Below, one piece after another: positions 1-64,000 of a DNA stretch of 64,000 bases (position 1 is the first letter of the stretch; the number at the start of each line of letters is the position of its first letter). The translations under genes and the position numbers were made by a program. Under the pieces are notes generated by a model. It ran no database searches and was not told the DNA's origin. It saw only the letters and a program-made list of their open reading frames with translations. Source of the DNA: Acidobacteriota bacterium (GTDB lineage Bacteria > Acidobacteriota > UBA6911 > RPQK01 > JADFOI01); contig OY760074.1 of NCBI GenBank assembly GCA_963663035.1, positions 2,816,001 to 2,880,000 of the forward strand. Reading direction: 5' to 3'.

Positions 1-2
1 TC

Positions 3-2114
3 TCCAAGACGTTCATGATCGTGGCCAACGAGGACACCGACAGCGACAATGAGACGATAGAGTTGGGCTTCGGGACGCTGCCAGAGGGGGTCAGCAAAGG
101 TGAGATGGCCACGGCCACCCTCACCATCGTAGACGCTGGCCCGCCGGAGCTGACGGTAAGCTTTGCGCGGGCCGAGTACACAATTGCCGAAGGAGGCGAG
201 CCGTCCAGCATCAATGTGAACATCTCCCCGGCTGCGGACCGCCGGGTGGAAGTGCCGCTAGTAGTGACGACGCAAGGAGGTGCGACGAGCCAGGACTACG
301 ACGGGGTGCCGGCGTCGATCGTCTTCGAGGTCGGCGCGACCGTGGTCACTTTCCAGATGACCGCGTTGGCGGATCAGGAGGATGATCCGGGCAAGAGTAT
401 TGTCCTTGGATTCGGGGATCTGCCGGAGGCGGTCAGTGAAGGCGACCCCTCAGAGACCACGGTGAAGTTCACCCAGCAACGCAGCGCGGAGCAGTTTTCG
501 GCATCGATGAAGATCCTGCTGGCGGTAACTGCCCGTTCGGTGGCAGATAGCGCGCAGACGGCGATCCAGTCTCGATTCCAGCGCAAGCGCCAGTTGATGC
601 GGAACAGGCAGTCCGCACGCGGTCCGAACACGGGGGGAAGCCTGTCTGCCGGCCTGGCCAGCAGCAACGGCTCGGGTCTCAGCAGGGCCGGTGCTTTAAA
701 TCACATGCCAGAGGTCGATAGATTCGGCTTTGCATCCCCCAGGCTGGCCGAGGGCGCTGGTCCGTCGATGGGCTCGACCCGCTCAGGCAGCTTGCATAAC
801 TCCTTGGCTCCCGACTATGGCATCGCGCCCACCCAAGCGGCCTACGGGTACGATACGCTCCAAAGGACCTCCACGGCTGACCCATCGCTGGGGGCTCTCC
901 AGTTCTCCGGGATAAGGGCTCGACAACCGGTCCTTTCCCAGGCTTCCTTCAACCTCCAAATGGGAGAAAGCCCCAGGGGCAACGACGGGAGTGGGAGTGT
1001 AGCTCTGTGGGTTCAGGGCGACCTGCAAGACTTCAACGGGAATATCACCCGGGGTGGGATGGACTATCGCGGTGTCATGGGGGCCGTCCACGTTGGACTG
1101 GACCTCTACAACAGCGAACAGATGCTCGTCGGCTTCTCCTTCATGCGAAGCTTTGCTCGTATCAATTACAACGCCGATGGGGTCCATGGGATGTTTAGGA
1201 ATGGTATGAACACGGCTCATCCGTATCTGTACTGGCAGCCCAACGAGCGCTTCAGTGCGTGGGTCATTGGAGGCTTAGGAAGAGGTGAAGTTGATGTCAA
1301 TGAGCCGGGCCGAGCTCACGACTTAACTTCCGACTTTCGTATGTTCTCGGGCGGGATGCGCTCGGTACCGGCCAAGCGGGGCAACACGGAGGTGGGCGTT
1401 GTTGTAGATTCTTTCACTGCACGCCTCGGAACCAACGCTTCGAAAGACATCGAAAGGGTAAGTGGCCAAGTCAGCCGGACAAGGATGATGCTGGAAATTG
1501 TCCACGACAAGCCTCTGGAAGCGGGGAGATCGCTAAGCATTAAGGCAGAATTTGGGCACCGCCACGACGCGGGCGACGCGGATAGGGGTTCTGGGGCGGA
1601 AGCCGGCTTCCGTCTCGGCTATCTGGATGCGGCCGGCGGTCTGGACATTGCGTGGCACGGCCGGATGCTGCTGGTGCGTGAAAGTGACTACCGCGACTTC
1701 GGAGTAGGAATACAGGTTAGCTGGGACTCGGGGGAAAAACATCGGGGTCTGCAACTGTCGATGATGTCTTCGCGCGGACACGATGGGGGAGGCAGGACGA
1801 CGCTGTGGAACAACTCGGCCCTGGTCACCCGTCCCATGGGCTCGGGCTACATGCCCAACGCCTCCCAGACCAGCACGAGCAGCGAGGTGGCCTACGGAAT
1901 GGACATCTTCGGCGGATGGGGTTTGCTGACGCCCTACAGCCGCCTGCAACTTGCCGGCTATGGGAGCGACCTGCGCGTGGGCACCGAATTGAGCCTGCTT
2001 TCTCGCGGGCTGCCAGCGCAGCCCGCGAAGTTCCAATTGGAAGGGATCAGGCGGGAAACCCCCAACCGCATGATCGATCTAGGCATTATGTTAGGAATCT
2101 CGATTCCTTTCTGA
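3..2114 (+). CDS. Calx-beta-repeat surface protein with C-terminal autotransporter-like beta-barrel (5' partial)
   Basis: Frame open to the window edge. Calx-beta-like repeats (LTVSFARAEYTIAEG, DDPGKSIVLGFGDLP), low-complexity linker, amphipathic beta-strand C-terminal domain ending in F. Confidence 0.75.
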   Translation, partial: SKTFMIVANEDTDSDNETIELGFGTLPEGVSKGEMATATLTIVDAGPPELTVSFARAEYTIAEGGEPSSINVNISPAADRRVEVPLVVTTQGGATSQDYDGVPASIVFEVGATVVTFQMTALADQEDDPGKSIVLGFGDLPEAVSEGDPSETTVKFTQQRSAEQFSASMKILLAVTARSVADSAQTAIQSRFQRKRQLMRNRQSARGPNTGGSLSAGLASSNGSGLSRAGALNHMPEVDRFGFASPRLAEGAGPSMGSTRSGSLHNSLAPDYGIAPTQAAYGYDTLQRTSTADPSLGALQFSGIRARQPVLSQASFNLQMGESPRGNDGSGSVALWVQGDLQDFNGNITRGGMDYRGVMGAVHVGLDLYNSEQMLVGFSFMRSFARINYNADGVHGMFRNGMNTAHPYLYWQPNERFSAWVIGGLGRGEVDVNEPGRAHDLTSDFRMFSGGMRSVPAKRGNTEVGVVVDSFTARLGTNASKDIERVSGQVSRTRMMLEIVHDKPLEAGRSLSIKAEFGHRHDAGDADRGSGAEAGFRLGYLDAAGGLDIAWHGRMLLVRESDYRDFGVGIQVSWDSGEKHRGLQLSMMSSRGHDGGGRTTLWNNSALVTRPMGSGYMPNASQTSTSSEVAYGMDIFGGWGLLTPYSRLQLAGYGSDLRVGTELSLLSRGLPAQPAKFQLEGIRRETPNRMIDLGIMLGISIPF

Positions 2115-2559
2115 GGACGTTAGGAAGAAAAACATCGGAACGTCGTTTTCGTTCCGCTAGGCTACACATAACGAGCCGAAAAACCGGTTGTGTTGCTGTA
2201 CGTCTTCAGCGAAAGTGGGACATTTTGAGTCCTCGGCTAAGAGACAGTGGGAACCGATGGGGTGGCGGGGACGCAGGCTTCCCCTGGAAAGACACCATCC
2301 AAAAGTAGAACTTTCTGGCACGATGGAACAGGAGGTTCTCGATGAAGCTGTTCGACTCTCTGGGATGAATGCCACGCTAAGGCCTCATATTTGGCCGTGG
2401 CTGCATCGCTAAGGTATGGGAAAGGGCCGTTTCGGATGGCTCTTCGCGTATGACTTTTCCGTTTCGTGAGGTGACCCCATATAGCGCGTATCAACGACAG
2501 CGAACTGCCGATACGGGCGCTGGTGTCACAGATTATTTCCTAACCCTCTCGACCTTCAT

Positions 2560-3150
2560 TTAGCGGCTCCGGGCCTTCCGTGATTTCCTTACACTCGCCT
2601 TTCCCGATCTCCCAGAATTGACGTAACCTTTCTGAACGGTCCGAGCTGAAGCTCGCCTCTGCGAGTGAACAGAGCTAAGTGCCGAAACTTGGAATTGTAA
2701 ACATTCACCACGTGCCAGGGAATTCTTCTCTATGACTCTCAGATTTTCATTAAGATTCCACAGTTCTATACCTCTTGCATGGCCCCCTTTGTTTTCGACT
2801 ATCCACAACCCCCAATTCCCCTGGAAAGCGATTCTAAGAGCGAGCCGGGGTATGGAATCCTGGTAGTCTGTTGTTACTTGCTCCTGTAACAATTCAGTCT
2901 GCTTGCCGAGCTGTTTCCGTGTAAGCGCTAGTTCCTCGCGCTGAAGGCGGAGCTCTTTGGACTGTAGGAGATACCCGTATACCAACCAACCGAAAGCCAG
3001 GGGTGTGAAAACGCCTGCGAAAAAGTCTCCCAACTCGTTGAGGTTGCCTGCCCTTAAGAGCTCCCAAGCATCGTTAACACGAAGAAAGAGAATGGTGGCG
3101 ATGTAAAGAATGCTCAGGGCACCCATCACGAAAATGCCAGCATGCTTCAT
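2560..3150 (-). CDS. Hypothetical membrane protein with coiled coil
   Basis: Two hydrophobic helices, LNELGDFFAGVFTPLAFGWL motif and ELRLQREELALTRKQL coiled coil. The C-terminus may be frameshifted. Confidence 0.65.
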   Translation of the reverse strand: MKHAGIFVMGALSILYIATILFLRVNDAWELLRAGNLNELGDFFAGVFTPLAFGWLVYGYLLQSKELRLQREELALTRKQLGKQTELLQEQVTTDYQDSIPRLALRIAFQGNWGLWIVENKGGHARGIELWNLNENLRVIEKNSLARGECLQFQVSALSSVHSQRRASARTVQKGYVNSGRSGKASVRKSRKARSR

Positions 3151-3634
3151 TCACTTCCCCTTCTCGACCCATCCGCGTATCACAGGAGACCTTCCGGCCA
3201 CTCGCACATCTTGATAGCGGTCCGCCGCGGATTCAAATCGATGATACCCTCTGCAAGAAACTGTCGCTGCCGTCTCTCACTCCAATCCGCGAGCTTCTGG
3301 TTCGAGAGCCAGGTCTGACCGGGCAAAAATCACCTTAGGTTCAGCCCCACGGCCCGCCAACTTGGCCACCGCCAAACCCCACATGGGTGATGTGCCCAAG
3401 GCCGCCTAACGACCCTAGAGCTCCCGGGGCCCAAGGAAGTCATGCCACTCACGGCTTTCCCCCTGAAAACCCTCTAGAAAGGTTTGCACAAAGCTACCTG
3501 GAGGCCGTGGATTTCAAGTAGAAGGTGGGGAGTACTCCAAATTTCCGGTCGATCTCAGACAGAGTCTCCTCGTCGTTGACTAGCTCAACTTTGCCCATTC
3601 TCCCATGCCCGCCAGACAAACCCCACACAGAAAA

Positions 3635-3664
3635 GCGTTGTTGCATGGATCGGGGCGGAAACGG
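3635..3664 (-). mobile_element. Orphan IS5-family (IS903-group) terminal inverted repeat
   Basis: GCGTTGTTGCATGGATCGGGGCGGA matches the end of the element at 12758; 3636-3664 is the exact reverse complement of 5199-5227. Confidence 0.8.
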
Positions 3665-3693
3665 GACCGGTCATCAGATGGCCTCCCAGTGGC

Positions 3694-3721
3694 GAGTAAC
3701 ATAAAGGACGTTATGTTACTC
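3694..3721 (+). other. dif/Xer-like recombination site 1 (symmetric)
   Basis: GAGTAACATAA-AGGACG-TTATGTTACTC: perfect 11-bp inverted arms, 6-bp spacer, XerD-like TTATGTTA arm. Confidence 0.7.
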
Positions 3722-3794
3722 CATAAGGGGAGGCAAGTGCATGAACATGGTTGCTTCCGAGCGCAGCAGAAGCGCACGACCAGTGCCCGACCGG

Positions 3795-3914
3795 GGCATT
3801 GTCAAGTTAACGCATCACAAGCTGAGATAGCCCCACGATATCGTTCGTAAAACCACGTCTGAGTAGTCGATATGGTGGCTTGGTCCATCGTCAACCAGTT
3901 AACGTGACAATGCC
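3795..3914. mobile_element. 120-bp IS6-type MITE
   Basis: Ends GGCATTGTCAAGTTAAC / GTTAACGTGACAATGCC (16/17 inverted match), no ORF; partial second copy at 5716. Confidence 0.7.
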
Positions 3915-3988
3915 CTCCTGGACAACACTGGTCGGTCCAAGGCCAGTCACAATTGGACTGAGCCGGTTTAATGTGGTAACAATAACTC

Positions 3989-4258
3989 TTGAAGATCGAG
4001 TTCAGCACAGCGAAGCGCAATGCCACTCTTGAGTCCCGAGGGCTGGATATGGCCCGTGCCGGCGACGTGTTCGTCGACGACACGCTCACCGTGGAAGACG
4101 ACCGGCGAGACTATGGGGAGGACCGTTTCATCACGGTCGGCTTTCTTGACGGGACGATGGTGGTTCTGGTCTGGACACCCCGCGACGAGGCGTATCGGAT
4201 CATTAGCATGAGGAAAGCCAATGAACGCGAAAGAGCACTCTACACCCCGAGATTTTGA
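3989..4258 (+). CDS. brnT: BrnT family toxin
   Basis: KRNATLESRGLDM..., DYGEDRFITVG, RIISMRKANERER motifs. Confidence 0.9.
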   Translation: MKIEFSTAKRNATLESRGLDMARAGDVFVDDTLTVEDDRRDYGEDRFITVGFLDGTMVVLVWTPRDEAYRIISMRKANERERALYTPRF

Positions 4259-4478
4259 TCCGGACACCGCGCCGGACCTGTCCAGGGACGGCTGGCCGGA
4301 GAAGTTTTCCAAGGCGGCGGTCCGGCGGGGGCGGCCACCGCTCGCCAAACCGAAAGTGTCCACCACCATCCGGCTGTCGCAGGATGTGATCGATCATTTC
4401 CGAGCCGGTGGCCCCCGCTGGCAGACACGGATCGACGACGCCCTTCGCGAGTGGATCGGGAAGCGCGACACAGCGTGA
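4221..4478 (+). CDS. brnA: BrnA family antitoxin
   Basis: RRGRPPLAKPKVSTTIRLSQDVIDHFRAGGPRWQTRIDDALREW; overlaps brnT. Confidence 0.9.
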   Translation: MNAKEHSTPRDFDPDTAPDLSRDGWPEKFSKAAVRRGRPPLAKPKVSTTIRLSQDVIDHFRAGGPRWQTRIDDALREWIGKRDTA

Positions 4479-4489
4479 CCTCCTAACGG

Positions 4490-4915
4490 ATGACCCACTC
4501 ATTCGGTCTTGATGCGCCTTCGGCGCTTGAGGCGTTCAAGAACGCCGCAGAGAAGTTTAAAGACGACGAACTCAATGAGGACCTGGCGCGCGATTGCGCC
4601 TGCAAAGCCTGGCATCTCTGTGATCACGTATACCAAGCGCTTGGTTCAAATTCCCAATTCTCAAGCGTGCGGAAACTCCAGGAGAACGTCAAAGACACCT
4701 GCCGTGAACTAGCCTACCTGCAGGATATTTGCATCGAGTCAAAACACGGAAAGTTTACGCACCATACGCCTCGAATTGATGGAGCCAAATTTCAAGACGG
4801 CGACTTCGACCCGGCTGATTTTGGCCACGACTTCGATATTCCGCGTCTTGAAGTGCTATTAGAAGGCCAGCCAATCTTGTTCAACGATATCGTCGTTCGT
4901 GCCGTGGAGTTTTGA
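4490..4915 (+). CDS. Hypothetical protein, possibly HEPN-like
   Basis: Helical ORF directly after brnA with AWHLCDH and LQDICIESKH motifs; the TGA may be slightly premature. Confidence 0.55.
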   Translation: MTHSFGLDAPSALEAFKNAAEKFKDDELNEDLARDCACKAWHLCDHVYQALGSNSQFSSVRKLQENVKDTCRELAYLQDICIESKHGKFTHHTPRIDGAKFQDGDFDPADFGHDFDIPRLEVLLEGQPILFNDIVVRAVEF

Positions 4916-5017
4916 TCAAAACTCTTTGATGATAACGGGATCAAGTGAATGAGGGAAAGGGGATTGAAGGTGATCTGTCACCGGATGCTTGCAAGGTTCT
5001 TCTCCGGTGGCGCAGCT

Positions 5018-5227
5018 GAATAGAAACGCAGATCGGCCGTTGGAAGAGCTTCATCGTCCCCAGACTCCAATTCCGCAGCTTCTCCAGGCAGATCACGGAG
5101 ATCCAACTCGGCCAGAAAGTCCTGAACACAACGACCGCACTCGGACCGCCTGTGTTCGAACGCATGGCCTGACGCTACGGCTTGGAAAAGGGTTAATTCC
5201 GTTTCCGCCCCGATCCATGCAACAACG
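5018..5227 (+). mobile_element. IS5-family transposase 3' remnant with terminal IR
   Basis: Diverged reverse-complement match to 12759-~12965, ending GATCCATGCAACAACG. Confidence 0.8.
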
Positions 5228-5244
5228 TGCTTCCGGGGCCTATA

Positions 5245-5694
5245 TCACGAAAGCCCTGCCCCGCCTTGCTCGCTGCCGCCCAACGCCGCCAGACGGCGGG
5301 CGCGCCACCGCAGGAGCCACAGCACCAGCCACGCCGGGAGCGAGACGATCCCGGCGTAAATCCAGATGCCGGGCGGTCCGAACAGACCGCCGATGGTGGC
5401 GGCGGCCACCGAGAGTGGACAAAGTACGGCCGCGCACGCGTATGTAGCCGGCCGAGAAACCGGATGCAGCCGCTCCAGGGCGCGCGTCAGCGGGATGCCG
5501 CCGGGCCAGGCGAAGACGAGTCCGAAGACCATCGCGGGCAGGGAGAACAGCATAGGGACGAAACCGGTAGAGAAACTCGGGTCGAAGCCGAACCGGATCA
5601 CCGACAGAACGACCACGCCAATCGGCAGCCACAGCGAGAGCTTCAGCGTTCGTATCATACGGATTGAGCTTACCACGGTGTCCCGAGAGGCCAC
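5245..5694 (-). CDS. Hypothetical integral membrane protein
   Basis: About four hydrophobic segments; start uncertain. Confidence 0.55.
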   Translation of the reverse strand: MASRDTVVSSIRMIRTLKLSLWLPIGVVVLSVIRFGFDPSFSTGFVPMLFSLPAMVFGLVFAWPGGIPLTRALERLHPVSRPATYACAAVLCPLSVAAATIGGLFGPPGIWIYAGIVSLPAWLVLWLLRWRARRLAALGGSEQGGAGLS

Positions 5695-5715
5695 CCCTCC
5701 GGGATCGATTCGTTG

Positions 5716-5795
5716 GGCACTGTCAAGTTAACGCGTCACAAGCTGAGACAGCTCCAAGATATCGTTAGTAAAACCACGTCTTAATACTCGATAGG
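5716..5795 (+). repeat. Partial second copy of the IS6-type MITE end
   Basis: GGCACTGTCAAGTTAACGCGTCACAAGCTGAGA...GTAAAACCACGTCT parallels 3795-3870. Confidence 0.75.
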
Positions 5796-5960
5796 GTTCA
5801 GCACCGTTTCAAGAGACGTGCGTTTTTTGGCATTGTTCACTTTCCGGGCCGGATCCGGCTCGGTCTGGTTCGAAGCGTCCCCCAACTAAAACGAACCTCG
5901 CAAGCGACCGAACGTCGTCGGCTCGCTGATGACCGATCGGGCCCTGGTCGATCTATTTTA

Positions 5961-5988
5961 GAGTGTGATAACGTCCTTCATCACACTC
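5961..5988 (-). other. dif/Xer-like recombination site 2 (near-symmetric, inverted spacer)
   Basis: GAGTGTGATAA-CGTCCT-TCATCACACTC: arms 10/11 inverted; spacer is the reverse complement of AGGACG. Confidence 0.6.
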
Positions 5989-6044
5989 TATGGTCACAGA
6001 AGATGACCTGCTCGCCCCGGCCACCGAAATCCTCGTCTCCCCGA

Positions 6045-6139
6045 GACGCTGCACTTGCCCAGTGGCGTCAACTCGGGGAGGCCTAATCCCCTGTCCTCGA
6101 TGAAATAACTCAGACCTGCAACTTTACTCTGACAGTGCC
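6045..6139 (+). mobile_element. IS6 3' remnant with right IR
   Basis: GCACTTGCCCAGTGGCGTCAACTCGGG...CTCTGACAGTGCC is homologous to ~16900-16990. Confidence 0.8.
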
Positions 6140-6313
6140 AAATATTCAGCTTTAGCCGGAATTAAATGTTTGGCCCTCCGCCGGTTGCGAGTATATACCT
6201 TATGTTTTACTTCAGCCGAATACCCGTCTTGCGAAGGATCTTCCGACGTTCCCGGCAAATCGGACTAATCGGTCTGTCCAGGTCTCCCTTGTTGGCAAAT
6301 CAGATGGACCCGT

Positions 6314-7210
6314 TCAGTTGCCGAACAGGCGTTTGACGGTAAACGTTAGCGCCCAGGAACGCGCGCCGGTGAACCTGTTGTAGTTGGAGAAGTCGGGATC
6401 CTGCTCATGAAACGGGTGAATAGCGTATCCGCCACTGGTTTCCATGCTGCCCAGCATCGAGTAAGTCAGCTTCAGTCCCAACAATGTCTTGTCGCTCAGG
6501 CTGTAGTCGACACCTGCGTGCAGGTGCCCGGCCAAGACCGTGTCGGACAGGTCGGCATCCTGGCTGCCGTTGTAGAACGACAGAGGAGGATCGTAGGCTG
6601 AAGCATTGGCCGATGTGTCCTGGTAATCGGTGGAGAAGTGCACCCCGGAGACCTCGACAAACGCAGGACCCAGCCCGATGCCCAGGTATGGGGAAATTCC
6701 GCTGAACGCATCCGGAAAATCATAGTACGCATTGAGCGAAAGAGTGCGCACAAGGAGACTGTCGATCGAAGCCTGACCATTGGACACGACCGAACCGCGG
6801 TGCCTTTCCCCCAGGGGCGTCCCATCGTAATAGGTGATGCCGCGGAACATCTGGTCGAGGCTGTTCTTCCGCTGCGCGAACGACAACTCCAGGCGCGTAC
6901 GATCGAAGATACGACCAGCCGAGATCTCGAACACGGCTCCGGCGGCTGCCGGGATATCGTAACGCCAGCGGTATCCGGAGATTTCGGGGATAGGGTCCGC
7001 ATCGAAACAAGCATCCGTCGGATAGCAGGTCGACTCCCGATTCCAGCCCTCCTGATCCAGGTCGGCTGCCCAATTCGATCCGATGCCCCCGCCGAGATAC
7101 CATCCGGAGCGCTGCACCCCCCCGACCCCGCTCTGGGCCAACAGATTGGAGATGGGGCAGAGTATCAAGATTCCACCGACGGTGGATGCGATGAACGATG
7201 CAAGACGCAT
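6314..7210 (-). CDS. Outer membrane beta-barrel protein (opacity/P44-Msp2-like)
   Basis: Signal peptide, GWYLGGGIG, LNAYYDF, SPYLGIGLG, AGVDYSLSD strands. Confidence 0.8.
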   Translation of the reverse strand: MRLASFIASTVGGILILCPISNLLAQSGVGGVQRSGWYLGGGIGSNWAADLDQEGWNRESTCYPTDACFDADPIPEISGYRWRYDIPAAAGAVFEISAGRIFDRTRLELSFAQRKNSLDQMFRGITYYDGTPLGERHRGSVVSNGQASIDSLLVRTLSLNAYYDFPDAFSGISPYLGIGLGPAFVEVSGVHFSTDYQDTSANASAYDPPLSFYNGSQDADLSDTVLAGHLHAGVDYSLSDKTLLGLKLTYSMLGSMETSGGYAIHPFHEQDPDFSNYNRFTGARSWALTFTVKRLFGN

Positions 7211-7400
7211 GGAGAGTTTCTACACGGGATTTCCTTTTAGCCTTCGGGCGGTTAAAAGTATACATCCATCTGCGTCCGACCGAGCACGATTTTTCTCCGA
7301 GAGGCCCATCGGCTCATAAACACCCTTCCAGAAGTCTTCACTGGCTGGCAATGCTGTCAGCAATATTGAACGCCGCGGCATCGGCCTCCGGAAGGCACTG

Positions 7401-7538
7401 TCAGAGTTCCTGCTGGACGATTTCCTTGACGAGATCGAAAGTCTCTTCGTCACCGCATCCTGGTATCGATTGGACAGCGCCGCATCCGGCGAGCGTCGAA
7501 CAAATGAAAACGGCGCGGGCGACGGGTTCAAGTCTCAT
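7401..7538 (-). pseudogene. Truncated lipoprotein fragment abutting an orphan IS6 IR (7394-7407)
   Basis: LAGC lipobox; the frame ends inside the reverse complement of GGCACTGTCAGAGT. Confidence 0.4.
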
Positions 7539-7570
7539 TCCGTGTTCAAGCCTCCTTGCCGACGCTTCCT

Positions 7571-8795
7571 TGGTGCATTCCGGACACATAGGTTACAGTT
7601 TATTCCGAAGACATAGGTAACACCTTTGCACCAAAAGGGTTATTTATAGGACCTTCTACTGTCTTTCAAAGTAACCGAGGTCGTATTCCATAAACGACAC
7701 CAGCCAAATTTTCTCTTTGACCTCTTTGATTCCAACATCTTGACCAGCAAACACCGTGCTGAAGTTGATCTTTTGACTTTTCATACAGATTCTGCCGCAG
7801 CTGGTGACGGTCACGGTGCGATCGTGCATGGGGTACTCGACGCGCCCGATTCCTCGGTAGGGACAAGATGCGGGAGTATAGACCTCGGACGGAAACTTCA
7901 TGCCCAGGGCCTCATGAGGTCTCTCGTATTCCGCCTGAAAGGCATTAAACCTCTCTTGCTGCTGAAGAAGGTTGTGGGCAGCGGGAACGACTGTGGCCTT
8001 CTTGAGGGTGAGATGAAGGCGCTCATGCCTTCCGTTCTGCTCGGGATGGCCGGGCTTGATCCTCTCGATTCGGATTCCTAGCCTAAGCCACCAGACGGCC
8101 AGTCGACTGAGTCCAAACAATCCGTTGGGTGATGCAAAAGGGACTCCGTTGTCCGTGCGGATCGCTTCCGGCAAAGACTCTTGAAAGGTTCTCTCGAATA
8201 CGGGGAAAGCACCTCTTTCCTTAACACTGTCGAGAGCCTCGATGGCGAGCAGATAACGGCTGGCGTGATCGCTCACGGTGAGAGGATAACAGTACCTGGC
8301 ATGAACTCTCCTTTGAAGTCGGCAGACCAAAGGTCATTGGGATTCTGGCTGCTGGACAATCGAGTCCCCTCTGCCTTGAACCGTCGCCGTTTTCTACATC
8401 ACCAGGCCGTTGCGATCCAGAACCGCGTGAACTGTGCTCACCGCAGGCGGATTCGGAAACCTACGAATCAGGAGCGCCCGAATCTTGGGAGCTCCCCAAT
8501 ACGGCTTCTCTCGCTTTAGCCTGACCAGGGTCCGTTCCACCTGTTCGGGCAGTTGGTTCGTAACGATGCGGCTTGCGGCTCCGATCCACCAGGGCGTAAG
8601 CGCCGGTGTTTTGATAGCGGTTCCAAATCTTGTAGCCCGTCTTTCTGGATATCCCAAACTCCTCACACAGACGGCTCATTTCGCTATAAATCTCATTCTC
8701 TCGTCCATCACACAGCTTCCATGGCATCTCTGGGCACCTCCCGAGTGTTACCCATGTGTCCGGTATAATTTGTTACCCATCTTTCGGAATGGGCA
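7571..8795 (-). mobile_element. IS481-family element, deletion-riddled copy
   Basis: Identical to 61755-63052 except for 11 indels totalling 73 bp; transposase fragmented. Confidence 0.95.
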
Positions 8796-8930
8796 CTTTC
8801 GGCATAGGTCAGTGGACCTATTGCGGTCCCTCCTTTTTTCCCACCTCGAGTATCTCCCGGAGGCCTTCCTCCAGTCTGCCTTCGGATTGGCGTTTGCCCA
8901 ATGCAATGGACCTTTTTACCCTCCCTAGAG

Positions 8931-9740
8931 GGTTCTGGTGCAGATAGGATTGTCGGAGCGATAAGACCAGGAGTGCGCCCTGGCGATGCGGCCTATGCTG
9001 CCATGACGTGACGCCAGATCACGGCAGGATTCGACTGCCATGGGATCGGAATTGCGAACTGGCGTTTGTGAATCTTCTGCGCCAGCTCGATGCCGATAAT
9101 GACACGTCGCGCATTGTAGAACGTCTTGAATCCCAACATCGAGCGCAATCGCCCTTTCACCCGGCGGTGGTCCTGCTCCACAACGTTGTTCAGGTATTGA
9201 CAGCAACGAATCTTCACCGGGTTCCGCCCCCGGAAGTTGAACTCCCCGTTCATTCCCATGTGCCGCAGGGCGCTATGGCTCGGCCGGTGGCCATCCAGAG
9301 GTGATGCTGTGTGGCTCCCGACGATGCTTCAGCGCCTTGCGAAAGAAGGCCTTCGCCGCTGCGATGCCACGTGCCCGACTGAGAAAGAACTCCACAGTGT
9401 TGCCCTGTCCGTCCACGGCTCGATACAGGTACATCCACTGGCCCCGCACCTTGATAAACGTTTCATCAACCCGCCAACTCCCACCCACCGGCCGTTCGAA
9501 TCGGCTCCAACGCCTTTCGCAGATTTCGGCATAGCGAACGACCCACCGCAAGATTGTGGTGTGCGAAATCGGTAAACCCCGCTCACCTAAAATCTCGACC
9601 AGGTCCCGGTAACTCAGTTTGAAGCGGAAATACCAGCGAAGGCAGAGAAGAATGATGTCGTCTATAGAGGATTCCGTTCCGTTTTACGATGCGCCATATC
9701 TCATTATCGCCAATCCCTGTTGGCTGTCTGCACCAGAACC
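8931..9740 (-). mobile_element. IS6-family element with frameshifted transposase (8993-9697)
   Basis: 14-bp perfect IR GGTTCTGGTGCAGA; LSYRDL, WRVDETFIKV, YLYRAVD, LNNVVEQDHR motifs spread over three frames. Confidence 0.9.
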
Positions 9741-10486
9741 TCCTCGCCACTCTCCTGCAACGCCTTACGGTGCGTTTCGAGACGCGCCTGGTGCTCTCGC
9801 AGCGCCGTAATCTTCTGTGCCAGATCCCGCCCCCGCCCCTTGCTGGGGCTCGCATCGGCCATGTCGGCCGCGTCCATCTCATCCATCTGCTGCAGGTACC
9901 GCTCCAGCCGTTCCTGGCTCGCCGCCAGATCGCGCCGCAGCTTGGCCACGGTGAAGTTCCGGTCCCGGCTGTTCACCGCCTTGATCCGCGTGCCATCGAC
10001 CGCGATCAACTCCCGGCCGAACAGTTCCAGGCTCCGGCACACCTTCACGAAGTCACGGAACACTTGCCGGAACGCCTCCCGGTTCTCGCGCCGGAAATCC
10101 GCAATGGTCTTGAAGTTCGGCCGCAGGCGGCGCAACAGCCAGATCGCCTCCAGGTTGCGGTGGGTTTCCGCCTCCAGCCGTCGGCTGGACCGCACCCGGT
10201 TCAGATACCCGTAGATGTACAGCTTCAGCAAGTCGGAGGGATCGTACCCCGGGCGCCCTGTCTCTTTCGGCTCTGCTCGTTCGAACCCGGCCCCAGCCAA
10301 GTCGAGACTGTCGACGAAAGCGTCGATGAACCGCACTGGGTTGTCGGGACCCACATAGTCGTCTACCGTGTCCGGCAGTAGAAGCACCTGTGCGCGATCT
10401 GTCCCCGTGATGTGTGCCATGCCCCATTCTACCTCCAGTAGGCAGGGGGGCGTCCCGGGGGACCCGGTGGGTTTTCACACAGTCTG
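9741..10486 (-). mobile_element. IS1182-family element truncated by IS6
   Basis: GRPGYDPSDLLKLYIYGYLNRVRSSRRLE and AVDGTRIKA motifs; end CAGACTGTGTGAAAAC; ORF cut at the IS6 IR. Confidence 0.9.
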
Positions 10487-10785
10487 GAGCGGTTACGCAA
10501 TGATCCGGCTCCAGACGTATTCACAAGGGTTCTTCCTATCCGGCTCAGGCGAATTGCCTGGAGCACCGTGGACATACCGCTGATCCCGACCAAAGTAAAC
10601 ACGGCCCAGGACAGAAAGGCTTCGGTCCCGCCTCCAGCGTGAACCACGATCGCCGCCGTCAAAACGATGCCGGCGACGAAGAGGATGGCTGGTTGTAGGC
10701 CGAGACCGAAGGCAAGCAGTATCGAAGGTCGGACGTCCGGTTTGTAGTGAATGCTTGTGCACAACTCCGAATCGTCAGCAGCCAT
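10487..10785 (-). pseudogene. N-terminal fragment of an NCS2 (xanthine/uracil)-like permease
   Basis: YKPDVRPSILLAFGLGLQ...GMSTVLQAIRLSRIG resembles the NCS2 N-terminus; truncated. Confidence 0.55.
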
Positions 10786-10965
10786 ACCGTCATCCTATGC
10801 CACACATGGACTCGTAGGTGCAAACGCGCTGTGAGTTTTGCCGACCCCAGCCTATGGCTGCAAGGCCCTCATTCGCGGGCCTCAGAACCAAGGCGCATTA
10901 ACAAGCCCTGGTCGGATAGTCTGGCGGCTCATTTAAGCGGATTTATGCACCCACGGCAAACCGGG

Positions 10966-12624
10966 TCAACTCTGGATCGCCTGCCGGGCAGTGAGAATGT
11001 CGTTGACGAGGCTCTGAACGTTCTGCTCGTCAATGAACGGCGAGAGAATGAAGCTCTTCAGGCCCACCATCGGCTCGCCGTAATCCGTTTCGCGATAGCA
11101 ATCTGTCATCGAGATGTGCACGCCTTCGCCACGCATGGCCCGGTCGTAGAGATATCGGAACAGTCGGCGATTATAGTCGTTGTGGCGCAGCAACTCTTCC
11201 CGGGCGTCTGGATCGGTACGCTCGCGGTCCTTAATGGTCCACGTATCGACCCCGTCGGGATAAACCCGAAACACCGTGACCGTTCCGATGCCGTCGTCGT
11301 TGAGCACCGTCGTCGAATCATGCCCTTCGAGATGCTCGCGCAGTGATTCGGCCATCTCCACAAGGTGGCCGAGGAGAACGCGGAGGCCGATCCGGCCGAA
11401 GAGATGGAGGTTAGCGTACGCTGCGAGCACGCCTGAACCGCTACGCGAAGCCTCCAGCGTAAACATCCCGGGGTGGCGCTCGCCGGACTGGAACAGATAC
11501 GGCATCTCGTTCCGGCCACGCACGAGGTATTGCAGGTCGGCTCGGTCACGGACCAGAACCAAGCTCGAGATGTATGGCGCGAAGCCGGTTTTGTGGAAGT
11601 CGACTCCGATGGAGTCGGCCCGGTGCAGCTTCGAGATGCGACGGCAAGCCGCCGCGAGCGCCCGCACCGTGCGTGGACGAAACCCGAGTGGATTCCGTTC
11701 GAAGTCGTAGCCGTTGAACACCGACCACGCCCATCCGATGACGGCGTCGGCGTGGACGTGCGGCGTGTAGTCGAGGTCGTAGTCGTCGACCAACCGGTCA
11801 CGCAGGTCGACGACCGCGTCGAGATCGTCTACGCCGAACGCGTCGGTTGTACCCATCGTCGCAACCAGCGCCACGATGCGCCGACCCTGGTCGATCGCCG
11901 CGCGGGCGGCCGCGTCGAGCCGGTCGATGCGGATGTCGTTTTGCAGGTGCGTCGGCACTTCAACAACGTTCTTCTCGCCGAGGCCGAGCCAGCCGGCGAC
12001 ATTCAGGCGGCAGTAGTGGCTCTGCGCCGACGCCAGGATCACGCCGTCCGCACGGATGCCGTTGCCCATCGCGTCGGGAAACGCCTTCTCGATGCCGAGC
12101 TTAATGCCGTAGAGCATCGTGCCAGTCCCGCCGAACGTAAAGACGCCGTCCGACTGCTCTGCGTCATAGCCGATGAGCCGGGCCACCATCGCGGCAACCG
12201 ACGCTTCGGTCAGCGCAAGGCCGTACGATGTATCATCGGAGACGAGGTTCGGGTTGTAGATGGCGGACAGCAGCGAGCCGATGATGCTCGGGATCGATGA
12301 CGGCGGGATAACGTTGATCTGCGTCCGCGGATGCCCCCAGATCGGTAGACCTTCGAGCTTGTCGACCAGCAGGCTCGTCACCTCCTCCACGCTGCGTCCC
12401 TCCTCAGCCAACTCCGTCTGCTCGGTGGACGTGTAATCGAGCTCACGAGGTCGGCCGAGCAGTGGCACCTCGGACTTCATGGCGTCGGCCTGATCAAGTG
12501 CCCGCATGATCGAGAAGACAAAGTACGCGTCGTGCATCCGGTCGGAAACCGGCGCAGGGAAGGCGTTACGTATCCGGGTCAGCAGTTCGTGGTAGATGGC
12601 ATTAGTCATGCGTAGAGAGTCCAT
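10966..12624 (-). CDS. Group II PLP-dependent decarboxylase
   Basis: GVFTFGGTG, ATMGTTDAFGVD, HADAVIG, SIGVDFHK (PLP lysine). Confidence 0.9.
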   Translation of the reverse strand: MDSLRMTNAIYHELLTRIRNAFPAPVSDRMHDAYFVFSIMRALDQADAMKSEVPLLGRPRELDYTSTEQTELAEEGRSVEEVTSLLVDKLEGLPIWGHPRTQINVIPPSSIPSIIGSLLSAIYNPNLVSDDTSYGLALTEASVAAMVARLIGYDAEQSDGVFTFGGTGTMLYGIKLGIEKAFPDAMGNGIRADGVILASAQSHYCRLNVAGWLGLGEKNVVEVPTHLQNDIRIDRLDAAARAAIDQGRRIVALVATMGTTDAFGVDDLDAVVDLRDRLVDDYDLDYTPHVHADAVIGWAWSVFNGYDFERNPLGFRPRTVRALAAACRRISKLHRADSIGVDFHKTGFAPYISSLVLVRDRADLQYLVRGRNEMPYLFQSGERHPGMFTLEASRSGSGVLAAYANLHLFGRIGLRVLLGHLVEMAESLREHLEGHDSTTVLNDDGIGTVTVFRVYPDGVDTWTIKDRERTDPDAREELLRHNDYNRRLFRYLYDRAMRGEGVHISMTDCYRETDYGEPMVGLKSFILSPFIDEQNVQSLVNDILTARQAIQS

Positions 12625-12756
12625 GCTGGAGCAATCACGTCAAAGCCCTCCGGCATCGGGCGTAATGCGCGGGCCCTGTAAGGCAACCGTCAAAAAGCCA
12701 TTGAACTTGCACTGAACGGGTATTGTCAAGTTACCGGTGAACGAACAAGTTCGATC

Positions 12757-13861
12757 AGCGTTGTTGCATGGATCGGGGCGGAGATGGAATTCGCCCTTTC
12801 TCAAGCGGTAGCGTCAGGCGATGCGTTGGAACACAGGCCGCCCGAGTGCGGTCATTGCGTTCAGAACTTTCTGGCCGACCTGGATCTCCGCGATTTGCCT
12901 GGAGAAGCTGCGAGATTTGAGCTTGGGGCCGATCACGCTCTTCCAACGACCGATCTGCGTTTCTATCCGGCTGCGTTGGTTGTACCCTGTGGCCACTTGC
13001 CAGGCCATGCGGCCGTTGCTGCGGATCTGGGCAATATGGCGATCCCGAACGGTTGGATCCCGCGCCGATTGCGGTCGGATCACTGCGTTCTTCGGCGGCG
13101 GTATAACCACATCCAGGGTCTCCCCATACCGCTGCCTCAGCATATCCCGTATAGACGCTCCATCATAGGCGCCGTCAGCCAGAAAGCCCGCGACAGGAGC
13201 ATCGAGTTGATCCAGGAGCCCGGGTAAGGCGGCGCTGTCTCCAACCTCATCGTGAGTCAGATCGGCGCAAACAATCGCACCGCTGGCCAGGTCCAGTCCG
13301 AGGTGGAGTTTGCGCCAGCGGCGGCGTATTCCCTTGATTTTATGCTTCTGGGCGAGCCATTCCCCCTCGCCGAAGATCTTGAGGCCGGTACTGTCCACCA
13401 CCAGATGGACAGCCACAGACCCGGCTTGCCTCATCGCCTGAGCGATGCTCAAGCCGTTTGCGCGACGCGACAGTGTGGAGTAATCCGGCACCCGTATATC
13501 CAGCCCCATGAGCGTGCCGATGGAGCCCATAAGTCCCTGCGTTTGCCGCAACGCAAGCCGATACGTCGTGCGCAGCGTCAGGCAGGTCTCGATCGCCAAA
13601 TCCGAGTATCTCCACTGGCCACCCCGTGACGTGCGGCGCGGCGCGCTCCACACACTTTGCGCCTCCTCACTGACCCAGATCGTCAGATCGCCCCCGCTGG
13701 CGCAGGCTCTCGTTATATTCCGCCCAGTCGATCACCCGATACTGCGCCTTATCGAACTTGTGCCGTCGGGATGCGTTGAACTTATGTGGCATCTAAGTTA
13801 TCCCCAGTGTTGAAAAACACCATGATTAGACATCCTTCGGGATGATCCATGCAACAAGGTC
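12757..13861 (-). mobile_element. IS5-family (IS903-group) element; transposase 12814-13792 with +1 frameshift
   Basis: IRs containing TTGTTGCATGGATC at both ends; VDSTGLK, RRWRKLHL, LADGAYD motifs; extra base in the C5 run at 13691-13695. Confidence 0.9.
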
Positions 13862-14192
13862 GTCCAGAGATGACTTCCCGGAAATAGACGGGGGAAGTGC
13901 CGTATTCGGTTCGCTTGTTCGTAGCGGAAATTACGATGGAGGCCCTATTTTAGACAGAGGCCCTTAAAAACCCGTAGGGCGTGGGATCGTTGCGGAACCG
14001 TTCCTTTGTGCAATCCCATCTATCGATATTCTTCAGATCATCTTCCCGCGGTCGGCATGGCCCATGGGATTGTACAATTGCCTTGCCCGGCAATCGTTTC
14101 TCCGAAGAGCTGTCGCCCTTGCCCTTGGTATAATCATTGGCGATAATCGAAGATTGCAGACTGATCGGAAATCGCCACCCCGGGAAACATCA

Positions 14193-14624
14193 ATGACTTC
14201 GCCGGTGCGAAGCGTGAATGTTGATCATGTGTCTCGGCTGATGGAAGCCGTCCGTATCGGGGGAGAATTGGACATGGAGAAATTCCTTCGGGTGGCATCC
14301 GATATCGGTGGCTACACGCCTGAAACGGACCCGGGCCACAAACCGGCTGGGCGGGTGGGAGCGTCTGACGATACCGTGAGATTAGAGTGGGTTTCCCGGT
14401 GGCTAGGTTTGAAGGATCCAGAAGCCGAAGTCCTGTTCGGTCTCGGCAAACCACGGTACACGCCTTCCGGTATCACGCGTGAGCATCTGTTGGCCGTGTT
14501 GGAGGCGATCCGCGAATGTGAGCCGGTGGATCGGGATATCTGGGCCAAGCACGATCCGGATCGGGACCGGAAACTTTCCGGCCTGCCTCCAAAAACCACG
14601 AGCCCACAGGAGGTAGGACCATGA
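14193..14624 (+). CDS. Hypothetical protein (phage/MGE-like)
   Basis: Plausible ORF, coupled to the next gene through an ATGA overlap. Confidence 0.55.
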   Translation: MTSPVRSVNVDHVSRLMEAVRIGGELDMEKFLRVASDIGGYTPETDPGHKPAGRVGASDDTVRLEWVSRWLGLKDPEAEVLFGLGKPRYTPSGITREHLLAVLEAIRECEPVDRDIWAKHDPDRDRKLSGLPPKTTSPQEVGP

Positions 14625-14863
14625 ACATGGATATGTACGTCTACCGGGTGACTGAAAAGCCGGATTCTGAAAGCGTCGGCGAGCCGGGAGAGCCATTCGA
14701 GGCGTTCAACTTGAGCGAGGCGAAGCGCATCTCAACGCGACGGCAGAAGGTAAAGGGGAGCGTGCTCGTCCTGGAGGATCTGACCGGCAGGCCACGCGTT
14801 GTCTCAACCAAAGGTACAAGCGGAAAATGGACGGATGAGGAAGAAGAGGAGACGTCCTACTAA
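14621..14863 (+). CDS. Small hypothetical protein (phage/MGE-like)
   Basis: GGAGGTAGGA RBS, ATGA overlap, acidic tail. Confidence 0.6.
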   Translation: MNMDMYVYRVTEKPDSESVGEPGEPFEAFNLSEAKRISTRRQKVKGSVLVLEDLTGRPRVVSTKGTSGKWTDEEEEETSY

Positions 14864-14985
14864 AGGGGTGTGCAGGCCACAAGGCAGCTGTTGCGACCTG
14901 CATCTCCGAGGCGCTGGACGCCACATGATTCCGTCTCTAACTTAGAGGTTGAGACCACTCGTAGGGACAGGTCAGCCTCACAAAA

Positions 14986-15013
14986 AGGAACGATAAAGGA
15001 CGTTATGTTACTC
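14986..15013 (+). other. dif-like site 3 (canonical XerC|XerD layout)
   Basis: AGGAACGATAA-AGGACG-TTATGTTACTC fits the ..ATAA-N6-TTATGT.. dif pattern; the last 21 bp are identical to site 1. Confidence 0.7.
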
Positions 15014-15125
15014 TCTCATGGGAAGTTGATATTAAGCGTATACTCCCCAAAGTCTTGAACGGTTTTTTTGTCACTGCCTTTGGGTCCGTACCGCTTCGGT
15101 GCACACCCAGGCCAGCAGCAGCAGC

Positions 15126-15428
15126 GGTATCCAGAATGTCCTCAACGACAAGAACGTCCCGTCCCTGAATGGGAATCTGAATCTCCTTGGTGACCTGCAC
15201 GCTCAAACGGGACTGGTCGTCTGAACCCTAGCTGGAAAGGCCCACGAAATCCACCGTCACGGGCACCTCAACGGACCGGACCAGATCGGCCATGAAGATG
15301 AAGCTCCCCTTCAAAAGACCGACCACTACCAGATCCCGCCCGGCGTAGTCCTGGGACACCGCACCGGCTAACTCCTTGACCCGGCCTGCGATCTGATGAG
15401 AGGAGTAAAGTGGCGTTAGGCCTTTCAA
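15126..15428 (-). pseudogene. hpt: Hypoxanthine phosphoribosyltransferase pseudogene
   Basis: VGLLKGSFIFMADL, SS*G (in-frame TAG at 15228-15230), VLVVEDILDT, then homology is lost. Confidence 0.85.
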
Positions 15429-15470
15429 ACCAGCGCTTCCTCTGGAGCGCCCGTACGATGCAGTATCGGT

Positions 15471-16160
15471 TTAGTTGATCCAGTCACCGTGGGCCTCCAC
15501 GGTCTCCACCTCTTCCATCTCGAAGACTTCACACGACCGGATCTTCCGTTTCCTGAACTGGAAGTAGCCCACCGCCGCCAGGATGCCGATGCCGCAGCCG
15601 ATGGCGTGTGTCCGGTAGCTCACCTCCGGAGAGAGGTTGGTGGGGATCAACACCACCAGTCCCACACCGACGGCATGCAGAAGACGCCTCGAGAACGACC
15701 GGGTTCTCTCGATGAGAACATAGAGGGTCAACCAGAAACCGGCCATCAGGTAGACGACTCCCGAGGCCCCTACCAGCCGGGTGTCAGGGGAATAAGTGAG
15801 AAGTGAACAGTAATTGGTGAACGCGCCTAGGATCAGCATGCCGAGCGGATGGACCCAGAAGCCGAAAGAGCCGTAAAGAAGGTAGGCGAAAAAGGTGAAA
15901 AATAGCGCATTGGCCAGAAAGTGTCTGAGATCGGCATGAACGGCGATCGCCGTGAACAATCTCCAGTACTCCCCCTCCACCCGAACCTGGCGTGGAATCG
16001 CCGCCAGAAGCTGAAACCATTCAGGTTCCCGCCAGCAGATCATGGAGAGAAACAAAAGCAGCATGACACTGATGACGGCAACCAGCAGGCTCTCGTCTCG
16101 CGGAGGCTCTGAGAGCATGGTCCTTTTGATGCGTACGCCTCCCATCCCCAGCACAGGCAT
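15471..16160 (-). CDS. Rhomboid family intramembrane serine protease
   Basis: EYWRLFT, HFLAN, GASG, H..G motifs. Confidence 0.85.
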   Translation of the reverse strand: MPVLGMGGVRIKRTMLSEPPRDESLLVAVISVMLLLFLSMICWREPEWFQLLAAIPRQVRVEGEYWRLFTAIAVHADLRHFLANALFFTFFAYLLYGSFGFWVHPLGMLILGAFTNYCSLLTYSPDTRLVGASGVVYLMAGFWLTLYVLIERTRSFSRRLLHAVGVGLVVLIPTNLSPEVSYRTHAIGCGIGILAAVGYFQFRKRKIRSCEVFEMEEVETVEAHGDWIN

Positions 16161-16179
16161 GCGGAAATAGTATCAGCAC

Positions 16180-16991
16180 GGCATTGTCAGAGAAAAACAG
16201 GCTTGATTCGGCGAGATGCGTCTTGTAAGTGTCTTTGGATGAAGAGCCCATTTCGCTATTTCAAGACTTCGCCCGAAATCATCCGCCTTGCGGTGATGAT
16301 GTAGGTGCGGTTTCCACTGTCGCTACGCAATGTCGAGGACCTTCTCCACGAGCGCGGGATCGAGGTGAGCCACGAGACCATCCGGTTCTGGTGGAACCGC
16401 TTTGGCCCGATCTTTGCCGCCGAGATCCGCAAGAAGCGGAAGGGTCGAATGCGGGCGTTGTCGGGTTGTCGGTGGCACCTCGATGAGGTGTTCGTGAAGA
16501 TCAATGGCGAACGCCATTACCTGTGGCGTGCCGTGGACCAGGAAGGCGAGGTGCTGGAGGCCTTTGTCTCGAAGAAGAAAGACCGCAAGGCCGCCTTGAA
16601 ATTCCTCAGGAAACTGATGAAGCGCTACCCTAGACCGGATGCGATCATCACGGATCGGCTAAGGTCTTACCGCGCGGCATTGCGTGAACTGGGCGGAAGC
16701 GGTCTGCATCAAGCTGGCCGCTGGCGGAACAATCGTGCGGAGAATTCCCACCTGCCGTTCCGGCGGCGAGAACACGCAATGCTCCGTTTCAGGCGGATGC
16801 GAAGCCTCCAGAAATTTGCCGCCGCCCATTCTTCCGTCTACAACCACTTCAACCTGCGGCGATCCCTCTGCTCACGGGACAATTTCAAGCTCAACCGCGC
16901 CTCTGCACTTGCCAAGTGGCGTTAACTCGGGCGGCCTAATTCCCTATCGCCAGTGGAGAACTCAGACCTGCTAATTTCCTCTGACAGTGCT
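16180..16991 (+). mobile_element. IS6-family element copy A (transposase from 16239, in-frame TAG)
   Basis: IRs GGCATTGTCAGAG / CTCTGACAGTGC; WHLDEVFVKING, LWRAVD, NNRAENSH motifs; TAG at 16302-16304. Confidence 0.95.
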
Positions 16992-17016
16992 TTTTGCGGG
17001 GGGGGGTAGGTCAGCT

Positions 17017-18606
17017 CTATTGACCTTCGAAATCCGTTGAAGTGAGATAGTCCGATGCCTCTTTCAGACCCGGCACGGAATACCCGCTCCAGATGTTCTG
17101 GAGCTTTCGATATTGCTCGGCGGCCAGGGCGCGATTGCCCAGGGCCGCATACGCGCGCGCCAGTCCGCGAACGGACAGGGCCCGGTTGGGCGTGCGCAAG
17201 AGCGCTGTCTGGTAGAAAAGCACGGCCTCTTCCGCCTGGCCGAGTTCCAAGAAGATCTCGCCGGCGAGCTCGTACACCGGCTTCACCGGGCTTGGAGCCC
17301 CACGGGGTGGACGCATGCTTTCGGCTTGCTCCACGCCCTTCTTGATGTGCTCGATGGCGCCCGTCGTGTCACCCTTTGCCAGTGCGTCGAGGGCCTCGAT
17401 CTCGTGCTGCGCAACGCGCGCCGGCTTGGCCTGTCGGTCAAATAGCGACGCGCCCGCAGCTAGCTTGTCGGCTACCAAACGGATCTGGCTGGCTGCTTTT
17501 CCGAGCGTCGCGTTGTCTCCGGTGTGGTACGCGCTGATACCGGTCGCCAGAAGCTCGTGTGCGGACGACTTCTCCGTCACCGGCTGCACGTCCCACGTTT
17601 CTGTCTCCAGAACGTAGCGCGCTTTCACCAGCGGCAGGCTCTCAACACCGCGAGTTTGCGAGCCACTTTTATCAGTCAGTTCCTCGAGCCTTGCGATCCA
17701 GGTCTTGGCCTTGGCGTAGTCGCCACGCTGAAGGTCACCGTACTGCCCCCAGTCAAGCGGGTGCACAGCACTACCAATGTCGTCTCCCGGCTCCCACAGG
17801 TTGATAGCCACATCGTAAGCAGACTGGTTGGCCCTCGAGACCCGTTCCCACATGCCCCGCTGGATGAAGATGTGCGAAGGCATGTGACGCGCGTGCGCTA
17901 CTGCTTCCGCGATCTCTGCGAAGCGATAGGCGGCGGGGATCGCCAGCGGCGCATGCACCGGGTCGTCGAAAGAATGAATGATATAGTGAGCGGCACCCGG
18001 ATGATTCGGATTCCTCGCGAATACTTCCATGGCGACCGCGCCCGCCTCGACGTACATCCGAAAGGTGGTGTCACCGGAGGGGCGCACCGCAGCAATCGTG
18101 GCCAATGCGTAGTGCGAAGCCACCTCGTCGTCGTTGGGGTGTTTCTCGTACAGACGGCGCATGGCTTCCATGTAGCCAATTTTGCGCTCGGCGACATCTC
18201 CTTCGCCCCATAGAGTCTCGACCGCTTGCAAAAAACCCTTTTCCCGTTCCGTGGGCGCTTTCGCAAGCCGTTCTCCAGGCGTTGCTCCCAACCGCTTCAA
18301 CACCGCACGAGGCGAATCCAGATCCTGGTCACCGAGGAGCGGATGGTTGTAGCAGAGACTCTCACCCCAGTAGGCCATAGCAAAGTCCGGGTCCAGCTTC
18401 TGTGCCGCCTGGAATTCAGCGATGGCCTGCTTCCATCCGAAGCTGTGCAGAATGGCTGCACCACGTAAGAAACGTGCCTGCGCTTCGGGTGATTTCGTCG
18501 ATGTCGGAAAGACGAGCGTTCCGACGTCTTTACCCTGAGCCACCACCATACCCACACTGATCGTGAGCACGAGTAATGCGTTACAAATTGTCCGGAACCC
18601 CCTCAT
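17017..18606 (-). CDS. Secreted TPR-like helical protein with HMPSH motif
   Basis: GAGGAGG RBS before ATG 18606, signal peptide, HPGAAHYIIHSFD, HARHMPSHIF. Confidence 0.8.
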   Translation of the reverse strand: MRGFRTICNALLVLTISVGMVVAQGKDVGTLVFPTSTKSPEAQARFLRGAAILHSFGWKQAIAEFQAAQKLDPDFAMAYWGESLCYNHPLLGDQDLDSPRAVLKRLGATPGERLAKAPTEREKGFLQAVETLWGEGDVAERKIGYMEAMRRLYEKHPNDDEVASHYALATIAAVRPSGDTTFRMYVEAGAVAMEVFARNPNHPGAAHYIIHSFDDPVHAPLAIPAAYRFAEIAEAVAHARHMPSHIFIQRGMWERVSRANQSAYDVAINLWEPGDDIGSAVHPLDWGQYGDLQRGDYAKAKTWIARLEELTDKSGSQTRGVESLPLVKARYVLETETWDVQPVTEKSSAHELLATGISAYHTGDNATLGKAASQIRLVADKLAAGASLFDRQAKPARVAQHEIEALDALAKGDTTGAIEHIKKGVEQAESMRPPRGAPSPVKPVYELAGEIFLELGQAEEAVLFYQTALLRTPNRALSVRGLARAYAALGNRALAAEQYRKLQNIWSGYSVPGLKEASDYLTSTDFEGQ

Positions 18607-18714
18607 GGCCTCCTCCTCAAGGTAACTAAGAAATTGCTTTCTGGAGGCTAGTTTATCTGGGATGGGAAAGTGGGTCAACAGGTATTTACCTAGAAAACAG
18701 CGAACCCAAAAGGA

Positions 18715-19517
18715 GGCATTGTCAGAGAAAAACAGGGTTGATTCGGCGGGATGCGTCTTGTAAGTGTCTTTGGATGAAGAGCCCATTTCGCTATTTCAAG
18801 ACTTCGCCCGAAATCATCCGCCTTGCGGCGATGATGTAGGTGCGGTTTCCACTGTCGCTACGCAATGTCGAGGACCTTCGCCACGAGCGCGGGATCGAGG
18901 TGAGCCACGAGACCATCCGGTTCTGGTGGAACCGTTTTGGCCCGATCTTTGCCGCCGAGCTCCGCAAGAAGCGGAAGGGTCGAATGCGTGCGTTGTCGGG
19001 TTGGCGGTGGCACCTCGATGAGGTGTTCGTGAAGATCAATGGCGAACGCCATTACCTGTGGCGCGCCGTGGACCAGGAAGGCGAGGTGCTGGAGGCCTTT
19101 GTCTCGAAGAAGAGAGACCGCATGAAATTCCTCAGGAAACTGATGAAGCGCTACCCCCGGCCGGATGCGATCATCACGGATCGGCTAAGGTCTTACCGCG
19201 CGGCCTTGCGTGAACTGGGCGGAAGCGGTCGGCATCAAGCTGGCCGCTGGCTGAACAATCGTGCGGAGAATTCCCACCTGCCGTTCCGGCGGCGAGAACA
19301 CGCAATGCTCCGTTTCAGGCGGATGCGAAGCCTCCAGAAATTTGCCGCCGTCCATTCTTCCGTCTACAACCACTTCAACCTGCGGCGATGCCTCTGCTCA
19401 CGGGACAATTTCAAGCTCAACCGCGCCTCTGCACTTGCCAAGTGGCGTTAACTCGGGCGGCCTAAGTCACTATCTCCAGTGGAGAACTCAGACCTGCTGA
19501 TTTCCTCTGACAGTGCC
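18715..19517 (+). mobile_element. IS6-family element copy B (in-frame TAG, 9-bp deletion)
   Basis: Direct repeat of copy A with scattered substitutions; TAG at 18837-18839. Confidence 0.95.
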
Positions 19518-19646
19518 CCCGAAATCGATCTCACGACGGCCTGGGCGGCCAGCAACGCGGGCCTGCCGCAACCCACGACTGTTCGTTAGCATCAGTCCGG
19601 CCAAGGCTACCCGCACACCCAAAATTGCGATTATTTCCCCGAGCAT
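19518..19646 (-). pseudogene. Remnant of a small membrane-anchored protein
   Basis: MLGEIIAILGVRVALAGLMLTNSRGLRQ after a GAGGA RBS, cut by IS6. Confidence 0.35.
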
Positions 19647-19772
19647 GCTTTCCTCGGTCAGTCGTCTAGTATCTTTTGCGGACTCCCACCGCGCCTGAGG
19701 CAAAACCCATCGCGGGTGACGATACCCCGGCAACCGCACTTGCAATCAGCTTTGGGCCACTGATCGTAGATC

Positions 19773-21039
19773 TGACCTTGCCCCCTAAAACGAGTCCAGT
19801 TTGAATGTTAGGATTTCCGGTTTAGGAAGGAGGCAAGGATGGCAGGGAAGCGGTTTAGGGCAGAACAGATCATCATGAAGCTGCGTGAGGCAGAGGTGGG
19901 TCTGGCCCAAGGACAGAGGGTGGGACAGGTGTCGAAGCAGATGGGGGTGAGCGAGCAGACCTACTACCGGTGGCGCAAAGAGTACGGAGGGCTCCGGTTG
20001 GACCAGGCCAAGAGGTTGAAGGTGTTGGAGAAGGAGAATACCCGGTTGAAGAAGCTGGTGGCGGATCTGTCTTTGGACAAGCAGATCCTGAAGGAAGTGT
20101 CCTCGGGAAACTTCTAGGCCCGGCGAACAGGAGACGAGCGGTGATGTGGGTACGAGAGCGATTAGGAGCAGAGCGAGTCTCCGAACGTCGGGCCTGCCAA
20201 GTGCTGGGACAGGTTCGATCGACCCAGCGAAGGGAAAGGCAAATTCCCGATGATGAGGCCCGATTGGTGGCCCGGATGGTGGAGTTGGCTACGCAATACG
20301 GGCGTTATGGCTACCGGCGGGTCACGGCGATACTTCATGGGGAAGGGTGGAAGGTGAATCCTAAGCGGGTGGAGAGGCTGTGGAGACAAGAAGGGCTGAA
20401 AGTCCCGTCCAGACAGCCGAAACGAAGGAGGCTGTGGCTTAATGACGGTTCCTGTGTTCGGTTACGAGCGGCTCGCAAGAACCACGTCTGGAGCTATGAT
20501 TTCGTGCATGAACGGACCCATGATGGGCGAGCCTTTCGGCTATTGACGATCCTGGATGAGTACACCAGAGAGTGCCTCGCCATTGATGTGAAACGGCAGA
20601 TGAATCACCAAGACGTGTTGGACCGGCTGGCGGAGTTATTCGTTGATCGGGGAGTGCCTGAGTTTATCCGGTCCGATAACGGATCGGAGTTTACGGCACA
20701 GGCGGTCCGGGACTGGCTGCAGGCTGTTGGGGTAAGGACCTTGTACATCGAGCCGGGCAGCCCCTGGGAGAATGGGTACATTGAGAGTTTCAACGGGAAA
20801 CTACGGGATGAGCTGCTGAACATGGAGATCTTCGACACGCTGGGGGAAGCCAAGGTGTTGGTAGAACGCTGGCGGAGGGATTACAATCAGATCCGGCCTC
20901 ACAGCGCCTTGGCCTATCGGCCGCCGGCGCCAGAGGCCAAACTACCTAGGTCGCAGGCACTGGATCCAATCCCTTGGAGTGGACTTCAAATGGTCCCGGG
21001 TCTAGCATAGAGGGTGGACTCGTTCGTGGGGGCAGGTCA
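19773..21039 (+). mobile_element. IS3-family element, apparently intact (orfA 19839-20117, orfB to 21010)
   Basis: TG...CA IRs (TGACCTTGCCCCC / GGGGGCAGGTCA), GGGAAAC -1 frameshift motif, WSYDF and SDNGSEF integrase core. Confidence 0.95.
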
Positions 21040-21129
21040 TACCAAAGGCCGTACTACTGTAAACGATCAGAAGCACTGACAGAGCTGTAATCAATCTTCT
21101 CGACATAGCATTTTCTCCCTTCCTTGTTT

Positions 21130-21256
21130 TATTCCCTGATTGTCAGTCTCGATCAAGCGTGCTTTGACCCGTTCAAACTCAGTATTGCTTACAGTTTACT
21201 CTTCCTTCGGAGGCAGGAAAGAGATCTCTTCCTGGACCTTTTCGATCCGACTCTCC
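21130..21256 (-). pseudogene. Inverted diverged fragment of the M48 peptidase gene
   Basis: 127-bp reverse-complement match to 29226-29352 with a TAC>TAA change. Confidence 0.85.
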
Positions 21257-21281
21257 AAGGTCGTAATCAGGAGAGTGCGTG

Positions 21282-23887
21282 TTAGTCACTTGAGCGTTTT
21301 AGTTCAAGTGAAGTCGAGAAACTTCCTATTGGGATGCTGATATAGCCGACAATTTGGTCCTTCTTAACCTCGTTGATTACGAGTTCGTACTGAATCCTCT
21401 CGCGTCCCACGTAAAAGAACAAAGGGGTGTTCGTGTACACTTCCTTTTTGTCGAATTGCTTATCGTCGTAAAAGAATCTCAGATCAGCACGGTGTTTCTT
21501 GTAGTCAGCTTTTCTCAGCTGTATGGTAATCCCAGCTACATTGATGTTTTGCTTCTTTCGGGCGTCGAATTGAAGGTAGTCTCTTTCTCCTTGTTGCTTC
21601 AGCTCTTCCAGAGCGTCAAGGTTGGTAGCGACCAGTCTCCCCTGCTCTGTCACGCGGACCCCAATGGCCGCCAGTTCCTGCCATGTTTTCTCCAACTCTT
21701 GTCGACTCGTCTGCACCTCCTCCCGGACCCCTGTGATTTGCTCATCAACTTCTTGAAACTTTGTGCCCGTCTTCTCTTCTAGGTTGACAACCTGTTGGGA
21801 ATCGGCCTTACTGACAATCTGATCAGTGAGTGCGCGTACATCTTGTTCTTGTTCTCTCTTTATTTCCTCAGCTGCAGCGCGCGCTTTTTTTATCTCACTT
21901 TGGGTCACACCAACGCGTTTTTGAACCAACTCAACGTCTCCCGTGAGCACCCCTACCCGTTGGCGATTGTCATCCAGTCGCTCTGCGATTAGGCCTACCA
22001 AGGCGGTGAGCTTGTCGATGTGATTGCTAGCCCGGATTATTCATAAATTCTGAAGAAGGGGTCTGATCGAGGGCACAAAAAGATGCCGTACCTCTTTGAT
22101 ATAAAAGGGGTTATGAAACAACTCCAAACCAAAAAGGTACGGCCCAGCGATGCATCAGTCTGCCAGATCAACTTGCCATCTCACCCTGACAGAAAAGTGG
22201 TGGCTCGATTCGATGGAGGCCGGCTCTCCTCCGATGCCGGGCTGCTGTGTCTGTACGCCCTGGATCAACAGCACGGACTGACGGCTGGCTTTGCCTCCTG
22301 CCTGAAGGACGCTCGAGATAGCCGCTACGTCCGCCACCAGATTCGCGAACTGCTCACCCAGCGCAGCTTTCAGATCGTGGCCGGCTATGAGGACTGCAAC
22401 GATGCCGACAGCTTGCGCTCGGATCCCATCTTCAAGACCGTGTGTGATCGGCTGCCGGAAAGCGATCCGGATCTGGCTTCTCAACCCACGCTGTCGCGAC
22501 TGGAGAACTCGGTGGACTCGAAGGATCTCACTCGCCTGGGACAGTGGCTGCTGGAGACCTACTTGAAGCACCGCAAGAAGAGCCGGCCCGAGAAGATCAT
22601 CCTGGACATCGACAGCACGGATGACGTCACGCATGGGCAGCAGGAGTTCAGCTTTTACCACGGCTATTAGCGCGAGCACATGTATCATCCGCTGCTGCTA
22701 TTCGATGGCGAGACGGGCGATCTGGTATGTGCGCTACTGCGGCCCGGCAACCAGGGGGCGGCCGCCCACGCGGTGGCGGTTCTCAAACGGGTGGTGGCCC
22801 GGATGCGCCAGGTTCTGGGATCCGATGTTCCGATCGAAGTGCGAGCCGACAGTGGCTTTGCGACGCCGGCACTGTACGAGTTCTGTGAGGAGGAAAAACT
22901 GCAGTATGTGGTGGGCTTTGCCCGCAACTCCCGGCTGGCGGCCACCGTCGAGCCCTTGGTTGAGCAGGTGCAAGCAGACTATGACGACTCAGGAGAAAAG
23001 CAACGCCAGTTCACCGAGCTCGTCTATCAGGCCGACAGTTGGGACCGGGAGCGGCGCATGGTGGCCAAGGTGGAAGTGAGCGAGCGCGGGTTCAACCGTC
23101 GCTTTGTGGTCACCAACCGCCAGGATCTCACGGCCGGGCAGCTGTATGACCACTACATCGGACGGGGCCAGTGCGAGAACTTCGTGAAAGCTTTCAAAAA
23201 AGATCTGGCCATGGATCGCTTGAGCTGCCACCGTTTCCTGGCCAACCAGTTCCGACTCTTCATCCACGCCCTGGCCTATGTCTTAATCCTGCGCCTGCGG
23301 GATTACCTGTGCGGGACTCCCTGGCACAACCTGGAGATTGAGACGCTCCGCCGCCGCCTGTTCAAAATCGGTGCCCGGGTTCGGGAAACTTCTCGTCGCA
23401 TCTGGGTGCACCTGGCATCGTCTTATCCCGAACAAAAGCTCTTCGCATTACTGATGCACCGTCTGTGTCCCACCTGACGGTCCCCTGACTCCCTGCGCCA
23501 ACACAGATATACAGCCCCCTGCGGGCCGAGCTGTTTCCGGAAGGGGCTCTCGCTTCATCTCTATTCGGCTCAACAAGCTTGGACGCCTTGTAATCGCACC
23601 TGAACACACTCTCAGCCCTGAACTTCCGCAGAAAATCGACACTCACCCCAAACTTATGAATAATTGCGGCTAGCTTGCTTTTCACGGATTTCGTACTTCT
23701 CATTCATTTGCAAAAGAAGGAAAATGAGTCCAAGACCCAAAAGCAGAGCCGCGGCTGAAAGCACGACAGTAGGCCGGAACTGCTTATGAGAATGTCTTTG
23801 TGACGATCTTATTTTCTCAATCGGATGTTTGACACGTTCTTCCCTGAGCTCCCGAATCTCGCGAAGCTCACCGGACTCGATGTTCAT
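21282..23887 (-). pseudogene. Membrane-anchored coiled-coil protein interrupted by IS1380
   Basis: Removing the IS and one CTAG joins ...REKQAS|NHIDKLTALVG... in frame. Confidence 0.85.
22031..23669 (+). mobile_element. IS1380-family element (transposase ~22083-23477 with in-frame TAG)
   Basis: IRs CCCGGATTATTCATAA / TTATGAATAATTGCGG, CTAG target duplication, FDGGRLSSDAG, LDIDSTDD, VRADSGF motifs; TAG at 22668-22670. Confidence 0.95.
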
Positions 23888-24005
23888 CTTGTTTTTCTCC
23901 TTTGTCAGGTTTCTGGTTCTAGGTTATCCTGCACTCAGATCCGGCATGTTGTGCGCCTATGCTTCACATAGAATCCTCAGGGTGCCCGAGGTGCCTACCG
24001 GGCTG

Positions 24006-25112
24006 TCACTCCAACGAATCGGCCGACTGGCTGCTTGGCACGTCACTGGCACATCGGAATCCCACGTTGTTGAAAGCGTGGTCCGGTGGACTTGCTCCAC
24101 GGAAATGACTGGTAAAGGCCCCACAATAATTGGGGCTGCAAAACCAGCTCCCGCCCCGGGCCACCCTCTTATCCCCTCTTTCCGGACCAGAAGGGTTCTC
24201 TTTCGGAGAGCGCTGGTAGTAGTCAACAGAGTACCAGTCAGCGCTCCACTCCCAAACATTGCCGATCATGTCGTGGAATCCTAAGGCATTCGGTTCAAAC
24301 CGCCCGATAGGGGCCGTATAGTAGTAACCATCCAAGAGATGGTTCCGAACCGGCCAGGTTCCCTGCCACACATTGGCCTGGGTAAGAATTATTTTGGGTG
24401 CATTTCCGGAGGTATGTGCCAAGTGAGCACTGCCATCCCCATCACCCAAGTCGGCTACAAGGTGAGCAGTTTTCCCCGCTCGAGCAGCATATTCCCACTC
24501 CGCTTCACTGGGCAGACGCTTACCCGCCCAGGCGGCGTAACCTGTGGCATCATGCCAACTGACGCAAACCACCGGGTGGTTCATGCGATCCTGGATCGAT
24601 GATTCGGGACCTTCGGGATGAAGCCAGTTGGCTCCTCGCACGTCCAAGAAATCATCTTGGCCCTCTAAGTAAGCCCAGCAGGAATCTTGTCGTTCGGCCT
24701 GAGTTTGGTACCCGGTTGCCTGCACAAATGCAGTGAATTGCCGATTGGTCACTTCAAACCGATCGAGTAAGAACGGTTTCAAGATAACGGGGTGAAGGGG
24801 CCTTTCATCAGTGCTCCCATACTCGAAGCCCATCTGGAACCTACCGCCGGGAATATACACCATCTCATCGAGGACGGGTTCGGTGCTCGGAGAAGCTAAA
24901 ACCGATTGTGCTGAGGCTAGATGGGCATACGGTAATACACTCCGATCACTCCATAAGCCGGGCATCACCGACACCAGTAACAGGACTGCTAGGCAAATCG
25001 ACCACTGAAGTGTCAACCTGACTTTCTTAGGCAATAACCTAAGAGATTCTCTGGGCTTGATCACCTTGATAAAATCTTGCACTTGCTTCGGCTTTCCTCT
25101 TCTCTTTTCCAT
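24006..25112 (-). CDS. Formylglycine-generating enzyme family protein
   Basis: RLPSEAEWEYAAR, GNVWEW, RGGSWFCSPNYC (both catalytic-type Cys), GFRC; start uncertain. Confidence 0.9.
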   Translation of the reverse strand: MEKRRGKPKQVQDFIKVIKPRESLRLLPKKVRLTLQWSICLAVLLLVSVMPGLWSDRSVLPYAHLASAQSVLASPSTEPVLDEMVYIPGGRFQMGFEYGSTDERPLHPVILKPFLLDRFEVTNRQFTAFVQATGYQTQAERQDSCWAYLEGQDDFLDVRGANWLHPEGPESSIQDRMNHPVVCVSWHDATGYAAWAGKRLPSEAEWEYAARAGKTAHLVADLGDGDGSAHLAHTSGNAPKIILTQANVWQGTWPVRNHLLDGYYYTAPIGRFEPNALGFHDMIGNVWEWSADWYSVDYYQRSPKENPSGPERGDKRVARGGSWFCSPNYCGAFTSHFRGASPPDHAFNNVGFRCASDVPSSQSADSLE

Positions 25113-25255
25113 TTGCTTTTCCCCGATTCAAGATAAGTCGTCCTCTGCCGCGAAGGCAGCGCAATTGAAAGTAGCCCCCTTTCAGGACTTCCTCTCTGTT
25201 GGAAGGACACTCTGAAAGAGGGCTGTTTCAGTGGAACCAGATTGAGACAAGTTGC

Positions 25256-25801
25256 CTATTCTTCTAGAACCTTCGGCCAATTGTTAGCGGCCTTGGTAAT
25301 GTAGCCGGTAATGTCGGCCTGCCAGATCCTCTGGACTTTTTTGTTTAGATTCAAGTATAGCTTGCCGTTCACAATTTTCCACAGCCGCGGATCCCCATCT
25401 GCGAGAGCACCTTGACTGACGGCATAGGCACAGTAACCTCCATATTGAGGGACGTACCTGTGGGGGTTGCGAGAAAACAGGTCGCGGTTGGCAGCGCTTG
25501 CAAAGTGCCAGGTGGCTCCCTCATACTCGTATGAGAAGCGACTGTGCCCTTGAACTGCCTTGCTTGTTGTAAAGTAGGCCACGGTGTCGAAACCCCTGTT
25601 CGCTACACCATCTGAGTCCTTGTTAATGGCATTGCTTACAGTCGTGTGGCAAGGATTGCAGGGATTGGTCGCCTTTTCGCCGCAGGGGTTAGTCGCCCTT
25701 TTGCCGCAGGCGTTGCAGGGATTCTGGGTGAATGCCGGTGTGGCTGTCATCCAGACAGCGAAGACAGCGAAAACTGCGAGAGTGATTAGGTTACGCTTCA
25801 T
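25256..25801 (-). CDS. YHS domain protein with N-terminal NPC repeats
   Basis: Signal peptide, NPC/NAC repeats, GFDTVAYF, PQYGGYCAYAV. Confidence 0.85.
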   Translation of the reverse strand: MKRNLITLAVFAVFAVWMTATPAFTQNPCNACGKRATNPCGEKATNPCNPCHTTVSNAINKDSDGVANRGFDTVAYFTTSKAVQGHSRFSYEYEGATWHFASAANRDLFSRNPHRYVPQYGGYCAYAVSQGALADGDPRLWKIVNGKLYLNLNKKVQRIWQADITGYITKAANNWPKVLEE

Positions 25802-26110
25802 CGAAAACCTCCTCAGAAAAAAATGATTTAAGGGGACAACCGGACAGTACGTCAGAGACAAACCCCACAGTGGGGTGTCTCCTGTTTACCGGCAGGCCAT
25901 CGTGTTTTTCTCCCATTTCACCGTCTTTGGATGCGCGGCGGGCTTGAAGATTTGTTGGAGATTGAACAAGGCCTTTTTTTCGCACCTGGCGGTGGGCCGA
26001 TCACACGGCGGGAGGAAGAATCCCAGTTTTGCATTGTTGAAGCAGCGTGTTCTGCTGTCTTCCCCAACTTTAGTAACTGTCTTTGTCTTTATTGGCTGTC
26101 AAGCGTCCAC

Positions 26111-26344
26111 TTAGACGCCTTTCTTCCAGTTACTAAAAACCCGCAGGAGTTTTTCTTTTGCCTCTGACGAGATGTGTTTTTCCTCGAGTTGGCCGACAGT
26201 CTTGATGACTCCCCGCATCTGTTCTAAATAGAGTCGACAAGCCGGGCACTCGGCCAAGTGGTCCTCGAACCGACCAACATCTGAAGCAGGAAGAGAACCC
26301 TCCAGATAGTCGGTGATCAGTTCTACCAGTTCATTGCAATTCAT
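26111..26344 (-). CDS. zf-HC2 anti-sigma factor
   Basis: MNCNELVELITDYLEG...HLAECPAC. Confidence 0.9.
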   Translation of the reverse strand: MNCNELVELITDYLEGSLPASDVGRFEDHLAECPACRLYLEQMRGVIKTVGQLEEKHISSEAKEKLLRVFSNWKKGV

Positions 26345-26550
26345 ACTCAAAATTGATGCCCTCGCAACTAGCCTTTAAAACTTAGTCTCGAAAATCTCCA
26401 AAACGTTACAGACTTCTTCAGAGGTCCACCCTTCTACGTTCCGGAGGGTTATGACCATTCGCTGCGCTTCGGGCAAGACTTCGGTAGCCTACCCAAGCGA
26501 ACTCTCCTGCCTCGACTTCACCACTGACAAACGCACTGAAGGGCGCCATG
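26345..26550 (-). pseudogene. ECF sigma-70 factor remnant
   Basis: Reverse strand reads LPEAQRMVITLRNVEGWTSEEVCNVLEI (region 4), then a stop; upstream part deleted. Confidence 0.75.
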
Positions 26551-26770
26551 GTAGTGGAAACACAAGGGCCTGTCCACAGACGCCCAGTTCCATCCCCTGT
26601 GACGGATCGGGATTTGGCAGGACTATTCCCTTATAGAAAACAACCAAACAAAAAAAAAGGAGCGCGTCGGTGAAACGAAATCCGCTTTGCCTAGACTGTA
26701 TTTGTGAGCGCAACACGAACTGCAGACGAAAAGAGACAACTAATGATCTACACAGAGAGGGAGAAACGAC

Positions 26771-27730
26771 ATGCTGATTAAGGAACCTACCCAGATCAAG
26801 TCCTCTGAAATAACGGACGAAAAACTCTACCTGAGTCGTCGCCATTTTCTGATGGCAGGTTCAGCAGCTCTTGCAGGTGTGGCCGTTGTGGCTGGAGGCC
26901 GTTTGAGGGGAGGAGAAAGTAAACTCTTGGAAAGCAGCTCTTGGAAACCAGGCGCCAAAGGAGCATTTGATACGCATGAGGAGTTGACACCTTTCAAAGA
27001 CGTGACGACGTACAACAATTACTATGAATTCGGGACCGACAAGGCTTCCCCTGCCCGGTTAGCTCACACCCTAAAGACTAAACCCTGGTCGGTGGCAGTT
27101 GAAGGGGCCGTGGGAAGGCCAGGGATCTACGCCTTGGAAGATCTGCTCTAGCCACATACCTTGGAAGATCGCATCTATCGGCTGCGATGTGTCGAAGGGT
27201 GGTCAATGGTCATTCCATGGCGAGGCTTTCCATTGCGCGATCTAATCAACCGACTGGAGCCGACCTCACACGCTAAGTACGTAGAATTCACCACTCTAAA
27301 CGATCCAGGTCAGATGCCTGGCGTCCGACGACGAGTTCTGGACTGGCCATACCTTGAAGGACTGAGACTGGATGAAGCCATGCACCCGCTCACTATGCTT
27401 GCCGTGGGCCTGTATGGAAAGGAGCTGCCAAACCAGAACGGAGCGCCGCTGAGGCTGGTGGTGCCTTGGAAGTATGGTTTCAAAAGTATCAAATCCATAG
27501 TGAAAATTCGATTCGTTGAAAAGCAACCTGTTACGTCCTGGTCAGCGTCGGCACCTCGTGAGTACGGTTTCTACGCGAACGTCAATCCCCAGGTAGACCA
27601 TCCACGGTGGAGTCAAGCCCGGGAACGACGGATTGGAGAGTTTCGAAAACGAAAGACCTTGATGTTCAATGGCTACGCCGATCAAGTAGCAAGTCTGTAC
27701 TCCGGCATGGACCTTCGAAAGTACTTTTGA
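26771..27730 (+). pseudogene. msrP: Methionine sulfoxide reductase catalytic subunit MsrP with one in-frame TAG
   Basis: Tat motif [36 protein letters not shown]; TAG at 27149-27151. Confidence 0.9.
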
Positions 27731-27743
27731 AGGGAAGTTGGTG

Positions 27744-28421
27744 ATGAAACGCAATCGATCACTTGACAAAGTAATAAGGCCAGCTGTGCTCCTGCTATGC
27801 CTGATGCCCCTGTTCGTTCTGGTCTGGAACGCAACTACAGGCAATCTTAGCGCCAACCCAATTGACGACATCACTGATACCACAGGACGCTGGACGTTGA
27901 GGTTGGTGATGATCACGTTAGCCGTTACCCCACTTCGTCGGATCACTGGCTGGAATGGTGTCATTCGCGTTCGTCGCATGTTGGGTCTGTTTACATTTTT
28001 TTATGGCACGCTCCATTTTGCGACCTATATCTGGTTGGATCAGTTTTTCGGGTTTGAAGAAATCGCCAAGGACGTTCTAAAGCGTCCCTTTATCACCGCT
28101 GGTTTCTTAGCATTTGCTTTAATGGTTCCCTTGGCAATCACGTCGACTCGCGGCTGGATCAAGCGGCTGGGTGGCAAACGATGGCAATTTCTACACCGTT
28201 TGGTCTATATCTCAGCCACCGGCGGGGTGTTGCACTATCTGTGGCTGGTCAAGGCGGATACCCTTTTCCCCTTGATTTACGGGTGCGTTCTATCTTTCCT
28301 GCTTGGACATCGTTTGTGGACGTTCTTAAAACCCCGTTTGTCGTCGTATCGGGAGCCATACTCCGCGTGGAGGCATCTATGGCTCAAAGAATCTACCGGT
28401 CTGGATGCTAGAGCAAGGTAG
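27744..28421 (+). CDS. msrQ: Heme-binding membrane subunit MsrQ
   Basis: TGRWTLR, LAVTPLR, RRMLGL, LHRLVY motifs; follows msrP. Confidence 0.9.
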   Translation: MKRNRSLDKVIRPAVLLLCLMPLFVLVWNATTGNLSANPIDDITDTTGRWTLRLVMITLAVTPLRRITGWNGVIRVRRMLGLFTFFYGTLHFATYIWLDQFFGFEEIAKDVLKRPFITAGFLAFALMVPLAITSTRGWIKRLGGKRWQFLHRLVYISATGGVLHYLWLVKADTLFPLIYGCVLSFLLGHRLWTFLKPRLSSYREPYSAWRHLWLKESTGLDARAR

Positions 28422-28476
28422 TTGGTTCGGAGAAGGCTGTAATAACGTTCAGTTAGTCGAGATAGGAGAAAACCAA

Positions 28477-29493
28477 ATGAGAAGAATTTCACGTATTACC
28501 TCGTTTCTGATGATCTTTGTCATGATGTCCCCTACCGGTGTTTTTGCTGGTCGAAAACATAAGGACGTAGAGAAGATCGGGAATCGCAAGATCAATGGAA
28601 GGATCGCCGGCATCTTTCCCAATTTCATCTCTCAGGAAAAGGAGATTCAGCTGGGTGCCCAGTTTGCTCAGAGTTTTGAGGAGACGGCGCGTCTGGTGGA
28701 AGACCCGGTGGTGACGGAGTATGTCGATCGACTCGGACAGAAGATTGTCAAACATTCGGACGCCGAAGTCCCCTTTGTGATCAAGGTAGTGGACACCGAT
28801 GAAGTGAACGCCTTTGCTTTGCCGGGTGGTTTTCTCTATGTCAACAAGGGGTTGATTCTCGAAGCTGACAATGAATCTGAATTGGCGGGGGTTTTGGCTC
28901 ATGAAATTGCTCACGTGACTGCCCGGCATGCCACTGAGAGGATGACAAAAGGTCAGCTGCTGCAGTTCGCCGCCATTCCCGCTCTTTTCGTGGGAGGAGG
29001 CTTGGCTGGGGTTGGAATTCAAAATGGCTTGGGACTGGGCCTAAATCTGGCAGTCCTGGGAATTACTCGAAAATCTGAGGCAGAAGCTGATCAGTTGGGT
29101 ACACAATACCTCTGGAACACAGAGTACGACCCTCACGGGTTCATTACGTTCTTTGAGAAACTTGAGGCCCGGCAGAAAGAAAAGCCCGGTAAATTCGCGA
29201 GTTATTTTAGAACCCATCCCACCCCGGAGAGTCGGATCGAAAAGGTCCAGGAAGAGATTTCTTTTCTGCCTCCAAAGGAAGAATACACTGTAAGCAGTTC
29301 TGAGTTTGAACGGGTCAAGGCCCGCTTGATCGAGATCGACAAGCAGGGAATAGAACCTGGTGATTCTCAGGGGCAGGTAGAGGCCAAGCGGCCAACTTTG
29401 AAGAGAAAAACCAACACAGATGGGACGGAAAAGGAAAAACCTGCTTTGAAGAAGGAACGCCCCACCTTGAAGAGGACAACGGGATCGGGTTGA
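28477..29493 (+). CDS. M48 family metallopeptidase
   Basis: VNAFALPGG, HEIAH, EAEADQLG, THP motifs. Confidence 0.9.
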   Translation: MRRISRITSFLMIFVMMSPTGVFAGRKHKDVEKIGNRKINGRIAGIFPNFISQEKEIQLGAQFAQSFEETARLVEDPVVTEYVDRLGQKIVKHSDAEVPFVIKVVDTDEVNAFALPGGFLYVNKGLILEADNESELAGVLAHEIAHVTARHATERMTKGQLLQFAAIPALFVGGGLAGVGIQNGLGLGLNLAVLGITRKSEAEADQLGTQYLWNTEYDPHGFITFFEKLEARQKEKPGKFASYFRTHPTPESRIEKVQEEISFLPPKEEYTVSSSEFERVKARLIEIDKQGIEPGDSQGQVEAKRPTLKRKTNTDGTEKEKPALKKERPTLKRTTGSG

Positions 29494-29582
29494 AAAGGAC
29501 CGAATCCCAACCCTAGACGTCGGTAGCCGGTCTTGGTGAATTTAGCGCAGCTGTTTAAACGATTGATTTCAGGAAGGTTAAA

Positions 29583-29659
<77 letters not shown>

Positions 29660-29705
29660 GCGTGGTCTGGGATTCGGGCTTTCATGGGCATTATATAGAG
29701 AAGTA

Positions 29706-31106
29706 CTACTTGGGAGCAAAGGGGAGTTCGAATTCCTCCAGGTACTCCGGAATTTCGATCTTTGATGTGAGGACCTTTTCCAGTTTCCCTTTCAGTACCT
29801 CCTGGACCTCCGGTTCTCCGTGAACGAGAAAAACCCGAGAGGGAGGTTCTTTCAGATGACTCACCCACTCCACAAGGCCCTTCGAGTCCGCATGGGCAGA
29901 TAAGGCGTCCAGCTGCTCGATGCGAGCCTTCACCGGTATCCGCTTTCCGTGAATCTTAATCTCTCTTTTCCCTTCCAAAATGAGCCGGCCCAGGGAACCC
30001 TCTGGCTGGTAACCCACAAACAACAGCGTGTTGCGGTGATCGGGTAGGCGTGTCTTGAGATGGTGGAGGATGCGACCGCCAGCCAGATTACCGCTGGCCG
30101 AGAGAATGATACAGGGGCCCTTTCGCTGGTTCAGAGCCTTGGATTCTTCAGTCGTCTTTACCAGGCGAATGCTGCCCGTTTCCAGAGGACAAGCATCATC
30201 CATCAACTGCTCCATTTCAAAGTCGTGCTCGTCCAGGTGGCTGCAGTAGAGAGAAACGGCACTGACCGCCATGGGACTGTCCAGAAAAGTCGGCAGGACC
30301 GGTATTCTCTTTGCTGTCTCCAATTGGCGAAGGAGATAGAGCACACGCTGGCTCCTCCCTATGGCAAAGCAGGGAATAACCATACTTCCTCCAGCTTGAA
30401 CGGTTCGCTCAATAGAAATCTGTAGAGTGGAGAGGATATCGAACTCTTCATGATCGCGGTCTCCATAGGTAGACTCGATCAGTAAAAAGTCCGCTCGCTC
30501 TATGGTCTCCGGGTCCTTGATGACAGGTTGGTGGTATCTGCCCAGATCGCCTGTGGAAAACAAAACCGTTTGAGCGCCGTTTTGCGAATAGGTCAATCTG
30601 ATCATGGCCGAACCCAGGATATGGCCAGCGTGAAAATACTCGAAGTTCAAATGCTCCGACAGCTGGTGAGGCTGATGATAGGGAACAGTTTTCAAGGTTT
30701 TTAAGACCTCTCTCGCCTCAGCCTCTGTGTATAGCGGCAGGGCCGGGTCGTGACGAGAGTACTTCTTCTTATTGGCAAAGGCAGCATCGCGTTCCTGGAG
30801 GTGACCTGAATCCGGCAACAGAAGCGAAAGGAGACTTGCCGTTGCGGGGGTACAGTAGACCGGCCCCCTAAAGCCTTCCTTGAGCAAACGAGGAAGATAT
30901 CCTGAGTGGTCAATGTGAGCATGGGTGAGAATGACTCCGTCCAGACTGTCAGGAGAAACGGGAAAAGGATCCCAGTTTCGCTTCCTGATGGCTCTCCCGC
31001 CTTGAAAAAGCCCACAGTCAATCAACAGACGTTTGCCGTCGATTCCCAGAAGAAAGCGAGATCCGGTCACCGTCTGAGCTGCTCCAAGAAATTGCAGGGT
31101 AAACAT
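29706..31106 (-). CDS. MBL-fold beta-CASP metallo-hydrolase (Ysh1-like RNase)
   Basis: THAHIDHSG, AGHILGS, ESTYGDR, SAHAD, VHGE motifs. Confidence 0.92.
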   Translation of the reverse strand: MFTLQFLGAAQTVTGSRFLLGIDGKRLLIDCGLFQGGRAIRKRNWDPFPVSPDSLDGVILTHAHIDHSGYLPRLLKEGFRGPVYCTPATASLLSLLLPDSGHLQERDAAFANKKKYSRHDPALPLYTEAEAREVLKTLKTVPYHQPHQLSEHLNFEYFHAGHILGSAMIRLTYSQNGAQTVLFSTGDLGRYHQPVIKDPETIERADFLLIESTYGDRDHEEFDILSTLQISIERTVQAGGSMVIPCFAIGRSQRVLYLLRQLETAKRIPVLPTFLDSPMAVSAVSLYCSHLDEHDFEMEQLMDDACPLETGSIRLVKTTEESKALNQRKGPCIILSASGNLAGGRILHHLKTRLPDHRNTLLFVGYQPEGSLGRLILEGKREIKIHGKRIPVKARIEQLDALSAHADSKGLVEWVSHLKEPPSRVFLVHGEPEVQEVLKGKLEKVLTSKIEIPEYLEEFELPFAPK

Positions 31107-31141
31107 CAGTCAGACAGACTTACTGGAAAGCATCCTGCTAG

Positions 31142-31345
31142 CCCGGATTATGCATAGGTTCTTGTTACGAAGCGACGAAAGCGCCGCCCTGACAAGGCGC
31201 GCGAGGGGTACCCGCCACGGGTCGGCCCCCGCAAACGTACTCTTGAGTACGTTGAGGAGCCGAGGGGTACCCGCTTGCGGGTCGCGCAACACAGTCAGGT
31301 CGGATGATTTCGTCGCTGCAGTAGAGAACTTATGCATAGTCCGGG
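31142..31345. mobile_element. 204-bp MITE with IS1380-like ends
   Basis: IRs CCCGGATTATGCATAGGTTCT / AGAACTTATGCATAGTCCGGG, preceded by CTAG; nested internal hairpins. Confidence 0.75.
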
Positions 31346-31678
31346 CTTTGAGGGTGAGTTTGACAGCAGGAATTTGGGAATGACAGTATACTCCCATGGC
31401 GTCAGAGTTAATGAGAAAGGAGCCGATCCGTGGAGAAGCCAATAGCACTTGAAATTGTCTACTGCGACGATTGAAACTACACACCAAGAGCCGCCTGGAT
31501 GGCGCTAGAACTGCTCAGTCATTATCGGAAAGACCTCTCGGAACTGAAGCTCGTTCCCTCCGGGGGAGGCCGCTTTGAAGTCAGCATTAACGGAAAGCTT
31601 ATTTTTTCCAAGCTGGATCAGGGTCGCTTCCCGGAGGTTAAGGAACTCAGAGGACTCATCGAGTAGGAGTTTACAGGG

Positions 31679-31984
31679 TTAGATTTGCTGCGCCTGCAAA
31701 TTGAATCGCAGCCGTTTCCGAATGGCGTTGGAATCGACATCAGCCAATTTACACCAGTAAGGGAAACCCTCATCATCACTGCTAATCCACTCAATGGCCT
31801 TCCGCTTGAGCAGGCGGTAGTCTTCTCTGGAGGTTTCCTTGACGCTGAAAAGATCAAGAACGGCTTCGTGCCAGGCTTGGCGCAATATGGCCACAGCCAG
31901 ATTTTTCTCTGACCGGAAATCCAACTGATTACTTGCCCGATCGGTTCTCGGGGATAGCCTCCTCAAACGCACGGGCGGTATCAT
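31679..31984 (-). CDS. Small hypothetical protein
   Basis: Coherent ORF (LAVAILRQA...EWISSDD..F..WC). Confidence 0.6.
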   Translation of the reverse strand: MIPPVRLRRLSPRTDRASNQLDFRSEKNLAVAILRQAWHEAVLDLFSVKETSREDYRLLKRKAIEWISSDDEGFPYWCKLADVDSNAIRKRLRFNLQAQQI

Positions 31985-32102
31985 AGCATAAGTGGAGGCC
32001 TTTTCTAGAAAAAAATTTTACCCAGTCCCTCCGGGTGTGCTCTCTTGGAAGGATTAAAGGTTGTATGATGGAAAATGACGGCCAGCAAGGGCCTGAAAAG
32101 TC

Positions 32103-32705
32103 ATGATCACTGGGAGAAGGTTCCGCTACATCATCGATCAGGAGACCGAGCTTCGGTTGCTGGAGGAGGAACACACAGAAGAACTCTATGCCCTGACCGA
32201 AGAAAACCGGGAATATCTTCGAGAATGGCTCGCCTGGGTAGACAATATTGAATCGGTCTCAGATACCAGAAGGTATATCCAATCTGCAGTCCATCAATTC
32301 AACGATGACAGAGGGTTCCAGGCAGGCATTTGGTTTCGAGGAAACCTGGCTGGGATCATCGGTTACCAGAACATGGATTGGCTGAATCGATCGGCCGCCG
32401 TCGGTTATTGGGTGGGAGCTGGCTTCCAGGGCAACGGGTTGGCCACCAACGCTTGCGGCGCTTTGGTTGACTGGGCCTTTCGGGAGTGGCGATTGAATCG
32501 AGTGGAAATCCGCTGTGCTGTAGAGAATCATCGCAGTCGTGCTATCCCCGAAAGGCTGGGGTTCACGGAAGAGGGAATGGCCTATCAGGCGGAGTGGTTA
32601 TACGACGGCTTCGTTGACCTGGTGATCTACGGCATACTGGCGAGAGATTGGAACAAGATCAATTCAAAGCTGAAGGTAGCAGGTTCTCTGAACCATAGCC
32701 CGTGA
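32103..32705 (+). CDS. RimJ/RimL family GNAT acetyltransferase
   Basis: VGYWVG, FQGNGLAT, NHRSRAIPERLGFTEEG. Confidence 0.9.
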   Translation: MITGRRFRYIIDQETELRLLEEEHTEELYALTEENREYLREWLAWVDNIESVSDTRRYIQSAVHQFNDDRGFQAGIWFRGNLAGIIGYQNMDWLNRSAAVGYWVGAGFQGNGLATNACGALVDWAFREWRLNRVEIRCAVENHRSRAIPERLGFTEEGMAYQAEWLYDGFVDLVIYGILARDWNKINSKLKVAGSLNHSP

Positions 32706-33807
32706 GCTCCACATAGCCTCGACCGAGCCTCTCACCGCTAGAACTCTGGATCACGACCGTCCCTTCCCAATAATACAGGTCCGATAGAATTTGGCTGCGG
32801 TTCTCCTGGTCTGCCACTTGAGAGATGATTTCCAGCTCGAGATTTTCCTGGGCGAGCCTGACAATCCAACGGGAGGGATACTCAGCGCCTGTCTCAGGAC
32901 TTTTCCAATACTCCACCTTTTGGATCTCCCAATCCTCCGGCTGCAGGTAACGCACCTCTCCTGACCGGGCAACCAGCGTTCCCTGAGCAAAGTCAGTGGC
33001 TCCGGTCTTGTCACGCAATTGGTAGATCATGAGTTCTCGTCCATCCTCCAGCTGCAAACTAAACCAGTCCCAGCCGACCTGGTTTTCAGCCAGTTGATTG
33101 GAACCGAACTCTTTGTCCATCCAGCTTTCCCCTTCCACCTGGAAGGTTTCTCCATCGAGGGAGAGACTTCCCTGGGTCAGCATCCGGGTGAAGCTATAGT
33201 ATTGGCTGGCTGCGCTGGAACTCTTCCCCTTGCGGCTGTAGCCATCGGGCCCTTGGAAGACCAGGGGTTTTAAGGGATGGGTGGAGAGTTGGAAAGCCAT
33301 GCCGCGGGCGCGGTCCCCCATTTGGAAGTCAAACCCATCGCCGTTCCAGTGAAGCTCCCAGGGGCTGTCCGTTCCTGCAGGTGCTCGGCTCCACACGATC
33401 GGGTTCTCAGGAAAGGACCCCAAGCCTCCCAGAAAAGGAACTTCACGGTAGAGAACTTCGCTGAAGAGGTGCCGTTCTCCGGCCAGGTCAGTGATGGCGG
33501 CGTGTCCCATGATCAGGTTGTGGGCGGCCCACTGTGACTCCAGGGCAAGGGGTCCTGGTCGCAGGCCAATCCGAAAGAAGGTGAACTGATACCCGAAACG
33601 GCGCTGGGGGTTCTCTTGGGAACTGAGGTGGCCGGTGAAGTACCACCACTCGGTTTTATATCCGGAGCGGGCCCAATGATCCTGGGGAAAGGACCAGGAA
33701 TAGTCAGGCCTGGCTTCTTGCCAGTCCAGCTGAGAGGAGAGCAGCGGAGGGAGGAAAAGCAGAGACAGGAGAAGGGTTACCAGACGGGCTCGATTACTGA
33801 AGATCAT
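32659..33807 (-). CDS. Secreted lipocalin-like AttH/CrtC-family protein
   Basis: EWWYFTGHL, SQYYSFTR, WMDKEFGS, GWDWFSLQL, YWEG. Confidence 0.85.
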   Translation of the reverse strand: MIFSNRARLVTLLLSLLFLPPLLSSQLDWQEARPDYSWSFPQDHWARSGYKTEWWYFTGHLSSQENPQRRFGYQFTFFRIGLRPGPLALESQWAAHNLIMGHAAITDLAGERHLFSEVLYREVPFLGGLGSFPENPIVWSRAPAGTDSPWELHWNGDGFDFQMGDRARGMAFQLSTHPLKPLVFQGPDGYSRKGKSSSAASQYYSFTRMLTQGSLSLDGETFQVEGESWMDKEFGSNQLAENQVGWDWFSLQLEDGRELMIYQLRDKTGATDFAQGTLVARSGEVRYLQPEDWEIQKVEYWKSPETGAEYPSRWIVRLAQENLELEIISQVADQENRSQILSDLYYWEGTVVIQSSSGERLGRGYVELTGYGSENLLPSALN

Positions 33808-36316
33808 CGCGACTCAACTCGGTAGCGAGCGTCTCGCTGGCCCGAAAGGCTGGATAAAGGCTGGCCAAAAGGGCGGCTGCCAGGATCGTTGCCGCTTGCT
33901 GCAGGACGGGCCAGCCCGGGAAGTAGACCTGTATGGTCCATCCGAAGTAGGTCCGATTGATGACAAAGATCAAAATGGCCGCCAGAGCGCTGCCCGCCAC
34001 AGATCCCAAGCCCAGTGCGATCAGTCCCATGGCCAGACCCTTCCCCACAAAGATGCGAAAGATCTGCAGACGGCTGGCTCCCAGTGCCTGGTAAAGAGCC
34101 CATTCCGAGATCCGTTCTCGGGCCAACACCAGGAGTGTCAGCATGATTCCACAGACGGCAATCAACAGGCTCATGAGCTGCAGGATCTTGACCACGGCAA
34201 AGGTCTGGTCAAAGATCCGGAAGATTTCCTCTCGCAGGTGTTGATTACTCCGAATCTGGAGGGGGGTGTTGGGAAAGCGGGCCTTGATCTCATCAATGAC
34301 TCGTTCCGGGTCAAGGTCCTGCTCAAGATAGAGGGAAAGACTGTTGATGGAACCTGGCCCAAAGCTGTCCTCCATCAGGGCAAGATCCATCGCCACCGAT
34401 CCCATCTCCGATGTGTAATCGTAGTAGACTCCGGCGATAGGGAACTCCAGTACTCCCTGCCCGCCCCTGACCTGGAGGAGATCTCCCACATGGAGTCGCG
34501 ACTTGCGGGACAGCGGCTCTGCGATGAGAACCCCTCCCTCCTGAACCTGGCGCAGCACCTCCAGCCGATCTCCTTCCAGCAGGGGAAAGCGCGCTTGCCC
34601 GGATGACAATCCCATATCCACCCCAACCATGGAAATCCGTTTGTCTTCTATGGTGACCAGCAGCCGTCGCAGCCGGTCGAAAGCCACCACTCCGGGATGA
34701 TTCACCAGAGCAGCCACCAAGTCCCCATCCACAGTGGCATCGGCTTCCGACCTCCAGGAGGGAGTGGTCAGGTAAATATCCGCTTGTACGGTTGTCTCCA
34801 CCCACACTTCGACAGTGCGGCGGAAACTGCCGATCATCAGGGTGATCCCTATGAGCATGCTGACTGCGATGGCCAGGGAAGCCACCGCAAAGGAAGTCGC
34901 TTGTAGGCGCGTGGCCAGACTTTTCAGGCTGTATCCGAAACCGAAACCGCGGGTTGGAAGCTTTCCCCCAATCTGCTGGACCAGGAAAGGGGTGAGCAGG
35001 GGAAGTGCCAGCAAGACAGCTATGGCCAGCACAAAGCCGGACGGTTTCCAGCTCTGCCCCCAAAAACCATACCAGAGGGCTGTCACGCTCAAAAGAAGCC
35101 AGCCCCCCCCAAACAACGGCCAGGCAAGGGAGCTGGCTTCCTCACGCAGGGTTAAACCCGTCAGTAAGGATTTGCTGCTCTTTCGGCTCATGTCAATGGC
35201 GGGGAGAAATGCTCCAGCCAGGGCACCTCCAAGACCGATGCCTACGGCCAGAGCATACAGAGAGGCAGGGACTTGCAGAGACTCGATTTCGGAGAGGAGA
35301 TAGAGATTGGTCAAAGTAGCACTGACCATGTCCACGTTGAATCTGGCCACCAGGTAGCCCATGGGCAACCCCAGAAGGACACCAAAGATCCCCAGCAAAC
35401 TCACCTCCCCCAAGATGAGACCCAACACCTGTCCTCGAGTCGCCCCCAGCGAGCGCAGCAGTCCAAATTCCAGACGTCTTCTGAGCAGAGATGCCTGGGT
35501 GCTGGTATAGATCAGGAACAATCCCACGAACAGACTGATCAAGCTGAGGGCTGTGAGATTCAAGCGGAAGGCCTCCATCAAGCTGGCCGCCCGCTGTTCC
35601 CGCTGCTCCGGCGTCACCACTTCAACCGATGAGCCCAGCTGGTTTTGAAGGCGCTCGACCAGGTCCTCCTGGTTGGCTCCCTCCTGCATCTGGATATCGA
35701 TTTGATGAATCCGTCCGGAACTCCCCAGAAGACTTTGAACCTGGGCAATGTCCATAACAGCCAGTTTGCGACTGGCCAGGGGACTCACTTTTTGAAAATC
35801 GACCAAGGCCCCGACCACGAGTTTCACCCGTCGCGTCCCGCTGGTGACCTCCAGGGAGTCTCCTATGGACCATCCCATCTCCTGGGCAAGAGAGGGCGTC
35901 AGGGCGATCCATCCCGGCTCGAAGAGAGCTTGGGAAAGATCCTCAGGCGAGCTGCTCCAGGGAAGGCGAGCCGAAGAAAGCAGATCGACTCCGAAAACCT
36001 GAAGAAAAAAGGGATCACGATCCGCCAAAGCGACGTCGATCTGGTAAATCGGCCAGGCGGCTGCTACCCCTTCCACAGCCAGAACCTGGGCATAGAGTTC
36101 CTCGGGAAAGGTGGTGCTCTGACCTAAAACAGTGAGATCCACTTCTCCGCTCACGGCTCTGATTCCGGCGGAAAAGGCTCCCATGGCATTTTGGTTGATG
36201 ATTTGAATGCCCACCACCGAAGCCACCCCCAGGGCTACTCCCACCACTGAGAGGAAGAACAGAGCCGGCGCCTTGTGAAGATGAGCGATCAACGCCCTCA
36301 AGAAATAACGGATCAC
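33794..36316 (-). CDS. FtsX-like ABC transporter permease
   Basis: Duplicated MacB/FtsX architecture, LLRSLGATRGQV. Confidence 0.9.
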   Translation of the reverse strand: MIRYFLRALIAHLHKAPALFFLSVVGVALGVASVVGIQIINQNAMGAFSAGIRAVSGEVDLTVLGQSTTFPEELYAQVLAVEGVAAAWPIYQIDVALADRDPFFLQVFGVDLLSSARLPWSSSPEDLSQALFEPGWIALTPSLAQEMGWSIGDSLEVTSGTRRVKLVVGALVDFQKVSPLASRKLAVMDIAQVQSLLGSSGRIHQIDIQMQEGANQEDLVERLQNQLGSSVEVVTPEQREQRAASLMEAFRLNLTALSLISLFVGLFLIYTSTQASLLRRRLEFGLLRSLGATRGQVLGLILGEVSLLGIFGVLLGLPMGYLVARFNVDMVSATLTNLYLLSEIESLQVPASLYALAVGIGLGGALAGAFLPAIDMSRKSSKSLLTGLTLREEASSLAWPLFGGGWLLLSVTALWYGFWGQSWKPSGFVLAIAVLLALPLLTPFLVQQIGGKLPTRGFGFGYSLKSLATRLQATSFAVASLAIAVSMLIGITLMIGSFRRTVEVWVETTVQADIYLTTPSWRSEADATVDGDLVAALVNHPGVVAFDRLRRLLVTIEDKRISMVGVDMGLSSGQARFPLLEGDRLEVLRQVQEGGVLIAEPLSRKSRLHVGDLLQVRGGQGVLEFPIAGVYYDYTSEMGSVAMDLALMEDSFGPGSINSLSLYLEQDLDPERVIDEIKARFPNTPLQIRSNQHLREEIFRIFDQTFAVVKILQLMSLLIAVCGIMLTLLVLARERISEWALYQALGASRLQIFRIFVGKGLAMGLIALGLGSVAGSALAAILIFVINRTYFGWTIQVYFPGWPVLQQAATILAAALLASLYPAFRASETLATELSRDDLQ

Positions 36317-37008
36317 GATTTTTTCAGGACTCCACTCTGGAGTTTCCAGACCTGGTCAGCCAGGCCTGCCAACTCTGCACTGTGGGTCACGTAAACCAGG
36401 GTATTCCCTTCCTGGGAAGCGAGCTTCAGCATCAGATTCATGACCAGGCCGCTATTGCTGTCATCCAGGTTCCCGGTCGGTTCATCGGCAAGCAGCAACC
36501 TGGGTTTTCGCACCAGTGCCCGGCAGATCGCCACCCTCTGCATTTCACCACCACTGAGTTCTTGAATGTTGTCCTCTGCACGATCCAGCAGTCCGACTTC
36601 TTCCAGCAACTCAGAGACCCGAGGCTTGAACTCAGACACTCTCCCTCCGGCAATGAACTCGGGCAAGGCCACGTTTTCCCGAACTGAGAGATGGGGAAGC
36701 AAATAGAAGAACTGGAAAACCAAGCCAATTTCGCGGCGCCTCAAAAGGGTCCGATCGCGTTCGGACAAGGCTGCCAGGTTGTGTCCTCGCATGAAGACCT
36801 CTCCCTGGGTGGGGACATCGATGCCCGCCGCCAGGTGAAGCAATGTGGATTTACCACTTCCACTTCTTCCCACGATGGCCACCTTCTGGCCAGGTGTGAT
36901 GTCAAAGGAAACATCTCGCAGAGCGAATCGGCTCGCTACAGGAGAAGCATCATAGACTTTACTGACCAGGCGAAAGGTGAGTGCCGGCGAGCCGGTCGCT
37001 TCTTGCAT
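36313..37008 (-). CDS. ABC transporter ATP-binding protein
   Basis: GRSGSGKST, LSGGEMQR, DEPTGNLD. Confidence 0.93.
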   Translation of the reverse strand: MQEATGSPALTFRLVSKVYDASPVASRFALRDVSFDITPGQKVAIVGRSGSGKSTLLHLAAGIDVPTQGEVFMRGHNLAALSERDRTLLRRREIGLVFQFFYLLPHLSVRENVALPEFIAGGRVSEFKPRVSELLEEVGLLDRAEDNIQELSGGEMQRVAICRALVRKPRLLLADEPTGNLDDSNSGLVMNLMLKLASQEGNTLVYVTHSAELAGLADQVWKLQSGVLKKS

Positions 37009-37010
37009 CG

Positions 37011-37646
37011 CTAGGGTGCAAGCCGTTCGATCTTCCATTGACCATCGGATTGCCGGCTGTAGAGGAGTCGATCGTGCATACGGTTGGGGCGGCCCTGCCA
37101 GAATTCAAGGGTGCTCGGAGCTAAGCGGTAGCCACCCCAATAGGAAGGCAAAGGGATCTCTTTTCCTGCATACTCCGCCATCACCTGCTGAAACCGTTTC
37201 TCGAGTTCCTCTCGGTTGGCAGTCACCTGGCTCTGGCGTGAGGCAAGAGCGCCCACCTGGCTTCCCCGGGGACGGGTTCGAAAGTAGGCTTCCGACTCCT
37301 CTCGGGAGACCTGGACGACTGTTCCAGTCACAGTGATTTGTCGTTCCAGTTGGCGCCAGTAGAAGCACAGCGCTGCCTGCGGATTCTCGGTCAGTTCCGT
37401 ACCCTTGCGGCTTTCGTAGTTTGTAAAAAAGACGAAACCACTTTCATCGAATTTCTTGAGCAAGACCACTCTGCTGGAAGGCTTTCCTTCTGAGGTCGCC
37501 GTGGCCAGGGTGACAGCTTCCGGCAGGATCGGTTCAGCAGCCGCACCCTCTTGAAACCACTGTGCAAACTGTTTAAACGGGTTGGGATCCACCTTCCTCT
37601 TGGTGAGATCGGGCGGGAGCTCCAATGGAGAATTATCCTGTGTCAT
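37011..37646 (-). CDS. pdxH: Pyridoxamine 5'-phosphate oxidase
   Basis: SRVVLLK, FFTNYESRKG, EFWQGRPNRMHDR. Confidence 0.95.
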   Translation of the reverse strand: MTQDNSPLELPPDLTKRKVDPNPFKQFAQWFQEGAAAEPILPEAVTLATATSEGKPSSRVVLLKKFDESGFVFFTNYESRKGTELTENPQAALCFYWRQLERQITVTGTVVQVSREESEAYFRTRPRGSQVGALASRQSQVTANREELEKRFQQVMAEYAGKEIPLPSYWGGYRLAPSTLEFWQGRPNRMHDRLLYSRQSDGQWKIERLAP

Positions 37647-37706
37647 GGTTGTGATCCGCGGGGTGGTGAGATTTTGGGACAGGCCCAGTGGGGCCAGTCC
37701 CCAATC

Positions 37707-40250
37707 TCACCCTTCCGCTCTGAGAACCTCCAACGGCGAACGATCGCACATTCCCCGGCTATTGATTATACCAATCAAAAGGGTCAACCCCACCACCACA
37801 ACCAAAGCCACCAGAAGCGGCAAGATCTCCACCACAAACTCCGTTTCAAAAACGAAGAAGGCCAAGGCCCAACTGGAAGCGATCGACAGGGTCAAACCCG
37901 TCAGAGCCGCCAGCAGTCCCAAGGAAAAGTACTCGACGGCCAGGATCTTGGTGATTTGATCCCGCGAAGCCCCCAGTGTCCTCAAGAGCACGCTCTCTCT
38001 GGTGCGCTGATAGCGGCTGCTGACCACTGCGCCCACCAGGACAATGAGCCCGGTAAGGATGCTAAACAGGGCCATAGAGCGAATCACCACGGACACTTGG
38101 CTCAACACAGTTTCAACCGTGTCCAGGACCAGTGCAAGATCGATGGTAGAAACATTGGGGAAACGCTCGACCACCATCCGCTGCAACTCAGCCGACGCCT
38201 CTGGAGAATCGGCTCGGGTCATCACCACGTGAAATTGAGGAGCCTCCTCCAGAACCCCGGCCGGAAACACCAGTAAGAAATTCGTTTGGAAGCGCCGCCA
38301 ATCCACCCGGCGAGTGTTCCCAAAAGTGGTCTCGATGGGCACTCCCTGAACATCAAAGACGAGCTTATCCCCTAAAGAGACGTTCAAATCTCTTGCCATG
38401 TCCTCTTCCAGAGAAATCAAAACGAGATCGGAGGGATCCTCCACTCTTGGCTGCCAGGTGCCGCTGAGCAGCTCTTCGGAGTCGATCAAACTGTCTCGGT
38501 AAGTGGCGCGAAATTCTCGGAAAAGCGGCCATCTTCGAACGGATGAATCCCCCGCCTCGGCGATTTCCTCGACTGTTCTGCCATTGACCGAAGCCAGCCG
38601 CATGGTCACGATGGCCACAGATTGCTCGACCGGGAGATCACGCGAGCTGACTAGTTGGATGACCTCTTCCCGTTGATCGCTTTGGATGTCAAAGAGCACC
38701 AGGTTGGGTTGGTCTCCACTGCTGGTCAGAGAGACCTCCTGCAGTAACGTGCCCTGGACCAGGTACAAGGTCGTGATCAGGAAGGTTCCCAGACCGAGGG
38801 AGAGCATCACCACAATGGTCTGATTGTTGGGCCGATGGAGATTGGCCAGGCCCTGCCGCCACACGTAAGGCCATGACTCAGGACAATACTTTCTCACCAG
38901 GAGGGTGATGATCTTGGCGACTGCGGTGAGCAGGAGAAAGACCAGCACAATGGCTCCTGCAAAGGCCAGGCCATGGATCCAGCGCCGCGTCTGAGCCAGG
39001 GCGAAGAGGCAAATGGCACTTCCAATGGCAGTGTAGAGGAGCCATTGGAGGGGCTCCCGGGGAAGGGTCTCCTTCTCTTCGTAGGAGGCTCGCAGTGCCA
39101 GAAGGGGTGAGATCCTGCGCAGAGGTAAAAGAGGGAGCAAGGCAAACAACAGCCCAATAGCCAGCCCCATACCGATCCCCTGTAAAATAGCGACCCAGGA
39201 CACCTCGAAGGGAATCGTGAGGGGCAGGAAGTCCCTCACAATGCGCGGCAGCAGATCCCGAACAGCAACGCCCAGGAGTGCGCCAACGCTGGCCCCAATC
39301 AAACCCATACCAACCGCTTGAATCACATAGATTGAGGTTGCCTGCCTTGAACTGGCACCCAGGCAACGCAATGTAGCAACTGTAGTGAGTTTCTGTTTGA
39401 TGTAGATGTGGATTGCGCTGGCGACCCCGATTCCTCCCAGAAGCAAGGCTATAAAACCCACCAGGCTGAGAAACCGGTAGACGTTCTCCACGGTGCGACC
39501 CAGGCGGGCCCTTCGTTCCTCTACGGTGGTGCTTCTCAACCGGTACTCTCTCAAATGGGGCTGCTCCCTTTCCAGAAGTTGTTCCACATCGACAGCCGGG
39601 TCGAACTTAAAAGAGTTTCTATAACTGACGCGGCCTCCAAACTGAATGAGATCCGTTTGATCCAGATAGGAGAGGGGAATGTAAACACGGGGGCTGATAA
39701 AGGTCTCTGTCATGGTCTCGCCAGGGATCTTTTGAAGCGCTCCAGCAACAGTGAAGGTAAAGGCACCGATCTTCACCGGATCACCGGCAGACACATGGTA
39801 TTGAAGCATCATGCGCTCATCAACGAGGGCATAGGGTCCCTCTCGAAAGCTCTCCGCCGCCTGGCGGGGTGAAGTCTGCAGCTCCCCATAGTAGGGAAAA
39901 TCTCCCTCTATAGCTCTGATCTGGACCAGCCGAGTGCCCCCTGTCTCGGTAAAGTAAACCATCGAAGAAAAGCGTGTTTCGCGGGATTGTTCTCCTCCCA
40001 AGGTTTCAAAGAGTGCTTCAGTCTCCTGGGCAAAGGGCTCCCGGCCGGTAATCACCAGATCGGCTCCCAGCAAGGACTTGGACTGCTCGTTGACCTCCCT
40101 TTCCAGGCTCTCACCAAGAGATTGAATGGCAACCAGGGCAGCCACACCAAGAGTGATGGAGGAGATAAAGAGAAGCAGCCGTTTACGACTGGAGCGGCTT
40201 TCCCGCCAGGCCATCCCCCAAATCCAGCGATCCAGAAAGAAGGGTTTCAT
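37707..40250 (-). CDS. YbbP-like ABC transporter permease
   Basis: LLGADLV, PNLVLFDIQ, VDWRRFQTNF; adjacent to the YbbA-like and TesA-like genes. Confidence 0.88.
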   Translation of the reverse strand: MKPFFLDRWIWGMAWRESRSSRKRLLLFISSITLGVAALVAIQSLGESLEREVNEQSKSLLGADLVITGREPFAQETEALFETLGGEQSRETRFSSMVYFTETGGTRLVQIRAIEGDFPYYGELQTSPRQAAESFREGPYALVDERMMLQYHVSAGDPVKIGAFTFTVAGALQKIPGETMTETFISPRVYIPLSYLDQTDLIQFGGRVSYRNSFKFDPAVDVEQLLEREQPHLREYRLRSTTVEERRARLGRTVENVYRFLSLVGFIALLLGGIGVASAIHIYIKQKLTTVATLRCLGASSRQATSIYVIQAVGMGLIGASVGALLGVAVRDLLPRIVRDFLPLTIPFEVSWVAILQGIGMGLAIGLLFALLPLLPLRRISPLLALRASYEEKETLPREPLQWLLYTAIGSAICLFALAQTRRWIHGLAFAGAIVLVFLLLTAVAKIITLLVRKYCPESWPYVWRQGLANLHRPNNQTIVVMLSLGLGTFLITTLYLVQGTLLQEVSLTSSGDQPNLVLFDIQSDQREEVIQLVSSRDLPVEQSVAIVTMRLASVNGRTVEEIAEAGDSSVRRWPLFREFRATYRDSLIDSEELLSGTWQPRVEDPSDLVLISLEEDMARDLNVSLGDKLVFDVQGVPIETTFGNTRRVDWRRFQTNFLLVFPAGVLEEAPQFHVVMTRADSPEASAELQRMVVERFPNVSTIDLALVLDTVETVLSQVSVVIRSMALFSILTGLIVLVGAVVSSRYQRTRESVLLRTLGASRDQITKILAVEYFSLGLLAALTGLTLSIASSWALAFFVFETEFVVEILPLLVALVVVVGLTLLIGIINSRGMCDRSPLEVLRAEG

Positions 40251-40960
40251 AGAGCCAGGTTCTGAGCCTCCAAGAGGAGATTTTCGTCCGATCGGACGCT
40301 GCCCGATTGGAGACTGATGATCCTCTGCGTCCGCTGAGCCAGTTCCTCATTGTGGGTCACCAGAACCAGAGTGGTTCCGGCAGCTTCATTTAACTCAAAG
40401 AGAAGATCAGAGACCTTCCCGCTGGTCTCTCCGTCAAGATTGCCCGTCGGTTCATCGGCGAAGAGGATTTTGGGCTGGTTGATAAAAGCTCGGGCCAGAG
40501 CAACGCGCTGTTGCTCCCCACCGGAGAGTTGGGCTGGATAGTGATCCAGTCGATCCCCCAGACCCACCTGATTCAACAGATCAATGGCCTGCCTTTTGAC
40601 CCCCGACTCGCCCCGCAGCTCAATGGGGACCACAACATTCTCCAGAGCTGTGAGGGTGGGAATGAGCTGGAATGTCTGGAAGACGAAGCCCACATATTGA
40701 TTGCGAATCTGAGCCAGTTCGTCCTCATTCAAAAGGTTCAATTCGATCCCGTTGAACACCACCGATCCCGAGGTGGCACGATCCAGTCCTGCACACAAAC
40801 CCAGGAGAGTGGTCTTACCGCTGCCGGAAGGCCCCACAATGGCACAGCTAGAGCCCTCATCGATAGAAAAAGAGACATCTCGGAGAACGGTCAGAGTTCT
40901 CTCTCCGCTTCGGTAAGTTTTGGTCAAATTTTCAACCTGTAGAAGGGAGGTTTTTTTCAT
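40247..40960 (-). CDS. YbbA-like ABC ATP-binding protein
   Basis: GPSGSGKTT, LSGGEQQR, FADEPTGNLD. Confidence 0.92.
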   Translation of the reverse strand: MKKTSLLQVENLTKTYRSGERTLTVLRDVSFSIDEGSSCAIVGPSGSGKTTLLGLCAGLDRATSGSVVFNGIELNLLNEDELAQIRNQYVGFVFQTFQLIPTLTALENVVVPIELRGESGVKRQAIDLLNQVGLGDRLDHYPAQLSGGEQQRVALARAFINQPKILFADEPTGNLDGETSGKVSDLLFELNEAAGTTLVLVTHNEELAQRTQRIISLQSGSVRSDENLLLEAQNLAL

Positions 40961-41017
40961 TTCAATCAACCGTCATTGTCTGCGCAGAGCAAGTTTTCGT
41001 ATATCATATTAACGTTT

Positions 41018-41695
41018 ATGACTATTCTTCGTCTGGTTTTTCTCTGCTTCACGGTTGGATTTCTAACCACCGCAACTCCCGCTCTTGCCTCTCCGGTCAT
41101 CAGCAGCCAGGGAGAAGCTCTCTCAGAGGTTGGAGAGGATACCCCGGTGATTCTTTTCCTGGGGAACAGCCTGACGGCGGGATATCAACTGAGACCCTCT
41201 CAGGCCTTTCCCGCCCTGATTCAAGAGAAAATTGACGCTCTGGTCTGGAAGTTCAAAGTTGTCAATGCCGGTCTGAGTGGAGAAACGTCAGCAGGCGGCT
41301 TGCGACGTATTGATTGGGTCATGAGGCAAAGGATCGACATCCTCGTTCTGGAACTAGGCGCCAATGACGCGCTGAGGGGAATTCCACTGGATGTGACCGA
41401 GGCCAACCTTCAAGGCATCATCGATAAGGTCCGGCAAAAGAATCCCCAGGTTCGAGTCGCCATTGCCGGGATGCAGGTCCCCCCCATTCTAGGACAGGAG
41501 TATACCGAACAGTTTCGGTCCATCTTTCCCGGGCTGGCCCAAAGAAACCAGGCAGGACTGATTCCTTTTCTCCTGGAGGGAGTGGCAGGAATCGTGGAGC
41601 TGAACCTGGGCGACGGTTATCATCCTAATCCTGAAGGGCATGAGATCGTTGCTGAAACGGTGTGGGAAGTGCTTAAGCCGATTTTGGAGGAATGA
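41018..41695 (+). CDS. SGNH arylesterase / acyl-CoA thioesterase I (TesA-like)
   Basis: GNSLTAG, NAGLSGETSAGG, ELGAND, DGYHPN. Confidence 0.9.
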   Translation: MTILRLVFLCFTVGFLTTATPALASPVISSQGEALSEVGEDTPVILFLGNSLTAGYQLRPSQAFPALIQEKIDALVWKFKVVNAGLSGETSAGGLRRIDWVMRQRIDILVLELGANDALRGIPLDVTEANLQGIIDKVRQKNPQVRVAIAGMQVPPILGQEYTEQFRSIFPGLAQRNQAGLIPFLLEGVAGIVELNLGDGYHPNPEGHEIVAETVWEVLKPILEE

Positions 41696-41697
41696 GG

Positions 41698-43302
41698 CTA
41701 GAACCTCGAGGCCCGAAGCCAAGTATCTGACCGTGCCCAGCTGGCCGTGAGGTCGGCGTTAACCTCCGGTGACGACTTCCCCTGTGCTTCCAGGGCCGTC
41801 TTCAACCCAAAGAGCGACCAGCCATTGTGCGGGTGATCAGCGACCTCGGCGCGGTAGACGCGCTCTGCGTCCTGGTACCGCTCTGCCTCCAGCAGGGCGG
41901 CACCGAGCCAGTGACGGGCTGGGAAGGGTAGCCGTTCGGGTTCGTCGTAGCTCATTTCGTCTTCCAGCGATACGGCACGTTGGAAGGACGCGATAGCTGC
42001 ATCTATTGCTCCCGCATCACGATGAATTTCGCCCTCCAGTATGCCCCCCAAGGTACCCAGCAGGACTCGCGCCGACTCGCGTCGGAATATCGCCTCGCTG
42101 GAATCTGCAGTAGCCAGCACGCGATTCAAGAATACCCGCGCAAAGTCGACTTCGTCATTGCGAAGGTGAGCGTACCCTTGAGCAAAATCCCACATCCCTC
42201 CTAAGATCTCATTGTCGGGACGGTCCTCCATCGCCAGGATCTCGTCGAAGCGACCAAACCGCAAGAGAGTCAGGGCGTGGTAATGGGTGTTGCCCGTCAG
42301 CTTGGCATGGTCCTTCCCAGCCTGGATGGCAATGGCCCCTTGTCCATCCATCGAGGCCGCGAAGAGGAGCATGTGGAGATTGTGCTGTGCGTAGATGGCA
42401 AAACCCTCGCCGATGGCGGCCTTTTGATCCGTATGCCAGGCCGCAAGGTTGGCCCGAACGGAGTCACCCCAGCGGCCCACCTCGTTCCAGGTATGGGAGG
42501 GCATGTGGTTGATGTGGCTGGCTCCCGGAAAGGCGCTGCCCAGATACTCGGCACAGGCTTCGGCCTTGTCTGGTCGGATCGTCGATTCGGTGGCGTGGAT
42601 GTAAAGATGGCATGCCCCGAGATGCCGGATGTCGCGATCCAGGACCCCTTCCAGCACACGGTGGAGGCGCACGACGTTGGGATCGTTGAGATCGCGGGTG
42701 CCACGTCGTGGCTCCAGGAGAAAGAGCGCATCGGCATAGAAAGTGGCGGCCTCCAGATCGTCTGGATATCTTTCAGCCACCAGACGCATGGCCTCGACGT
42801 AGGCGGTGTCCTGCTCCTTGCGCTTGTCGGGATCAGGGTTCTCGACGTAGCGAACAGCCATCGCCTCGATGAACGCTTTCTCCGAGGGACTGGCATGATC
42901 CTCAGCCAATGCCAAGGCCTGCTGGATGGCGGTGTAGGCATGGTGTGCTTGATTGGGGGGCATGCCGCCGTTTAAGAATGGCCCCCAGGCCCAGGCCTCG
43001 CCCCAGTAGCAGATGGCGCAGGTCGGGTCGCGCATCCAGGCTTCGCGAAAGGAACGGACGGCGTCGATCTTCGCAAACGCATACTTCAACTGAAACCCCT
43101 GGTCGAAGTAAGCCTGAGCCTCCGCGTTGGACGAAGAAATAGGGCGGGTGAATGAGCCCAGCGCTACGCTGTGGAGGGGCATCGGCTCGCTGAAGCTAGC
43201 TGGGAGCGAAGGAGCCTCGCCTTCCTGGGCCGATGCCGTGGGCACGGCGATCATCAAGGCAAAGGCAGCCAGTACCAGGCCGAGAGCGCTTCTTCCAATC
43301 AT
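41698..43302 (-). CDS. Secreted TPR-like helical protein with HMPSH motif
   Basis: AQAYFDQG, HLGACHLYIHATE, HINHMPSH; same family as 17017-18606. Confidence 0.8.
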   Translation of the reverse strand: MIGRSALGLVLAAFALMIAVPTASAQEGEAPSLPASFSEPMPLHSVALGSFTRPISSSNAEAQAYFDQGFQLKYAFAKIDAVRSFREAWMRDPTCAICYWGEAWAWGPFLNGGMPPNQAHHAYTAIQQALALAEDHASPSEKAFIEAMAVRYVENPDPDKRKEQDTAYVEAMRLVAERYPDDLEAATFYADALFLLEPRRGTRDLNDPNVVRLHRVLEGVLDRDIRHLGACHLYIHATESTIRPDKAEACAEYLGSAFPGASHINHMPSHTWNEVGRWGDSVRANLAAWHTDQKAAIGEGFAIYAQHNLHMLLFAASMDGQGAIAIQAGKDHAKLTGNTHYHALTLLRFGRFDEILAMEDRPDNEILGGMWDFAQGYAHLRNDEVDFARVFLNRVLATADSSEAIFRRESARVLLGTLGGILEGEIHRDAGAIDAAIASFQRAVSLEDEMSYDEPERLPFPARHWLGAALLEAERYQDAERVYRAEVADHPHNGWSLFGLKTALEAQGKSSPEVNADLTASWARSDTWLRASRF

Positions 43303-43363
43303 TGGACGTTCGGACCTCCCCTTCCGTCGAACTCCTCATCATAAAGGAGTTGGCTGTTTGAGG

Positions 43364-45442
43364 CTAGTTGGCCGGCTGAAGGTCGATCAGTCTGGCCCGG
43401 GCCAGATCCCGTATGAAGTGATGCACCGTAATGACGGAGACGGGTTCACTGGCCGCTGTCAGAACGTCTCGGATCTCCAGAACCGTACGTCTCCCATCGA
43501 TGAAGTTGACCAAAAGATAAGTATCCAGGGCCTGAGCCTCTGGAGTTTCATACCAACTCCGCTCGACTTCGGAGAGGCGTTCCTGAGGAAGGTCGAGTGC
43601 CAGCGGGCCCCGCGTCAGTCGTGAGGGGATCCAAGAGGCTGCCTCACGCTCCTCGAAGCTTCGCTCCTGGGAAAAGGAAAGGTTTCCACCCTGTTGCCGT
43701 ACCAGCGCCTGAAGCGTCCTGATGTTCAGCTGAGATTGATTGCTCAGAGCTTGATTCCACGTCTGGACAAGGCTTCGGGTGGGCCCATGGGGTGAGAATT
43801 GGAGAATGCTATTGAGCGCCTGCTGTTCTCTTTCCAGGCTGAAAGAAATGACCCGCTTCCCTTCGTTGTACATCTCTTCCAGACGATCCACAGGAGCCTC
43901 CAGCAGCCAGTCCGAGGCCCGCTGAGTATCAGAAGCCAATCGTGCTTGAGCCTTGGCAGCCACAAGATTGGTTAATCCCAGGCTCTGTTCTTGGGAAAGG
44001 CTGGCCAGATACCAGAAGGCGCCAGCGGCAATCAGTTCCGCCCGCTTCAATTCGACAGGATCGATCTTCTCGGCAGTGTCCTCACTGGTGTGCTGGGTGT
44101 AATCCGGCCAATGTCCCAACATGACGGCCGGAACCTGGATCGTTCCGTCGTTAAAGATAATATGGTCACTGCCTCCATCGAAGGGGGTAATGCGGTAGTT
44201 GAAGTTACTGTGAGTGTCTGTGTTGACTCTTCCGATGCTGTCCACGTACTCGGCCATACGGACCACCACATCAGTCAGAGCACTGGAGATGGACTGGGGA
44301 GTCCAGGTAATGTTCATTCGGCTGTGGAGCAATTCGAGATTGGTCCCCACCATGTCGAGGTTGAGGTTGGCCAGAACATCGCCACCCAATTCCGGACCTC
44401 GAATTTCTGTATGGGCATCTATGTAGGCCATCGTCCCAAAAAGACTGGGAACCCACAGGAATCGCAAAGTACGCTTGGGCGGCGGCAGTTTTCCCTCCCC
44501 AATTAAAGTCTGCAGGGTACGGGCGATATCCAGGATGGCTGCACTCCCGCTGGCGTTATCATTGGCTGACTCCTTGGGTTGATCCAAATGAGCTGTGTAA
44601 ACCAGTGCCTGCTCGGGGCTTTCGGTTCCGGGAATCTCTGCCACCACCACGTCCAGACTGCCAAAATGGATTCCGCGGCCCTCTACCTTGGCATCCAGCA
44701 CCACGCGCTGGCCGGCAGTCAGGAGATCTTTGAGCCTTTTCCCCTGGCGATTGGTCAGCTTGAATCCAAAGGTCAGGCGATCCAGCTCATCAGGGCGAGG
44801 TCTCCAAACCCGGGAGCGCAGCATGTCGGGATACTCTGCCGCAAGTTCGTCCTCCAGATAGTGCACCACGGCTGCGGCCCCATATTTGAGAACCGCCAAG
44901 CGGTGAACTTCACTATTCTCTCCGCTGGCCAATACCAGCTTTCCCCTCACCTCTGATGCCTGATAGGCCTCATCAGAAGTTCCTGCTCCCACATAGACCA
45001 ACTCGCCTCGCACCTGCCCAGGCTGCGAGTAGGTCATGACGCTCATGACACTCTCGGGGTAGCTGACGATTAACTCTTGGTCAGGTTCTATCATCCGCAG
45101 TTCAGCGGACTCAATGCTCCAAGCGGGAGGCGACCGCCAGGTTTGATAAGTAATTCTGCCTTCAGCTGGAAAGCTTTCGATCCATGCTCTGAGACCGAAA
45201 CCCTGAAGCTGTTGGAGAATATAGCGGGCAGCATCAGAGTAGCCCGGCGAGCCCTGAATGCGGTGATAGCCAGCAATGGCGGCCACCTGATCCTTGGCCA
45301 GCTGGCCAGAAAGCTCCTGCTGGAACAGGGTCAGAGTTTCTTGATCCAGCAAAAAGTTCTCGGCTGCTGGAGCAGCCAAAATGGCCTGGGAGGTCAGCCC
45401 GGTCAGTAATAGCCGGAGAAAAGTGCGAAAGGTTACGGCCAT
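43364..45442 (-). CDS. M28 family peptidase with PA domain
   Basis: TAHLD, ANDNASG, NLDMVG, GGSDH motifs. Confidence 0.8.
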   Translation of the reverse strand: MAVTFRTFLRLLLTGLTSQAILAAPAAENFLLDQETLTLFQQELSGQLAKDQVAAIAGYHRIQGSPGYSDAARYILQQLQGFGLRAWIESFPAEGRITYQTWRSPPAWSIESAELRMIEPDQELIVSYPESVMSVMTYSQPGQVRGELVYVGAGTSDEAYQASEVRGKLVLASGENSEVHRLAVLKYGAAAVVHYLEDELAAEYPDMLRSRVWRPRPDELDRLTFGFKLTNRQGKRLKDLLTAGQRVVLDAKVEGRGIHFGSLDVVVAEIPGTESPEQALVYTAHLDQPKESANDNASGSAAILDIARTLQTLIGEGKLPPPKRTLRFLWVPSLFGTMAYIDAHTEIRGPELGGDVLANLNLDMVGTNLELLHSRMNITWTPQSISSALTDVVVRMAEYVDSIGRVNTDTHSNFNYRITPFDGGSDHIIFNDGTIQVPAVMLGHWPDYTQHTSEDTAEKIDPVELKRAELIAAGAFWYLASLSQEQSLGLTNLVAAKAQARLASDTQRASDWLLEAPVDRLEEMYNEGKRVISFSLEREQQALNSILQFSPHGPTRSLVQTWNQALSNQSQLNIRTLQALVRQQGGNLSFSQERSFEEREAASWIPSRLTRGPLALDLPQERLSEVERSWYETPEAQALDTYLLVNFIDGRRTVLEIRDVLTAASEPVSVITVHHFIRDLARARLIDLQPAN

Positions 45443-45489
45443 CTCTATCTCCGGTCAAGCATAGCATGAAAGGGAAAGGATGTGGACGA

Positions 45490-46677
45490 CTATGTTAGCT
45501 GGAAATCCAGGACGATGGGGTCGTGGTCGGAGAGAAAATCCTCTTCTCCGTGGACGTCAGCCAAAACTCGGGGAGGGTGGTTCGGATCGGGAGAGATGCC
45601 CTTGCCGGCAAACCAGTCCAGTTTGATGGAACAGCGGCCATCGCTTCCCTGCAGAGCCCAGGTGATGAACCAAAAGCACCAGGCGGGTATCCAATCGCCC
45701 ATTCTCTGATTCGCTGCCAGATCCTGGATATCGTAATGAAGGGTACAAACCCCCGGCTCATTCAGATTCTGGTATTGATAACTCTGACGCTGCAGCTCGC
45801 GGAAAAGATGTCGCTCGAACCAGCGATCTGGATAGGGATTGTGGTGTTCAATCACATGACGCACTCCCATGAGCACTCGCCTGCAATAACCGAGAATCGA
45901 ATAGAGGGCTCGACGGGAATTGTAAGTCGAGGTGTTCCAGTCTCCCCCGATCACGACCGGTAGCACAGGACTCAGCTTCTGCAAATGATCCAGAACGACT
46001 TTCATCTGACGATAGCGGTGTTTTTGAGTGGAATGGGCATCCAGGTGCAGGCTCACCGCTCTCACCGGGCCCAAGGGGTGGTCTATGATCGCCACCACTG
46101 CCTGCTGATATCCGAGACGCTTTTCCTTGCCCCACATCAGATCCTTGCCGTTTGGCAGCGCAATCGCATGGGCTTCACGAAGGGGATGTCGGGAAAAGAG
46201 AGCGTTTCCGTGAATAGCCTGAGCATTCTCTCCCGGAACCTCACTTTCCAAGCCACTTCCTTTATTGAGAGCAATATAACAGGGCGTGAAGGCGTAGTTG
46301 AGTTTCAGTGCCCGAGCAATTTCCTGAGCAACCATACGGTTGCTGCTTCGTACCATCCCCAGGTCCAGTTCGGTGAGAAAGAGGATGTCGCTTTCTCGAA
46401 GAAGCGGATGATCTCTGAGAACACTGATGAGGCGGTCCAGGTGAGTTCCCCTCTCGATATTCCAGGCGGCAGCCCGAATCGAGGACCTGGAGGCTGAGGT
46501 TGGTGAGGCGAGATCCTCCCGGATCACGGTCTTGAGCACTCTTTCGATTTCAGATTGCAGCCGGGCATACAGGGGCGAGGCTTGCAAAGCCGCAGTGGAG
46601 TCAAAGCCGCTCAGCTCGGAAAAGAAGGGCCCAAGGCTATGAGCTAGCCCACCGGAAAGACTGGTTTCTGCCTGCAT
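45490..46677 (-). CDS. Endonuclease/exonuclease/phosphatase family protein
   Basis: WNIERG, GNALFSR, GGDWN, SDHDP. Confidence 0.85.
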   Translation of the reverse strand: MQAETSLSGGLAHSLGPFFSELSGFDSTAALQASPLYARLQSEIERVLKTVIREDLASPTSASRSSIRAAAWNIERGTHLDRLISVLRDHPLLRESDILFLTELDLGMVRSSNRMVAQEIARALKLNYAFTPCYIALNKGSGLESEVPGENAQAIHGNALFSRHPLREAHAIALPNGKDLMWGKEKRLGYQQAVVAIIDHPLGPVRAVSLHLDAHSTQKHRYRQMKVVLDHLQKLSPVLPVVIGGDWNTSTYNSRRALYSILGYCRRVLMGVRHVIEHHNPYPDRWFERHLFRELQRQSYQYQNLNEPGVCTLHYDIQDLAANQRMGDWIPAWCFWFITWALQGSDGRCSIKLDWFAGKGISPDPNHPPRVLADVHGEEDFLSDHDPIVLDFQLT

Positions 46678-46720
46678 GACATCACCCACGGTTCCCCACA
46701 AGAGCGCGCCATTGTAGCAA

Positions 46721-46767
46721 GTTCCAGGTTCCAGGTCTTGTCAGCGGTCAGCGGTCAGCTGTCAGGT
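46721..46767 (+). repeat. Short heptamer tandem repeats
   Basis: (GTTCCAG)2 followed by GTCAGCG GTCAGCG GTCAGCT GTCAGGT. Confidence 0.6.
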
Positions 46768-46769
46768 GT

Positions 46770-47186
46770 TCACAATCGAATCACTAAGAGGACGAAAATC
46801 ACCAGGTTGATTCCGTGAGAGGTAAAGCACAGCTTGCAGGGCACACGGGTGAGAAACAGCAGTGAGTAGGTCAGGTACACTCCCAGCAAAACCGTCAGGA
46901 AACTTCCCAACAGGAAGAAATAGACAAAGGGTCTGGTAAACAGAAAGTCTCCCAGTACCGCCGCAATTAAGACAGCGTAGAAGACCTGCCCCAGGACCGA
47001 ATTCGGAATTCCAAAAACCCGGGCCCGCGGTGTGAACACAATGCTGGCACAGGTGCGTTCACCCATTCGGCAAAAAGATGGAAGCCAGGTGGCATCCGGT
47101 TGGACCCAATGATAGGAGACGGCAGTGAAGTAAGTTGAAATCAAAAAACTCAAAGCCGCCAAGAGACAGAGCAGAGTAGAAAGCAT
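46770..47186 (-). CDS. Vitamin K epoxide reductase family protein
   Basis: Loop C-x5-C, GIPNSVLG, CKLC redox motif in a membrane protein. Confidence 0.85.
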   Translation of the reverse strand: MLSTLLCLLAALSFLISTYFTAVSYHWVQPDATWLPSFCRMGERTCASIVFTPRARVFGIPNSVLGQVFYAVLIAAVLGDFLFTRPFVYFFLLGSFLTVLLGVYLTYSLLFLTRVPCKLCFTSHGINLVIFVLLVIRL

Positions 47187-47192
47187 GGGCCT

Positions 47193-47699
47193 TTACTGCC
47201 CTTCAGGAGCAGAGCCCCGGACAGGTGGTGTCGAAGGGGAGTCCTCTTCCTCCTCCTCTTCAGGTCCTCTCTTGGCTTCCTCCAGCTCCTCTGAGAGTAA
47301 AGGGCCGGATTCCGGGCGCTGCCCCGGTTGGAACAGGCCCGGCTGAGAAGTACCAACCGGGCTTCTTGAAGGCTGTTGTGGGCGCCTGGCTGAAGGGGTT
47401 GGCAAAGGCGGCGGAGCAGTCGGCGCTGTAGCTGGGAGTCTAGTGGGTGTCTCCTGGACCTCCCTTTGCCCAGAGCGCGAAGTCGGGCCGGCTCCAGGAG
47501 TACCCGCTGGCCGGGTCACAGACCTCGCCGGTGGAGCGGGAGTTGGGGAAATGGCCGGGGATTCGACCTCAGAGGGCAGCCGGGTCGGGGTCTCGATGGG
47601 TTCAGTCTGGGTGGGCCCAGTGTCCCAAAGGGTGGCACGAAGGGTCAGCACGATGACCAGCACTCCTATCACCACCAGAATAATATTGAGATATTTCAC
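47193..47699 (-). CDS. Membrane-anchored Pro/Thr/Ser-rich protein
   Basis: N-terminal TM helix, repeated ETPTRLP, GTGA overlap with the upstream gene. Confidence 0.7.
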   Translation of the reverse strand: MKYLNIILVVIGVLVIVLTLRATLWDTGPTQTEPIETPTRLPSEVESPAISPTPAPPARSVTRPAGTPGAGPTSRSGQREVQETPTRLPATAPTAPPPLPTPSARRPQQPSRSPVGTSQPGLFQPGQRPESGPLLSEELEEAKRGPEEEEEEDSPSTPPVRGSAPEGQ

Positions 47700-49081
47700 A
47701 GTTCTTTCTCTCTCTGTCTGCTCAAGCGCCGCTGGACCCTTTCCAGACCTCCTCTAGCATACTCGTTCTCAGGTTTGAGCCGCAGAGCTTGCTGGAAGAG
47801 AGTGCGGGCCCTCTTCAGGTTGTCTTGAACCTCGGCACAATAAGCGAGAGCCGCCCAGCTCAGGTGATCCTCTGGATGCAAATCGCGCGCGCGCTGGAAC
47901 TCGACCTCCGACTGCCTGTTTTTGCCCTGAACAGCAAGTGCCACCCCCAGGTTGTAATGGGCACGAGCCTTAGCGGGACTTTTCAGCACGGTATCCTGCC
48001 ACAGCGCGAAATCGTCCTTCCAGGTCTCGTTACGAGCCATGGTGAGCGGCATGAACAAGAGCAGCGACAAGGCTACCGCTGCCAGTTTCAAAGTAACAGG
48101 TCTTCTGGCAAGAAAGTGACAGAGGACCCAACTGGCAGTCAGGGTAAAGCCAGCCAGAGAGAGATAGGCACGACTTTCATTCAAGGCATCGGAATTGGGC
48201 ACCAAAAGCGTCGGAAGCAGCATCGCCATCATCCAAAAGATCCCCAGGGTTGGGATCGGATAGCTCTTTCGAAAGCGGAGGGCCAGCATCAGCAGCGACA
48301 AGAAAAAAAGGCTCGCCAGGAGCAAACTCCAAGGGTCTGGCGAAACCAGGTCATGATCCAGATTCAGGCCTGTAGGCCAAATCATGAGCAGGGAAAATTT
48401 CAAAAAGGCTATGGGTTGGAAAATCCAGTAGACCCAAGGGTCTGGATGAGTCCAGGCTATCTCCCTGGGAGCATACTTGAGCAACGAATAAGCGAATGCT
48501 GCCGTGTTGAGCAAGGTCACGCTAAGGGGGCCCTTCCAGCGTGATCGATTCAAGAAGATCAAGGGAAGAAGCAGAATCACCGCCTCAGTTCGGCTCCATA
48601 TGGCCAACTGCAGGCAGATCAGTCCTGCCCACGGATGTCTTCTGGCCAGAAGGAGAGCTGCTAATCCAAATACGGCCATCAGTAAAACCGAGCGCGACCA
48701 GATATAGTTGACAGCTTGAGTGTTCAACGGATGAATGGCAAACAGCAGGGCACTCCCGAAAGCCAGAGCTCGTTGCCCGAAGAGCTGCCAGATCAAGAGG
48801 AAAATCTCCACCACAACCAGTAGGTGACACAAGACGCTCACCAAATGGTAACTGGAGGGATTCTGTCCAAACCATTGGTTATTCCAGTAAAAAGTCCACA
48901 AGGTGAGAGGTCGTCCCCCATATTGCTCCAGAAAAGAGCTGTAGGAGAAGGCGGAACCGTTGATGCGAGGATTTTCCAGCAACTGCGGAAAGTCATCGAA
49001 ATGGAAGGCACCCGGAAAAGAGTTGATATAAACGAGACCGGTCGCCAGAACCAGGATCACACAAGGCCAGAAAAGGCGCAT
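47696..49081 (-). CDS. TMTC-like GT-C membrane glycosyltransferase with TPR tail
   Basis: FHFDD, RPLT, LFAIHPLNTQAVNYIWSRS, RNETWKD, C-terminal TPRs. Confidence 0.75.
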   Translation of the reverse strand: MRLFWPCVILVLATGLVYINSFPGAFHFDDFPQLLENPRINGSAFSYSSFLEQYGGRPLTLWTFYWNNQWFGQNPSSYHLVSVLCHLLVVVEIFLLIWQLFGQRALAFGSALLFAIHPLNTQAVNYIWSRSVLLMAVFGLAALLLARRHPWAGLICLQLAIWSRTEAVILLLPLIFLNRSRWKGPLSVTLLNTAAFAYSLLKYAPREIAWTHPDPWVYWIFQPIAFLKFSLLMIWPTGLNLDHDLVSPDPWSLLLASLFFLSLLMLALRFRKSYPIPTLGIFWMMAMLLPTLLVPNSDALNESRAYLSLAGFTLTASWVLCHFLARRPVTLKLAAVALSLLLFMPLTMARNETWKDDFALWQDTVLKSPAKARAHYNLGVALAVQGKNRQSEVEFQRARDLHPEDHLSWAALAYCAEVQDNLKRARTLFQQALRLKPENEYARGGLERVQRRLSRQREKEL

Positions 49082-49111
49082 GTCACTAGTATGCCGCCGT
49101 CAGAGAAAAGT

Positions 49112-49927
49112 TCAAGGCTGGGAAGGAGAGCCGCTTTTCTTGTTTCTCTGCAATCGGTTGAGGAAGCGGGCCGTCACCTGGTTGATGAGAAACGGAGAAA
49201 CCCGGTTCATGAGACAGAGAAGCCGACCGGAGAGGGTCAGATGCACCTCGCGCCGATCGAGCTCCACCGCATTCACGATGGCTCGGGCCACGCCTTCAGA
49301 GCTTTGACCATTTCCCGGGCGGTCCATGGACTGCAGGCTTTTCGTCTTTTGAGCGGCTTCTTGAAACTCGGTCTGGGTGTAACCTGGGCAGATCACGCTC
49401 ACTCCAACACCGCTACCCCGAAGTTCTCCCCACAGCGCCTCTCCGATCGCCACCTGGGCGAATTTGGTGGCGCAATAGCTGGAGGCATAGGGAAAAGCCT
49501 TCTTCCCTATAACACTGCTCACTAAAACGATGTGTCCTCCCTTTTGTTTGAGCAGGTGTGGTAGAGCGGCATGAATCGATTCATAGCCGGACTGAAAGTT
49601 GACCTGCCAAATCCGCGCCATGTCCTGTGGAGGAACCTCCTCGAGCGGCCCGTATATCCCGTATCCCGCGTTACAAATGAGAATGTCCAGACCTCCGAGT
49701 TCTTCAAGGCACTCCTGAATGATGGCCCCTCCCTGGCCCGGCACGCTGAGATCGTGCGGCTGAAAGACCACTCGAGAGACACCCTTTTGGCGGCAGGCTT
49801 CAGCGACCTTGGCCAGGCGCTTTTCGCGGCGCGCCACCAGGAAGAGTTCACAGGTTGGTTTGGAATAAGCGTAGGCAGTAGCCTCTCCGATGCCCGAAGA
49901 AGCTCCTGTGACCAGGATCCTAAGCAC
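49112..49927 (-). CDS. SDR family oxidoreductase
   Basis: TGASSGIG, NAG, YCATK. Confidence 0.92.
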   Translation of the reverse strand: MLRILVTGASSGIGEATAYAYSKPTCELFLVARREKRLAKVAEACRQKGVSRVVFQPHDLSVPGQGGAIIQECLEELGGLDILICNAGYGIYGPLEEVPPQDMARIWQVNFQSGYESIHAALPHLLKQKGGHIVLVSSVIGKKAFPYASSYCATKFAQVAIGEALWGELRGSGVGVSVICPGYTQTEFQEAAQKTKSLQSMDRPGNGQSSEGVARAIVNAVELDRREVHLTLSGRLLCLMNRVSPFLINQVTARFLNRLQRNKKSGSPSQP

Positions 49928-51104
49928 AATAGCACTCGATGACGCCTGCCGCACCCATACCCCCGCCGATACACATCGTGACCAATCCGTAGCGCACTGC
50001 CCGGCGTTTCATCTCGAAGAGGATCGTGGTGGTCAGCTTGGCACCGGTACACCCCAGGGGATGTCCCAGAGCAATAGCGCCTCCGTTGACATTGACAATC
50101 TCAGGGTCCAGCCCGGCTTCCTGAATGACGCTCAAGACTTGAACCGCAAAGGCCTCATTCAGTTCAATCAGACCGATATCCTTCATCTCCAGTTCAGCCA
50201 GGCGGAGAGCCTTGGGGATGGCCTGCACTGGACCGATTCCCATCAGTTCGGGGGCGACCCCCACGGTGACATAGGACACCAGCCTCCCCAAAGGCTGCAG
50301 GGCGAGTTCCTGCGCCTTATCCAGCGACATCACCACCACTCCTGCAGCTCCGTCGCTTCGCTGGCTGCTGTTTCCCGCGGTGACAGTCCCGCCCACTTTG
50401 AAAACCGGTTTGAGTTGGGCCAGGGCTTCCAGGGAAGTATCCGCTCGTGGTCCCTCGTCCACTTTAAACTCCACTACCTGTGATTGTTTGTGACCCTCCT
50501 TGAGTTCTTCCAGATTCACCTGGAGAGGAATGAGTTCCTCTTCGAAGCGTCCTGCCGCCTGGGCGTCAAGGGCCTTTTGATGACTCCCGAAGGAGAACTC
50601 GTCCTGCTTTTCACGAGGAACCTGGTACTGGTCAGCCAGATTTTCCGCGGTGAGTCCCATCGAGAGATAGACATCGGGGTCCTCTTCCACCAGGGTTGGA
50701 TTCGGGGAAAAGTTGTGCCCCTCCATGGGAATCAGACTCATGCTTTCCGTCCCGCCCGCGATCACCACCTGGTACATCCCGGCATTGATATTGTTGGTCG
50801 CTAAGGCAATGGCTTGAAGACCGGAAGCACAGAACCGGTTGATGGTCATGGCACTGACGTGATCGGGAAGTCCGGCACGAAGCGAAGCGATCCGGGACAC
50901 GTTCATCCCCTGTTCGGCTTCCGGCATGGCGCATCCCAGAATCACATCCTCGACATCATCCTCAGCCAGGGGCTTGGCTCGTTCCAGGATTCCCCTGATC
51001 ACCTGAGCAGCCACATCGTCAGGGCGGGTATGCCGAAGAGTTCCCTTTGAGGCCTTGCCGACGGGACTCCGTCCCGCCGCCACAATCACCGCTTCTTGCA
51101 TCAT
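49920..51104 (-). CDS. Acetyl-CoA C-acyltransferase (thiolase)
   Basis: NRFCASG, NEAFA, GHPLG, CIGGGMG. Confidence 0.95.
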
Positions 51105-51122
51105 AGTGCAGAGGGCTAACCC

Positions 51123-52697
51123 TCACGCTCGGGGGCCGGCGCTGAGAATCTCAGGAGCAACCTCTGAAAAACCCTCGGCATTCTCAGCGAAGCGCCTGGC
51201 CAATTCGTTGGCGTTACTGTCGTAAGCGTCCTTGTCCTTCCATGTGTTCCTGGGATCCAGGATTTCCGAAGGGATCTCCGGACAAGATTTGGGGACCTCC
51301 ACCTGAAAAACGGGATGGGGTTGAAAGTCGGCTTTTTCCAGGTCACCACTGAGCGCGGCAGTCACCATGGAGCGGGTGTAATTGAGTTGCATGCGGTGTC
51401 CTTCGCCGTAAGGACCCCCGGTCCAGCCTGTGTTCACCAGATAGACGTTGGCCTGATGCCTTTCAACCCGCTGGCCCAGCAGCTCAGCATAACGGCCTGG
51501 CGGCAGTGGAAGAAAAGGAGCCCCGAAACAGGGTGAAAAAGTGGTTTGAGGCTCGGTAATCCCTTTCTCTGTGCCCGCCACTTTGGAAGTGTACCCAGAA
51601 ATGAAGTGGTACATAGCCTGCTCTCTGGTGAGCCTGGAAATCGGAGGCAGGACACCGAACGCATCAGCAGTCAAGAAGATCACTGTCTGTGGATGCCCTC
51701 CAACTCCCGGAATGACAGCGCCTGGAATGAACTCAACCGGGTAGGCCACTCGTGTATTCTCTGTGATCTCAGAGCTGTCAAAGTCCACCTTATTCGTGTC
51801 CCCTTGAAAAGTGACATTTTCAATCACCGAGCCGTAGCGAATCGCTTCCCAGATCTGAGGTTCCAACTCTGGGGAGAGCTTGATGCATTTGGCGTAGCAG
51901 CCCCCCTCAAAATTAAAGACTCCGGAGTCCGACCAACCGTGCTCATCATCTCCGATCAAGCGACGCTTGGGGTCAGCCGACAGGGTCGTCTTGCCGGTTC
52001 CGGAGAGACCGAAAAATAAGGCCACGTCTCCCTCCTCGCCGACATTGGCCGAGCAGTGCATGGGAAGGACATCCCGGAACGGCATCAAGTAATTCATCAC
52101 CGTGAAAATCGACTTCTTGATCTCACCCGCATAGTGGCTTCCCCCGATCAGGATTAGCTTGCGGGCCAAATTCAGCAGGATAAAAACATCCGAGTTGGTG
52201 CCATCCTCCTGTGGGTTGGCTTGGAGGTTGGGCACGGAAAGAACCGTAAACTCAGGACGATGATCCTTCAGTTCCTCCTCCGTGGGGCGAATAAACAAAA
52301 GGTGTGCGAAGAGATTGTGCCAGGGCACCTCGTTCACGACCCGGATAGGCAGTCGATATTCGGGATCTGCTCCAGCGAAGCCGTCAAAAACATACAGGGC
52401 CCGGTTTTGCAGATGGGCCACCGCTTTTTGATGCAGACGTTCGAAATCTTCCGGCTTAAAGGGGCGATTAATTTCTCCCCACCAGATCTGATCTGAATTG
52501 TCAGGCTCATCCACGATGAATTTGTCATTGGGTGATCTTCCCGTGTTCTTGCCGGTGGTCACCCGCAGAGCGCCCGAATCGGCTAAAACTCCTTCACCGC
52601 TTTTGACGCTGAGGTCAATCAAATCAGAAGGGCTGAGATTTCGATGCACCTCTCCCGCGTTTTCAATACCAATTGCTGATAAGCTCTTATCCTCCAT
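51123..52697 (-). CDS. pckA: Phosphoenolpyruvate carboxykinase (ATP)
   Basis: [32 protein letters not shown]. Confidence 0.97.
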
Positions 52698-52843
52698 ACT
52701 TCCCTCACACCCTCACTTTCCCTTAGCCGGGATTAGTCACCTCGTCTTTGGCCCCTAATGTAACAAAAAAGGAGAGGGAATGATCCAACGAAATCTCTGT
52801 CTGATCGGTGTCGGTTGGTGTTGAATCTGAAGAATCAGTGGAA

Positions 52844-53287
52844 TCAGCGAGAAGAAGCGGCTTGGTACTTTCCGTCGAGGCTGCGCAAAAATGCGATGAG
52901 GGCGTTCAACTCTCGGTCCGAGGACCCTTTCCATTGGGGCATGAGCTTCTGTTTGCCCTCAAATCCAGAAACGACTTCACCATCAGGGATGGAGGAGGGA
53001 TTGGTCAGCTGTTCCCTCAGCCACTCTGGAGAACGACCTCTCTGAGCCTGCACAGTGAGATCTGGGCCAATCTCGCCCCTGAGGTTCAGACCGCGAGCCT
53101 GCAGGGTATGGCACAGACCACAGTTGTTCTCGACGATCACGCTTTTGGCCAGTTCTTCATCCGCCCGCGAGAGTCGTACATCCGCATGCGATTCGAGACA
53201 AGCACTTGTCAAAAGCGCTAACATGGAAACGCTTATGAAGAGAGCCCAAAAAGTTGTAGAGGTCATTCGCAACATATTTAACTCCAT
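52844..53287 (-). CDS. Monoheme c-type cytochrome (lipoprotein)
   Basis: CGLCH, GPDLT, distal MP; start uncertain. Confidence 0.85.
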   Translation of the reverse strand: MELNMLRMTSTTFWALFISVSMLALLTSACLESHADVRLSRADEELAKSVIVENNCGLCHTLQARGLNLRGEIGPDLTVQAQRGRSPEWLREQLTNPSSIPDGEVVSGFEGKQKLMPQWKGSSDRELNALIAFLRSLDGKYQAASSR

Positions 53288-53328
53288 TATCGCATATTTT
53301 TTAGGTTATACGAGTAAAATATTTAGTC

Positions 53329-53763
53329 ATGCCTAAAAAACCCAGGATTCTTTTCATTTGTACAGGAAATTCGGCGCGCAGCCAGATGGCCGAGGGGTTT
53401 GCTCGCTACTACGGCGGAAGGTCCATTCAGTCCGAGAGTGCTGGAACGAATCCCAGCGGCTTAAACCCAAACGCGGTGTGGGCCATGCATGAAGTGGGCA
53501 TTGACATCTCGAGTCAGACTTCGGATCCCCTGAACAACAAGAACCTGGATACATTCGACTACTTAGTGACCCTGTGTGGGGAGGCTAAGGAGGCCTGTCC
53601 TGTCTTCCCCTCTCACACTCACAGCGAACACTGGCCGCTTGCCGATCCAGCCAAGATCCCTGGAAAGCCGACTGAAGTGATCAAGGGCTTTCGGGTCATT
53701 CGCTATCAAATCGAGGGCCGGGTGAGGGAGCTTTTGGGAAGAATTGAGGGAACATCTCATTAG
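53329..53763 (+). CDS. arsC: Arsenate reductase, LMW-PTP type
   Basis: CTGNSARSQMAEG, TLCGEAKEACP, HWPLADP. Confidence 0.88.
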   Translation: MPKKPRILFICTGNSARSQMAEGFARYYGGRSIQSESAGTNPSGLNPNAVWAMHEVGIDISSQTSDPLNNKNLDTFDYLVTLCGEAKEACPVFPSHTHSEHWPLADPAKIPGKPTEVIKGFRVIRYQIEGRVRELLGRIEGTSH

Positions 53764-53803
53764 GAATCGAAAAAAAATCCAGTTTTCCGGTACAATCTCT
53801 GCG

Positions 53804-54103
53804 ATGACGCGCTCACTGCTGGTGGCTTTGTTAGTTCTGTTTGTCTCACAGTCGGGTTGTATCTGGAAACTGTGGACCAATGATACGCCGATTGAGGAAA
53901 GGATCTACGATGTGTACGGGACCGTTCAATCCATTTCCCTGGACGAGCTGATCATCCAGACCGACAAGGAGGAGCTGACTTTCCGGATGAGGCCGAGTTC
54001 CATCAAGGGAGGTGACTTGGAACCGGGAAACTATGTTCATGTCTACTACCAGATGGGGCAGGACGTGAAAGACGTGACCATGGTGGTAGAGAAGATAGGA
54101 TAG
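53804..54103 (+). CDS. Small hypothetical lipoprotein (OB-fold-like)
   Basis: Signal peptide ending SGC; beta-rich sequence. Confidence 0.6.
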   Translation: MTRSLLVALLVLFVSQSGCIWKLWTNDTPIEERIYDVYGTVQSISLDELIIQTDKEELTFRMRPSSIKGGDLEPGNYVHVYYQMGQDVKDVTMVVEKIG

Positions 54104-54118
54104 ACTCGGCTGGCCCCA

Positions 54119-55312
54119 ATGAAGCGATATTACGTCTGCTACTTTCACGAAATCATTCTCAAGGGGAAAAACCGTCCTTTCTTTGAAAAGCGCCTTTGTC
54201 AGAACGTCGAGCAAGCCTTGCGCGGTCTTCCCTATCATTCTATTCGCAGAACTTCAGGACGGGTTCTGGTTGAACTTGTTCCTGACTCACCAGTAGAAGA
54301 GATCGGTCTCCGTTTACAGAAGGTTTTTGGATTCGCCTATTGCTGTCCGTCGTGGTTGTCCGTTCAAGACATGGAGGTCCTTCAAGAAAATCTCTACGAG
54401 CTGGTGAGCCAGGAGAAGTTTGAAACCTTTCGGATTAGCGCTCGAAGGGCCAACAAAAAGTACTCGCTTTCCTCACAACAGATCAACGAACATCTGGGAG
54501 ACGTCATCCGCACTCGCTCAGGAAAGTCCGTTCGTCTCGAGGACCCCGACTTGAACTGTTATGTGGACATTGTCGACCACTATGCATTCTTGTACTTCCG
54601 CAGGTTGAAAGGGGTGAAGGGACTGCCGCTTTCCTCTTCCGGGAAAGTCGTCGTATTGCTTTCCGGAGGGATTGACTCACCCGTGGCCGCTTTCAAGGTG
54701 ATGAAGCGCGGTTGCCGGGCCATCTTCGTTCATTTTCACAGCATTCCCCACACCACGCCTGAATCCCTGGACAAGGTGCGCCAATTGGTTTCGATCCTCA
54801 ATGAGTACCAATATCGTTCCAAGATCTACATGATCCCCTTCGCAGAAATACAGCGACAAATCGTAGCCTTCACCCCCGCTGAAACTCGAGTGATCTTGTA
54901 TCGTCGGCTCATGATGCGATTGGCAGAAGAGGTTGCTCGACGGGAAGGCGCTCAGGCCTTGGTCACCGGGGACAGCATTGGACAGGTTGCTTCCCAGACC
55001 CTGGAAAACCTGCGTGTCATTTCCGACGTATCCCAGCTGCCGATCTTGCGTCCCTTGATTGGAGAGGACAAGGAAGAGATCATCAGCCTTGCCCGCCGTA
55101 TCGGGACTTATCCCATCTCTATTCTGCCTCACGATGACTGTTGCTCTCTTTTCACTCCCCGACATCCTGAAACACGGGCCAGACTGGATGGGATTTCTCG
55201 AGTAGAAAGTGCTTTGGATATACCCCACATGGTCCAGGAGGCCTTACAGCAGGTGGAGACTGAAAAGATCGAGTTTCAAGGTCAGAACCAAGAAAAAGCA
55301 ATGAGCAGGTAA
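54119..55312 (+). CDS. thiI: tRNA 4-thiouridine synthase ThiI
   Basis: EIILKGKNR, THUMP region, LLSGGIDSPVA, GQVASQT, DCC. Confidence 0.95.
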   Translation: MKRYYVCYFHEIILKGKNRPFFEKRLCQNVEQALRGLPYHSIRRTSGRVLVELVPDSPVEEIGLRLQKVFGFAYCCPSWLSVQDMEVLQENLYELVSQEKFETFRISARRANKKYSLSSQQINEHLGDVIRTRSGKSVRLEDPDLNCYVDIVDHYAFLYFRRLKGVKGLPLSSSGKVVVLLSGGIDSPVAAFKVMKRGCRAIFVHFHSIPHTTPESLDKVRQLVSILNEYQYRSKIYMIPFAEIQRQIVAFTPAETRVILYRRLMMRLAEEVARREGAQALVTGDSIGQVASQTLENLRVISDVSQLPILRPLIGEDKEEIISLARRIGTYPISILPHDDCCSLFTPRHPETRARLDGISRVESALDIPHMVQEALQQVETEKIEFQGQNQEKAMSR

Positions 55313-55318
55313 CTCCCG

Positions 55319-56674
55319 ATGGATCATCTACCGCAACTCTTGCTCATTCTAATAGGGATCATCGTGGCCGCCAAACTGGCAGGTGCGCTGAGCGTGCGCT
55401 TTGGACAGCCGGCGGTTTTCGGAGAGATCGCAATCGGTTTAATTCTCGGTCCGACGGTCTTGAATATTCTGGACTGGAATCTGTTCTCACAGGCTGGCGC
55501 TCACGGCAGTGGAGCCATCGACGCCTTGATCACTGCCGCCCAGCAATCCGGCTCACTGGAGGAACCGGCGAACTCGCTTTTTCTTCAGGGTATGGTCAGG
55601 GATTTGGCAGAGATTGGGGTCATTCTCCTCATGTTCGTGGCCGGCATGGAGACCGATCTGGAGGGAATGAAAAAGGTGGGCAAGACCGCTCTTTGGGCCG
55701 CCGTGGGAGGGGTCCTTCTGCCTTTCCTGGGGGGAACCCTGGCGAGTTTCTATTACGGATTTCCTCTCTATTGGGAAGCCATTTTTGTGGGAACCATTCT
55801 GACAGCCACTTCCGTTTCGATCTCCGCCCAGACTCTGATTGAACTGAAAGTCCTCCGTTCTCGAGAAGGAACCACCATTTTAGGGGCAGCGGTGATTGAC
55901 GACGTCTTGGGCATTATTCTGCTGGGTGTCATAACCGCCCTGTCCGCCGTTGGAGCTGCTGAGGAAGCGGAGACGGCTGGGGTTGGCACCGTCCTGGGAA
56001 TCCTGTTTTGGATCTCTCTGTATTTTGTAGCCTTCTGGTTCATCGGGCGAAGGTACCTGGAGCGATGGTGTGAGAAAGTCAGCAAACTTCCGGCAAGTCA
56101 GGCCCTGCTGGCCTTCGTCCTGGTGGTCGCTTTCTCCTTTGCCTTTGCGGCCGAGGTTGTGGCTCATCTGGCTGCAATCACAGGTTCTTACATGGCTGGA
56201 GTCTTGTTTGCTCAAACCCGCTTCAAGGAAGAGATCAACGATAAGATTCATCCTCTGACCTACTCCCTTTTTGTTCCTATCTTTTTTGTCAGCATCGGTC
56301 TTCAAGCCAATGCTCGAGAATTGGGGGCAGAAATCGGCTTCCTGGTGACCATCGTCCTTCTGGCTATCTTTACCAAAATTGTGGGTTGCTTCCTGGGTGC
56401 ACGGGCCAACGGCTTCGACAATATCCAATCGTTTCGGGTGGGGGTTGGAATGGTCAGTCGGGGAGAGGTTGGACTGATTGTGGCGGGTGTTGGGCTGGGT
56501 CGCGCCATCATCAGTCAGGAAATGTTTTCAGTGATGGTGATTATGGTCCTGGTGACCACCATGATCACCCCCATCATGCTGCGTTATGTTTTCCCTCGAG
56601 TCAAGGAGGTCCCCGGTGAGGTTTTCGAATCCATTGGCAGTCAAAGAATGAGACAGAAAAAAGAGGAGGAATAG
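55319..56674 (+). CDS. CPA2 cation:proton antiporter
   Basis: ATSVSIS, AAVIDD, SRGEVGL; many TM helices. Confidence 0.92.
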   Translation: MDHLPQLLLILIGIIVAAKLAGALSVRFGQPAVFGEIAIGLILGPTVLNILDWNLFSQAGAHGSGAIDALITAAQQSGSLEEPANSLFLQGMVRDLAEIGVILLMFVAGMETDLEGMKKVGKTALWAAVGGVLLPFLGGTLASFYYGFPLYWEAIFVGTILTATSVSISAQTLIELKVLRSREGTTILGAAVIDDVLGIILLGVITALSAVGAAEEAETAGVGTVLGILFWISLYFVAFWFIGRRYLERWCEKVSKLPASQALLAFVLVVAFSFAFAAEVVAHLAAITGSYMAGVLFAQTRFKEEINDKIHPLTYSLFVPIFFVSIGLQANARELGAEIGFLVTIVLLAIFTKIVGCFLGARANGFDNIQSFRVGVGMVSRGEVGLIVAGVGLGRAIISQEMFSVMVIMVLVTTMITPIMLRYVFPRVKEVPGEVFESIGSQRMRQKKEEE

Positions 56675-56711
56675 TAGAAAACAATTGCGCCTGCCGTGCA
56701 TCTATGGGTAT

Positions 56712-57335
56712 ATGAAAATGATCTCCTGGAGAAGAGCCATCCTTGCAGTCTTTATGATCTCGGCCTGGATTTCCTTGACGGCTCAGTCTCCGCCGACGCC
56801 AGAAGCGACAAGCGACCCCGGAGTTGAAAAAGTCACGCGGCTGCTGGAGGAGTTGAAAGACAATCACAAGGCCGGCACTTCCGAGAGCATGACTTATGAA
56901 CTCACTGAGGCCGAGTTGAATGCCTATCTGACAGCCCAGCTCCGCCAACAGGGTCAACAGGCAGTGGAAAGCCTTTCGGTCACTCTCAAGGAGGGCACCT
57001 TCCTGACCTCAATAGAGGTCGACACGGATCAGTTGGAGTTAAAAGGCGATGCCCTAACTTTAGGTTTTCTCAGACTTCTCCTCCAGGGCAAACAGACTCT
57101 GGAAATTGAGGGAACACTGGAGGCCGAAAATGGCATTGGAACGTATCTTGTCCAAGAGGCTCGACTCAGCGGCTTTCCTCTTCCCGCTAATCTGGTCAAC
57201 GACCTCTTAAGCTCGGTGGGCCAGAAACAAAATCCTCCCTTTGACCCGACCCAGCCTTTCCCCATGCCTTTCTCTATTGAGTCTGTTACCTTCCACCCCG
57301 GAAGGGCGAATGTCAGAACAGCAGATAGGAGGTAG
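56712..57335 (+). CDS. Hypothetical exported protein
   Basis: Signal peptide, LTEAELNAYL motif. Confidence 0.65.
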   Translation: MKMISWRRAILAVFMISAWISLTAQSPPTPEATSDPGVEKVTRLLEELKDNHKAGTSESMTYELTEAELNAYLTAQLRQQGQQAVESLSVTLKEGTFLTSIEVDTDQLELKGDALTLGFLRLLLQGKQTLEIEGTLEAENGIGTYLVQEARLSGFPLPANLVNDLLSSVGQKQNPPFDPTQPFPMPFSIESVTFHPGRANVRTADRR

Positions 57336-57460
57336 GAGTCAGAAGAGAGGAGGTAGGAGTCAGGAGTCAGGAGAGCGATAATTCAGGGTCATGCTGTCGA
57401 GACTCAAGAAACAAAGCACTCACTTGGATTCCTACCTCCTACCTCCTACCTCCTATCTGA
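57322..57460. repeat. Inverted heptamer repeat tracts between convergent genes
   Basis: AGGAGGT/AGGAGTC units at 57322-57373 face (CCTACCT)n at 57429-57460. Confidence 0.7.
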
Positions 57461-58197
57461 TAGTAATCCTCAGAGAACTCTCCTTTTTGCCATCGAATGA
57501 GATAGCCAAACTCTGGAAGCAAGGGGAAAAGTCGGTCGGCCTTGAAATAGAGGAACAGGCCGGCATTGATTCGAAGGTGACTCTTGATTCTCCTGAAGGA
57601 AACACTCTCAGCCAGACTTGCCTCTGTTCCGGCAGCGGTGCGCAGAGTTTTCTGCCATCCCTCCTCACTGTTTGAAAGCAGAAGAAAGTCAGGCATCTGC
57701 ACCTGGTAAAGAATCTGTCCTGATTCGGCTCCCTTGTAAACACGGATATTCTCATAGTCCAGAACATCCGTTTGAGCGGCTCCGAAAGTGTTTTGCATAG
57801 CCAACTCGATTCGGAGTTCAAGTGCTCGACCGTGAAGGGGGCGAGGTCTCAGAAGAGCCGTAAAATGAATCCGCCATGAGCCATTGGCTTGACGCTCAAG
57901 ATGGTGGACGAAAAACCACAAACTTTCCACGTCATTGGTAAACAGGCTGACCGCCTGCTTTCTCACTTCCTCGGGGATGCTCCCACCAAGACTTTCCGAA
58001 GCCAGATCGAACCAGTTCCGCAGGCGGGAATGCTCCAGAAAATCGAGATTTGTGGGCGGATCGGTAAGGACAATCAAGCCCAGGATGTCCTGTGGGACAG
58101 ATTGCTCGAAAGTGCTTCTCTGCACGGGTCGGAGAAACCAGATGATGCCCAGGCTCAGTTGGCAAAGCAGCAATCCTATGGCGATCAGAAGGCGCAT
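57439..58197 (-). CDS. Hypothetical membrane-anchored protein
   Basis: 252-aa ORF with an N-terminal hydrophobic helix. Confidence 0.65.
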   Translation of the reverse strand: MRLLIAIGLLLCQLSLGIIWFLRPVQRSTFEQSVPQDILGLIVLTDPPTNLDFLEHSRLRNWFDLASESLGGSIPEEVRKQAVSLFTNDVESLWFFVHHLERQANGSWRIHFTALLRPRPLHGRALELRIELAMQNTFGAAQTDVLDYENIRVYKGAESGQILYQVQMPDFLLLSNSEEGWQKTLRTAAGTEASLAESVSFRRIKSHLRINAGLFLYFKADRLFPLLPEFGYLIRWQKGEFSEDYYQIGGRR

Positions 58198-58244
58198 TAG
58201 ACGATCCCTTTTGAAGTATGCTATTCTACGGCCCTTCTTGCAGC

Positions 58245-59366
58245 ATGAATGTTAAACAACTCGAAGAAAAACTGACAACCACCCATGGAGTCAACGAGAA
58301 GTTGGACGTTCTGGACGAGCTCGCCTCCTACTATTACGATCACGATAACTACCAGAAGGCCATCAGTTACTACCAGGAAGCTGAGAAATTAGCCCCTGAC
58401 GGCAATCCCCAAGCTTACTACCAAGGTCTGGAAGGCATTTGCTATTTTTTCTTGAAGAAAGACAAGGAGGCCTACCAGGCACTTCTGGGGGCCAAAGAAG
58501 TGCTTCGTCCCAAAGAGGATGACTTTGATCCGGAAATCTGTGGACTGGTCCATTACTTTTTAGGATCGCTCTATGAGTACAACGAGGCCAATGATAGCTC
58601 CCTGGAATGCCGGCTTGAAGCGCTCAAGTACCTGACCCACCTCCATCGAGAAGCCCAATGGATGCTGCTGGCCGGGATGAGCCGGAACTACGAACAGCAG
58701 GGTGAATTACGGAAGTCAGTGGAGTGCAACACTCAGGCCATCTCCCTCATCAGCAACGACGATCCTGAAGTCGTTTTCATTTTTGAAAGTCTTGGTTCCA
58801 GTCATTACGAACTGGCTGAGTACGAGAAGGCCCTGGAATACTTCTCACGAGTCCTGGAAGTGGATGCCGGGTTCGAGCGGAAAGAGGACATCTTCTTCAA
58901 CATCGGCTTGTGCTATCAACGATTACTCAACTTCCGACTGGCACTGGAGTCTTATCTCAAGCTGCTGGAAGTCAAAGAGCTGGATCCCGACAAGGACTCG
59001 CTGTGTTGGCTGTACATCGAGATTATTCACTGCTATTTCAGTCTGAAGGAACACGACCACTCCATTGAATATGTTAAAAAAGCTCTGAGCCAGTCCATAG
59101 AGGACAAGGAAGAAAACGCCGAGGTTCACAGCTATCTGAGCAATAATTATCATGCCTTAGGGAGGTATCAAGAAGCTGCGGAAGCTGGTGAAGAAACACT
59201 CAAGATCTCTGATAAGTTTCATAATATGAAGATCATGCTTCCTAATCTGGCAATGAGTTACTACCAGCTGGGACAGAAAGAAAAGTTCCACTTCTATCGT
59301 GATTGGTGCAATCGTGCCTTCCCCGACCTGCGTTGGACCAAGGAACTCAACAAGCTGGAAATATAG
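58245..59366 (+). CDS. Tetratricopeptide repeat protein
   Basis: Repeated TPR consensus (LGSSHYELAEYEKALEYF). Confidence 0.85.
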   Translation: MNVKQLEEKLTTTHGVNEKLDVLDELASYYYDHDNYQKAISYYQEAEKLAPDGNPQAYYQGLEGICYFFLKKDKEAYQALLGAKEVLRPKEDDFDPEICGLVHYFLGSLYEYNEANDSSLECRLEALKYLTHLHREAQWMLLAGMSRNYEQQGELRKSVECNTQAISLISNDDPEVVFIFESLGSSHYELAEYEKALEYFSRVLEVDAGFERKEDIFFNIGLCYQRLLNFRLALESYLKLLEVKELDPDKDSLCWLYIEIIHCYFSLKEHDHSIEYVKKALSQSIEDKEENAEVHSYLSNNYHALGRYQEAAEAGEETLKISDKFHNMKIMLPNLAMSYYQLGQKEKFHFYRDWCNRAFPDLRWTKELNKLEI

Positions 59367-59385
59367 AAAGCCCGCCGGCCATTGG

Positions 59386-60711
59386 ATGTCCTTAAAATTA
59401 CGGGTTGAGCCTCATCTGTTAGAAGGCGCTCTAACCATCGTCAGGACGCTTCACGATCAAGGACATAGGGCCTACTTTGCTGGGGGCGCGGTTCGGGATC
59501 TGGTCCTTGAAAAGAGCCCTTCTGAGATCGATATAGCCACCTCCGCTTCCCCCCAAGAGATTGAACGGCTCTTCCCCAAGACGATCCCCGTGGGTAAGGA
59601 GTTCGGGGTGGTGGTTGTGGTACAGGACTCGACAAACTACGAGGTGACAACTTTCCGCCAGGACTCCGGTTACGAAGATGGTCGTCACCCCACTCAGGTG
59701 AGTTTCACCGATGCCCGATGCGATGTCGAGCGTCGTGATTTTACGGTCAACGCACTTTTCCTCGATCCCTTCAGCAAGGAAATCCTCGACTATGTAAAGG
59801 GAAGAGAAGATATCAAGGGCAAGTTGATTCGCACCGTGGGTCCTCCTGAAGACCGATTCCAGGAGGACAAACTCCGCATCCTGCGGGCCTTGCGCCTGGC
59901 CTGTCAGCTCGATTTTGAGATCGAACCGAACACCTACCGACAAGTGCAGCACTATGCTTCAGAAATCACTCAGGTGAGTTGGGAGAGAATCAGGGACGAA
60001 CTGTTAAAGATTCTCACGGGCCCGGATCCGGCTCGGGGCCTGGAACTCCTGTCCGATTCAGGAGTTCTGGCAGTAATCTTGCCCGAGGTTGCCGCCATGC
60101 ACGGTGTGCAGCAGCCACCTCAATTTCACCCGGAAGGCGACGTTTTTGTCCACACCTGTTTGCTTTTCAAGCTCTCCAAGAAACCCAGTACGACGCTCGC
60201 CCTGGCGATTTTGCTGCACGACGTGGGCAAACCTCCCACCTTCATTGTCAAAGAGCGAATTCGCTTTGATGGTCATGCTGAGTTAGGGGCCAAGATGGCA
60301 GATGAGATCTGTCGAAAGCTGCGCCTTCCCAACCAGCAGATCGAAGACGTGGTAGATCTGGTAAAAGATCATCTGCGGTTCATACACGTTCAGGAGATGC
60401 GGGAGAGCACTTTGAAGCGTTTCCTTCGGAAAGAGAATTTTGACGACCACCTTGAACTGCACCGCCTGGACTCCCTGGCCAGTCACGGCAACCTTTCGAA
60501 TTACGACTTCTGTCGAGAGAAGCTGGAGGAGCTGAGTGAAGAAGCGATGCGGCCCATGCCTCTCATCAATGGACATGATCTGATGGATCTGGGCCTCAGC
60601 CCGGGGCCCCTCTTTTCCGAGATCCTCGGTGCTGCCGAGGACCTTCAGCTGGAGGGCAATCTGTCAGGCAAGGAAGAAGCCCTGGATTGGGTGAAAGCGC
60701 ACTATCTGTAG
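59386..60711 (+). CDS. CCA tRNA nucleotidyltransferase with HD domain
   Basis: GGAVRD, EIDIAT, RRDFTVNA, EDKLRILRA, LLHDVGK. Confidence 0.92.
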   Translation: MSLKLRVEPHLLEGALTIVRTLHDQGHRAYFAGGAVRDLVLEKSPSEIDIATSASPQEIERLFPKTIPVGKEFGVVVVVQDSTNYEVTTFRQDSGYEDGRHPTQVSFTDARCDVERRDFTVNALFLDPFSKEILDYVKGREDIKGKLIRTVGPPEDRFQEDKLRILRALRLACQLDFEIEPNTYRQVQHYASEITQVSWERIRDELLKILTGPDPARGLELLSDSGVLAVILPEVAAMHGVQQPPQFHPEGDVFVHTCLLFKLSKKPSTTLALAILLHDVGKPPTFIVKERIRFDGHAELGAKMADEICRKLRLPNQQIEDVVDLVKDHLRFIHVQEMRESTLKRFLRKENFDDHLELHRLDSLASHGNLSNYDFCREKLEELSEEAMRPMPLINGHDLMDLGLSPGPLFSEILGAAEDLQLEGNLSGKEEALDWVKAHYL

Positions 60712-60777
60712 AGGTTTCCGGACTTCAATGTCGATTTTCCTGGTGCCTTTGCTCACAGAGTGCTATAAGAAAAAAAC

Positions 60778-61617
60778 ATGAAGAACAAAACATCCTTCCT
60801 TACACTCTTGATTTTGATGAGTTACTCAACATGGCTCGGCTGTGGATCCTCGGAAGAGGCTCTCGACGAGGAAGCAGCTGCAGCAGTACCCGAGATAGAA
60901 ATGCCCCAACCGGGTGATACGGTGCTCGTTCCAGCCGGTGAGTTCACCATGGGGACAGAACAAGAGTTGCCACCTCCGCTGGCGGGTCCAGAACGCACAA
61001 TCGACCTTCCTGCCTTCTATATTGATGTCTATGAGGTGACACACGGCGAGTGGATCAGGTTCCTGACTGAGACGGACTACCGACCAGAAGGCAATTGGCG
61101 ACAATTTTACAGTATCGGTAAGGAAGACAATCCCGTGAGCAACGTGTACTGGGAAGACGCAAAGGCCTATTGTGAGGCCTTTGGAAAGCGATTACCGACG
61201 GAGGAAGAATGGGAGAAAGCCGCCCGTGGTCCAGATGGCAACAGGTATCCTTGGGGCGATGTTTGGGACGCCATGAAATCAAATTCCTCCGAGCTGGCAA
61301 TGCGCAATACGATGGAGGTTGGAGAGTCGCCCGAAGATAAGAGCTACTACGGTGCTTACGACATGATGGGCAACGCACAGGAGTGGACTTCCGAGGAGCT
61401 GACCCCTTATCCAGGCAGTTCAGCCCGCCGAGACGATGCCTTTCAAAGGGATTACATCGCGGTCCGTGGCGGTTCTTATGCCGTGGTAGGCAGAACCATG
61501 TCCCTGTCCAGTCGCAGCGGCTATGCAGCCGACTCCCAGTATGGCATTGGCTTCCGCTGTGCAAAGGACGCCCAGGAAGAAAGTCCTGCCGAAGAAAGTC
61601 CTTCCACGGAGCAGTAG
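60778..61617 (+). CDS. FGE-sulfatase (SUMF1/EgtB/PvdO) domain lipoprotein lacking the catalytic Cys pair
   Basis: RLPTEEEWEKAARG, GNAQEW, RGGSY, GFRC. Confidence 0.85.
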   Translation: MKNKTSFLTLLILMSYSTWLGCGSSEEALDEEAAAAVPEIEMPQPGDTVLVPAGEFTMGTEQELPPPLAGPERTIDLPAFYIDVYEVTHGEWIRFLTETDYRPEGNWRQFYSIGKEDNPVSNVYWEDAKAYCEAFGKRLPTEEEWEKAARGPDGNRYPWGDVWDAMKSNSSELAMRNTMEVGESPEDKSYYGAYDMMGNAQEWTSEELTPYPGSSARRDDAFQRDYIAVRGGSYAVVGRTMSLSSRSGYAADSQYGIGFRCAKDAQEESPAEESPSTEQ

Positions 61618-61635
61618 TCCAGACGCCCCCCCGGC

Positions 61636-61664
61636 TTGACAGGCTCACCAAATCTCAATAGCAT
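61636..61664 (+). promoter_or_regulatory. Sigma-70 promoter of tRNA-fMet
   Basis: TTGACA-17 bp-TAGCAT, ending 5 bp upstream of the tRNA. Confidence 0.75.
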
Positions 61665-61669
61665 CGATT

Positions 61670-61746
<77 letters not shown>

Positions 61747-61754
61747 AGCCTAAC

Positions 61755-63052
61755 TGGTGCATTCCGGACACATAGGTTACAGTTTATTCCGAAGACATAG
61801 GTAACACCTTTGCACCAAAAGGGTTATTTATAGGTTCAAACCTTCTACTGTCTTCGTCAAAGTAACCGAGGTCGTATTCCATAAACGACACCAGCCAAAT
61901 TTTCTCTTTGACCTCTTTGATTCCAACATCTTGACCAGCAAACACCGTGCTGAAGTTGATCTTTTGACTTTTCATACAGATTCTGCCGCAGCTGGTGACG
62001 GTCACGGTGCGATCGTGCATGGGGTACTCGACGCGCCCGATTCCTCGGTAGGGACAAGATGCGGGAGTATAGACCTCGGACGGAAACTTCATGCCCAGGG
62101 CCTCATGAGGTCTCTCAGTATTGTATTCCGCCTGAAAGGCATTAAACCTCTCTTGCTGCTGAAGAAGGTTGTGGGCAGCGGGAACGACTGTGGCCTTCTT
62201 GAGGGTGAGATGAAGGCGCTCATGCCTTCCGTTCTGCTCGGGATGGCCGGGCTTGATCCTCTCGATTCGGATTCCTAGCCTAAGCCACCAGACGGCCAGT
62301 CGACTGAGTCCAAACAATCCGTTGGGTGATGCAAAAGGGACTCCGTTGTCCGTGCGGATCGCTTCCGGCAAACCTAACTCTTGAAAGGTTCTCTCGAATA
62401 CGGGGAAAGCACCTCTTTCCTTAACACTGTCGAGAGCCTCGATGGCGAGCAGATAACGGCTGGCGTGATCGCTCACGGTGAGAGGATAACAGTACCGTTT
62501 GTCTCCCAGCATGAACTCTCCTTTGAAGTCGGCAGACCAAAGGTCATTGGGATTCTGGCTGCTGGACAATCGAGTCCCCTCTGCCTTGAACCGTCGCCGT
62601 TTTCTACAGTTCACCAGGCCGTTGCGATCCAGAACCGCGTGAACTGTGCTCACCGCAGGCGGCCGTACATTCGGAAACCTACGAATCAGGAGCGCCCGAA
62701 TCTTGGGAGCTCCCCAATACGGCTTCTCTCGCTTTAGCCTGACCAGGGTCCGTTCCACCTGTTCGGGCAGTTGGTTTCCGTAACGATGCGGCTTGCGGCT
62801 CCGATCCACCAGGGCGTAAGCGCCGGTGTTTTGATAGCGGTTCCAAATCTTGTAGCCCGTCTTTCTGGATATCCCAAACTCCTCACACAGACGGCTCATG
62901 GACTCCCCATCCAACAGCTTCGCTATAAATCTCATTCTCTCGTCCATCACACAGATCTCCTTCCATGGCATCTCTGGGCACCTCCCAGAAGAAGCCTATA
63001 AGTGTTACCCATGTGTCCGGTATAATTTGTTACCCATCTTTCGGAATGGGCA
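61755..63052 (-). mobile_element. IS481-family element, intact (transposase 61784-62971)
   Basis: TG...CA ends with repeated GGTAACA motifs; MPWKE start, WSADFKG, RTDNGVPF, QNGRHER. Confidence 0.95.
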
Positions 63053-63301
63053 ACTCAATCATTTACAGCCAAGAAAGGTTCCCTTAAAAACCCGACTTTG
63101 GGTTATAAAACCAAAGGTCTGTGTCTTTCGATCAAGCATGGGTGTAGTGCTTTTGTAATCGATAGAAGGGGTCAAAAACAGCTTGAAAATGGATGCCTCC
63201 GCGGGCCCCTTAACAACCGAAATAGCCTCCCTTGACCGATTCTTGCCGACTTCGATAGACTTCCCTTAGCAAAAGAACTTCCTATCGAAAGGAGAGCCAT
63301 T

Positions 63302-64000
63302 TTGTCCGCCGTGCCAGGTCCTGATCGAGGTCGTCGTGCATTCCTGAGCTTCCTCGCAAGCAGTCCTCTCTTCGCGAGTGCGGGATCGCTCGGTGCCGTC
63401 TTTCAAGACGACTTCGTCATATCTAGGCCGGAAGAGGCCATCAATGTGTTGGAGTTCGAAGCGGCTGCCCGGAAGACCTTACCCCTGCGCATTGGGGCTA
63501 CCTGAGTGGACTTCAAATGGTCCCGGGTCTAACTTAGAGGGTGGACTCGTTCGTGGGGGCAGGCCACCGGCGTGGACGATGAGGCAACGCTGAAAGCAGA
63601 CCGAGAGGGTTTCTCGCACTACCAGTTGCGTCCGCGGCGCCTGGTGGACGTCAGCACGATCGACATGAGTGTCGATCTCTTTGGGACGCAGTGGGAGACA
63701 CCGATCGTACTGGCGCCATGTGGAACCATCTTTCATCCCGAAGGGGCATACGCTGTCGCGCGGGCCGCGCAGAAGCGCCAGACCCTGCAGATTCTCGCGA
63801 GCGGCCAGGAAGCGGAACGCCCGATCGAGCGAGTGATGAACGTGCGAGGCGGTCCCGTCTGGTATCAACTCTACGCCTCGCAGGACCTCGGAGACACGTT
63901 GCAGACGGTCAAGCGCGTGGAGAGTGCGGGCGCTCCGGTTCTGGTGTGGACCGTCGACATGCTCGCGGGCAGGAATCCTGAGACCACGCAGCGACTTCGA
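63302..64000 (+). pseudogene. FMN-dependent alpha-hydroxy-acid oxidase, disrupted (3' partial)
   Basis: Tat-like RRAFL, NVLEFEAAARK, QLRPRRLVDVS, PVWYQLY; 1-bp loss near 63485 and a 58-bp IS3 fragment at 63505-63562. Confidence 0.85.

Follow-up and report, generated by a model that had tools for sequence, protein, structure and literature searches.

In the 64,000-nucleotide stretch of Acidobacteriota DNA analysed here (the window), we detected three 28-bp sites which, judged by sequence comparison, look like recombination sites of a single-subunit Xer-like tyrosine recombinase. Together with two further copies in the same genome, they are likely to be orphaned core sites of a widespread family of Xer-like recombinases of about 324 amino acids, which is found on plasmids and integrative elements. 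Without a plasmid to supply the enzyme, the sites are probably inert relics.

Sites in the window and in the genome

A previous sequence-only reading of this DNA had described three dif-like sites with 11-6-11 geometry, and their coordinates and sequences were reproduced letter for letter. Site 1 (3694..3721, plus strand) is an orphan core site of the CATAA class with perfect 11-bp inverted arms around the spacer AGGACG. The arms of site 2 (5961..5988, minus strand) belong to the GATAA/TTATC class and enclose AGGACG on the minus strand. In site 3 (14986..15013, plus strand) the right arm and the spacer are canonical and the left arm is off-consensus; this site is half-canonical and possibly a hybrid. 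The right arm is identical in sites 1 and 3, and all three sites have the inner bases ATAA and TTAT within the 28-bp 11-6-11 arrangement. The alternating spacer orientation (+,-,+) was also given correctly by the sequence-only reading. With up to two mismatches, the 14-nt core ATAAAGGACGTTAT occurs three times in the window, far above the chance expectation of 0.12, and three or more occurrences were obtained in none of 100 shuffles.

The genome scan that had been proposed along with these sites revealed five sites with the spacer AGGAC[G/A] in the whole 3.59-Mb genome (G000), all of them within 110 kb (2,722,622-2,831,013). The two sites in addition to those described above are G000:2722622 and G000:2811316. 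Since the genome-wide scatter upstream of promoters expected of a transcription-factor regulon is absent, and the five sites are confined to one block of mobile DNA, such operators were rejected as an explanation. Integron attC sites seem unlikely from their length and motifs.

A recombinase family with its own site

In other genomes, a CATAA-AGGACG-TTATG core with loosely palindromic outer arms is located just upstream of a gene for an Xer-like tyrosine recombinase of about 324 amino acids. We searched 4 kb on either side of 80 such genes from Acidobacteriota, Planctomycetota, Armatimonadota, Verrucomicrobiota and Proteobacteria. An AGGACG site with at most one change was present at 64 loci, as a single copy at 62 and in two copies at 2, and 16 loci had no site matching the pattern. 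Among the 51 sites that could be paired with a gene, 38 lie 3-100 bp upstream of the ORF start, the spacer is exactly AGGACG in 46, and it is inverted relative to the gene in 10. The consensus of the family site is R-Y-G-Y-A-N-CATAA, AGGACG, TTATG-N-T-R-C-R-Y, with arm positions 3, 5 and 7-11 nearly fixed over the 51 sites. Imperfect palindromes account for 36 of them, and many sites have arms from two different classes; the distal arm follows recombinase identity about as well as the proximal arm does. Compared with this consensus, site 1 fits except for position 2 and site 3 fits by its right arm only. Site 2 fits the GATAA class represented by loci L078 and L092 and by plasmids L111, L113, L115, L116 and L118.

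Nucleotide homology among the loci starts at the site and is confined to site and gene, about 1.02 kb. Neither a conserved neighbouring gene nor a conserved motif after the recombinase stop codon, as a possible second end, was seen across the recombinase loci. The reading of AAGGAcgttATG as an ORF or ribosome-binding site was rejected: in L012 its ATG and the gene are in different frames, and 10 of the 51 sites are inverted.

The family is large, with at least 8,000 related proteins (all at E <= 0.001). Its best NCBIfam match is XerD with 118.9 bits, far under the cut-off of 329.6, and its closest solved structure is XerD 1a0p (E 7.6e-16). The active-site residues are conserved in the 53 full-length members: K197, H274 and R277 in 53/53 and R171, H300 and Y309 in 52/53. 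The distribution is patchy, since the family was found in 18 of 76 genomes of the order, with up to four matches per genome, some of them truncated. A narrow literature search found no description of the site or of the recombinase family, and prior publication is possible.

Carriers of the family include 139 plasmid records. We examined eight of them, seven read whole and the eighth as a 12.9-kb part, for 11-6-11 palindromes with at least 9 of 11 symmetric arm positions, and each contained exactly one. This site is located upstream of the recombinase gene or its operon, beside rep, par and toxin-antitoxin genes. By analogy, the layout of site and gene corresponds to multimer-resolution modules of plasmids, for example cre/loxP or xerS/difSL, and a multimer-resolution function can be predicted from this architecture and the plasmid context. 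The complete chromosome of G035 also carries one site. Relative to the point opposite dnaA, the pair of site and gene is 6.6% of the genome length away in G035 and 4.7% in G024, and far away in G077; the pair may have a chromosomal role in some hosts, with an inconsistent position relative to dnaA among complete chromosomes. Many chromosomal copies are limited to site and gene, in contexts unrelated to one another, as would equally well be expected of an integrase or docking function, and the near-invariant spacer across phyla is not explained by resolution alone; both points count against resolution.

Surroundings of the sites and loss of the gene

The DNA around the sites encodes RepA_C, ParA, ParB, a type ISP restriction enzyme, type IV secretion proteins (VirB3 and a VirB4-like ATPase), ArdC and numerous transposases, and blocks of it are 95-99% identical in G028, a genome from another family. 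By this gene content, the setting appears to be integrated plasmid/ICE DNA riddled with IS elements. The genome is one assembled contig, and plasmid DNA may have been joined to it by the assembly. The sites are located at 2.72-2.83 Mb, 1.5 Mb away from the terminus, which GC skew places near 1.22-1.3 Mb; a dif array at the terminus is ruled out by this position.

Site 1 and the site at G000:2722622 share their left flank over 71 bp, together with the left arm, the spacer and 9 nt of the right arm (97.7% identity across 86 bp), after which the right flanks diverge. Such one-sided homology is the pattern expected after a crossover at the site, and suggests that site 1 recombined in the past. The left boundary of the homology, which is common to site 1, 2722622 and 2811316, is marked by a 25-nt copy of an IS5-like terminal inverted repeat (3635..3659, plus strand), so that IS events also shaped this junction. 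A 217-bp end fragment of the same IS element, with its terminal repeat inverted relative to that copy, is located at 5010..5227 on the minus strand. The IS repeat at the site 1 junction, the 16 loci without a site and the 10 inverted spacers are points against the assignment of the sites to the plasmid-type recombinase. At 3741..3830 (plus strand), 19 nt after site 1, a short ORF with a strong ribosome-binding site contains an ..RPVP.. motif like the N-termini of GTAAC-class recombinases. This weak hint may point to a remnant of a recombinase 5' end; tblastn gave no significant match here.

At site 2 the trace of a recombinase gene is clearer. A remnant of about 11 codons (MVTEDDLLAP..., 5990..6018, plus strand) adjoins the site on its right, as seen in the alignment with locus L092 of G052 and in the translations. 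L092 holds a near-identical copy of site 2, including about 24 bp to either side of it, beside a recombinase gene with a frameshift, after which the gene continues into recombinase motifs. From this comparison, a recombinase gene appears once to have followed site 2. The sequence-only reading had found no recombinase gene in the window, which holds for a complete gene, as there is no PF00589 match, but overlooked this 5' stub at 5990-6018. No other recombinase remnant was detected within 1.5 kb of any site of this genome at E < 0.03. In the whole genome, the closest tblastn match to the recombinase is the host XerD, with 27.7% identity. The family is absent from all 14 genomes of the host's taxonomic family, and the exact core from all 6 same-genus genomes.

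In the left flank of site 3, a repeat with a second copy at 1.40 Mb stops 58 bp before the site. Site 3 was also considered as a possible attachment site of the chromosome within a phosphoribosyltransferase gene. Since the broken gene flanking it lacks any DNA match in 14 genomes of the family, it is not part of the backbone, and this candidate was rejected.

Between sites 1 and 2 lies a toxin-antitoxin pair of BrnT (3989-4258, plus strand; PF04365, E 3e-22) and BrnA (4221-4478, plus strand; PF14384, E 1.3e-19). DNA relatives of this pair with 83-88% identity occur in other genomes with no site within 1.5 kb. Pieces of the segment from site 1 to site 2 match 26 other genomes of the order, each separately, and none of nine loci examined has a site within about 1.5 kb of them. 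In Logan contigs from four runs (X1, X10, X11 and X14) over 2500-16500, none of the 12 joints listed falls in a spacer, with the contigs being blind to rare variants. The joints are found at IS ends; for example, one from 7568 to 8796 skips an IS in all four runs.

Proposed function and alternative readings

In the mechanism that we propose, two recombinase monomers would occupy the two 11-bp arms (consensus R-Y-G-Y-A-N-C-A-T-A-A), cleave where these meet the asymmetric 6-bp spacer and exchange strands via a Holliday junction. On a plasmid, the recombinase gene or small operon follows the single site directly, and the site probably overlaps the promoter of the gene; a plasmid dimer would then carry two sites in direct repeat and could be resolved to monomers. 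In the genome under study, the sites would have been brought by conjugative-plasmid or ICE DNA, which integrated and was broken up by IS elements with loss of the recombinase genes. If an incoming plasmid supplied the enzyme, recombination could excise 11.3 kb between the directly repeated sites 1 and 3 and invert 2.3 kb between the oppositely oriented sites 1 and 2.

A possible but rather doubtful extension, which overlaps with the assignment to orphan plasmid sites, is a shared docking network: the near-invariant spacer would make plasmids, ICEs and chromosomal relics mutually recombinable across phyla, as any element with the recombinase could recombine with any resident site. Sites 1-3 and other orphan chromosomal sites would then be landing pads, at which incoming recombinase-bearing plasmids integrate, swap flanks and leave cargo, and the array in our genome would result from serial site-specific integration and exchange. 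The spacer conserved in 46 of 51 sites across phyla is consistent with this, as are the many sites with mixed-class arms, the 36 imperfect palindromes, the homology that begins at the site in different loci, the one-sided likeness of site 1 and 2722622, and orphan sites without an adjoining recombinase in G028, G029, G033, G052 and G057. However, at none of the loci is an element enclosed by two sites; a single site within 4 kb either side was seen at 62 of 80, and the complete chromosome of G035 has just one. The equal tracking of the recombinase by distal and proximal arms argues against a one-sided excess of arm swapping, and a conserved spacer is not special to this family, since that of the host dif is conserved across families as well.

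It is very unlikely that the palindromes are only operators or promoter elements, for instance for autoregulation of the recombinase, or DNA or RNA hairpins. The position of 38 of the 51 sites 3-100 bp upstream of the gene start, a -10-like TATGnT within the right arm and the 11-bp stems with a conserved loop that sites 1 and 2 could form would agree with such a role. Against it stand the fixed arm consensus, the imperfect symmetry of most sites, with site 3 unable to form a stem, and the homology breakpoints at the sites. The Xer core-site geometry next to a recombinase that is catalytically intact by its residues speaks in the same direction, and an Rfam search of positions 1-18000 with E up to 1 gave no known RNA family.

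Host Xer recombination

The sequence-only reading had interpreted the sites as an array used by host Xer or a single-subunit recombinase for capture and shuffling of cargo. Their assignment to the single-subunit Xer-like type is retained here; the involvement of host Xer and the cassette function are not. The host encodes canonical XerD (398.6 bits, cut-off 329.6) and XerC (345 bits, cut-off 335.15), and its single dif, with the spacer GAAATA, is located at the GC-skew peak. This dif occurs in one copy in 20 of 31 relatives. Its central region is not shared by the sites with their AGGACG spacer, and its XerC-side arm (..ACGTCGGATAA) is not found in sites 1 and 2, which are both symmetric. A chromosomal pdif-like array served by XerC/XerD would be in line with the 11-6-11 geometry and inner bases, the alternating orientation, the toxin-antitoxin pair between two sites and the right arm of sites 1 and 3, in which 7 of 11 positions agree with the host dif arm on the XerD side. 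We consider it highly improbable in view of the different spacer and missing XerC-type arm, the match of the sites to the cognate site of another recombinase family, which this genome and the 14 genomes of its family lack, and the absence of the core from the genus. The pieces of cargo that occur elsewhere without sites (0/9 loci) and the setting of IS-filled plasmid/ICE DNA likewise speak against a cassette array.

PF00589 matches in the genome are located only at 0.90, 1.26, 1.47 (a fragment), 1.83, 2.03, 2.63 and 3.07 Mb. One resident Xer-like recombinase of 356 amino acids (G000:2632094-2633164) has its own site 32 bp upstream (..TAACATAA-GATTTA-TTATGTCA..), which reads TGACATAA in two same-genus relatives. 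This protein shares no more than the fold with the 324-aa family (BLASTP E 0.10); it was set aside as a candidate enzyme for sites 1-3 and is treated with its GATTTA site as a probably separate pair. No dif-like palindrome lies near any of the other four tyrosine recombinases in the genome.

Significance

The assignment to orphan plasmid sites implies that a stretch of this genome, at least 110 kb long, is decayed plasmid/ICE DNA, and distinguishes these dif look-alikes from the chromosome's own dimer-resolution site. The comparison of loci also assigns an identifiable site to a very common recombinase family whose annotations read only 'XerD' or 'integrase', and this should be of use in annotating plasmid maintenance modules and orphan sites in metagenome genomes. 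With one protein and one 28-bp site, the pair is simple to study at the bench, and such a compact single-recombinase system would be a candidate for a Cre/lox-like tool.

Comparison with known systems

The pdif modules of Acinetobacter, as described in two reports (PMC5790767, PMC12907356), have XerC/D sites around cargo such as toxin-antitoxin or OXA genes, and resemble our window in the several dif-like sites, alternating orientation and toxin-antitoxin cargo. They combine an XerC arm with an XerD arm, use host enzymes and recur as modules in many contexts, whereas the sites described here have symmetric arms, a different one-subunit cognate enzyme and cargo that does not recur with them. 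IMEX elements (CTX phage, TLC, the gonococcal island) are likewise mobile DNA with dif-like sites. They are reported to integrate at the host dif at the terminus via host XerCD; our sites differ in their spacer and are 1.5 Mb from the terminus.

XerS/difSL of streptococci and lactococci and XerH/difH of Helicobacter and Campylobacter share with the present family an Xer-related recombinase gene beside its own dif-like site. In one review, this adjacency is given as a possible hallmark of single-recombinase systems, and the central region of difSL as 11 bp (PMC5357621), compared with the 6-bp spacer found here. Both systems are chromosomal, located at the terminus, FtsK-dependent and vertically inherited, whereas the present family is patchy and resides on plasmids and islands alongside host XerCD/dif. 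Cre/loxP of P1 and ResD/rfsF of F are dimer-resolution pairs of a phage or plasmid with the site beside the gene. The geometry of Cre/loxP-type pairs is 13-8-13 in contrast to the Xer-type 11-6-11 found here, and the present family is a different sequence family with an activity predicted from its sequence. What it has in common with them is the use of one tyrosine recombinase, inverted arms around an asymmetric spacer, and one site per replicon upstream of the gene.

Sites in the window and in the genome

The three 28-bp sites (site 1, 3694-3721, plus strand; site 2, 5961-5988, minus strand; site 3, 14986-15013, plus strand), each with two 11-bp arms around the spacer AGGACG, were recovered with exactly the coordinates and sequences given by the sequence-only reading. 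With up to two mismatches allowed, their 14-nt core is present three times in the window, whereas 0.12 occurrences are expected and no shuffle out of 100 yielded as many. A scan of the whole source genome (G000; 3.59 Mb, one contig, 54% G+C) detected five sites whose spacer is AGGACG or AGGACA, all inside 110 kb, two of them outside the window at G000:2722622-2722649 and 2811316-2811343. Since there are only five and these are confined to 110 kb, the motif is not scattered upstream of many genes, the genome-wide pattern named earlier as the mark of an operator. The exact core is absent from all six same-genus genomes.

A phosphoribosyltransferase-like gene, broken into two ORFs (window 15003-15428, minus strand; PF00156, E 7.7e-07 for the first ORF), adjoins site 3, the right arm of which overlaps the gene's stop codon. 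A 98-aa ORF without Pfam match (..LCPNCAQVRDAL..) is present in three copies (G000:2722206-2722558, 2793074-2793454 and 2810903-2811255), with copies preceding the sites at 2722622 and 2811316; it is also found in the related genome G028.

A recombinase family with an adjacent site

When 61 genomes (G000 plus 60 relatives) were scanned for GTAAC-type arms around any spacer, six other genomes yielded sites, mostly with spacer AGGACG and with different, mostly palindromic arms. In three of these, a gene for a protein of ~325 aa (start MTQEITP) begins about 17-20 bp past the site. The protein carries Phage_integrase and SAM-like domains; its top NCBIfam match is XerD (118.9 bits, far below the cut-off) and its closest solved structure XerD 1a0p (E 7.6e-16). 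The family is huge and conserved, with at least 8,000 related proteins at E <=0.001, the best 120 at least 70% identical. We compared 80 related loci (57-100% identity) from Acidobacteriota, Planctomycetota, Armatimonadota, Verrucomicrobiota and Alpha-, Beta- and Gammaproteobacteria: an AGGACG site (at most one change) occurs once in 62, twice in two and not at all in 16. The sequence-only reading had allowed for a single-subunit recombinase, and this mechanism class holds: with a site-gene link in 64 of 80 loci, the sites are predicted to be those of a single-subunit Xer-like recombinase.

Among 51 site-ORF pairs, the first start codon lies within 100 bp of the site in 38, the spacer is exactly AGGACG in 46, and it reads on the strand of the recombinase gene in 41 and inverted in 10. 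The arm consensus is R-Y-G-Y-A-N-C-A-T-A-A, and arms agree at 9.37 of 11 positions within a site versus 7.77 between different sites, which suggests that the palindromy mostly reflects two copies of one predicted protein-binding motif and not free stem covariation. Catalytic residues are conserved in 52-53 of 53 full-length members. DNA homology among the loci is limited to site and gene (about 1.02 kb); no neighbour gene is conserved across them and no motif was found downstream of the stop codon. A narrow literature search returned no description of this family and its site, which may nevertheless be published.

Host dif and alternative roles

The cumulative GC skew of G000 peaks at 1.22-1.3 Mb and has its minimum near 3.2 Mb. 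A classical dif candidate (..GGATAA-GAAATA-TTATGTAAAG) lies outside the window at G000:1,265,982-1,266,003, is single-copy in 20 of 31 relatives (reversed control, no matches) and, located at the skew peak, is likely the chromosomal dif. XerD (398.6 bits, cut-off 329.6) and XerC (345 bits, cut-off 335.15) are both encoded. A 332-aa tyrosine recombinase gene is located 10 kb from this candidate. Whereas the host dif has spacer GAAATA, the AGGACG sites have another spacer and no XerC-type arm; they are not the chromosome's dif, and the proposed cassette system served by host Xer is not supported.

The further proposal that cargo is shuffled as a site-bounded module finds no support either. The segment between sites 1 and 2 is a patchwork whose pieces match different genomes: BrnTA is 83-88% identical to some, a 480-bp membrane-protein piece 90-98% to others, and an IS end has matches in many. 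These pieces occur without sites: none of nine loci examined has one within about 1.5 kb.

A docking or landing-pad role of the sites is possible, though less likely than not. Chromosomal dimer resolution by the recombinase family is unlikely because the gene is patchy within the order (18 of 76 genomes, up to four matches per genome, some truncated) and host XerCD/dif is present; in two genomes the pair nevertheless lies close to the point opposite dnaA (6.6% of the genome length away in G035, 4.7% in G024), and in a third (G077) far from it. A pure operator or hairpin is unlikely as well, with no Rfam match in window positions 1-18000.

Orphan sites in decaying mobile DNA

We read the five sites as putative plasmid-type recombinase/site modules that have been orphaned in G000. 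No family member is encoded in this genome, where the top tblastn match is host XerD (27.7% identity), nor in any of 14 genomes of its own taxonomic family, and a search out to 1.5 kb from each of the five sites found no recombinase remnant at E <0.03. G052 carries a close counterpart of site 2 (site plus about 24 bp of each flank, 86.8% identity over 76 bp), adjoined by a frameshifted recombinase gene; of a gene of this type, the window retains the first ~11 codons alone (5990 to about 6018). The short ORF that follows site 1 has a good ribosome-binding site, and its ..RPVP.. motif, resembling the N-termini of recombinases with GTAAC-class arms, gives a weak hint of a possible link to these.

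The genes around the sites include RepA_C, ParA, ParB, a type ISP restriction enzyme, VirB3, a VirB4-like ATPase and ArdC, together with a resolvase fragment and many transposases. The region is integrated, decaying plasmid/ICE DNA. At G000:2798860-2808148 (L003:2860-12148), within the chromosome assembly, genes for plasmid RepA, ParA, ParB and a type ISP restriction-modification enzyme of 1,119 aa follow one another. Blocks at window 7107-8931 and G000:2722193-2724649 share 95-99% identity with contig C20 of G028, from another family of the same order, which points to recent horizontal transfer. Contigs of all four public runs compared skip a 1,227-bp IS with rve-type transposase (window 7569-8795), an insertion that is polymorphic in natural populations. 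Window 3400-6300 is represented in several organisms and in contigs from runs with the label sponge metagenome, and at least half of its sampled words are present in 12 runs.

Homology between site 1 and the site at 2722622 (97.7% identity over 86 bp) takes in 71 bp of left flank, the left arm and spacer, and 9 nt of the right arm, after which the two diverge, a pattern that a spacer crossover with a similar-armed partner would leave. On its left, this block is bounded by a 25-nt IS5-like terminal repeat, an inverted copy of which lies at 5199-5227; thus, IS events shaped the region too. The public data are short-read contigs, in which rare rearrangements are not visible.

Outside the window, a second pair (G000:2632094-2633216; L001:9094-10216) comprises a Xer-like recombinase of 356 aa (118 bits against the XerC model, cut-off 335) and, 32 bp upstream of it, an 11-6-11 site of its own whose spacer is GATTTA. 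Kept in two of six same-genus genomes, it is unrelated to the AGGACG pair. A ~77-bp repeat of ~31-nt units (G000:2631300-2631380), found at well over 100 places genome-wide, may be REP- or MITE-like.

Comparison with plasmid modules

The recombinase family is rare in phages (three records, 39.5% identity) and common on plasmids (139 records, Sphingobium and Burkholderia foremost). In each of the eight plasmid records examined, seven of them whole, a single 11-6-11 palindrome has arms that are symmetric at 9 or more of 11 positions; it always lies upstream of the recombinase gene, from which one or two small ORFs separate it in six records. Spacers are TGTCCT/AGGACA, AGGACG, TATCCT and AGGGGA, and rep, par, toxin-antitoxin and restriction genes lie nearby. 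Simple Xer-like recombinases occur on mobile elements, according to the classification paper PMC8138268. A single site per replicon, adjoining its own recombinase gene, is the layout of multimer-resolution modules, and a preprint of 2026 argues likewise, in general terms, for secondary replicons.
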